Part shown: piece by piece, positions 1 through 37,326 of the stretch | Numbering within the stretch: the first letter of the stretch is position 1 | Layout of the letters: the number at the start of each line of letters is the position of its first letter | Source: Verrucomicrobiota bacterium | GTDB lineage: Bacteria; Verrucomicrobiota; Verrucomicrobiia; Limisphaerales; UBA9464 | Assembly: GCA_043732975.1 (NCBI GenBank) | Contig: JAYTHD010000138.1 | Location: 1 to 37,326, forward strand | Length of the DNA stretch: 37,326 nt | Reading direction: 5' to 3' | The notes under the pieces: generated by a model | What the model saw: only the letters and a program-made list of their open reading frames with translations | The model's database searches: none | What the model was told of the DNA's origin: nothing | Translations under genes and position numbers: made by a program

Positions 1-2
1 GC

Positions 3-1418
3 CGGATGGGTGCTGGCTTTGGCGCCGTCGCACTGCACGCCCTCGGGCAGTGGGCGTCCGGGGCGACCCGTGCCGACGACGGACTGCGGGATCCACTTAA
101 TCCATTTCAAGCCCATATTCCGCCCCTGGCGGCCCGCGCGAAGTCGGTGATTTTTCTGTACCTCGTGGGCGGTCCATCACCGGTGGACACCTTCGACTAC
201 AAACCCGTCCTGCAACGACTGAACGGCCAGAAGGTGCCCGAATCCATCCGGCGCGCCGTGGAGGCCTCCCGTTTTGCGAATGTCTTTCACGGTTGCAAGG
301 ATGAGTTGATGGCCAGTCCGTTCCGGTGGTCACAGCAAGGCTCCTCCGGAATGTGGGTGAGTGAATTGTTCCCGCAGCTGGCGCGGCATTTGGATCGGTT
401 GTGTTTTATCCATTCGCTGCAGGCCGATTCCAACAATCACGCCCCGGCGAGTTATCAATTTCATACCGGCGATGTGCGGCCGGGAAAGGCCAGCCTGGGT
501 TCCTGGGTGACGTATGGACTGGGCTCCGTGAACGCGAACCTGCCCGGCTACGTGATGCTCTTCGATGCGGGTCCATTGGGTGGCGCCGCGAATTATTCGA
601 ATGGCTTTCTGCCGGCAGCGTTTCAGCCGACGCGCCTCCGGACGACGGGAACGCCGGTGCTTAATTTGATTCCCGATCGCGAGTTCGCTCCCGGACAGCG
701 GGATTCCCTGGATCTGATCCGCCATCTCAACCAGCACCATCGCGACGCACGGCCGGGCTTCGACGAGTTGGACGCCCGCATGGCCACCTACGAATTGTCC
801 TACCGGATGCAATCGGCGGCCCTGGAAGTCGGGGATCTCGAACAGGAATCGGCGCGGGTCCGGCGCGACTACGGCTGGGAACACGGCGATGGACGAACCC
901 GGAGTTTCGCGCGCAAGTGCCTGCTCGCGCGCCGGCTGGTCGAGCGCGGTGTGCGCTTCGTGCAGGTCTACGACATGCCGGACAAGGACGGCTGGGACGC
1001 CCACGCAAAACTGGTCGACAACCATGTGCCCCGCGCACGCTGGGTGGATCAGCCGATCGCCGCCCTGCTGGGCGATCTCGCACAGCGGGGAATGCTCGAC
1101 GAAACGCTGGTGATCTGCGCCAGCGAATTCGGCCGCACGCCGATGATGCAGGGCGATCTGGGGCGCCAGCACAATGCGGCGGGATTCACCGTCTGGCTGG
1201 CCGGCGGTGGTTTTCGGGCGGGACTGCGGTTTGGGGCGACGGATGAGATCGGCCTCCTGGCCACGGAAAACCCGACGCCCATGCGGGATCTACATGCGAC
1301 GATTCTTCAGGCGTTGGGCTTGCCGCACGAGTCGCTCAACTACGAAGTCGACGCCCGCAAGGAACGCCTGACGGGCGTCGCCGGACTCGCCCGGGTCATT
1401 CCGCAATTGCTCGTTTAG
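3..1418 (+). CDS. DUF1501 domain-containing protein (sulfatase-like fold), 5' end probably cut by the window edge
   Basis: 470-aa ORF with motif strings FLYLVGGPSPVDTFD, FIHSLQADSNNHAPASYQFHTG and ASEFGRTP that I recognise from DUF1501 proteins of Planctomycetes/Verrucomicrobia. The frame is open back to base 3 and the usual Tat-type N-terminus is missing, so the ATG at 6 is probably internal. Confidence 0.85.
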   Translation, partial: RMGAGFGAVALHALGQWASGATRADDGLRDPLNPFQAHIPPLAARAKSVIFLYLVGGPSPVDTFDYKPVLQRLNGQKVPESIRRAVEASRFANVFHGCKDELMASPFRWSQQGSSGMWVSELFPQLARHLDRLCFIHSLQADSNNHAPASYQFHTGDVRPGKASLGSWVTYGLGSVNANLPGYVMLFDAGPLGGAANYSNGFLPAAFQPTRLRTTGTPVLNLIPDREFAPGQRDSLDLIRHLNQHHRDARPGFDELDARMATYELSYRMQSAALEVGDLEQESARVRRDYGWEHGDGRTRSFARKCLLARRLVERGVRFVQVYDMPDKDGWDAHAKLVDNHVPRARWVDQPIAALLGDLAQRGMLDETLVICASEFGRTPMMQGDLGRQHNAAGFTVWLAGGGFRAGLRFGATDEIGLLATENPTPMRDLHATILQALGLPHESLNYEVDARKERLTGVAGLARVIPQLLV

Positions 1419-1466
1419 CCGGCGCGTCGTCCGCAGCGCAATCTGACTGATCGATGAGCGAGCCGG

Positions 1467-2384
1467 CTACGGATTCGTTCCGACAGGAACTTCAGGCGCC
1501 CTGGGTGTCCCGGTCTGGGCCGGTTCCACATGGACGGTGACGTCAACGATTCGTTCCGGCAGGGACCGTAACCGATCTTCGACGGCATGCGCCAGGGCAT
1601 GACCTTCCGTCACTCGCAGATCGCCGCTGACCTTGATGTGAATATCGACGATCCAGCCCAGTCCACTTTTGCGCACCCGACATTTTCCCACGCCGTGCAC
1701 TCCTGGCACCCGCTGGGCCGTCTGGCGGACCGTCTGTATAAAATCGTCATTGGCCCCGCCATCCATCAACTCGTGCACCGCCGGCTTCAGCAATTGAAGC
1801 CCGTTCCACGCGATCACGCCGCACGCCAGGAAGGCCGCCCAGTCATCGGCACTCTCCCAACCCGGACCGCCGGCCAACGCAACGACGATCCCAACAAACG
1901 CCGCGATGGAGGTCGCCGCGTCCACGCGATGGTGCCAGGCGTCGGCCCGGACCGCGGTGCTGTTCAAGTCGCGGCCGACCTTGATGACCTGTCGATAGAG
2001 AATCTCCTTCACCACGATGACCACCAGGAGGACAGCCAGCGTGAACGGAGCGGGGAGCAAATGCGGCGTCCGGATCTCATGGATACACCGAGCACCGATG
2101 ATCAGGGCCGCCAGGCAAATGGCCGCCGCCACCAGCACCCCGGCGATCGATTCCGCCTTGCCGTGGCCGTACGGGTGATCGTCGTCCGGGGGGCGGGCGG
2201 AAATCCGCAAACCGCTCCAAACAATGATGGAGCTGACCACATCGGCGGTGGACTCGATGCCGTCCGCCACCAGGGCATTGGAATTGCCGACCAATCCCGC
2301 AGTGACCTTGATGACCGCCAGCAGGACATTGGCAGCAATGCCGATTCCGGACGTTCGCAATCCTTTTTCCACGCCCGAATTCAT
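1467..2384 (-). CDS. cation diffusion facilitator (CDF) family metal efflux transporter
   Basis: Hydrophobic N-terminal half with GNSNALVADGIESTADV and DDDHPYGHGKAES motifs plus a C-terminal cytoplasmic domain. The track ORF starts at GTG 2483. ATG 2384 (MNSGVEKG...) gives a typical product of about 305 aa, but the start is not certain. Confidence 0.85.
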   Translation of the reverse strand: MNSGVEKGLRTSGIGIAANVLLAVIKVTAGLVGNSNALVADGIESTADVVSSIIVWSGLRISARPPDDDHPYGHGKAESIAGVLVAAAICLAALIIGARCIHEIRTPHLLPAPFTLAVLLVVIVVKEILYRQVIKVGRDLNSTAVRADAWHHRVDAATSIAAFVGIVVALAGGPGWESADDWAAFLACGVIAWNGLQLLKPAVHELMDGGANDDFIQTVRQTAQRVPGVHGVGKCRVRKSGLGWIVDIHIKVSGDLRVTEGHALAHAVEDRLRSLPERIVDVTVHVEPAQTGTPRAPEVPVGTNP

Positions 2385-2950
2385 CGCTCCGGCCGAGAAT
2401 GGAGCACGGGTCGTCGCCGCGCACGGTGATGTTGCATGAAATTCAATCGCCAAGGTCCGGCGCGTTTCGAAACGCTCCGACACGCGTCATATCACCGCCG
2501 AGGCTTCTGCGTAAATAAGGCCCGGGCCGCAGACGCCAAGGAGGTGGGAGTGGAGAACTCCGCTGAAGAAACGTACCACAGCCCGGACCTGAGACACCCT
2601 ATTCATCTCACCCTCCAAGTCAATAATTGCGACACCGGATTGTGACAATCAATTCCTAGGGATTCGAGCAACAAATAAACTGCGTAATCACAGGCAATTA
2701 CGGAATTTAAGGCGGCAGTTCGCCCCCAAGAATCGGCGGTTCGCCAAGGAACATCCCTACAATTTTACGCTCGTCTTTCAAAAACGCATGCCGTCATCGG
2801 CTCAGTTTGGTCGAAAACCTTTTCCCGACCTTCCCTCCCGCGGCGACGTCGGCCAGGGGAGGAGGCCGGATTCCACCGGTCGATAATCTTCCAGGCAACT
2901 TGCAGCCCGGGCTTGACCAAGGGGATCCCCATCGTGGCATTCTGTGTCGG

Positions 2951-3328
2951 ATGAAGAAGCTTGTCTCCGTTCTCTTGATTGCTGCCACCACCGCCGCGGC
3001 CACCGGGTGTTATAAGACACAGGAAGGCCGCCGCCGTGCCGGCCTGCCGGGCGTCAAGGATACGATCGAAAGCCGTTACGAGCGGCCGGTGGATCAGGTC
3101 TATGAATCGGCGCGCGCGACGCTGGCCTTCAACGGGGCCATCACGAAGCAAAACGATCCCGCACGCATTTTGGAAGCCAAGGTCAACAACCGGACGGTGT
3201 GGGTGCGGGTCGATGAAGTGGAGCCCCGTGTTTCCCGCGTCTTTGTGCAGGCGCGCCGGAACGGTTCGCGCGGTGATATCAATCTCGCCGCCGAACTGGA
3301 CAAACAGATCGCGCTTCGCCTGCGCTGA
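2951..3328 (+). CDS. small lipoprotein, hypothetical (possibly DUF3568-like)
   Basis: The internal ATG at 2951 gives MKKLVSVLLIAATTAAATGC, a signal peptide with a lipobox Cys. The 125-aa product is followed by a strong hairpin. The upstream part of the track ORF (from 2807) is Pro/Gly-rich and unlikely to be coding. Confidence 0.65.
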   Translation: MKKLVSVLLIAATTAAATGCYKTQEGRRRAGLPGVKDTIESRYERPVDQVYESARATLAFNGAITKQNDPARILEAKVNNRTVWVRVDEVEPRVSRVFVQARRNGSRGDINLAAELDKQIALRLR

Positions 3329-3337
3329 GGGGTTCGT

Positions 3338-3370
3338 CGGCTTGGCGGGCCACCGGGACCCGCCAAGCCG
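3338..3370 (+). terminator. GC-rich hairpin after the lipoprotein gene (terminator-like, no U-tract)
   Basis: Perfect 12-bp inverted repeat cggcttggcggg / cccgccaagccg with a 9-nt loop, starting 10 nt after the stop at 3328. A second small palindrome gccggcaaaagccggc follows. There is no T-run, so intrinsic termination is uncertain. Confidence 0.4.
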
Positions 3371-3686
3371 GCAAAAGCCGGCTCTCCCCGGCGGACCGGC
3401 CCCCAAAGTCGACGGCAGCGTTCGGAGCACGGCCGGGAGATCGCGTCGGTTGCGGATCTGGCCGGACCGACATTTTCCCGGCATCAACCGGGCGACTGGA
3501 CCTTTTTTTGTGCGCTTTTTTGGTTGATTTCGGGCTATTTCACCATGTCAATAGCTTCTCACCCGGAGCTCAAGTCCTCCCGTGGCCGAAGCCCGCCAAA
3601 AAACTCGGCGGATAAAAAGGACGAACAACTGTTTGACGCCCCCCGTGCACCTGTCCAATCTCTCGCTCCTTTTTTTGGGTTATTCG

Positions 3687-4121
3687 ATGAAGACATTTCT
3701 TCCTAAAGTGGACGTACAGCGCCGGGGTTGGCGGGTGATTGACGCGCAAGGTGCCGTGCTGGGACGCCTGGCCGTGCAAGTGGCCGATGCGTTGCGGGGC
3801 AAGGACAAGCCCATATTTGCACCGCATCTGGACGCCGGCGATTTCGTCGTGGTGGTCAATGCCGAGCAGGTGATCCTGACCGGCAAGAAAAACGCTGCCA
3901 AAGTGTACATGAGCTACTCCGGCTGGAAGGGCGGCGAACACCGTCGCACCGCCGGAGAAATCCGGGCCACGCATCCGGAGCGGCTCATCCTTCACGCGGT
4001 GAAGGGCATGCTGCCCAAGAATCGGCTGGGTGATCGACTGCTGACCAAATTGAAGGTCTACAGCGGCAAGGAACATCCGCACAGCTCCCAGCAACCCACG
4101 ACGTTGGCCTACGCCGGCTGA
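3687..4121 (+). CDS. rplM: 50S ribosomal protein uL13
   Basis: From ATG 3687: MKTFLPKVDVQRRGWRVIDAQGAVLGRLAVQVADALRGKDKPIFAPHLDAGDFVVVVNAEQV..., a canonical L13 sequence of 144 aa. The ORF-track extension from 3582 is not L13-like. Confidence 0.96.
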   Translation: MKTFLPKVDVQRRGWRVIDAQGAVLGRLAVQVADALRGKDKPIFAPHLDAGDFVVVVNAEQVILTGKKNAAKVYMSYSGWKGGEHRRTAGEIRATHPERLILHAVKGMLPKNRLGDRLLTKLKVYSGKEHPHSSQQPTTLAYAG

Positions 4122-4160
4122 GTTTTTTACGCCTCACTGTTTTTATATCGGAACACACCC

Positions 4161-4553
4161 ATGTCTTCCTCTGCAAAATTAGGAACCGGCCGCCGTAAAA
4201 CGGCGACTGCCCGCATCCATCTCACCGTCGGCACCGGCAAAATCACGGTGAATGGACGCACCTTTGAGAATTACTTCACGGTCGAACAACACCGCGGCAC
4301 GGTGCTGCAGCCTTTTGTGGTCACGGCCACCACGGGCAAGTTTGACGTGGCGGCCAACGTGTCCGGTGGCGGCCCCAGCGGCCAGGCCGGTGCCGTCCGC
4401 CACGGGATCGCCCGGGCCTTGCTTGAGGCCGATCCGAACTACCGTCCGCTCTTGAAGGCAGACGGCTTGCTGACCCGCGACAGCCGTATGCGCGAACGTA
4501 AGAAGTACGGTCAACCCGGCGCGCGCAAACGCTTCCAATTCAGCAAGCGCTGA
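4161..4553 (+). CDS. rpsI: 30S ribosomal protein uS9
   Basis: 130 aa ending ...[25 protein letters not shown], the canonical S9 C-terminus. It lies 39 nt after rplM, as in the conserved rplM-rpsI operon. Confidence 0.97.
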
Positions 4554-4598
4554 GTCTGGTTTTTACCACCGGAGCACCTTTCGCCGGGTGCCCCGCCC

Positions 4599-4627
4599 GC
4601 CGCATCGAATTCCGATGCGGCTTTTTT
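4599..4627 (+). terminator. rho-independent terminator of rplM-rpsI
   Basis: 9-bp stem gccgcatcg / cgatgcggc with loop aattc, immediately followed by tttttt (4622-4627), about 45 nt after the rpsI stop. Confidence 0.8.
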
Positions 4628-4754
4628 CGTTTTCGAGGGGTGCGAGACGCTGGGGCCGCGCGGAACAAAGCGCCGGGACCCTGGAATCGAAATGGACCTT
4701 TTTATCCACGCAACCCTCTCTTTTCTTTACCCGGACGATGGTCAATGCTCTCCC

Positions 4755-5495
4755 ATGCCCTCGGAGGAACACGCACCGTTTCTGACCACGCATTGGAGCG
4801 TGGTGATTGCCGCCGGAAAAGAGACCGCCACCAACCATGCCGATGCCCTCGAGGAACTCTGCCGGACCTACTGGCCGCCTTTGTATTCGTTTCTCCGGCG
4901 CGACGGACGTTCCCCCGACCAGGCGGCGGACCTCACCCAGGGCTTCTTCGAGCAAATGCTTGAACGGGGAGCGATTGGACTGGCGGACCCGCTCCGCGGC
5001 CGGTTTCGCACGTTCCTGCTGACTTCCCTGCGTCGCTTCGCCCTCGACCAGCACCGGTTGCAATCGGCCAAAAAGCGCGGTGGCGGACGGGAACTGCTGA
5101 TCCTCAACACCGGCGCCCTCAACGAGGAGGAGGCCCAACTGGCGGTCGTTCCGGTCGAACACGAAACACCGGAGACGCTTTTCGTCCGCCGCTGGGCCGC
5201 GGCGCTGCTCGAGCTTGCGCTCCAGCGGACGCGTCAGGACTATCAAAAGCTGGGCCAGGAGCGACTCTATGACGCGCTCAAGGGCTCCATTTGGGGCGCC
5301 GGTGAATCGGAGACCTCCGACACCATTGCCGCCCGTCTCGGACTGACCAGCGGGGCCGTGCGTACGGCCACCACGCGCCTGCGGGAGCGCTTTCGCACGC
5401 GCCTGCGGGGGTGCGTGGCGGAGACTCTCAGCCCCGACGCCAGTGCGCTTGAAATCGATGCTGAATTGCGGGAGTTGACCGCCGCCCTGCGCTAG
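4755..5495 (+). CDS. ECF-type (sigma-70 family) RNA polymerase sigma factor with long linker and C-terminal extension
   Basis: MPSEEHAPFLTTHWSVV... N-terminus. Region-2-like YWPPLYSFLRRDGRSPDQAADLTQGFF and region-4 HTH-like SDTIAARLGLTSGAVRTATTRLRERFR. Start taken at ATG 4755; ATG 4692 is the alternative. Confidence 0.8.
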   Translation: MPSEEHAPFLTTHWSVVIAAGKETATNHADALEELCRTYWPPLYSFLRRDGRSPDQAADLTQGFFEQMLERGAIGLADPLRGRFRTFLLTSLRRFALDQHRLQSAKKRGGGRELLILNTGALNEEEAQLAVVPVEHETPETLFVRRWAAALLELALQRTRQDYQKLGQERLYDALKGSIWGAGESETSDTIAARLGLTSGAVRTATTRLRERFRTRLRGCVAETLSPDASALEIDAELRELTAALR

Positions 5496-5549
5496 TCGCG
5501 CGCGGTCCGAAAACTCCCGGCGGTGGTGGATTTCAGGTGTCCCGGGAAA

Positions 5550-5575
5550 GCCGCCGGCGCGAGCCGGACGGCGGC
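5550..5575 (+). terminator. weak terminator-like hairpin after the sigma factor gene
   Basis: 7-bp stem gccgccg / cggcggc with a 12-nt loop, followed by ctttc. Weak U-tract. Confidence 0.3.
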
Positions 5576-5610
5576 CTTTCATTCCCCTGTTCATGGTCTA
5601 GCCTCTGCCC

Positions 5611-6477
5611 ATGAACGATAAAAAGTCCGACACCACGATGGCCGTTTTCCTGGACCTTGAAAACATTGCCCTCGGGGCTCGGGATGCCCGGTTTCCTCGA
5701 TTTGATATCCAGAAGCTGCTCGAGCGCCTCCTGCTCAAAGGTCACATCGTCGTCAAAAAGGCCTATTGCGATTTTGACCGCTACAAGGAGTTCAAGCGCG
5801 ATCTGCACGAAGCCGCTTTTGAAATGATCGAAATTCCCCACCTGCGCCTCTCCGGAAAGAATTCGGCGGACATCCGCATGGTCGTGGACGCCCTCGACCT
5901 CTGCTACACCAAGGGCCATGTCGACACCTTTGTGATCATCAGCGGGGATTCGGATTTTTCACCCCTGGTCAGCAAATTGCGGGAGAATGACAAGACGGTG
6001 ATCGGCGTGGGCGTCAAAAATTCGACTTCCGATCTTTTTCTCAACAACTGCGACGAATTCCTGTACTACGACGATCTCGTGCGGCGCGAGCCGTCGAAGG
6101 CGCGCCAGCAATCCGCTGCGCGACCCGCGTCGGCCGCACCTGCCTCCACGACAGTGCGCCCGGGAACTTCGGCTCCGGCTCCCGGCGCCCCCCCGGAATT
6201 GGATCCCAGCTCACCGGGCGTGGCCTCGCTGGACAAGGCGCTCGAACTCGTCAGCGAAACCATCGATGCCCTGGCGGAAGAGCGCGCCGACGATGAGCAC
6301 ATCTGGGGCTCCATGGTGAAGCAGGCGCTGAAACGCCGGCATCCCGGCTTCAACGAACGCGCTCACGGCTTCAAGTCGTTCAACGATTTGTTGCTGGAAG
6401 GCCAGCGCCGCGGACTGATGCGGCTGTTTGTGGACGAGAAGAAATCCGGCGCCTACCGCGTCCTGCCGGTCGAATAA
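5611..6477 (+). CDS. NYN (LabA-like PIN) domain protein with C-terminal OST-HTH/LOTUS-like domain
   Basis: MAVFLDLENIA...KKAYCDFDRY...GKNSADIRMVVDALD...FVIISGDSDFSPLVSKLRENDKTVIGVG is the NYN/LabA signature. A Pro/Ala-rich linker is followed by a roughly 70-aa helical C-terminal domain (WGSMVKQALKRRHPGFNERAHGFKSFNDLL) typical of OST-HTH. Confidence 0.85.
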   Translation: MNDKKSDTTMAVFLDLENIALGARDARFPRFDIQKLLERLLLKGHIVVKKAYCDFDRYKEFKRDLHEAAFEMIEIPHLRLSGKNSADIRMVVDALDLCYTKGHVDTFVIISGDSDFSPLVSKLRENDKTVIGVGVKNSTSDLFLNNCDEFLYYDDLVRREPSKARQQSAARPASAAPASTTVRPGTSAPAPGAPPELDPSSPGVASLDKALELVSETIDALAEERADDEHIWGSMVKQALKRRHPGFNERAHGFKSFNDLLLEGQRRGLMRLFVDEKKSGAYRVLPVE

Positions 6478-6536
6478 GAGTGCGGGCCATCCCGCCGACC
6501 GCTGAGTTCCCCTCGTGGCGCTGCACCCAGGACCCG

Positions 6537-7577
6537 TCAAAAGTCAAACTGGTCCACGTTTTCCTTGGTAAACAGGAACGGTTTTCCCAGCAGGAGATTG
6601 TCGCCGCGGATTTCAATCCGGCCGAGTTTTCCGGCTTCGTATTCGGTGGCGCCCGGCTTGAGTTTTCCGTCGGCCAGGCTCTTGGCGGCGTGCAGGGTCA
6701 GATAGCCCAGGTCCACCGTCTTCCAGAGAATCACACCCTGGGTGACACCTTCCTTCAGGTAGCGCCGGTTCTCACTCGGCAGGCCGAGCCCAATCACTTT
6801 GACCTGACCGGCCTTGCCGGCCTGTTTGACGGCTTCCGCCGCACCCGGCACCGCCGGCGAGCAGATCGCCAGGATCAATTTCAGATTCGGATAGGCGCTC
6901 AACAACGTCGTGGCTTCGCTTTGCGCCTTGTCCTTGAGATCATCACACGGCCGCAACGCCACCATCTTCAGTCCGGGATAATTACCGGACCGCCGGGCCT
7001 CAATGTGTTTTTGCCACTCGTTCATGTTGGCCGCCGTCAACGACGCGGTGATGATGGCGAACTCACCGGTGGGACCGATCTGTCGGGCGGCCTCATCCAT
7101 CAAGGCCTGGCCGATGCCCTCCGGCGTCGCCTGATTGACAAAAAACGACCGGGCGTCGGGGGCGGCATCGGAATCGAAGGTCAGGACTTTGATGCCCTGG
7201 GTCTGGGCCTTGCGCAAGGCGGTGGAGATGCCGTCACGATTCTCACAGGCGACCGCAATGACATCGACACCCAGCGTGATCCAGTTCTCGACGATCTCGT
7301 TTTGTTTGGCCGGATCGGGATTGACCGGGCCGTCGAAGATCAATTCGACTCCCAACTCCTTGGCCGCCATTTCGGCACCCTGTTTGCAGGAAACGAAGTA
7401 AGCATTGCCCTTCGACTTGGGCATCAGCGCCACGGTCACGCGCCTTCCGGCGGCGGGCGTAGTCCGGGGGGAATCGGACTTGCTACAACCCACCAACACC
7501 TGGAGCAGCAATAGGACCGAGGAAACGTACAGGAGTCGGGCGCCACGCTGCGCCAGGCGATGCCATAGGGAGATCAT
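6537..7577 (-). CDS. sugar ABC transporter substrate-binding lipoprotein (RhaS/LsrB-like, probable rhamnose-binding)
   Basis: Signal peptide with lipobox (LLLLQVLVGC). Periplasmic-binding-protein type I body (KGNAYFVSCKQGAEMAAKELGVELIFDGP..., KVLTFDSDAAPDARSFFVNQA). Last gene of the rhaA-ABC operon. Confidence 0.85.
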   Translation of the reverse strand: MISLWHRLAQRGARLLYVSSVLLLLQVLVGCSKSDSPRTTPAAGRRVTVALMPKSKGNAYFVSCKQGAEMAAKELGVELIFDGPVNPDPAKQNEIVENWITLGVDVIAVACENRDGISTALRKAQTQGIKVLTFDSDAAPDARSFFVNQATPEGIGQALMDEAARQIGPTGEFAIITASLTAANMNEWQKHIEARRSGNYPGLKMVALRPCDDLKDKAQSEATTLLSAYPNLKLILAICSPAVPGAAEAVKQAGKAGQVKVIGLGLPSENRRYLKEGVTQGVILWKTVDLGYLTLHAAKSLADGKLKPGATEYEAGKLGRIEIRGDNLLLGKPFLFTKENVDQFDF

Positions 7578-7661
7578 TCGACAAGTGGAGCGCAGGAAAC
7601 CAGCGCGTGCCAGTGGGAATCAAATCGCCGAGACAACCGCACACCGCAGGAGCGTCCCTGG

Positions 7662-8645
7662 TCATCGTTCCGGCCGTCCCCGTCGCGCCTGCCAACCGGC
7701 CAGCCCGCGCCTCCCCGCCAACGCCACCAGCAAGAGAACGCCGGTGAGCAGACCGGAAAGTTCCGCGCCGTGGCTCATGGTCCAGGGCACCCGGCTGAGA
7801 CCGTTGTTCAACACAGCGAGCGTCGCCACACCCGCGAGCGTGCCACCCACCGAACCACTGCCACCAAAAATGCTCGCCCCGCCCAGAACCACCGCGGTGA
7901 TCGCTGCCAGTTCGTACCCCATTCCCGCGTCGGCCTTGGCCGTGCCCAATCGCGCCGTGTAGGTCAGTGCCGCCACCGCCGAAAGCGTGCCGCTCAAAAC
8001 GTACACAAGCCCCAGGCGCCGCTCGACGGGCAACCCGGCGTAGCGCGAACCCTCGGGCGAATAGCCAAGGGAACGGAACGATCGTCCCAAGTGGGTTTGA
8101 TGCACCAGCAACCCGACGCCCACGATCGCCACCAGACAGACCCAAGCCTGCGTCGGGAGGCTCAGAAGACGTCCCTGGCCCAGCTGCAGGAAACTCTCCG
8201 GGAAATGGGTGAAGGCATCCGTGCCCCGCGTCAGCGCCTCCGCCAAACCGCGAAAGAGGGAATACGTCCCCAGCGTCACGATGAGCGGCGGCAGGCGCAG
8301 GGAGGTGATGAGCACCGCATTGAATCCACCGGCGCCGGCTCCCAGCAATAGCGTCGCCAGCGCCGCCACCGGCCATGGCCAGCCCGCATCACGCCAAAGC
8401 GCTCCGAACACCACGGCGCCGAGCCCCAGCACGGAACCCACCGACAGATCGATCCCGCCGGTCAGGATCACGGGCACCAGCGCCAGGGCGAGCAATCCCA
8501 GTTCCACCGAATGGCGAACGATGTTTTCAATATTGTCGGCGGTCCCAAAATTCCGTCCGAACAATTGAAACAGCGCCACCTCCAACCCGAGCACAAACAG
8601 GAGGACGTATTCCGGCCGGAAGCCACCACGCGCACGTCCATTCAT
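7662..8645 (-). CDS. sugar ABC transporter permease (RbsC/AraH-type)
   Basis: 327-aa polytopic membrane protein. Its start overlaps the upstream permease stop (ATGA at 8642-8645). Confidence 0.85.
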   Translation of the reverse strand: MNGRARGGFRPEYVLLFVLGLEVALFQLFGRNFGTADNIENIVRHSVELGLLALALVPVILTGGIDLSVGSVLGLGAVVFGALWRDAGWPWPVAALATLLLGAGAGGFNAVLITSLRLPPLIVTLGTYSLFRGLAEALTRGTDAFTHFPESFLQLGQGRLLSLPTQAWVCLVAIVGVGLLVHQTHLGRSFRSLGYSPEGSRYAGLPVERRLGLVYVLSGTLSAVAALTYTARLGTAKADAGMGYELAAITAVVLGGASIFGGSGSVGGTLAGVATLAVLNNGLSRVPWTMSHGAELSGLLTGVLLLVALAGRRGLAGWQARRGRPER

Positions 8646-9652
8646 GGCGTCCTCCCGGGTGCAGGAGCCGCACCGGATCTAACCTTCGATCCATCTGTTG
8701 AACCGATTGCGCCCTCCGGACGCACCGCTGCCGCCCGGCGTTGCCAACCGTCCGTCATCGCCGCCAGCAGGATCACCGCACCCTGAATCGCCTTGTCCCA
8801 ATAGGGCTTCACACCGAGATAGGTCATCGCCGGACCAATGCAGGTCAGCAGGAGAAACCCGGCCAGCACACCCCAAAGATTTCCGCGCCCCCCCGAGATC
8901 GCCACGCCACCGACCACCGCCGCGGCGATCGCCTCCAACTCCAACTGTCGCCCGGTGCCCGGATCCACCTGCGGCGCCTGCACGAGATTCAGTATGGCCG
9001 CCAAACCCGTCAGTCCGCCGAGCAGGACAAACGTGCCAAAAGTCGTGAACCGGGGATGCAATCCCGCCAAGCGGGCCGCTTCGAAATCCGAACCGACCGC
9101 GAGCAAATACCTTCCCGCAGAAAGTCCTCGCAAAGCGGTGGCCAGGCACAACCAGAGCGACAATACGAGTCCACAGATGACGGCCTGCGCGGCATTCATC
9201 GATAAGCCGAACCATTGAACGGCGTCGGGCAGGTTCACGAAGACCCCTTGTTGCGCCAACCGCAAAGCCTCCCGCCAGGTCACCAGCGTGGCGAGGGTCA
9301 CCACGATCGAGGGCAACCCGAGTCCCGCCACCAAGCCACCGTTCAACGCACCCGCGAGGGCCCCCAGCAGCACTGCCATTGGCACCACCGTCGCCAACGG
9401 CCAAGCGCGCTCCAGCAGCAACCCCGCCACCACACTGCAAACGGCAAACACTGATCCGACGGAGATGTCGATCTGCCGCGTCAACATCACCAGCGCCATG
9501 CCACCGGCCACCAGCAAACGCGGTGCCGCGGTTGTCAGCCGGGATAGCAGCGGTTGGCCGTCAAAAAAGTTTGGGGCCAACACAGCCAGCAATCCCAGCA
9601 GCAGGCTCAGGATCGCCGCCACGGTCCATTCACGAGACCAAAAGCGAATCAT
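8642..9652 (-). CDS. sugar ABC transporter permease (RbsC/AraH-type)
   Basis: 336-aa polytopic membrane protein. Its start overlaps the ATPase stop (ATGA at 9649-9652). Confidence 0.85.
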   Translation of the reverse strand: MIRFWSREWTVAAILSLLLGLLAVLAPNFFDGQPLLSRLTTAAPRLLVAGGMALVMLTRQIDISVGSVFAVCSVVAGLLLERAWPLATVVPMAVLLGALAGALNGGLVAGLGLPSIVVTLATLVTWREALRLAQQGVFVNLPDAVQWFGLSMNAAQAVICGLVLSLWLCLATALRGLSAGRYLLAVGSDFEAARLAGLHPRFTTFGTFVLLGGLTGLAAILNLVQAPQVDPGTGRQLELEAIAAAVVGGVAISGGRGNLWGVLAGFLLLTCIGPAMTYLGVKPYWDKAIQGAVILLAAMTDGWQRRAAAVRPEGAIGSTDGSKVRSGAAPAPGRTP

Positions 9653-11244
9653 GCGTCCATCGCCTCCCTTCCCAGCTCGGAGGTTGCGGGCGCCACCGAA
9701 CCGTTCCCCTGCCCCAACGCCGCCGCCATCACCTCGGCGCCTTCCGCGCCCCCGGGAAATTCCGCCACCACGGTGCCGCCCCGCATCACGAGCAGTCGAT
9801 CACTCAATGCCAGGACTTCCGGCAGATCGCTGGAGATCAGGATCACCGCCAGACCGGCATCGGCCTGATCGCGGATCCACCGGTGGATTTCCGCCTTCGC
9901 CCCCACATCCACGCCCTGCGTCGGCTCATCGAGGATCAAGACCGATGGCTCCGTCGCCAGCCAGCGCGCCAGCGCCACCTTTTGCTGATTGCCGCCACTC
10001 AGTGAACTGACCGGCGTGTCCACACCCGTCACCTTGATGGCGAACTGAGCGACCATCCGCTCCGCCAGTCGCCGCTCCGCACCCCGGCGCAACCAGGTTC
10101 CGGGAAACAGCCGCCGATGCAGCGCGAGTGAAATGTTGGCGGCCACCGACATTTCCTGGATCACGCCATGCCGCCGACGGTCCTCCGGCACGTAGGCCAA
10201 CCCCAACGCCACCGCCGCCGCGGGCGACGTCACGGACACCTTTTCCCCGCGCAGCAAAATCTCACCGTGATCGGCCGGAGTGATCCCGAACAACGTGCGC
10301 GCCAGTTCGGTGCGGCCGGCACCGACGAGGCCGGCGAACCCGAGGATTTCGCCCGAGCGCACTTCAAAATCGATCGTGTGAATGCCGCTGCGCCGGCAAT
10401 GGAGCCGACGCACCGACAGCACCGGTTCTCCGGGGATTCTCTGGCGTGCGCATCGCTCCAGGCGGACTTCACGGCCCACCATCATTTGTATGAGGGTTGT
10501 CTCACTCAGGAATTCTCCGGATTCATCGGCGGCCGGAGTTTCTCCGGAACTCCGCGGCGAAATTGGGCGAACCTGTCGCGTTCCCACGCTGGCGCCGTCG
10601 CGCAAAACCGTCACGCGGTCCGCGAGCGCGAAAATCTCTTCGAGACGATGGGAAATGTAAATGATGCCCGTACCGCCCGCGCGCAGTTCGCGCACGACGG
10701 CGAAAAGCCGTTCCTGCTCCCGGCGCGTCAGTGAGGCAGTGGGTTCGTCCATGATGACCACGCGGGCGCCCGCACCCACGGCCGCCGCGATCTCGACCAA
10801 CTGCTGCTCCGGCATGGAGAGCGCGCGCACCTCCGTGTCCGGATCCAGCTCCGTCCCGACGCGTCGCAGCAATGCCTGCGCCCGCTCCCGGCGGGCCCGC
10901 CAGTCGATCCGCCGGAACGGCGCCACCGGTTCCCAGCGGAGCGCCAGATTCTCGGCGACGCTCAAATCCGGGAACAACGCCGGTTGTTGATAAATGCAGG
11001 CGACACCCGACGCATGCGCCCGGCTCGGATTCAAGGGCATCACCGATTGACCTCCGAGGGCGATCGTTCCCCCGTCCGGCTGGAGCGCACCGGTGACGAT
11101 TTTGATCAATGTCGATTTCCCCGCGCCATTCTCCCCAAGCAACGCGTGCACCTCGCCCGGATAAAGATCAAACGAAACGCCGCGCAACGCCTGGACGGCG
11201 CCGAACGATTTCGTGATTCCAGCAAGTTCCAGCCAGGGCCTCAC
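9649..11244 (-). CDS. sugar ABC transporter ATP-binding protein, duplicated ATPase domains
   Basis: First Walker A is GENGAGKST. The second NBD has GLVGAGRTELA and the signature LSGGNQQKV, with D-loop ILDEPT. The 531-aa two-domain architecture resembles RbsA/RhaT. A short Ser/Pro/Glu-rich insert lies between the domains. Confidence 0.9.
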   Translation of the reverse strand: MRPWLELAGITKSFGAVQALRGVSFDLYPGEVHALLGENGAGKSTLIKIVTGALQPDGGTIALGGQSVMPLNPSRAHASGVACIYQQPALFPDLSVAENLALRWEPVAPFRRIDWRARRERAQALLRRVGTELDPDTEVRALSMPEQQLVEIAAAVGAGARVVIMDEPTASLTRREQERLFAVVRELRAGGTGIIYISHRLEEIFALADRVTVLRDGASVGTRQVRPISPRSSGETPAADESGEFLSETTLIQMMVGREVRLERCARQRIPGEPVLSVRRLHCRRSGIHTIDFEVRSGEILGFAGLVGAGRTELARTLFGITPADHGEILLRGEKVSVTSPAAAVALGLAYVPEDRRRHGVIQEMSVAANISLALHRRLFPGTWLRRGAERRLAERMVAQFAIKVTGVDTPVSSLSGGNQQKVALARWLATEPSVLILDEPTQGVDVGAKAEIHRWIRDQADAGLAVILISSDLPEVLALSDRLLVMRGGTVVAEFPGGAEGAEVMAAALGQGNGSVAPATSELGREAMDA

Positions 11245-11300
11245 ACGGAGAGCAGGGAAAGACTCACGGTAGCGGTGATCTTACGAAAACTTCCGACAAG

Positions 11301-12599
11301 CTAGAGCGAAGCATCACCTTGGCGTCGGCGTTGAACCTTCGTCTCATAGGCCTGAACCTCGGCCAGCCAATTCCCCCGCGGCGGGACATTCTGGGTCTCG
11401 CAGAATTCATCCCAGATATCACCCACCGGCAGCGCTTTGGCCTCCTCCTGCCAGGCGAGGCGCGCAGTGAAATCTCCTTCAATTTCCGCCGCCCGGATCG
11501 CCGGCGGTTCCAACAAGGCTATCAGCAGAGCCTTCTGCAACGCCCGCGCACCAATCACCCACGCGGCGACGCGGTTGATGCTGGCATCGAAATAATCCAA
11601 ACCCACGCGGAGGCGACCGGCGTCATTGTTGGCGATCACTTCACGGGCGATGGCGAGCAGTTCGTCCGTCTGGGTCACCACGTGATCACTGTCCCAGCGC
11701 ACGCCGCGACTCACATGCAACAAAACCCCGGGGACGTACGGCAGCACGGCCGAAAGTTTGTCGGCGATTGATTCCGTCGGGTGAAAATGTCCCGCATCCA
11801 GGCAGAGCCACTTCTGCCGAGTGATCGCGTAACCCAGATAAAACTCATGCGAACCGGCGGTGTAACTTTCCGCGCCGAGGCCGAACAGCTTGGATTCCAC
11901 CGCATCCAGATTGTGCGCGGCCGGCAGCTTTCGGGCGAACACGGCATCCAACGACTCCAGCAGCCGCTCCCGCGGACCACGCCGATCGGCCGGGACATCC
12001 TTGGACCCGTCGGGAACCCAGAGATTGGTGATGCAGGGCGTGCCCAGGCGGCGACCAAATCCGGCGCCGATCGCCCGTGCCCGCCGACAATGCTCGATCC
12101 AAAAAGATCGGATCGCTGGCGATGAGTGCGCGAGGGTCATTCCGGAAGCCGCCTGGGGATGGGCAAAACAGGTTGGATTGAAATCCAAACCCAAACCCAT
12201 TTGCTCCGCCCAGTCCAACCAACCAAGAAAGTGCTCCGACGTGATCTCATCTCGATCGACACGTCGACCACCAAACTCTCCGTAACTGGCATGCAGATTC
12301 AACCGGTGCCGTCCGGGCACGAGAGCAAAAGTCCGGGACAAATCCTCCCGCAATTCCTCCGGCGTCCGCGCCCGGCCCGGATAATTGCCGGTCACCGCCA
12401 GACCGCCACCGATCGACGCTCCGGTCTGCTCGAATCCCTGGACGTCATCGCCCTGCCAGCAATGCACCGAGAGGGATATCTTGGCCAGCGACCGAAGTGC
12501 GGCATCGACGTCCACGTCGAGCTCGACATAGCGGTCGCGGGCCGTTGCGGTCGGCGTTGGCGACGCAGGACGCTGACGTTTCAGGGCGGAAGATCTCAT
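11301..12599 (-). CDS. rhaA: L-rhamnose isomerase
   Basis: [14 protein letters not shown]...[24 protein letters not shown]...[10 protein letters not shown] matches the E. coli RhaA motif string as I remember it. ATG 12599 gives 432 aa. The track ORF (501 aa, to 12806) runs into the palindromic repeat and is not credible there. Confidence 0.9.
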
Positions 12600-12716
12600 G
12601 ATTGGCGAATTCCGTCCGGTTTCCCGACGAGGCGCGGAAGTCACAGCGGAGATTCTGGCGCGATAATTCCCACACCGCCGCCGGCAACGCCAGCGGAATT
12701 CGACCCAACACGGCAG

Positions 12717-12824
12717 CGACACTTTCAGAAAATGAACCGCGGATGGCGCGGATAACGCAGATTTGGAACCCCACTTTTCGATTCCATCCGCGCCATCCGC
12801 GGTCAAAATTCTTTGGGAGTGTCG
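12717..12824. repeat. palindromic repeat element, copy A (about 108 bp, MITE/REP-like)
   Basis: Contains a perfect 18-bp inverted repeat, accgcggatggcgcggat (12736-12753) / atccgcgccatccgcggt (12786-12803), and 7-bp terminal inverted ends cgacact / agtgtcg. It matches the reverse complement of 16960-17073: the first 42 nt are identical, followed by a few mismatches and a 9-nt indel. Confidence 0.85.
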
Positions 12825-12970
12825 TTGCCGCGCGAAGTCCTCTCCTCAAAAAATCCCCGGTAAAATCCCGGCGCTGGCGGCACCATGATAGCGTCCCCGT
12901 CCAGACGGCGTTCCGTTCACCTTCTTCTGTGCATCCGCCCAAAGCGTGCCACTTTCGCGGTCTAATACAC

Positions 12971-14083
12971 ATGGATCCCCGTTTCGTTAAGCTGGCCCGC
13001 CTGCTGGTGGAATACTCTTGCAGCCTTCAGAAAGGCGAGACCATCCTGCTCGACCTGGTCGACGTCCCGGACGACATCGGCATCGCGCTGGTCCGGGCAA
13101 CGCGGGCGGTCGGCGCCGTGCCGATTGTGGAGACGCGTCATTTGCGACTGGTCCGCGAAGCCCAGTTCGCCACCACTCCCGCGCACGCAAAGCTCGTCCA
13201 CGATATTGAACTGGCGCGCATGAAGCGCATGGACGCCTACATCGCGATCCGCGGGGCCTTGAACAGCGCCGAGACCAGCGACGTGCCGACGGACGCGCTG
13301 CAACTGTACACCAAGACCATCCGGCCGGTGCTGGATTACCGGGTGAACAAGACCAAATGGTGCGTCCTCCGCTGGCCCACGCCGTCGATGGCCCAGGCCG
13401 CCAACATGAGCACGGAAGCCTTCGAGAATTTCTACTTCGACGTGTGCACCATGGATTACGCCAGGATGGCCCAGGCCATGTTGCCTCTGGAAAAGCGGAT
13501 GAAACGGGCTGATCGGGTCCACCTCACCGGGCCGGGGACCGATCTGAAATTTTCGATCAAGGGCATCGGCGCGAAACCCTGTGAGGGGATCCGTAACATT
13601 CCGGATGGCGAGTGTTTCTCCTGCCCGACGCTGACGTCCTCGGAAGGCGTCATTCAATTCAATACGCCGACCGTTTATTCCGGCACCAAATTTGAAAACG
13701 TCCGCCTGGAACTGAAAAAGGGCGTCATCGTCAAAGCCGAATGTTCCAGCGGCAACAACGGGCGGTTGAACGAAATCCTCGACACCGATCCCGGCGCCCG
13801 GCGCATCGGCGAGTTCAGTCTCGGCTTCAACCCGTACATCCAACAGCCGATGTGCGACATCCTGTTCGACGAAAAGATCGCCGGCTCCCTGCATTACACC
13901 CCAGGCCAGGCCTACGAGGATTGTGGCAACGGCAACAAATCCGCCGTGCACTGGGACATGGTGCTCATCCAGCGCAAGGAATGGGGTGGTGGCGAGGTGC
14001 GTTTGGACGGCGAATTGATTCGGAAAGACGGCATCTTTCTCCCCAAGGATCTGCAGCCGCTGAACGTGGACCGGCTCCGTTGA
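12971..14083 (+). CDS. M29 family aminopeptidase (AmpS/PepS-like)
   Basis: From ATG 12971: MDPRFVKLARLLVEYSCSLQKGETILLD.... GPGTDLKF, LDTDPGARRIGEFSLG, DILFDEKIAGSLHYTPGQAY and AVHWDMV resemble Thermus aminopeptidase T as I recall it. 370 aa. Confidence 0.88.
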   Translation: MDPRFVKLARLLVEYSCSLQKGETILLDLVDVPDDIGIALVRATRAVGAVPIVETRHLRLVREAQFATTPAHAKLVHDIELARMKRMDAYIAIRGALNSAETSDVPTDALQLYTKTIRPVLDYRVNKTKWCVLRWPTPSMAQAANMSTEAFENFYFDVCTMDYARMAQAMLPLEKRMKRADRVHLTGPGTDLKFSIKGIGAKPCEGIRNIPDGECFSCPTLTSSEGVIQFNTPTVYSGTKFENVRLELKKGVIVKAECSSGNNGRLNEILDTDPGARRIGEFSLGFNPYIQQPMCDILFDEKIAGSLHYTPGQAYEDCGNGNKSAVHWDMVLIQRKEWGGGEVRLDGELIRKDGIFLPKDLQPLNVDRLR

Positions 14084-14119
14084 ACGAGCTTCCAACACCC
14101 CAAAAAACTTCCCTCTGAA

Positions 14120-16951
14120 ATGACCCTCGCGAAACGGTCCACCTGGTTGACCCTCGTCCTGCCACTCGTCGCCGGATTATCCGCGGCCGACAGTCCAGGC
14201 ACGCCGCCCTGGGGGAGGATGACTCCGCTCATGGAGCCGGTCGGCGGGCGATTGCTGGAGGTTTCGCAATGGCCCACGAATGGAACCCTTTCACTCCCCG
14301 TGGGCGAGCCCTCCATCGTCCGGGCGGAATTGCTCCAGGACACCCGCCGGCTGCCTTTGACGTGGATCTTCAATGCCGACGCCACTCAACTGACCTTGCG
14401 CGTGCCGACCAATCCTCCGGCGCGCCCCTCACAAATCAGTCTGGAGACCATCACCTCGACCGGCCAACTGAGCGATGGACGCATCGTTTTCTCCGCACTC
14501 GACGCCCAGGTGCACGGCCAGAAGGCACGGCTCGAATCGCATCCCGGGAATCATCGCATCGGGTTCTGGACCGATCCGCAGGATTTCGTCACCTGGGACT
14601 ACAAACCGTCCCGCTGGGGCCGGTATGATGTCGAACTGGTGTTTTCCGCCGATGGCGGTGCGGGCACCGAAATCACGGTGGAAATCGGCCGCGAAAAGCT
14701 GACCGCCACGCGTCCCTCGACCGGCAGTTGGTACGCCTATCAGACGCTGTCCTTGGGCACGATCACGTTGCTCACGGGAGATCCGTTCACGGTCCGCGTC
14801 GGTTGCGCCAAATTGCTGGGCGCCGCTGCCCTGAACCTGAAGGCGGTGATCCTGCGGCCCGCGCCCGAAGGTCCCATGAGCGTGGCCGAAGCCGATGGTG
14901 CCCTCACCCTGCGCGCCAGCAACGCCACCACCCACAGCGTCAAGATGCGCTATGAACCGCAAACCAATAAGAACTGCCTCGGCTATTGGGTGGAGCCGGG
15001 CGATTGGGCGGACTGGACCTTCGCCGTCCAGCGTCCGGGGGTTTATGAAGTCGAAGTCTGGCAGGGGTGCGGCACGGGCAATGGCGGCAGTGATGTCGCC
15101 GTGGACATCGCGGGCCAGCGCCTGGAATTCGTGGTGGCCGACACGGGGCATTTCCAAAAATTTCTCCCCAGAAACATCGGGCGGGTGGAACTGGCCATTC
15201 CCGGAAATTTCAATCTGGCCATTCGTCCGACCCGCAAGGCCGGTGGCGCGGTCATGGACGTGCGCCAGATCCGCCTCAAGCCCGTCACCGCCGAGAAGCC
15301 ATCCAGCCTGATGGGCGCCCAGCGGGTCGTGTTCCTCGGCGACAGCATCACCCACGCCGGCGAGTGGATCGAGTTTGCCGAAGCCCTGCTGCGCTGGCGG
15401 CATCCGGGTGAAAGTGTCGATTGGATCAATCTCGGACTGCCCAGTGAGACCCTTTCCGGATTGAGCGAACCCGGTCATGCCGGCGGTTCGTTTCCGCGGC
15501 CCGATCTGCACGAGCGGCTCGACCGGGTGCTGGCGCAGACCAAGCCCATCGTGATCGTCGCCTGCTACGGCATGAACGATGGCATCTATTATCCGTATGG
15601 CGACGATCGCGCCGAGGCCTTTCGGTCCGGCATCCGTCGCCTGCGGGAAAAGGCAGTGGCCGCGGGCGTCCGGGTCATTCACGTCACGCCGCCGACCTTC
15701 GACGCCACGCCGTTGAAAGGGCGAACACTGCCGGCCGGACGTGCCGAGTACCGCTCGCCCTACGAGGGTTACAATGACGTTTTGGATCGCTATTCCGCCT
15801 GGCTCGTGGAGCAGCGCAAGCAGGGTTGGGAAGTGGTCGACATCCACGCGCCGATGAACGCCTATCTCGAGCAACGCCGGCAAACGGACCCCAAATTCCT
15901 GCTCGCCGGCGATGGGGTCCACGCCAGCACGCTCGGGCACTGGCGCATCGCCCGGGAGTTCGTCCAGGCGATCGAAGGGGATTCCCTTCCGAAGCTACCC
16001 GAGACGCCGGAAGGATTGCCCACTCTCCACCCGCGCTTGGCAGAGGCACTGAAGCTCATTCAGACCCGGCAACGTCTGCAAAAGGACGCATGGCTCTTCA
16101 CAGTCGGACACCTGCGCCCCGGCATGGGCCGCGGACAACCCCTCGGGACGGTCCAGGAAACAGCCGCCAATCTGGCCGCCTCCACCCAGGCCATCCTCGG
16201 CGGAAACATTCCGGGTAAACGCACCTATTGGAACGGTTTTGAGAAGGCCGATTTCACCGCCAACGGCCAGTCCGTGACCGTCGTGCTTCCGTCCCAGACA
16301 GCGCCGGGGCGTCCGTGGGTTTGGCATGGCGAATTCTTCGGACACAAACCCGCCCCGGATGTCGCCCTGCTCGGCCGCGGATTCCACGTCGTCTACCTGA
16401 GTGTGCAAGACCTTTTGGGATCCCCGCCGGCAGTCCAGCATTGGGACGCGCTCTATCAGGATCTGACCGCGATCTATGGCTTCAACCCCAAGCCCGGTCT
16501 GGTCGGCCTGAGTCGCGGTGGTCTTTACTGCTACAACTGGGCCATTGCGCACCCGGACCGCGTCGCCTGCATTTACGGGGACGCCCCCGTCTGTGATTTC
16601 AAGAGCTGGCCGGGCGGCTTCGGCAAAGGCCAGCGCAGCGACCGCGACTGGAAACTGGTGCTCCAGCACTACGGCTTCAAAGACGATGCCGAGGCCAAGG
16701 CGTACACCCGCAATCCCGTCGATGCCCTCGCCGGCCTGGCCGCCGCCAAGGTTCCCCTGCTCCATGTCTACGGCGATGCCGACGAAGTCGTTCCCTGGGC
16801 CGAAAACACCGGCCTGATCGCGGAACGTTATCGCGCCTTGGGCGGATCCATCACGCTGATCGCCAAGCCCGGGGTGAAACATCATCCCCACGGCCTGGAA
16901 GATTCCACACCGATCGTGGACTTCCTCTGGCAACACGCCTCCGCGCATTAG
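14120..16951 (+). CDS. secreted multi-domain carbohydrate esterase: two CBM-like beta-sandwich modules + SGNH/GDSL hydrolase + alpha/beta-hydrolase
   Basis: Signal peptide MTLAKRSTWLTLVLPLVAGLSAA. Two related modules (IGFWTDPQDFVTWDY...AVILRP and LGYWVEPGDWADWTF...IRLKPV). SGNH blocks FLGDSIT, ACYGMNDG, DGVHAS..GH. The C-terminal hydrolase has GLSRGG (GxSxG), GDADEVV and HHPHG. Confidence 0.85.
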   Translation: MTLAKRSTWLTLVLPLVAGLSAADSPGTPPWGRMTPLMEPVGGRLLEVSQWPTNGTLSLPVGEPSIVRAELLQDTRRLPLTWIFNADATQLTLRVPTNPPARPSQISLETITSTGQLSDGRIVFSALDAQVHGQKARLESHPGNHRIGFWTDPQDFVTWDYKPSRWGRYDVELVFSADGGAGTEITVEIGREKLTATRPSTGSWYAYQTLSLGTITLLTGDPFTVRVGCAKLLGAAALNLKAVILRPAPEGPMSVAEADGALTLRASNATTHSVKMRYEPQTNKNCLGYWVEPGDWADWTFAVQRPGVYEVEVWQGCGTGNGGSDVAVDIAGQRLEFVVADTGHFQKFLPRNIGRVELAIPGNFNLAIRPTRKAGGAVMDVRQIRLKPVTAEKPSSLMGAQRVVFLGDSITHAGEWIEFAEALLRWRHPGESVDWINLGLPSETLSGLSEPGHAGGSFPRPDLHERLDRVLAQTKPIVIVACYGMNDGIYYPYGDDRAEAFRSGIRRLREKAVAAGVRVIHVTPPTFDATPLKGRTLPAGRAEYRSPYEGYNDVLDRYSAWLVEQRKQGWEVVDIHAPMNAYLEQRRQTDPKFLLAGDGVHASTLGHWRIAREFVQAIEGDSLPKLPETPEGLPTLHPRLAEALKLIQTRQRLQKDAWLFTVGHLRPGMGRGQPLGTVQETAANLAASTQAILGGNIPGKRTYWNGFEKADFTANGQSVTVVLPSQTAPGRPWVWHGEFFGHKPAPDVALLGRGFHVVYLSVQDLLGSPPAVQHWDALYQDLTAIYGFNPKPGLVGLSRGGLYCYNWAIAHPDRVACIYGDAPVCDFKSWPGGFGKGQRSDRDWKLVLQHYGFKDDAEAKAYTRNPVDALAGLAAAKVPLLHVYGDADEVVPWAENTGLIAERYRALGGSITLIAKPGVKHHPHGLEDSTPIVDFLWQHASAH

Positions 16952-16959
16952 CACGACAG

Positions 16960-17073
16960 CGACACTTCCAAAGAATTTTGACCGCGGATGACACGGAGGA
17001 CGCGGATAAACTCGAAAAGTGCGGTTCCGTATCTGCGTTATCCGCGCCATCCGCGGTTCATTTTCTGAAAGTG
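16960..17073. repeat. palindromic repeat element, copy B (inverted relative to copy A)
   Basis: Its reverse complement aligns with 12720-12824. It has a 9-nt insertion in one stem arm and a degenerate outer end abutting the parE remnant. Confidence 0.85.
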
Positions 17074-17124
17074 GGACTGTAGCAAGTCATCATCGGCTTC
17101 GGGAGTGAGTTGGTAATCAGCCAT
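17038..17124 (-). pseudogene. parE: parE toxin remnant (first 16-17 codons only), truncated at repeat copy B
   Basis: The ATG at 17124 overlaps the parD stop by 8 nt (ATGGCTGA). It encodes MADYQLTPEADDDLLQ, which resembles the RK2 ParE N-terminus MTAYILTAEAEADLRG as I remember it. It then reads into repeat-derived sequence and stops after 28 codons. Confidence 0.55.
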
Positions 17125-17386
17125 TTTTTTCGACTTTCACTTCGCGCCTGGCCTGTCTGAAAATCTCATCCACGGTGCGTGTGCTGACGCCATTTTTTTC
17201 GGCGCGCTGAACGCGCGCGTCCAGAAGCGCGACCAGCTCTACTAAAGCAGTTTCTTCGTCTGTTTGCGTCTCCTCACCAAGTGTGCGTTGAAGCAAAAAA
17301 TCCTTTAGGCTTTGACCCTTCAATGCCGCCATCGCCTTAAGCGTCCGGTGTTCTTCATCACTGACATCAATGGAAATTCGACTCAT
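17117..17386 (-). CDS. parD: ParD antitoxin (RK2-type, ribbon-helix-helix)
   Basis: MSRISIDVSDEEHRTLKAMAALKGQSLKDFLLQRTL...VSTRTVDEIF parallels RK2 ParD (MSRLTIDMTDQQHQSLKALAALQGKTIKQYALERLF...VSTKSVGEIL, from memory). 89 aa. Confidence 0.8.
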   Translation of the reverse strand: MSRISIDVSDEEHRTLKAMAALKGQSLKDFLLQRTLGEETQTDEETALVELVALLDARVQRAEKNGVSTRTVDEIFRQARREVKVEKNG

Positions 17387-17431
17387 GTGGCGAGTAACGT
17401 GCTTTAAAGAAACGGAGGGCCCACTCGGAGC

Positions 17432-18403
17432 TCAAGCCCGCGGATGGGCCGAGCGGTAGACCTCTTGGAGCCGCTCCAGGGAAACGTGCGTGTAGATCTG
17501 GGTGGTCGCGAGTTGTGCATGTCCCAGCAATTCCTGCACGCTGCGAAGATCGGCGCCCCGGCTCAGCAAATGGGTCGCGAAACTGTGCCGGATCTTGTGC
17601 GGGCTCAGGGCCGGATCGAGACGTGCCACCGCCAGATAGATCTTGAGCCGGCGTTGAACGGTTCGTGGGATCAACGGTTCCGGTCCGCTCGGGGTGGACC
17701 AGAAAACGGCATCCCCCGGTCCCCGCGCCACCGGCGACGCTGTCCAATAAGCTTCCAAGGCCACCAAGGCCGGACGTCCCAGTGGCAACTCGCGTTCCTT
17801 CCGGCCCTTGCCGAAAACCCGCGCCAGACGTTGCTCCCGATCCAACTGTTCCATCCGCAGGGCACACAGCTCGCTGATGCGCAAACCCGCCGTGTAGAAA
17901 AGTTCGAAAACGGCGTGATCCCGCAGGTATTCGAGTCGTTCCACAGCGGTGGGCGGCGAGTCCGATTTCAGACGCCGTTCCAATTCGTGGAGCGGGGCGG
18001 CCAGCAAATCCCGCATCTGCGCCTCGGAAAGAAACCGCGGCAGTTTTCCGCCTTTGCGCGGCAGGGTCATTCCGTGGATCGGAGAAGACGTCACCCGACC
18101 ACGCCTCTGCAGCCAGCGATAAAACGTCCGCCAGGCACTGAAGCGAAGGGCCACACTACTCGGATCCTTCCGCAAGCGGCCCAACCGGCGCAGGTAGGCC
18201 CGAAACACGTCCCGCGAAACGGTCGCCCAATCGGGAGACCGACTGTAGACCTGCTGATGCCAGCCTAGAAACTCCCGGCCGGCCTGCCGATAGTTGCGCA
18301 ACGTGTAGAGGGAAACGTTCCGCTCGGACTCGAGATGCCGCCAGAATGCCGTGAGTTCGGCATCCGGCTCAGGCGCAACAATGGGCGGCGCGGTGGCGGA
18401 CAT
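17432..18403 (-). CDS. tyrosine recombinase XerC/XerD family
   Basis: N-terminal SAM-like domain (RNVSLYTLRNYRQAGREFL). Catalytic-domain motifs LRISELCAL, GKGRKERELPLG, HKIRHSFATHLLSRGADLRSVQELLGHAQLATTQIYTHV, ending ...HPRA as housekeeping XerC/D proteins do. Confidence 0.88.
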   Translation of the reverse strand: MSATAPPIVAPEPDAELTAFWRHLESERNVSLYTLRNYRQAGREFLGWHQQVYSRSPDWATVSRDVFRAYLRRLGRLRKDPSSVALRFSAWRTFYRWLQRRGRVTSSPIHGMTLPRKGGKLPRFLSEAQMRDLLAAPLHELERRLKSDSPPTAVERLEYLRDHAVFELFYTAGLRISELCALRMEQLDREQRLARVFGKGRKERELPLGRPALVALEAYWTASPVARGPGDAVFWSTPSGPEPLIPRTVQRRLKIYLAVARLDPALSPHKIRHSFATHLLSRGADLRSVQELLGHAQLATTQIYTHVSLERLQEVYRSAHPRA

Positions 18404-18520
18404 GGCAGGACTATGGATCGCGGCAATTGAGGTTGCCGCTTAAAAATCCCCCGAAAATAGGTTTGTGGCGAGGGGGTCGCTTTCCTTTATTGCGGCCCGC
18501 TCGCAAGGGCGTGGCCGGGT

Positions 18521-18606
18521 GGTAGGATACCCAAGTGGCCAACGGGGGCAGACTGTAAATCTGCTGGCTTACGCCTTCACTGGTTCGAATCCAGTTCCTA
18601 CCACCA
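18521..18606 (+). tRNA. tRNA-Tyr (anticodon GTA), class II with long variable arm, CCA encoded
   Basis: Folded by hand. Acceptor GGTAGGA/TCCTACC, 3-bp D stem CCC/GGG, anticodon stem GCAGA/TCTGC with loop CTGTAAA (GTA at 18555-18557). Variable arm TGGCTTACGCCTTC, T arm ACTGG-TTCGAAT-CCAGT, discriminator A plus CCA. Confidence 0.95.
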
Positions 18607-18754
18607 TTCGCCTCCGCGCACGATGGACGGGCGGCGCCTCGGGCCGGAGTTCACCGGTTCGATTCGCACGGGAGTCGCCCCGCGCCGATCCAATCTGGAG
18701 CGCCCCGCCGAATCCTTCCTCGCCTTGGGCGCGCATCCCGCCAGAGTCACCGGC

Positions 18755-20983
18755 GTGGCCCGTGAGTATCATCTGAAGCCGGTCTCGGCTGCACCGTCGC
18801 TGCGGATCAATTACCGCGACGAACTCAATCCGCAGCAGTACGCCGCCGTGTCGGCCGGCAATGGTTCCTCCCTCGTGCTCGCCGGCGCCGGGGCGGGCAA
18901 GACGCGGACCCTCACCTACCGCGTCGCCTGGCTGCTCGAACACGGCACCCCGGCGGATCGCATCCTGTTGCTCACCTTCACCAACAAGTCCGCCCGGGAA
19001 ATGATGCAGCGCGTCGGTGATCTCCTCCCGGGTGATCTGGGACAGTTGTGGGGCGGCACGTTTCATTCGATCGGTCTCCGCATCCTGAGGCGCCACCCCG
19101 AGCGGCTCGGCTATCAACCCACATTCACCGTGGCGGATCGCGAAGACGCCGAGGACCTGCTGGAGAGCTGCATCGCGGACGTGGGAATCGACGTCAAAGC
19201 CACCCGCTTCCCCAAGGCCGAAGTGCTGGCGGATGTCTTCAGCATGGCGCTCAATACGGGCCGCACCGTGACCGAGGAACTGGAACGTAACCACATTTCC
19301 TTCGTACCTTTGACCGAGGAAATCCTGCGAGTACACAAGGCCTACGCCGAGCGGAAGCGCCGGGCCGCGTTGATGGATTTTGACGACCTGCTCACGCTGT
19401 GGTTGCGCCTGCTGCAGGAACATGCCGACGTGGCCGAAGCGTATCAGCGCCGATTCCAACACGTCCTGGTGGATGAATACCAGGACACCAACCGCCTCCA
19501 GGCCACGCTGCTCGACACGCTCAGCCGGCGCCACGGCAACCTGATGGCCGTGGGCGACGATGCCCAGTCCATCTACTCCTGGCGTGGCGCGAACTTCGCC
19601 AACATCCTCGATTTCCCCAAGCGATATCCGCAGGCGCAGGTTTTCAAGGTCGAGATCAATTACCGTTCCACGCCGGAAATCCTTTTGCTCGCCAACGCGG
19701 TCATCGCGCACAACGTCCGCCAGTTTCCCAAGGCGCTCCAACCCGCGCGTCCGTCCGGCATCAAACCGGCGAAGGTCGTGACGATGGACGCCTATGAGCA
19801 GGCGTCGTTCATTGCCCAGCGCGCCCTGGAATTGCGCGATGAAGGCGTCCCGTTGAAGGAGATCTGCGTCCTCTACCGATCCCACTTCCACGCCCTCGAA
19901 CTCCAGCTCGAACTCGTCCGCCGCAACATCCCCTTCGTCATCACCAGCGGCATCCGCTTCTTCGAACAGGCGCACATCAAGGACATCACCGCGTATCTCA
20001 AACTGATCTGTAATCCCACGGACGAGCTGGCGTTCAAGCGGCTGATCCGACTCCTGCCGGGAATCGGCGGCAAAGGGGCCGAGAAACTTTGGGGCATTTT
20101 CGCCCAGGTCCTGGGCGATGTCCTGCCCGGACTGCCCGCGCCGAGGGTGCCCGCCAGCAGCGGCGACGCATCTGAGGTTCCGGCGTCCGACAACGACGGT
20201 GAACTGCCGCCCGAACCAACGTCCGGAAAGGAAGTCGTCGATCCAACTCCGGTCGCGCCGATCTTATTCGCGATGTCCAAGAAGGTGCCACCCAAGGCGC
20301 AGGCCGGTTGGAAGCGGCTGGCGGAGACGATTGCGGACGTGGAAAAGCCCGACTTCCGCAACGCGCCGGGCAAGTCGCTGCGACAAGTGCTCGCGTCCGA
20401 CTACGCGGACCACCTGGAGTTGAACTACGAAAATGCCCGACGGCGCGGCGAAGAAATCGAACAACTGGCCGGCTACGCGGACAAGTTCCGCAGTGGCACG
20501 GAATTCCTCAGTGAACTGGCGCTGCAAACTCATCTGGAGGCGGATCAGGACAACAAACGCAGCCGGGTGGAAGACGATGATGAACGCCTGCGCCTGTCCA
20601 CCGTGCACCAGGCCAAGGGTCTGGAGTATGCGGTGGTTTTTGTGATCATGCTTTGCGAAGGGCTGTTTCCCAGCGCGCGTTCGACCGAGACGGCGGAGGG
20701 CGAGGAGGAGGAACGGCGCCTGTTCTATGTGGCCGTCACACGGGCGAAAACGGAACTTAACCTATGCCGCCCCTTAACCCGTTTCCTGCCGGGTGGTGGC
20801 GACGGCATGCAAATGCCCTCACGGTTTTTGGAGGAAATTCCCGGCGAACTGGTGGAGGAGATTGAAGTCTTTTCGCCCCGCTTGCCCACCGGGCACGGCA
20901 AGTTCACGCCCAAGGAGCAAAGCGACGACGAGCCGGACGAGGGAATCCACGAAGATGCCCCCGACGATGACGCGCCGTTTTAA
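18755..20983 (+). CDS. UvrD/PcrA/Rep-family ATP-dependent DNA helicase
   Basis: Motifs AGAGAGKT, LVDEYQDTN, VGDDAQSIYSWRGA, INYRSTPEIL, TVHQAKGLEYAVVF, FYVAVTRAK. The track ORF begins at ATG 18623, only 17 nt after the tRNA. An in-frame GTG at 18755 sits 26 codons before the conserved LNPQQ and is my preferred start, but it is uncertain. Confidence 0.88.
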   Translation: MAREYHLKPVSAAPSLRINYRDELNPQQYAAVSAGNGSSLVLAGAGAGKTRTLTYRVAWLLEHGTPADRILLLTFTNKSAREMMQRVGDLLPGDLGQLWGGTFHSIGLRILRRHPERLGYQPTFTVADREDAEDLLESCIADVGIDVKATRFPKAEVLADVFSMALNTGRTVTEELERNHISFVPLTEEILRVHKAYAERKRRAALMDFDDLLTLWLRLLQEHADVAEAYQRRFQHVLVDEYQDTNRLQATLLDTLSRRHGNLMAVGDDAQSIYSWRGANFANILDFPKRYPQAQVFKVEINYRSTPEILLLANAVIAHNVRQFPKALQPARPSGIKPAKVVTMDAYEQASFIAQRALELRDEGVPLKEICVLYRSHFHALELQLELVRRNIPFVITSGIRFFEQAHIKDITAYLKLICNPTDELAFKRLIRLLPGIGGKGAEKLWGIFAQVLGDVLPGLPAPRVPASSGDASEVPASDNDGELPPEPTSGKEVVDPTPVAPILFAMSKKVPPKAQAGWKRLAETIADVEKPDFRNAPGKSLRQVLASDYADHLELNYENARRRGEEIEQLAGYADKFRSGTEFLSELALQTHLEADQDNKRSRVEDDDERLRLSTVHQAKGLEYAVVFVIMLCEGLFPSARSTETAEGEEEERRLFYVAVTRAKTELNLCRPLTRFLPGGGDGMQMPSRFLEEIPGELVEEIEVFSPRLPTGHGKFTPKEQSDDEPDEGIHEDAPDDDAPF

Positions 20984-21004
20984 AGACGTTCCAAGCCGAT
21001 TGCG

Positions 21005-23752
21005 TCAGCCCGTATCGTTCCCGGATCCCAGTTGGCCCCACCACTGGTGATAAAGCCGCTCGAGTGTTTCCCGGGGATCCTCCACCAGCAGCGCTTCCTT
21101 GATGCGGGTGGCGTACATGCCGAACGAGAGCGGCGGCACCCGCGGGACAACGCGCGAGCGGATCGGCCGTTGGTGTTCCGCCAGGTCCCGCAGGTAGGCC
21201 TCCGCGCGGGCGCCATCCAGGAAGCTGTGCTCCGCGTCACGCCGCGCTTCCCGCAACAGCACGTGATCGGGCTCGTGTTGCACCAATACATTGAAGATGA
21301 CCTCGGTGCTCCATTGCAATTTGCGCACCGATTTGCGGGCGTCGAAGTGGTTGCGATAAACCATCAACCCGGTCTGGGCGGCGGATCGAAAATGATATTT
21401 CAACAGATCCGAACGCCCCAGCGCTTCCGCGAGATCCGCTCGAAAATTCTCCGGCGCCAACAGCCCGGGCAATTCCGCAGCAGTCAGCGTCTGGTTTTCG
21501 GCGACACTCAGGACGAACCCGTAATCATCCGTCGTGGCAATGGCATTGCCGCCGCGCAGTCGGCTCAATCGAAGCCCGACCACCCGCGACAACGCATCAT
21601 TGGCCGCCCGGCCGATGAGGCTGTGGAAGAAGTAGTGGCGCGTCGCCGGCGGTGCGGAAAGGGGCAAGGGATTCTCCGGGACGCGGGCCGGGCGTCCGGG
21701 GCTGCGGGACTTCGCGGGTACGGTGATCGCCGCCATCGCCAATTGCGCCGTGGCGGAGACCGTCGGCTCCCCCGCTTCGCGCCGTCCGATCCGCGCCCGC
21801 GTCGGGCGCTCCGGCGGCGCGGGCACTTCGATCAACTCCTCCACCAGCAGAAAATCTCCCGTGGGAATCTCACTGACGCCGTGTTGTGCCGCATGGACCC
21901 GAAGGATCACGGCGGCGTTATTCGATCCGCATTCCAAGCGCCGTCCAATCCACTGTTGCAGCACCGTGGCGGACTCACGGGCGTCCAGTCTTTGGCGCAG
22001 TTCGGTGCGAAAGGCGCGGATTTCACGGGCCACGCGATTCGCCAAGGGAAACTTGTTCGCCCCCCAGCGCGGCACCGTGGGCACGGCTCCGTCCGCCCGC
22101 TCCACCCAGCATTCCATCACGCCCACCCGCAGCAATCGCACCGGCCGGCCGCTCAAGGTGAATACATCGCCGGCCCGCAGGGAGCGCAGAAACCCTTCCT
22201 CCACCGATCCCAACTGCGTCGATTGCAACAACACGCGGACGGCACCGTCGTCCGGAATGGTGCCCACATTTTGCAGGAGATCGCGCCGGGTGGCACCCGC
22301 GCGGGTTTCAAAAACGCCGTCGCCCAATACCAGCTTGCCGAACAATTCGGCATACTGCTCACGCAAGGCCTTGCCGCCGCCGGCGAGGAAGTCCAGGACG
22401 GCATCAAAATCGGCCCGGGACAATTCCCGATACGGCCAGGCCCGGCGGACTTGTGCGTAGGCCTCGTCATTTTTTTGCTCACCCGTGCAACCCAATCCCG
22501 CCAGGTGTTGCGCCAGCACATCCAGCGGTGCGATCGGAATCCGCAGGGCGTCCAACTGCCCCCGGCGCGCCAACAGCGCCGTGGCGCAGCATTCCACGAG
22601 ATCGCCGACATTCGTCGCCATCAGCAATCCCCGGCTGATTTCCTGCGGACCATGCCCGGCTCTTCCGGCCCGTTGCAACGCCTTGCTGACTCCCTTGGGC
22701 GTGGCCAGCATGACCACCTGATCGATGCAGCCGATGTCGAGCCCGAGTTCCAGCGACGTGGAACAGACCACGGCGCGCAATTCCCCGAGCTTAAGCCGAT
22801 CCTCCACCTCGAGACGCACGGCCCGGTCCAGCGAGGCGTGATGACATTCGATGGCCAGATCCGGGAGCGCTGCCTTCAGCCAGTAGGTGGCGGATTCGGC
22901 GCCGCTCCGCGTGTTGGTGAAGACCAGGGTCGTCCGGTTGGCGCGGATCAATTTGGCCAGTTCCCCCATCAATCGTTCACCGCTGAACCCCGCCGGCGGA
23001 TAGGGTTCCCGCTGCAAGGGACTGAACACCGCGAGTTCGATTTGTTTGGCCGGGGCGACCTGCACCAGGCGGCACGCGCGCTCCGCACCCACGAGGAACG
23101 ATCCGGCCTCCGCGAGCGGATGCACGGTCGCCGAGAGTCCGATGCGTTGCAGCCGGGCCGGCGGGATTTGGCAGGCTTCCAGGCGCTCCAGTGCCAGCGT
23201 GAGCTGCGTGCCCCGCTTGTTTTCCGCCAGCGCATGCACCTCGTCCACGATCACCCAGCGCACCGTGGCCAGTCGGGACAACCACCGTGACTGGCTGAGC
23301 ATCACACACAGGCTTTCCGGAGTGGTCAGCAATATTTCCGGAGGTGTGGCAAACTGACGGGCGCGCTCCGTTTCCGGAGTGTCCCCGTTTCGCAATCCCA
23401 CGCGGATCGGCGGTCGGGGATGGTCCGCCTCCGGATAGATTTCCCGCAGGGGGCCGGCCAGATTCTTTTCCAGGTCATATCCCAGGGCGCGCAACGGGGA
23501 GAGGTAGAGACAGCGAACGCCCGGCGCCGCGGACGCTTCAGGTTCCGCAGGCGTCGCCGCCAGGGCATGCAGCACGGCGAGAAACGCCGCGAGCGTCTTG
23601 CCGGTGCCGGTCGGTGAAACGATCAGCACATTTTCACCGGCGACGATCCGGGGCCACGCGGCCACCTGCGCCGGCGCCGGCTCGGGGAAACGGGCATCAA
23701 ACCAGCGGGTCACCGCCGAAGCGCCCAGGATGGAAACCGCGGAAACGCTCAT
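21005..23752 (-). CDS. Lhr-like DEAD/DEAH-box helicase with C-terminal DEAD-associated domain
   Basis: From ATG 23752 (MSVSAVSILG..., 915 aa): Walker A SPTGTGKT, DEVH box VIVDEVHAL, motif VI QRAGRAGH, and a long C-terminal domain as in Lhr-core proteins. The 249 codons upstream in the track ORF are antisense to the next gene. Confidence 0.88.
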   Translation of the reverse strand: MSVSAVSILGASAVTRWFDARFPEPAPAQVAAWPRIVAGENVLIVSPTGTGKTLAAFLAVLHALAATPAEPEASAAPGVRCLYLSPLRALGYDLEKNLAGPLREIYPEADHPRPPIRVGLRNGDTPETERARQFATPPEILLTTPESLCVMLSQSRWLSRLATVRWVIVDEVHALAENKRGTQLTLALERLEACQIPPARLQRIGLSATVHPLAEAGSFLVGAERACRLVQVAPAKQIELAVFSPLQREPYPPAGFSGERLMGELAKLIRANRTTLVFTNTRSGAESATYWLKAALPDLAIECHHASLDRAVRLEVEDRLKLGELRAVVCSTSLELGLDIGCIDQVVMLATPKGVSKALQRAGRAGHGPQEISRGLLMATNVGDLVECCATALLARRGQLDALRIPIAPLDVLAQHLAGLGCTGEQKNDEAYAQVRRAWPYRELSRADFDAVLDFLAGGGKALREQYAELFGKLVLGDGVFETRAGATRRDLLQNVGTIPDDGAVRVLLQSTQLGSVEEGFLRSLRAGDVFTLSGRPVRLLRVGVMECWVERADGAVPTVPRWGANKFPLANRVAREIRAFRTELRQRLDARESATVLQQWIGRRLECGSNNAAVILRVHAAQHGVSEIPTGDFLLVEELIEVPAPPERPTRARIGRREAGEPTVSATAQLAMAAITVPAKSRSPGRPARVPENPLPLSAPPATRHYFFHSLIGRAANDALSRVVGLRLSRLRGGNAIATTDDYGFVLSVAENQTLTAAELPGLLAPENFRADLAEALGRSDLLKYHFRSAAQTGLMVYRNHFDARKSVRKLQWSTEVIFNVLVQHEPDHVLLREARRDAEHSFLDGARAEAYLRDLAEHQRPIRSRVVPRVPPLSFGMYATRIKEALLVEDPRETLERLYHQWWGQLGSGNDTG

Positions 23753-23833
23753 GCTGAAGGCAACCGGAGATGCGGATCGCGCCCCGGAGACACTGGCCCT
23801 TGGCAGCGGGGATTTCCGCGCCACCCTTGGCCC

Positions 23834-24739
23834 ATGATCTCCCGCCGCACGTTTCTCACCGGCTCTGCGCTCGCCTCGGTTGCCCCCTGGGCGCAGGCGG
23901 TGGAGGCCTTCCATCGGACGGGCGACACCACCCCGCCCCGCCTGCGCATGTCGCTGGCGGCATATTCCTTTCGCAACGATCTCGCGGTCAAAAAGGACGG
24001 CACCCCCTCGAAGCTGGATCTGTTTTCGTTCATCGATTTTTGCGCCACGAACAATGTGCCCGGCGCGGAGCTGACCAGCTATTACTTTAGGCCCAATCCC
24101 GACGACGCCTACCTGCTCGCGCTCCGCCGACACGCCCACCTTCGTGGCGTCACCGTGAGCGGCACCGCCATCGGCAACAATTACACGTTGCCCCACGGAC
24201 CGAAGCGCGACACGGAAATCGCGAACACGAAACAATGGATCGAACGCGCGGCCGTCCTCGGCGCGCCCCACATTCGCGTCTTCGCCGGCGCTCCCGCCAA
24301 GGAACAGACCCTGGCCGAGGCCAAGAAGCTCTGCGTGGAAGCGCTGGAGGAATGCGGGGAGGCCGCCGGAAAACATGGCATTTTCCTCGGGGTCGAAAAC
24401 CATGGCGGCATCGTCGCGGAAGCCGCGGACCTGCTCGATATCGTCAAGGCGGTCCAATCGCCCTGGGTCGGCATCAATCTGGATACCGGTAATTTCCACA
24501 CCGACGACCCCTGGGGAGACCTCGCCAAGTGCGCTCCCTATGCCGTCAATGTGCAGTACAAGGGCTACATCCGCGCCCGGGCCGCCAAGGCAGCGGAGTC
24601 ACCGGATCCGGTTCGCACGGCCCGGATGTTGAAGGACGCGGGCTATTCCGGATGGGTCGCCCTGGAGTATGAGTTGAGCGGGGACCCGTGGAAAAAAGTC
24701 CCGTCCATGCTCGCCGATCTGCAAGCGGCGCTGGGCTGA
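23834..24739 (+). CDS. Tat-exported xylose-isomerase-like TIM-barrel protein (sugar phosphate isomerase/epimerase family)
   Basis: MISRRTFLTGSALASVAPWAQA twin-arginine signal. The barrel carries IRVFAG, LGVENHGG and GINLDTGNF. 301 aa. Confidence 0.85.
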   Translation: MISRRTFLTGSALASVAPWAQAVEAFHRTGDTTPPRLRMSLAAYSFRNDLAVKKDGTPSKLDLFSFIDFCATNNVPGAELTSYYFRPNPDDAYLLALRRHAHLRGVTVSGTAIGNNYTLPHGPKRDTEIANTKQWIERAAVLGAPHIRVFAGAPAKEQTLAEAKKLCVEALEECGEAAGKHGIFLGVENHGGIVAEAADLLDIVKAVQSPWVGINLDTGNFHTDDPWGDLAKCAPYAVNVQYKGYIRARAAKAAESPDPVRTARMLKDAGYSGWVALEYELSGDPWKKVPSMLADLQAALG

Positions 24740-24797
24740 ACTCCGCCATCGGATCCATCCGGCGGGATTTAATTCGGGGCCGATCCGGCTCCGTGGC

Positions 24798-25853
24798 TCA
24801 GTGGCTCGCCGCCGTACCGGTGAACCACGACCGTAGGCGCAGGGCCGGTCGCTCGATGAAAAGATGACTCAGCACCGCCAGCCCGAGGGACACGACGACG
24901 GCCCAGACCGGTGAAAACGCGACCGGAAAATCCCGGGGATTCACCAGGCAAAAAGGTTGTTGCCAGAGATAAAGCGAATAGGAAATAAGACCCAGACCCG
25001 CCAGCGGCTTGAAATTGAGCACCAGATCCACCCATCCGCTCCTGCCCTGAATGAGGTAGCGAATGACCAGCGCCACCAGCAGGAACGAAACACTGGGGAC
25101 CCACAGTTGCACGATTCCCGGGGCGCGCCCCAGTAAACTCGAATTGAGCGGGAGAATCGCCAGCACCGCGACTGGGACGGCCCACTGCGAGGTGAACACC
25201 GGCGCGTTCAACACCTTGGAGAAACGGGGATGCGCCAGGACGGCGGCCAAAAAACAACCCATCAGCAGCGCATCATAACGCAGGTCCGTCCGCAGCGAAT
25301 TGACACCCATCACCCCGAAATGGGCATAGTTCAGCTTCCGCCACACGGGCGCAAAGAGGATCAATGCCGCCGTGAGGTAGAGGCGCCGATCCCGGCTCAG
25401 ACATAGAAAAAGCACCGGCCAGACCCAATAAAACTGCTCTTCAATCGCCAGGCTCCAACAGTGGGTGGTGATCTCGGATCCGGTGACAAAGTTCCGAAAA
25501 AACAGAATGGACGAGAAGAAGTCCCGGGCGGGAACCTGGATTCGACCCAAGGACGCGAGTACTCCCACCACCGCCAGATAGGCCATCGCGGGCGGCAGGA
25601 TCCGAAACGCCCGGCGGAGGTAAAACGCCTTCAAATCGATGGCGCCGGACCTCCCTTCCTCACGGAGGAGCAGCCACGTGATCAGGAACCCTGACAGGAC
25701 AAAGAAAAGTTCCACCCCAAAGCTGCCCATCCGGGCGAGCTCCTGGACCAGCCCGTTGCCGGGAGCAATGCGGCCGCTGGTCAATAAATGGGTCAGGATG
25801 ACCCAACTCACCGCAATGGCGCGCAAGCCGTCCAGGCCCGGAAGTCGTGACAT
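24798..25853 (-). CDS. acyltransferase family 3 membrane protein (OafA-like)
   Basis: MSRLPGLDGLRAIAVSWVILTHL... N-terminal signature followed by about 10 hydrophobic segments. ATG 25853 is preferred over GTG 25895. Confidence 0.85.
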   Translation of the reverse strand: MSRLPGLDGLRAIAVSWVILTHLLTSGRIAPGNGLVQELARMGSFGVELFFVLSGFLITWLLLREEGRSGAIDLKAFYLRRAFRILPPAMAYLAVVGVLASLGRIQVPARDFFSSILFFRNFVTGSEITTHCWSLAIEEQFYWVWPVLFLCLSRDRRLYLTAALILFAPVWRKLNYAHFGVMGVNSLRTDLRYDALLMGCFLAAVLAHPRFSKVLNAPVFTSQWAVPVAVLAILPLNSSLLGRAPGIVQLWVPSVSFLLVALVIRYLIQGRSGWVDLVLNFKPLAGLGLISYSLYLWQQPFCLVNPRDFPVAFSPVWAVVVSLGLAVLSHLFIERPALRLRSWFTGTAASH

Positions 25854-25888
25854 ACCCACGGAATGATTGGGCGAACCGGCAGGCCCGA

Positions 25889-26065
25889 TCACCACTTCTT
25901 CCTGACGTCCTCGTTGGCCGCCCCGCCTTTGGTTTTGCCGGCAGCGGTCCGGACATTCCGGGCGTCGCCCACGACTGCACCCGAGCTGGTGGGGCGTTGC
26001 GGCGGGTTCGCCGCGGCCGTCGATATTGCCTTTGCCACGTTGGAGAATTTTTTAACCGGCGACAT
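25889..26065 (-). CDS. possible small basic disordered protein (58 aa), hypothetical
   Basis: ATG 26065 is preceded by tgggaaga. The product is MSPVKKFSNVAKAISTAAANPPQRPTSSGAVVGDARNVRTAAGKTKGGAANEDVRKKW. Third codon positions are mostly G/C, as in neighbouring genes. It lies in an otherwise unexplained 350-bp gap. I recognise no homolog. Confidence 0.3.
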   Translation of the reverse strand: MSPVKKFSNVAKAISTAAANPPQRPTSSGAVVGDARNVRTAAGKTKGGAANEDVRKKW

Positions 26066-26209
26066 TCTTCCCACAATCCCGAACGGCCAGCAAGTCTTTG
26101 GCAAGAGACCGCCTGGGCGGGTGACGACCGGCTTCCACGACAAAGTGTGTAACGACACTTGAGTTCGGCCCATTTTCGCGCCTTACTCGAAAAAACCATT
26201 TCGCCGTCC

Positions 26210-27505
26210 ATGCCAGTCTCGCGCTCCACCTCCTTCTCGCATAACACGCTCAGCATCATCATGGGTGGGGGCCAGGGCACCCGGCTCTTCCCCCTCACCA
26301 GTGAGCGATCGAAACCCGCCGTGCCGCTCGCCGGTAAATACCGGTTGGTCGACATCCCCATTTCCAACTGCCTGAACAGCGGGCTGAACAAGATCTTCCT
26401 GCTCACCCAATTCAACAGTGCCTCCCTCCACCGGCACATCAGCCAGAGCTTCAAATTCGACCACTTTTCCAGCGGCTTCGTGGAGATCCTGGCGGCCGAG
26501 CAGACGTTCACGAGCAATAGTTGGTATCAGGGAACAGCGGATGCCGTGCGCAAGAACCTGAATCACTTCAGGAATTCCAACTTCGAGTACGCGCTGATCC
26601 TGTCCGGCGATCAACTCTACACGATGGACTTCCGCGAGGTTCTCCAGACCCACATCACCAACGCGGCGGACCTCACCATTGCCACCATTCCTGTCCCGCG
26701 GGCCGAGGCCACCGCCCTGGGGCTCATGCAGGTCAACGGGGAACGCCAGATCACCCGGTTCGCGGAAAAGCCCAAGGAACCGGCACTTCTGGAATCCTTC
26801 AAGATCCCCCGCGCGAACTACCCCGAGTTCAACATCACCCGGGATGAAGACCTCTACCTCGCCTCCATGGGCATCTACGTCTTCAATCGTCAGGTGCTGT
26901 TTGACCTCCTCGACAACAACTGGGAGGACTTCGGGAAACACATCATCCCCGGAGCCATCGAGTCCCGGCGCGTGTTCTCGTACATCTATCAGGGCTACTG
27001 GGAAGACATCGGCACCATCCGAAGTTTCTTTGAGGCGAATCTCGATCAGGCCGCGGAGAATCCCCGATTCAGTTTCTTCCAACCTCCGGTGTTCACCCGT
27101 CCGCGCTTCCTGCCGGCGTCCAAGATCAATGCCGCCGCCATCGATCACGCGGTGATTGCCGACGGTTGTATCCTGAACAGTTGCCGGGTGCAACACTCCG
27201 TCATCGGCGTCCGGGCAGTCCTTGGCGAAGGCGCGCTCCTGAACCGGGTCGTCATGATGGGTTCCGATTATTTCGACTCCGAGGACCGTCGCAATCGCCC
27301 GGAAAACCTGGGTATACCGCTGGGCATCGGCCGCGGCACGCGGATCGATAACGCCATCATCGATAAAAACGCCCGCATCGGCGAGGGCTGCATCCTCAGC
27401 CCGGCGGGGAAGCCGGCCACCCTGGATCATCCCCTCTACCACATCCGGGACGGCATCCTGATCATCCCCAAGCACGCGGTGATTCCCCCCGGGACGGTGG
27501 TCTGA
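26210..27505 (+). CDS. glgC: glucose-1-phosphate adenylyltransferase
   Basis: IIMGGGQGTRLFPLTSERSKPAVPLAGKYRLVDIPISNCLNSG..., WYQGTADAV, and a C-terminal left-handed beta-helix region. ATG 26210 gives 431 aa; the track ORF starts at TTG 26159. Confidence 0.93.
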   Translation: MPVSRSTSFSHNTLSIIMGGGQGTRLFPLTSERSKPAVPLAGKYRLVDIPISNCLNSGLNKIFLLTQFNSASLHRHISQSFKFDHFSSGFVEILAAEQTFTSNSWYQGTADAVRKNLNHFRNSNFEYALILSGDQLYTMDFREVLQTHITNAADLTIATIPVPRAEATALGLMQVNGERQITRFAEKPKEPALLESFKIPRANYPEFNITRDEDLYLASMGIYVFNRQVLFDLLDNNWEDFGKHIIPGAIESRRVFSYIYQGYWEDIGTIRSFFEANLDQAAENPRFSFFQPPVFTRPRFLPASKINAAAIDHAVIADGCILNSCRVQHSVIGVRAVLGEGALLNRVVMMGSDYFDSEDRRNRPENLGIPLGIGRGTRIDNAIIDKNARIGEGCILSPAGKPATLDHPLYHIRDGILIIPKHAVIPPGTVV

Positions 27506-27529
27506 ATCGTCCCTTTTACGAATGCCCAC

Positions 27530-28672
27530 ATGACGCACCCGTCTGGCATCGGCTCTCGGTCCAACGGGAGGTTTCGTCACCTATCGGCCTGGGCGCGTTC
27601 CTTCGCTGTCGCCCTCGCCGCCGTGCTCGGTTTGCGCGCGACCGCCGCCCTCAGCGGGGCCTCGCCGGAGATCCAGCGGGAGTTCATTTACGATTCTCCG
27701 CCGCCCACACCTGAGTGCCACGCCTCGACGGTGTGCGAAACGAAAGGCGCGCTAACGGCGGCCTGGTTTGGCGGCACTCGCGAGAAGGCGCCTGATGTGG
27801 GCATCTGGTTCAGTCGTCGTGAGGGATCCGGTCCGGCCGCCGTCTGGAGTCCTCCGGTGGAACTTTTCAACGGCGTGGGTGCCGGCACGAAGGGCACACG
27901 TCTCCCCTGCTGGAATCCCGTCCTGCAGCGCAGTGGTGACGAGGCCCTGACGCTCTACTACAAGGTCGGTCCCAGCCCCGATACCTGGTGGGGCATGCGG
28001 GCGATCAGTTCGGACGGCGGACGCACCTGGACCGCACCGGAGCGACTGCCCGCGCCGCATCTGGGTCCCATCAAGAACAAGGCGGTGCGCACCAGCGATA
28101 ACTTCCTGCTCTTTCCCTCCAGTACCGAAAACGCCGGCTGGCGGGTGCAGTTCGAACGTTTCTCCCCGTCGCGCAATGTCTGGCAGTACCCGGACGCCGT
28201 GTCCGACCCCGCCAACCTGCAGGGTATCCAACCGACCGTGTTGACCGCCGCCAACGGGGAACTCATCGCACTGGGACGCACGCGCAAGGCGGGAGCCATT
28301 TTTCGAACGGTTTCGAACGACCAAGGCATCACCTGGACACCCCTCGCCACGATCGGAATGCCCAATCCCAACTCGGGGATTGATGCCGTGACGCTGGCGG
28401 ATCAACGCCATGTCCTGGTCTATAACCACACCCGCTCCGGCCGTTCGCCGTTAAACGTCGCCGTCAGTACGGGGGACGCCACCCAATGGTCAGCGGTGCA
28501 TGTCCTGGAAACGCAGGCCGGCGAGTACAGCTATCCGGCCGTGATCCAGACTTCCGACGGCCTGGTGCATATCGTTTACACGTGGCATCGGACCCGCATT
28601 CGCCAGGTGGTCCTGGATCCAAAGAAATTCAAGCCAGTGCCCATTGTCGACGGACGATGGCCCGCACCGTGA
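27530..28672 (+). CDS. BNR-repeat exo-alpha-sialidase-like protein (COG4692-type predicted neuraminidase), secreted
   Basis: Signal peptide. CHASTVCE...AAWFGGTREKAPDVGIW, CWNPVL, and BNR motifs SSDGGRTWT and SNDQGITWT. 380 aa. Confidence 0.85.
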   Translation: MTHPSGIGSRSNGRFRHLSAWARSFAVALAAVLGLRATAALSGASPEIQREFIYDSPPPTPECHASTVCETKGALTAAWFGGTREKAPDVGIWFSRREGSGPAAVWSPPVELFNGVGAGTKGTRLPCWNPVLQRSGDEALTLYYKVGPSPDTWWGMRAISSDGGRTWTAPERLPAPHLGPIKNKAVRTSDNFLLFPSSTENAGWRVQFERFSPSRNVWQYPDAVSDPANLQGIQPTVLTAANGELIALGRTRKAGAIFRTVSNDQGITWTPLATIGMPNPNSGIDAVTLADQRHVLVYNHTRSGRSPLNVAVSTGDATQWSAVHVLETQAGEYSYPAVIQTSDGLVHIVYTWHRTRIRQVVLDPKKFKPVPIVDGRWPAP

Positions 28673-28694
28673 TTTCCCTCCGGATTCCGGCGGC

Positions 28695-29753
28695 TTAATT
28701 GGGCAGCAGTCGGGGCGTTTCGATTGGCGTACGCGGCGCCGGCAGTAAATCGTCCCCCCCGGTTTCCTTCCGCAAAAGGCTTCGTTCCAATCGCGCCTTC
28801 AATTCCGCATGTTCGGGTCGGGTCACCTCCGCCAGGCTGGCGCGGGCTTCGTCCCAGCGTCCGAGCTTGATCTGCCAGCGGGCGAAGTGGATGAAAACGC
28901 CTTCGCGATCCGTCTCATTGTTCGCGACCGCCAAGGCATCCCGCCAAGCTTGGATCGCCCGCTCGGCCAACCGGAGTTCCGCCGCTTTCCAACCCTCCGG
29001 TGTCGACGCCGGCTCGGGCTTCACGCCGTAAAAAGTCTGGGCATAATCAAAGGCATACCGGAAATCGCGCGGGGCCAGTCGCCGGCATTCCCGGTACTCG
29101 CTCAAGGCCCTTTCAAACACCGCGTTCTCGTCGCAATGGAAGTATTCCTTCGCGTCCTTCCGATACAGGAAGACCACCGTGCCATAGTTGTAATGATACA
29201 CCGGCTCAAACGGCCGGAAGGCGATGGCCTGTTCATAGGCGTGAAAGGCGTTGGTGATCGGACCGACATGCGTATAATGGTGCGCATAATTGTTCCAGCC
29301 CGCCGGGTTTTTGGGATCCAATTTCAAGGCGATCCCCAGATGCTCGAGGACCTCGTTGTCATCCCCGTGCTCCTCCAAATGGTCGGCATAGGCGAGATGC
29401 GCCCGGACGTGTTCGGGATGCTTCTTGAGGAATTCCTCGTAACGGGCGCGCGTCTGGTTGATGACCGATAGCAGTTGGACCCGGCCCGCCTCACGGGTGG
29501 CGTCGGGTGAAGGACTGCGCGCCGGATCTGGAGCGGGCCCCACCGTGGCGATTCGTTCGATTTCCGCCTCTCCGAGATCGTCCCGCCGAAGGACCTCCTG
29601 AAATTCGATTTCCGTCGGATCGTGAGGATCCACCGTCGGCGCGCCGCCCAGCGCCGCGAAAGGCGCCAGCCTGTCCACCACCAAATTGGAGACCGCCGCC
29701 GGCGGATTGGTGGACAGCAACAGGCTCAATGCGCCCAAGAGAAATTCGCTCAT
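28695..29753 (-). CDS. TPR-repeat protein with N-terminal signal/anchor
   Basis: From ATG 29753: MSEFLLGALSLLLSTNPPAAVS. The helical-repeat body has TPR-like A/Y/W spacing (AHLAYADHLEEHGD, AGWNNYAHHY, AFHAYEQAIAFRP, YAFDYAQTFY). Confidence 0.7.
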   Translation of the reverse strand: MSEFLLGALSLLLSTNPPAAVSNLVVDRLAPFAALGGAPTVDPHDPTEIEFQEVLRRDDLGEAEIERIATVGPAPDPARSPSPDATREAGRVQLLSVINQTRARYEEFLKKHPEHVRAHLAYADHLEEHGDDNEVLEHLGIALKLDPKNPAGWNNYAHHYTHVGPITNAFHAYEQAIAFRPFEPVYHYNYGTVVFLYRKDAKEYFHCDENAVFERALSEYRECRRLAPRDFRYAFDYAQTFYGVKPEPASTPEGWKAAELRLAERAIQAWRDALAVANNETDREGVFIHFARWQIKLGRWDEARASLAEVTRPEHAELKARLERSLLRKETGGDDLLPAPRTPIETPRLLPN

Positions 29754-30183
29754 AACCCACTTCAGCTTCGCAGAAGATGCCACTTTCGAAAGGCGGGATT
29801 CCAATCCGGATTCACAAGAGGCAATGGGGCCAAACATTGACGGTCGACAATCAAGTTGAACTTGGAGATTCCGCAGGTCTGGCGCGACGGAGGAAAGCGC
29901 TCAGGGGCAGGTGAATTCCCGCCCGAACGTTGCGCCCCACCTCAAGCCCTCTTCAATTCGGTCACCATGTAGAATGTCAATGTTTGAACCCATTGCCTTT
30001 TCTTCGGCTGGCCATCAATCAACCCCAAAAGATACTCACACCGCGTGGCCATCGGGTTGCTTCTTGCCGTGTGTTTCCTCGTGCAGGTAAGGGACTGGTA
30101 TCCGCTCCGCTGGTTGGCTCGGAGTCTTTGCTCCTTGCGGTCGCCTTGGTGCCGGGGCATTTAACCAATCAGTCTTAGGGTCA

Positions 30184-30759
30184 TCAGTTCCTGTGGAACG
30201 CCTCCGGAAATTCGCTCCGCATTTGCCTTCCGATTTCCCGTTCGCATTTCGGCTCCACCACCAACCACTCTCTGGGGATCCGCGGGTCGGTGATCACGGC
30301 ATAACCGAGGTCGGAAATGATCTTTCGGGCCGCGCGCCCGGTCTCTTGAATCTCGGATGGCTGCCGACGATGGACGATCTGGACCTCGAGGACATCGATG
30401 CCGAGACGTCGCGTGATTTCAAAAAGGTTCTCGGCATGGATATTGACCGCCCTCCAAATGGCCTGCTCCTCTATCCCGCCAGGAACTGTCGGCGGATGAA
30501 TTTCGCGAAACTCCAGCGTATTTCCGTGCTTCCACGGCAGTGGCGTGGTGCGGTTAAACGCCATGGTAGTCATGCTTTGCTTGGTCTTGGAAAGCGCAAT
30601 TAGTTTTCGCTCGTAAGCCAACTTGGCCAGCTCGGGCATGGTGGCCGACTGACTCGCGGTGCCACCAACCGGAGCGCTCTCGCGGACCGTTTTTGAATCA
30701 CAGGAAGCACCGCCCACGAGGGCTGCCAACAGTACCGCTATAATCACCATGTTTTGCAT
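30184..30759 (-). CDS. lipoprotein, hypothetical
   Basis: MQNMVIIAVLLAALVGGASC signal peptide plus lipobox. 191 aa, no family recognised. Lies in the lower-GC region. Confidence 0.6.
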   Translation of the reverse strand: MQNMVIIAVLLAALVGGASCDSKTVRESAPVGGTASQSATMPELAKLAYERKLIALSKTKQSMTTMAFNRTTPLPWKHGNTLEFREIHPPTVPGGIEEQAIWRAVNIHAENLFEITRRLGIDVLEVQIVHRRQPSEIQETGRAARKIISDLGYAVITDPRIPREWLVVEPKCEREIGRQMRSEFPEAFHRN

Positions 30760-30977
30760 ATCCCCAAGGCCTCACCGGCTCGCGCCCTCAACGCTCTATA
30801 TTCACCGCACCCGGCGCCACGGCTTGCCCGTGGCAGGCCTGTACGGCAGGACACCTCTACCACATGATCAACTTCTCGACAATCCCTGTTCCACCCCAAT
30901 TCCGGCACTCATAGGCTTCAGTTGAATTGGACCCACATCATCTTGCGCGCAGCCTCGCCCCTTCCGGGTGCAACAGT

Positions 30978-31006
30978 TCCTTCTCCGCGGAGCATCGAGA
31001 AGCCAC
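30978..31006 (+). repeat. short repeat S1 (core motif TTCCGCGGAGCrYCGAGAAGC)
   Basis: ttccttctccgcggagcatcgagaagcca. The same core occurs at 31341-31370, 32016-32046 and 32247-32275, all in the same orientation. Confidence 0.65.
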
Positions 31007-31194
31007 ATTTCTGCCCCTTAATTCCACGCCGACACCAAATCCGAGACGGCCTACCTCCGCGAAACCCCGGAGGTAAACGAAAGCGGCGACTTGGTGGTGC
31101 TCCCGCCACCGCTAAGCCCAGCTTCCCGCCTCGCTCATCCGGGCCGAACGCGAGCAAGGCTGAGCGGATCGACGTCGAGGCTAGCCAACCCACC

Positions 31195-31378
31195 CAGAGG
31201 CCGCCCCACGCCCGTCGCGATTATCACCAATCCAAGACCCAAATAGTCTGCGGGTCCTCAAAAGCATTTGCGGCGCCGGCTCCATCGCCGCAGTCTGCCG
31301 GCAAATGCTCCCTTCCGCGAATGGCAAATCTCCCTTTCCGCGGAGCGCCGAGAAGCAAATTATTATCACTAACATTTC
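31195..31378 (+). repeat. long repeat R1 (about 140-bp high-identity core from 31239, weaker similarity upstream)
   Basis: Direct repeat of 32105-32295. The 47-nt block gcgggtcctcaaaagcatttgcggcgccggctccatcgccgca is identical in both copies. It contains the hairpin tgcggcg-N10-cgccgca and the S core motif. Confidence 0.85.
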
Positions 31379-31592
31379 ATAGGTCTGTCCTAACTTGGGG
31401 GCCATTTCGGGGTGGGGTGGGCGGGGATTTGGGCACTTGACCCGTCCCTTTGTGTTTGGCCGGATTGGAAAACCAAGTGACCGACAATTTGCAGTTACCC
31501 AAGCGCCCTTTGCGCGAAAATAATCAGCACACCTGCCTCTTGACGGCGAATACCCTTGCACGAGTTCCCGGACAGCGGGTACGGTCGTTTAC

Positions 31593-31895
31593 GTGCACAG
31601 GAAACCGACCTGGATCTTCGCTGCGGGCCTCCTGTTGCTATTGCTATTCGTCGTCACGGCAAGTCATCGGCCTCGGCCGTCTTGGATTTCCTATCCTTCG
31701 CCAGAGCTCAAATGGGCGATGTGGCAGTCAGTCCTGATCGGTGCTGGTTGGGTCACCTATCATCTGCGAAGGCGCAGCAGTCCCGGATTGGAATCCTGGC
31801 TGCGGGCGGAATCCTGGCTGCGGGCGTTTTTGATTCCCGTTTTGCTGCTATTGGCTGCGATTTTGATCGCCTACTTTATTGAGAATTTGTTTTGA
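31593..31895 (+). CDS. possible small membrane protein (100 aa, about 3 TM), hypothetical
   Basis: GTG start. WIFAAGLLLLLLFVV, WQSVLIGAGWVTY and FLIPVLLLLAAILIAYFI are hydrophobic segments. It contains the in-frame duplicated hexapeptide ESWLRA. Bracketed by the S/R repeat modules. No homolog recognised. Confidence 0.4.
   Translation: MHRKPTWIFAAGLLLLLLFVVTASHRPRPSWISYPSPELKWAMWQSVLIGAGWVTYHLRRRSSPGLESWLRAESWLRAFLIPVLLLLAAILIAYFIENLF
31790..31825 (+). repeat. perfect 18-bp tandem duplication (ggaatcctggctgcgggc x2)
   Basis: Units at 31790-31807 and 31808-31825 are identical and in frame with the small ORF. Confidence 0.95.
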
Positions 31896-32015
31896 TGTTG
31901 GTGCGATCCGCTTTCCGGGACCGGGACTGAAGCCGGGGCACGGTGTTGTCGGTGACGCTCTGACGTCGTTTGGCAAAGGTCGTAGGCGATTTTAACGGGC
32001 GAAGGGCATCACTAA

Positions 32016-32046
32016 TTCCTTTTCCGCGGAGCGCCGAGAAAGCAAA
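32016..32046 (+). repeat. short repeat S2
   Basis: ttccttttccgcggagcgccgagaaagcaaa, which carries the same core as S1 and as the cores inside R1 and R2. Confidence 0.65.
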
Positions 32047-32104
32047 CTCCTATCAGTAAATCTTGAAGCTTGGCCCCGTGGAAAACGATGCCGCAGGCGC
32101 CTTC

Positions 32105-32295
32105 GCCGACGTCCCGCCGCCCGCCGCCCGCTGCCCGATTTCGCCCACGCCACCACCCAAATGGTCCGCGGGTCCTCAAAAGCATTTGCGGCGCCGGCTC
32201 CATCGCCGCAACCTGCCTTCAAATGTACCAATCCGCGAAAGCAAATCTCCCTTTCCGCGGAGCATCGAGAAAGCATATTCTTATCAATATTCCTG
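32105..32295 (+). repeat. long repeat R2, ending 5 nt before the ATG of the giant ORF
   Basis: Aligns with 31195-31378. The core 32156-32295 is roughly nine-tenths identical to 31239-31378 by hand alignment. Confidence 0.85.
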
Positions 32296-32299
32296 GACA

Positions 32300-35200
32300 A
32301 TGAAGGCGAAGCTTGATTCTCCAGGTGAAGGGCTGAATTCATACCATCGTGAGGAGGGGCATTCTCCCATTGAAGAGGAACCAAGTGAACGTGGGCTGAC
32401 TGCCGCAACCTATCCCAAAAGTCGATTGTCTCCGGTCGGATGGCAAGCGAGGTTTTGGGCTGGAGCGATGATTCTATGGCAGGCGTGCGGCCTATCCCTT
32501 TTAGGCCAGCCCGTCGGCTGGCAAGGCCTTGACATTGGCAACGCCGACGTTAGCGGAAGCGAGAGCTACGTCGGCGGAGTGTGGACCATTACGGGAGCCG
32601 GTGCCGGTCTCTTCGGCAATTTCCATTACAATGCTCCCGATTCCGCTCACTACACCTATAGAGAAGCTTCGGGCGATGTCGAGATTGTGGCCAGGTTGGT
32701 CAGCATTTCCGGGGCGCCGCGCTCAGAGGTGGGGCTGATGTTGCGGGCGTCGACGGATGGGACAGCCGACATGGCTGCTGTCATGTTCGAGTACCAGTTT
32801 TATGATCTCAACAATTCCGACCCGAATTACCAGAACTTTGTGATTCAGTCGAACCGCCGCCTGGGGTTTTCATCGAACCCTTGGATCTACGACAACTACG
32901 TGGGCACAGCCCCACCAGTGAGCCCGCCGATTTGGCTAAAACTGATTCGCGTGGGCAACGACTATTCCGTGGCACGCTCGGAAGATGGGATCACATGGAC
33001 GTCCGTGGCCGATTACGGCGGGGACGCTTTTTTGGCCAGCGGCACGTTTGACATTGGCTTGTACGTCAGTAGTGGAGCAGCCGGGCAGTTAGCCACCGCG
33101 GTTTTCGACAACATCTACATCGGTCCACCGCGGCTCGCTTATCGGACGACTTGGGTGGGTAATTCGTTCAGCAGCTCCTCGGCACGATACGTTTCAGGCA
33201 ACCTGGCCGCGCTCTATGTGTCGCCGGACGGGACCTGCTACACCAATTCGGCCTACGATGAGGGTGGCGAAGCGGCCAAGATCTACAAAGACGGGCGGGT
33301 CGTCCGCAGTTTTACAGATAATGGGTTCTTCGGAAACAATGGTGTATCGGAAGGTTCAGTGACCGGAGACAGCCAATTCATTTACATTTTGGGTAATCGG
33401 GGCCTGCCATACCGGACGGACCTCCAGGGGAACAACATCCAACCAGTCACCCTGGGTACAGGGACGGGTCGCATCGGGGGCATGGCTGTCGGCAACGGGG
33501 AAATCTACTTCTCGGACGTGGATAACAATGTCATCCGCGTGGCGAGCGCGACCACGTTAACCGAGATACCTGACCGGGTATTCCCGTTCACGAGGCCTGG
33601 CCAGATGGCAGTGGATAGTCGTGGTGATTTGTGGATCATCCAGCGCGCCACCGACTACCCTAACAGCCTCGTTTTTCGTGCGCAGTATACGGCCGCTATA
33701 GTGTGTTATCATCCAGACGGCACATTCACGGGCAAACAGATTAGCGACATGGTGAATCCCGCAGCCTTGTGCTGGGATTCGCATGAGGACAGATTGCTGG
33801 TTTGCGAGAACGGACCAGACCAGAACATCCGCATCTATAATGGTCTGGCGACCGCTCCAGCCCTGAGCGGTACAATCGGGAGCACCGGCGGGCTATTCGC
33901 GGGAGGCGTGCCAGGGTTGCTCAACGATCCGAACGCAGGTGGCTACTTGCGGCTCTACGGCCCCAATGGGGTGGGGATGGATTCTGGGAGCAACATTTAT
34001 GTGTCCTGCAGTGGGGGTGGTTCGCACCTGCGCAAATTCGATCCTGCCGGCAACCTGGTGTGGAGCCTCTCGGGGCTGGAGTTTGTCAACTGCGGGGACT
34101 TCGATCCCGCCAGCGATGGTCAGGACGTTTACGAAGTGGACAAGCACATCCGACTGGACCTCTCTCAGAGCCCACTCGCCAGCGTCCCAGGCAGCGAGTG
34201 GAGTTACACCGGCTTCTCCTGGAACCCATTCGGATCTGAACCCGAGCTGCGCGGGAACCGCAGTACAATCGTCCGTCGGTTCGGTCCCGCCCAAAGCTTG
34301 TTCATGTGGTCGCAGTCGCAGAGTGTGGAGGATAATCAAGGCTATCCGGTCTATCGGTTCATCGGAGAGACGGCCATCCCCTGTGGAAAATTCGTGACCG
34401 GAACTCCAGACCAGAATCATTCCGTTCTTTGGGTGGACATCAACGGCGACCAAGTTCAGTCGCCAGACGAACAACTGACGTACTTGACACCGGGAGTCGG
34501 CTTTGCCAGCGCCTTGGATGTCGGCGCCAGTGGCGATCTTTATGCGCTATTTGCCGCGCATTACGACTGGGCCGCGGGGTTGGGATCCATCTTCCATGTT
34601 AGCTGTCGGGGCGTGTCGGCGTCCGGCGTACCTATCTATAGCGATGCACCTGGAGGCTACGACCAGACAGCCGTGCCGTCGTCAATCGCTTTCCCTAATC
34701 GGATACGCTACGACTCGTCCAGTGACGCGATGTACATTCTTGGGAATGATGCGAACCGGGCCCCCGTTCTGGGCCGATTTGACCAATGGAGCACCGGGAA
34801 CCCTGTCCAGCACTTCCTAATCAAACTTCCCACGCCTGAGACGAGCCCAGACTTTCTGTACTTCCCCCCTGACTATTCCTTTGGCCTGCCGTTTTCTTAT
34901 TTCGCCATGGATGTGGCGGGTGAGGCGGTTTTCGTGGGGGAACTCTGGGGTCCCATTCACGTCTTCAGCGCCGACACGGGCTTGCCGGTCACAATCCTCA
35001 ATCCTGGGCCCGAAGTTTCTGGAATCCAAGGCTGGATAGACATGTGGCATGGCGTGCGGGCATTTCACCGTTCCAACGGTGAATACCTGGTGTTGCGGGA
35101 AGATGCGGGGTATCGAGCGCGGAACTTGTTGTTCCGCTGGCCCCCAATGAACAACGCTGCTCCGAACCGGCCGCCTGTCTGGACTCAGTTCATCACAAAC

Positions 35201-37326
35201 AAAGTGGGCACTGCGGGAGTCCCATTCAGCTACACAATCCCGAACGGCGCCTTTAGCGATCCCGACGCGGGCCAGAATTTAAGCTACTCGGCGAGTGGGC
35301 TGCCGAACGGCATCTCTCTAGATCCCGAGTCCGGAGTTTTGAGTGGCAGTCCGTCTGCAACGGGGACTTACTTGGTGACGATTACCGCGACCGATAGCGT
35401 CACGCCTCCGGCGAGCGCCACGGCGCCCATGATTCTGGTGATTGTTGATCCGAACGTCACGCCATCTCTGCACGGCGACTCCATCCAGGTGCAGTGGGAT
35501 TATCCGGACATCCATACGGCGTTCGCTGCTGCGCAAAACTTCACGGTGCAATCTCCAGGCACGAGTGTCGTCTATAATAACGGCCAGTACAGTTACGATG
35601 TGACAGTTGCTGCTGACACGATAGTCGTGTCTCAATTTCAGGCGAATAACGGAACTCTGGGCGACAGCCCAGGCTATAGCGGCCCGGCGGGCAGTCCAGA
35701 CGGCGCGACTGATCCAGGAGTGACATTCAACGGGCTGGTGTTGACGGATGCAGTCCATGCATTCGGAACCGTAGCCGTTGTTACAGTCACCGGGCTGGCG
35801 GGGTGGGACCCGTCACGGCTCCTGGTCAACGGCTCCCAAATCGGACTCAACTTTATGGGATTAAGTCCGATCGAGGGCCAATCGGTTTTGGTGCTGCGCG
35901 TGCAGCCAGCGCCTCCAGTCCTGAGCATCACCGGTTTGCTCCCCGCTTCGGTCGCAGCCAATGGCGCGGACTTCATCCTCACCGTGAACGGCTCTGGGTT
36001 TGTCAACGGCTCGGTCGTGCTTCTAAATGGCTCAGCCCGGGCCACAGCCTATGTGAACAGCTCGCAACTCACGGCCCAGTTTACAACAGCGGACATCACG
36101 TCCGGCGCTGAGCTCGCCACGGCCCTGATCACGGTTGAGAATCCCTCTGCGGTTCAATCGAATCAGGCAGTATTGTCCATCGTTGGCTCGAACGTGAGCG
36201 CCGTTCAAAGCGGCACAGCGCCACCCGGACAGATCGCAATCGTCTCTACGGCGCCGACGGACGGCACTTCCGCCGGCGTTGCCGCCGCTTTGGATGCGGG
36301 CAACAGCTCTCAAACTGTGACCGTATCGGCTGCCACCTACGCCCGTGACCCTGTCACGAACAATACGATTAACGCCGGAGGGGGTTACGTTGACCTGCGG
36401 GTGTCCGGAGCCGACGCGACGGCCCAAATGGTGGCTCATTTTTATTACCCCAGCACGGTCACGGGAGCAGACGAGGATGCCCTGGTCCTCCTCTATTTTA
36501 GCGGCAGTGCCTGGGCGCCCGTATCGAGCAGCGGCGGCTTGGCCCCAATAAAGGACACCTCCGATAATCTTGACCGGTCGACTTCCGGAGGGCGTTTTAT
36601 CGTGACGTTCGACATGAGCAGCACGCCGGCTATTACTGACTTAGACGGAACCGTTTTTGCTCTCACGATTCCGTTTACAATGGTGACACCGGTTATTGCC
36701 TGGAATAATTTAGCAGCCATCTCCTACGGCACACCGCTCGGTGCAGCTCAGTTAAATGCTGCCGCAACAGATCCAACCACCGGCCTAAAGGTCGCTGGCC
36801 ATTTCAGCTACTCTCCGCCCGCGGGCACAGTCCTCGACGTTGGAAACGGACAAGCACTGAGCGTCACGTTCATACCCGCGGATCAAGACCACTACAACTC
36901 AGGCGCCGCCACCACGACCATAAACGTGACACGGACTGTCACCAGGGTCAGTCTTGCGGCATCGGTCAATCCAGCGTCCGTGAAGTCGCCAATCACCTTT
37001 ACTGTGACGATTACACCACCGGAAACGAGCGGAACCGTGCGCCTTGTGGATGGGACGGCGAATATCGGCGTTAGCTCCTTGGCGCAAGGCCAAACCAGCT
37101 TCAACACGTCGGCATTGGCGGTTGGCAACCATGACGTCCAGGCCATCTTCGATGGCACGGCACAGGCATTTGGGAGCAGCGCCACCATCGTCGAAACGAT
37201 CAAATCGACGCCGCCGGTGATCACGGCGTGTCCGGCAAACATCACAGTCCAAACCGGACCGGGCCGAACCACTTGCGATCAGGTGGCGACTTGGACGCCG
37301 CCTACGGCCAGCGACAACTGCACCTT
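32300..37326 (+). CDS. giant secreted multi-domain surface protein (lectin-like N-terminal module, NHL-like beta-propeller repeats, He_PIG/cadherin-like Ig, IPT/TIG, Ig-like repeats, HYR), 3' end beyond the window; NOT in the supplied ORF track
   Basis: I read the frame (codon starts congruent to 2 mod 3) line by line. There is no stop from TAA 32057-32059 to base 37326. The first ATG is at 32300; alternative starts are TTG 32426 and ATG 32468, just before a hydrophobic signal-like segment AGAMILWQACGLSLLG. The partial product is at least 1675 aa. Recognisable segments: GWQGLDIG...GDVEIVARLVSISGAPRSEVGLMLRAS (ConA-like lectin module); GEIYFSDVDNNVIRV, DSRGDLWII and GSNIYVSCSGGGSHLRKFDPAGNLVW (NHL-like); PFSYTIPNGAFSDPDAGQNLSYSASGLPNGISLDPESGVLSGSPSATGTYLVTITATD (He_PIG); PVLSITGLLPASVAANGADFILTVNGSGF (IPT/TIG); PPVITACPANITVQTGPGRTTCDQVATWTPPTASDNC (HYR). 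Confidence 0.9.
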   Translation, partial: MKAKLDSPGEGLNSYHREEGHSPIEEEPSERGLTAATYPKSRLSPVGWQARFWAGAMILWQACGLSLLGQPVGWQGLDIGNADVSGSESYVGGVWTITGAGAGLFGNFHYNAPDSAHYTYREASGDVEIVARLVSISGAPRSEVGLMLRASTDGTADMAAVMFEYQFYDLNNSDPNYQNFVIQSNRRLGFSSNPWIYDNYVGTAPPVSPPIWLKLIRVGNDYSVARSEDGITWTSVADYGGDAFLASGTFDIGLYVSSGAAGQLATAVFDNIYIGPPRLAYRTTWVGNSFSSSSARYVSGNLAALYVSPDGTCYTNSAYDEGGEAAKIYKDGRVVRSFTDNGFFGNNGVSEGSVTGDSQFIYILGNRGLPYRTDLQGNNIQPVTLGTGTGRIGGMAVGNGEIYFSDVDNNVIRVASATTLTEIPDRVFPFTRPGQMAVDSRGDLWIIQRATDYPNSLVFRAQYTAAIVCYHPDGTFTGKQISDMVNPAALCWDSHEDRLLVCENGPDQNIRIYNGLATAPALSGTIGSTGGLFAGGVPGLLNDPNAGGYLRLYGPNGVGMDSGSNIYVSCSGGGSHLRKFDPAGNLVWSLSGLEFVNCGDFDPASDGQDVYEVDKHIRLDLSQSPLASVPGSEWSYTGFSWNPFGSEPELRGNRSTIVRRFGPAQSLFMWSQSQSVEDNQGYPVYRFIGETAIPCGKFVTGTPDQNHSVLWVDINGDQVQSPDEQLTYLTPGVGFASALDVGASGDLYALFAAHYDWAAGLGSIFHVSCRGVSASGVPIYSDAPGGYDQTAVPSSIAFPNRIRYDSSSDAMYILGNDANRAPVLGRFDQWSTGNPVQHFLIKLPTPETSPDFLYFPPDYSFGLPFSYFAMDVAGEAVFVGELWGPIHVFSADTGLPVTILNPGPEVSGIQGWIDMWHGVRAFHRSNGEYLVLREDAGYRARNLLFRWPPMNNAAPNRPPVWTQFITNKVGTAGVPFSYTIPNGAFSDPDAGQNLSYSASGLPNGISLDPESGVLSGSPSATGTYLVTITATDSVTPPASATAPMILVIVDPNVTPSLHGDSIQVQWDYPDIHTAFAAAQNFTVQSPGTSVVYNNGQYSYDVTVAADTIVVSQFQANNGTLGDSPGYSGPAGSPDGATDPGVTFNGLVLTDAVHAFGTVAVVTVTGLAGWDPSRLLVNGSQIGLNFMGLSPIEGQSVLVLRVQPAPPVLSITGLLPASVAANGADFILTVNGSGFVNGSVVLLNGSARATAYVNSSQLTAQFTTADITSGAELATALITVENPSAVQSNQAVLSIVGSNVSAVQSGTAPPGQIAIVSTAPTDGTSAGVAAALDAGNSSQTVTVSAATYARDPVTNNTINAGGGYVDLRVSGADATAQMVAHFYYPSTVTGADEDALVLLYFSGSAWAPVSSSGGLAPIKDTSDNLDRSTSGGRFIVTFDMSSTPAITDLDGTVFALTIPFTMVTPVIAWNNLAAISYGTPLGAAQLNAAATDPTTGLKVAGHFSYSPPAGTVLDVGNGQALSVTFIPADQDHYNSGAATTTINVTRTVTRVSLAASVNPASVKSPITFTVTITPPETSGTVRLVDGTANIGVSSLAQGQTSFNTSALAVGNHDVQAIFDGTAQAFGSSATIVETIKSTPPVITACPANITVQTGPGRTTCDQVATWTPPTASDNCT

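Follow-up and report, generated by a model that had tools for sequence, protein, structure and literature searches.

Giant genes are defined as those longer than 5 kb, a threshold set by Reva & Tummler (2008) and adopted by Kohn et al. (2016; PMC5177795), and the richest planctomycete genomes analysed hold 45–60 of them each (PMC5177795). The window examined here, a stretch of 37,326 nucleotides from a Verrucomicrobiota bacterium, ends in a reading frame of 5,027 nt without a stop that continues beyond the window, and hence exceeds 5 kb. The host also belongs to the PVC group, as judged from the relatives of its UvrD gene and from a DUF1501 protein (below). In common with PVC giant genes, the window gene combines a length of at least 5,027 nt and a PVC host with Ig-like and lectin-type extracellular modules and a location in a lineage-specific stretch of lower GC, but it differs in barely passing 5 kb within the window. 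Because the richest planctomycete genomes have so many such genes, membership among them is unremarkable, and a large surface-protein gene is of an ordinary kind, to be expected in PVC bacteria and Verrucomicrobiota.

Two further systems are relevant to parts of the encoded protein. PorZ (PDB 5m11) and the BT4663 periplasmic sensor domain (PDB 4a2l), both from Bacteroidota, are bacterial double beta-propeller glycan-binding proteins. They resemble the window protein in having tandem beta-propellers and an extracytoplasmic location, PorZ with an added beta-sandwich, and both were matched in Foldseek with E of ~1e-11 to 1e-10, at 7–11% identity and TM-scores of 0.21–0.28. There is, however, no sequence-level relationship, and the blades of the window protein are NHL-like, so that we regard the likeness as an analogy of architecture rather than as membership. 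The CoaZ repeat proteins (NF058597) share with the window protein one copy of the CoaZ_rpt_PGGG repeat, at residues 1206–1292, which is 40–54% identical to the repeats in P0032, P0043, P0053, P0056, P0059 and P0060. CoaZ proteins carry four to six repeats, mostly ~420 aa apart, whereas the visible part of the window protein contains just one, and no anchor.

A gene of at least 5 kb runs off the end of the window

In the + strand frame whose codon starts are congruent to 2 mod 3, TAA 32057–32059 is the final stop, after which the frame is open to base 37326, exactly as an earlier note on this DNA had claimed. The stop-free run comprises 1,755 codons (chance probability ~4e-23 at ~2.9% stops per codon); the remaining two + frames contain 65 and 75 stops beyond position 30000. 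The first in-frame ATG is at 32300, and translation of the whole frame from this codon revealed no internal stop and no frameshift, either of which would have told against the claim. The end of the window truncates the coding sequence (32300..37326, + strand, with residue 1 at ATG 32300), whose size is therefore a minimum, of at least 5,027 nt and at least 1,675 aa. It was absent from the list of open reading frames, as had been surmised, because the program that made the list leaves out frames running off either end of the window.

Codon-position GC (GC3 0.665 vs GC2 0.512) gives a coding signal along the whole ORF, with a GC3 below that of neighbouring housekeeping genes (0.74–0.79). Strong protein homologues cover more than half of it, with 68% identity to P0001 over residues 48–960. 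The open reading frame is a real gene, coherent and multi-domain, and the short ORFs listed at 32.3–37.3 kb, whether in other frames or on the opposite strand, are spurious. When GTDB representative genomes were scanned with peptide patterns of the whole protein, no match was obtained, nor was there any among metagenome contigs to an exact 50-mer taken from the end of the window, and in the protein collection an identical protein was absent, the nearest having 68% identity. The extension of the contig to the C-terminus that had been suggested accordingly yielded no continuation in the GTDB representative genomes or the metagenome contigs.

The PVC origin proposed earlier was borne out by the UvrD gene, whose named relatives are mostly from Verrucomicrobiota or Pedosphaera (60–64% identity), with two labelled Candidatus Limnocylindria, and by the DUF1501 protein encoded in the window. 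Synteny with relatives stops at 24736 and GC falls from ~29 kb, which lends some support to calling the segment an accessory region. A 2,335-aa protein inserted beside tRNA-Tyr in a close relative (L051) proved to be unrelated to the large protein.

Upstream repeats and the N-terminal segment

Between the last stop and the first ATG, the in-frame stretch 32060–32299 is almost certainly non-coding, because it is a repeated element that recurs at 31218–31372, outside any ORF, and because its codon-position GC is flat (0.60/0.575/0.625). A 42-nt motif occurs in four + strand copies, at 30978, 31331, 32017 and 32248, the fourth of which (TCCCTTTCCGCGGAGCATCGAGAAAGCATATTCTTATCAATA; 32248..32289) ends 10 nt before ATG 32300. 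Its core has 4 matches vs 0.09 expected, and the motif also occurs in two metagenome loci, in one of them (L026) 23 nt upstream of an ATG and also in L018. It is a candidate for the gene's promoter or leader element. An Rfam search of the upstream repeat returned nothing at gathering score (best match at chance level, E 0.2), and identification with a known RNA was therefore rejected; a sigma-70 consensus was likewise absent from the repeat. A metagenome scan for the motif core recovered, in 34 of 36 loci, an unrelated conserved coding gene. In L026, a DUF1501 gene is followed by a 934-aa gene that by eye resembles the PSCyt/PSD1 type.

Kyte–Doolittle hydropathy of the protein delineated a signal-like N-terminal segment at residues ~43–69 (LSPVGWQARFWAGAMILWQACGLSLLG; 32426..32506, + strand), peaking at 1.2–1.4 across residues 52–69 and immediately preceding the conserved QPxGWQG with which the family module described below begins. 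TTG 32426 and ATG 32468 are alternative start codons, and if ATG 32300 were the start, the n-region would be unusually long and acidic. In every homologue a hydrophobic N-terminal segment occupies this position as well, and from this, together with the segment here, we infer that the protein is exported. One homologue ends in a T9SS Por_Secre_tail, and the CoaZ repeat of the window protein is of a type named 'choice-of-anchor'. The labels 'surface protein' and 'centrepiece' of the accessory region, used in the earlier note, are suppositions only, the anchor lying beyond the window.

A conserved head of a beta-sandwich and about twelve propeller blades

Residues ~74–950 constitute one conserved module that has no Pfam or NCBIfam model and is newly recognized here; the earlier note had missed that this portion is a single family module and the remainder a variable stalk. 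The module aligns end to end (residues 74–950) with P0001–P0007, P0016, P0019, P0025 and P0027, and it also occurs in stand-alone secreted proteins of ~700–1,090 aa in several phyla. P0008–P0015 and P0020–P0024 (~1,050–1,090 aa), with sandwich and double propeller, and P0166, P0194, P0232 and others (~700 aa), which are propeller-only, have the head module in common with the window protein, at 37–44% identity over residues 74–950 and with the same invariant residues; all of them are annotated 'hypothetical protein'. The ~1,050–1,090-aa homologues stop exactly at residue 949, beyond which the window protein has a further 725 or more residues of Ig-like stalk. Most of them also carry an insert of ~90–200 aa in the N-terminal propeller half that the window protein lacks; in P0008 this insert, placed in a loop, spans residues 385–545 and contains a malectin domain at 407–495. 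At E<=1e-3, 4,517 cluster representatives share the propeller region, and 508 do so at E<=1e-30; many of them are propeller-only proteins of ~700 aa, and the family extends over Verrucomicrobiota, Planctomycetota, Lentisphaerota, Armatimonadota and Bacteroidota. Across the family, Pfam detected isolated NHL or SGL signals only. NCBIfam gave no match to the head of the window protein, and phmmer and the family profile against PDB sequences returned weak NHL, DFPase or fn3 matches only, leaving the head unnamed.

The head begins with a ConA-like/DUF1349-like beta-sandwich (residues 75–275; 32522..33124, + strand), delimited from an AF2 model and BLAST. DUF1349 is a domain of the ConA-like lectin/glucanase superfamily. 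Residues 16–216 of the AF2 model are all-beta, with pLDDT mostly 81–96. The Pfam DUF1349 model (PF07081) scored 15.6 bits on the whole protein and 21.3 bits on the isolated segment, short of its gathering threshold of 32.4. By BLAST, more than 20 DUF1349-annotated proteins were matched with E down to 1e-22, among them repeated DUF1349-annotated domains in P0029, P0030, P0038–P0042 and P0045 (E 1e-22 to 1e-10). Residues 75–275 are thus likely homologous to DUF1349 despite the sub-threshold Pfam score, and the ConA-like lectin module proposed from the sequence is supported indirectly, through BLAST and the modelled sandwich.

The beta-propeller region follows (residues 282–947; 33143..35140, + strand), as established with AF2, Foldseek and the family profile. 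The head was modelled with pLDDT 86.8 and pTM 0.89 as the beta-sandwich followed by ~47 strands in ~12 blades, which in the model would most simply form two propellers of about six. The N-terminal part of the region is NHL/SGL-like, and a conserved WxDxNGDxxxxxxE loop lies at residues 711–724. NHL (PF01436) scored 19.6 bits in the window protein, just under the 20-bit cut-off, and 22.7–32 bits in homologues, and the family profile matched NHL propellers among PDB sequences at E 1e-8 to 1e-3; with the ~12 modelled blades, these matches support the NHL-like propeller repeats that had been claimed. The best Foldseek matches in the PDB were LRP4, LRP2, teneurin, PorZ and BT4663, all multi-propeller proteins and generic ones at that, with low TM-scores of ~0.2–0.33. 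Over 46 sequences reaching down to ~33% identity, fourteen positions are at least 90% conserved: E321, D561, D602, D620, R686, D713, E724, Y780, R801, Y804, D809, D914, E934 and R946.

A stalk of Ig-like domains and orphan regions

Behind the head, the protein varies between homologues, the nearest of which have C-terminal sets of MBG_2, of HYR and fn3, of MBG_3 and PKD, or of cadherin-like and Big_9 domains. In the window protein, a Pfam scan of the translated frame, as had been proposed, detected He_PIG and Big_3_5 above cut-off on the whole protein, and TIG when scanned in isolation. The stalk begins with a He_PIG putative Ig domain (PF05345; residues 959–1038; 35174..35413, + strand; E 1.8e-15), which was correctly anticipated (57.5 bits vs a cut-off of 24). 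Then comes a first orphan region (residues 1039–1205; 35414..35914, + strand), with no Pfam match at E<=10 and no homologue at E<=0.01 in a search of 5.8 billion proteins. P0036, tried as a homologue spanning it, was rejected since the BLAST alignment is noise. In self-BLAST, the second half of the orphan region weakly resembles the following TIG domain (E 0.54). The structure prediction that had been called for gave a single-sequence AF2 model with pLDDT 31, which is unusable, and the earlier description of ~150 aa lacking any assignment accordingly holds.

The next domain, an IPT/TIG-type Ig-like domain that is also a 'choice-of-anchor Z' repeat (residues 1206–1292; 35915..36175, + strand), was identified with both NCBIfam and Pfam: NF058597 CoaZ_rpt_PGGG matched at E 2e-19 (69.5 bits vs a cut-off of 30), and TIG (PF01833) at 26.4 bits vs 20.9 when residues 1206–1297 were scanned alone, having gone unreported in the whole-protein Pfam scan. 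Both scores uphold the IPT/TIG assignment. A second orphan region (residues 1293–1450, ~158 aa; 36176..36649, + strand) has no Pfam match at E<=10 and, in self-comparison, no similarity to the rest of the protein; a single long gapped alignment, with P0041, covers it. The earlier note had overlooked this region. Orphan sequence totals ~325 residues.

A widespread ~85-aa Ig-like repeat for which there is no Pfam model occupies residues ~1462–1545 (...ISYGTPLGAAQLNA...SYSPPAGTVL...; 36683..36934, + strand). BLAST showed it to be 40–49% identical to repeated units in P0035, P0041, P0081, P0082 and P0089, and no Pfam match was above threshold. It is followed by a Big_3_5 bacterial Ig-like domain (PF16640; residues 1554–1630; 36959..37189, + strand; E 2e-11). 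The 'Ig-like repeats' of the earlier note are supported by Big_3_5 (44.7 vs 35.5 bits), but the stretch so described includes the second orphan region. Finally, a possible HYR start (PPVITACPANITVQTGPGRTTCDQVATWTPPTASDNCT; 37205..37326, + strand), cut by the window end, aligns collinearly with residues 1606–1642 of P0003, where Pfam places HYR at 1607–1684, at a pairwise E of only 0.12. The HYR model (PF02494; 81 positions, 21.7 bits) gave no match at E<=10 on the ~40 residues inside the window. That a HYR domain begins at the window end is therefore no more than plausible, from the collinearity, and the claim that one does is not supported by Pfam.

A proposed glycan-directed head and the alternatives to it

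The reading we favour, if with modest confidence, is of a large exported Verrucomicrobiota protein with a glycan-binding, possibly glycan-cleaving head on an Ig-like stalk. The head, with its ConA-like sandwich and propeller region of ~12 blades, would bind, and possibly cleave, an extracellular glycan, and the ligand site may be made up of those propeller residues, acidic, arginine or aromatic, that are invariant, together with one Ca-loop-like motif, as their conservation suggests. The lineage-specific stalk, which comprises He_PIG, an orphan region, TIG/CoaZ, a further orphan region, the ~85-aa Ig repeat, Big_3_5 and probably HYR, with more beyond the window, would keep the head at a distance from the cell surface, or from an anchor beyond the window. 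Glycan specificity, any catalysis and cell attachment of the protein are presumed here; several observations bear on the link to glycans. Six stand-alone homologues of ~1,050–1,090 aa have a malectin insert by Pfam. In an Alistipes MAG, a propeller homologue is preceded by a GH125 alpha-mannosidase gene, with GH106, an MFS sugar transporter and KDPG aldolase nearby. The window itself also encodes a BNR_2 sialidase-like protein, RhaA, a sugar-type ABC transporter and a GDSL esterase with sub-threshold CBM6/35-like matches. For locating homologue genes, the first alignment (A1) was too divergent to yield patterns and a closer subset (A2) was used; the neighbourhoods of five other homologues had no conserved or carbohydrate-related partner, so that Alistipes is the single carbohydrate-related case among six loci. 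No characterised enzyme or lectin matched the head by sequence (Pfam, NCBIfam, PDB) or by fold (Foldseek). The more specific proposal that the head represents a new family of carbohydrate-active enzymes or lectins, with an invariant Asp/Glu/Arg/Tyr site on or between the propellers and with the window protein tethered to the cell, we consider rather unlikely.

The strongest competitor, which we would call possible yet doubtful, is a surface protein with a role in structure or adhesion alone, namely an adhesin or an S-layer-like fibre whose head would mediate adhesion to proteins or surfaces and lack glycan specificity and catalysis; most large PVC surface proteins are assumed to be of this sort. 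An Ig stalk with He_PIG, TIG, Big_3_5 and HYR-like domains is typical of bacterial adhesins, the Foldseek matches are protein-interaction propellers (LRP, teneurin, WD40-type), catalytic families matched nowhere, and giant genes code, in more than 90% of cases, for surface proteins or PKS/NRPS (PMC5177795). The head, however, also exists alone in proteins of 700–1,090 aa that have no stalk, which a fibre adhesin would seldom do; carbohydrate is suggested by the malectin insertion and the ConA-like domain, and many invariant charged residues are kept at ~33% identity.

It is very improbable that the visible residues begin a delivery protein of the polymorphic-toxin or Rhs/teneurin type, in which the lectin and NHL propeller would target a cell and a YD shell and a toxin would follow beyond the end of the window. 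Teneurins, which combine an NHL propeller with a YD shell, are among the Foldseek matches, RHS repeats (PF05593, PF25023) occur in P0029, P0030 and P0042, which share DUF1349/TIG, and the C-terminus does lie outside the window. Yet RHS/YD domains are found in none of the whole-head homologues (P0001–P0027), the overlap with the RHS proteins is confined to the common DUF1349 module, and the teneurin TM-scores are just 0.22–0.23. Just as improbable is a non-functional ORF, either a pseudogene in decay or a chimeric assembly whose frame is open by accident as far as the contig reaches: none of the protein, genome and metagenome contig collections searched contains the exact protein (best 68% identity), its GC3 is below that of neighbouring housekeeping genes and it holds the ~325 orphan residues, but 1,755 stop-free codons are hardly attained by chance, the domains are full-length and collinear, the head is modelled confidently as a single unit and the coding GC3 signal persists throughout.

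Significance

For the annotation of this window, the analysis means that 32.3–37.3 kb is filled by a real gene, 5 kb long or longer. Of wider value is the head module, which is common in metagenomes and has a confident fold and circumstantial links to glycan metabolism, but no characterised member; work on one of its stand-alone members would annotate thousands of proteins.

The large gene and its start

The large gene occupies a + frame (codon starts congruent to 2 mod 3) which the earlier note had described as free of stops from TAA 32057–32059 through the final base, 37326. Re-reading and translation bore this out, the two other + frames having 65 and 75 stops past position 30000; at ~2.9% stops per codon, the chance of 1,755 stop-free codons is ~4e-23. 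The frame is absent from the ORF track, as had been supposed, because it runs off the window and the ORF lister omits such ORFs, and the short ORFs that the lister reports from 32.4 to 37.3 kb, which use other frames or the opposite strand, are by-products of high G+C content. The first ATG is at 32300. Judged from its sequence, the in-frame stretch preceding it, 32060–32299, is very unlikely to be coding, because it is made up of a repeat, 104 nt followed by a 42-nt motif, whose other occurrence, 31218–31372, lies in no ORF; its G+C by codon position is flat (0.60/0.575/0.625). Residues 52–69 (FWAGAMILWQACGLSLLG) are hydrophobic and immediately precede the conserved QPxGWQG with which homology begins. 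An equivalent hydrophobic N-terminus is present in every homologue, and we infer that the protein would be exported. Translation from ATG 32300 gives a long, acidic n-region, and a start at TTG 32426 a conventional 27-residue signal peptide.

A conserved head of beta-sandwich and propellers

In BLAST alignments with the 90 protein hits, the whole of residues 74–950 (the head) is matched by P0001 (68% identity), P0002–P0007 (44–55%), P0016, P0019, P0025 and P0027. The same span is covered by some 15 stand-alone proteins (1,036–1,090 aa), which terminate exactly at residue 949; most carry an insert of ~90–200 aa between query residues ~415 and 420, identified in P0008 as malectin by Pfam (residues 407–495). 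HMMER, run exhaustively against 1.84 billion cluster representatives, returned 4,517 relatives at E ≤ 1e-3, of which 508 reach E ≤ 1e-30. Many of these are ~700-aa proteins with the propeller region only, named hypothetical in their sources, in which Pfam finds no more than one NHL repeat or an SGL match below threshold. The module is present in named genomes of, among others, Lentisphaerota, Armatimonadota, Pirellulales, Chthoniobacterales, Alistipes and Tepidisphaeraceae. Fourteen polar head residues are at least 90% conserved in 46 family members, down to ~33% identity (E321, D561, D602, D620, R686, D713, E724, Y780, R801, Y804, D809, D914, E934 and R946); a WxDxNGDxxxxxxE loop among them is reminiscent of DxDxDG calcium loops.

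AlphaFold2, given 26 homologues, modelled residues 60–955 confidently (pLDDT 86.8, pTM 0.89), predicting a beta-sandwich (residues 75–275) followed by ~47 strands in ~12 blades, which are read here as a pair of propellers with about six blades each. Foldseek against the PDB matched this model to generic multi-propeller proteins alone (LRP4, LRP2, teneurin, WD40 pairs, PorZ and BT4663), with low TM-scores of 0.2–0.33; PorZ and BT4663 are bacterial glycan-binding double propellers. The family profile gave weak matches to NHL propellers and DFPase among PDB sequences. Separately, a JGI metagenome contig (L011) carries a stand-alone head-family protein of 1,081 aa (2814–6059) with, in tandem after it, a 1,070-aa protein (6103–9315) having only a faint DUF1349 signal; the pair may reflect a local gene duplication.

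A variable Ig-like stalk

Past residue 950 nothing is shared among the homologues, which end, by Pfam, in one of four domain sets: MBG_2, HYR with fn3, MBG_3 with PKD, or cadherin-like with Big_9. The domain reading that the earlier note made from raw sequence was largely accurate. He_PIG passes the Pfam cut-off at residues 959–1038 (57.5 bits vs 24), and IPT/TIG is matched when its region is scanned alone (26.4 bits vs 20.9), the same region (1206–1292) matching the CoaZ_rpt_PGGG repeat at 69.5 bits (cut-off 30). In the head, sub-threshold matches were obtained for DUF1349 (21.3 vs 32.4), NHL (19.6 vs 20) and SGL (23.8 vs 26.3). Residues 1039–1205, left unassigned in that reading, gave no Pfam match and no homologue in a search of 5.8 billion proteins, and their single-sequence AlphaFold2 model has a pLDDT of 31. 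The Ig-like repeats held for Big_3_5 at residues 1554–1630 (44.7 bits vs 35.5) and for a common repeat of ~85 aa at ~1462–1545 that has no Pfam model and is 40–49% identical to units in P0035, P0041, P0081, P0082 and P0089, but not for residues 1293–1450, a second orphan region. A HYR domain beginning at the window end is plausible: the last 41 residues (PPVITACPANITVQ...TWTPPTASDNCT) align collinearly with the opening half of the HYR domain that Pfam verifies in P0003 (1607–1684), at a pairwise E of only 0.12, the fragment alone having no Pfam match.

Repeats upstream of the large gene

Four copies of a 42-nt motif, TCCyTTTCCGCGGAGCryCGAGAAAGCAnAyTnnTATCAnTA, lie on the + strand within 1.3 kb 5' of the large gene (30978–31019, 31331–31372, 32017–32058 and 32248–32289), the core being matched four times where 0.09 matches would be expected; the last copy stops 10 nt short of ATG 32300, and a longer duplication pairs 31218–31372 with 32136–32289. 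Near-identical copies occur on two JGI metagenome contigs, upstream of a HAF-repeat protein in L018 and, in L026, with the core terminating 23 nt 5' of the ATG of a DUF1501 gene. The motif matches no Rfam family and shows no sigma-70 consensus; it may act on exported-protein genes as a promoter or leader element specific to the lineage. The core pattern CYTTTCCGCGGAGCRYCGAGAA is also found within coding sequence that is strongly conserved and frequent among the metagenome contigs scanned (34 loci among L015–L049). This sequence was rejected as unrelated to the window motif and is a reminder that exact-pattern matches need their flanks checked. Between copies 2 and 3, a 100-aa ORF with a GTG start (31593–31895, +) has two or three hydrophobic segments and a perfect 18-nt tandem duplication at 31790–31825 (ESWLRA encoded twice), and may be a gene for a small membrane protein.

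A lineage-specific locus

The best UvrD match, on an ENA contig, is 94% identical, and named relatives are mostly Verrucomicrobiota or Pedosphaera at 60–64% (two are labelled Candidatus Limnocylindria), which supports the PVC assignment. Synteny with two related contigs, L052 and L053 (XerC-like integrase, UvrD, Lhr, AP endonuclease 2), breaks off at 24736, beyond which these run into mraZ/rsmH and the dcw cluster; thus, at least 12.6 kb of the window from this point is lineage-specific. It holds an acyltransferase_3 gene, an unknown gene of ~450–465 aa, a BNR_2 sialidase-like gene, a TPR gene and, after 1.5 kb of repeat-rich non-coding sequence, the large gene. From ~29 kb, G+C drops from 0.61–0.67 to 0.57–0.59, and GC3 of the large ORF is 0.665, whereas that of the UvrD, Lhr and DUF1501 genes is 0.74–0.79. 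Given the end of synteny and the lower G+C and GC3, "accessory region" is a reasonable label; whether the large gene is its "centrepiece", as the earlier note had it, is a matter of taste.

Other features of the locus were observed. A 34-nt inverted repeat (29816–29849/29968–30001), whose arms are 82% complementary and separated by 118 nt, overlaps the TPR gene at its start (− strand, 29837). The mechanical 1,164-aa Lhr ORF (21005–24499, −) is over-extended at its 5' end, relatives having 926–929 aa and homology ending at 23761, and the extension overlaps a real, easily missed AP_endonuc_2-type gene (23870–24736, +), 71% identical to the L052 protein. An ENA contig from a close relative, L051, 92–93% identical in nucleotides on both flanks, has a ~8.9-kb insertion exactly between tRNA-Tyr and uvrD (window 18606–18704 vs L051 1112–9980). 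It holds a gene of 174 aa and encodes a repeat protein of 2,335 aa without Pfam match, the latter rejected as a relative of the large protein. The insertion makes the tRNA-Tyr/XerC-like integrase site look like a variable place of integration for genes of large proteins.

Possible function of the large protein

Circumstantial evidence on the head points to extracellular glycans: the ConA-like first domain, the malectin domain that, in stand-alone forms, interrupts a loop in the N-terminal half of the propellers, a T9SS tail on one homologue, an Alistipes MAG in which the propeller gene comes after a GH125 alpha-mannosidase gene (GH106, an MFS sugar transporter and KDPG aldolase are also near), and the window's own BNR_2 sialidase-like protein, GDSL esterase (with sub-threshold CBM6/35-like matches), RhaA and sugar-type ABC transporter. 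The head has no tie to any characterised enzyme or lectin, and neighbourhoods of six other homologues revealed no conserved gene partner. On balance, the large protein would be secreted and probably cell-tethered, a variable Ig-like stalk carrying a head that binds or degrades glycans; it is doubtful that this head founds a new family of carbohydrate-active proteins or lectins. The main rival, a non-catalytic adhesin, is possible if rather unlikely. A Rhs/teneurin-like toxin carrier, teneurin being one of the generic low-scoring fold matches, is highly improbable. So is a pseudogene or chimera, given a frame that stays open and a head that aligns end to end with its homologues.

The analysis adds to the earlier note that the head is a single conserved family module without annotation, that the stalk varies between homologues, that orphan segments number two, not one, and that the C-terminus, beyond the window, could not be recovered from public data, namely GTDB representative genomes and metagenome contigs. 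"Giant genes", with a threshold of 5 kb, number dozens per planctomycete genome, and more than 90% of them reportedly code for surface proteins or PKS/NRPS (PMC5177795). The large gene just attains 5 kb inside the window and fits this known class.
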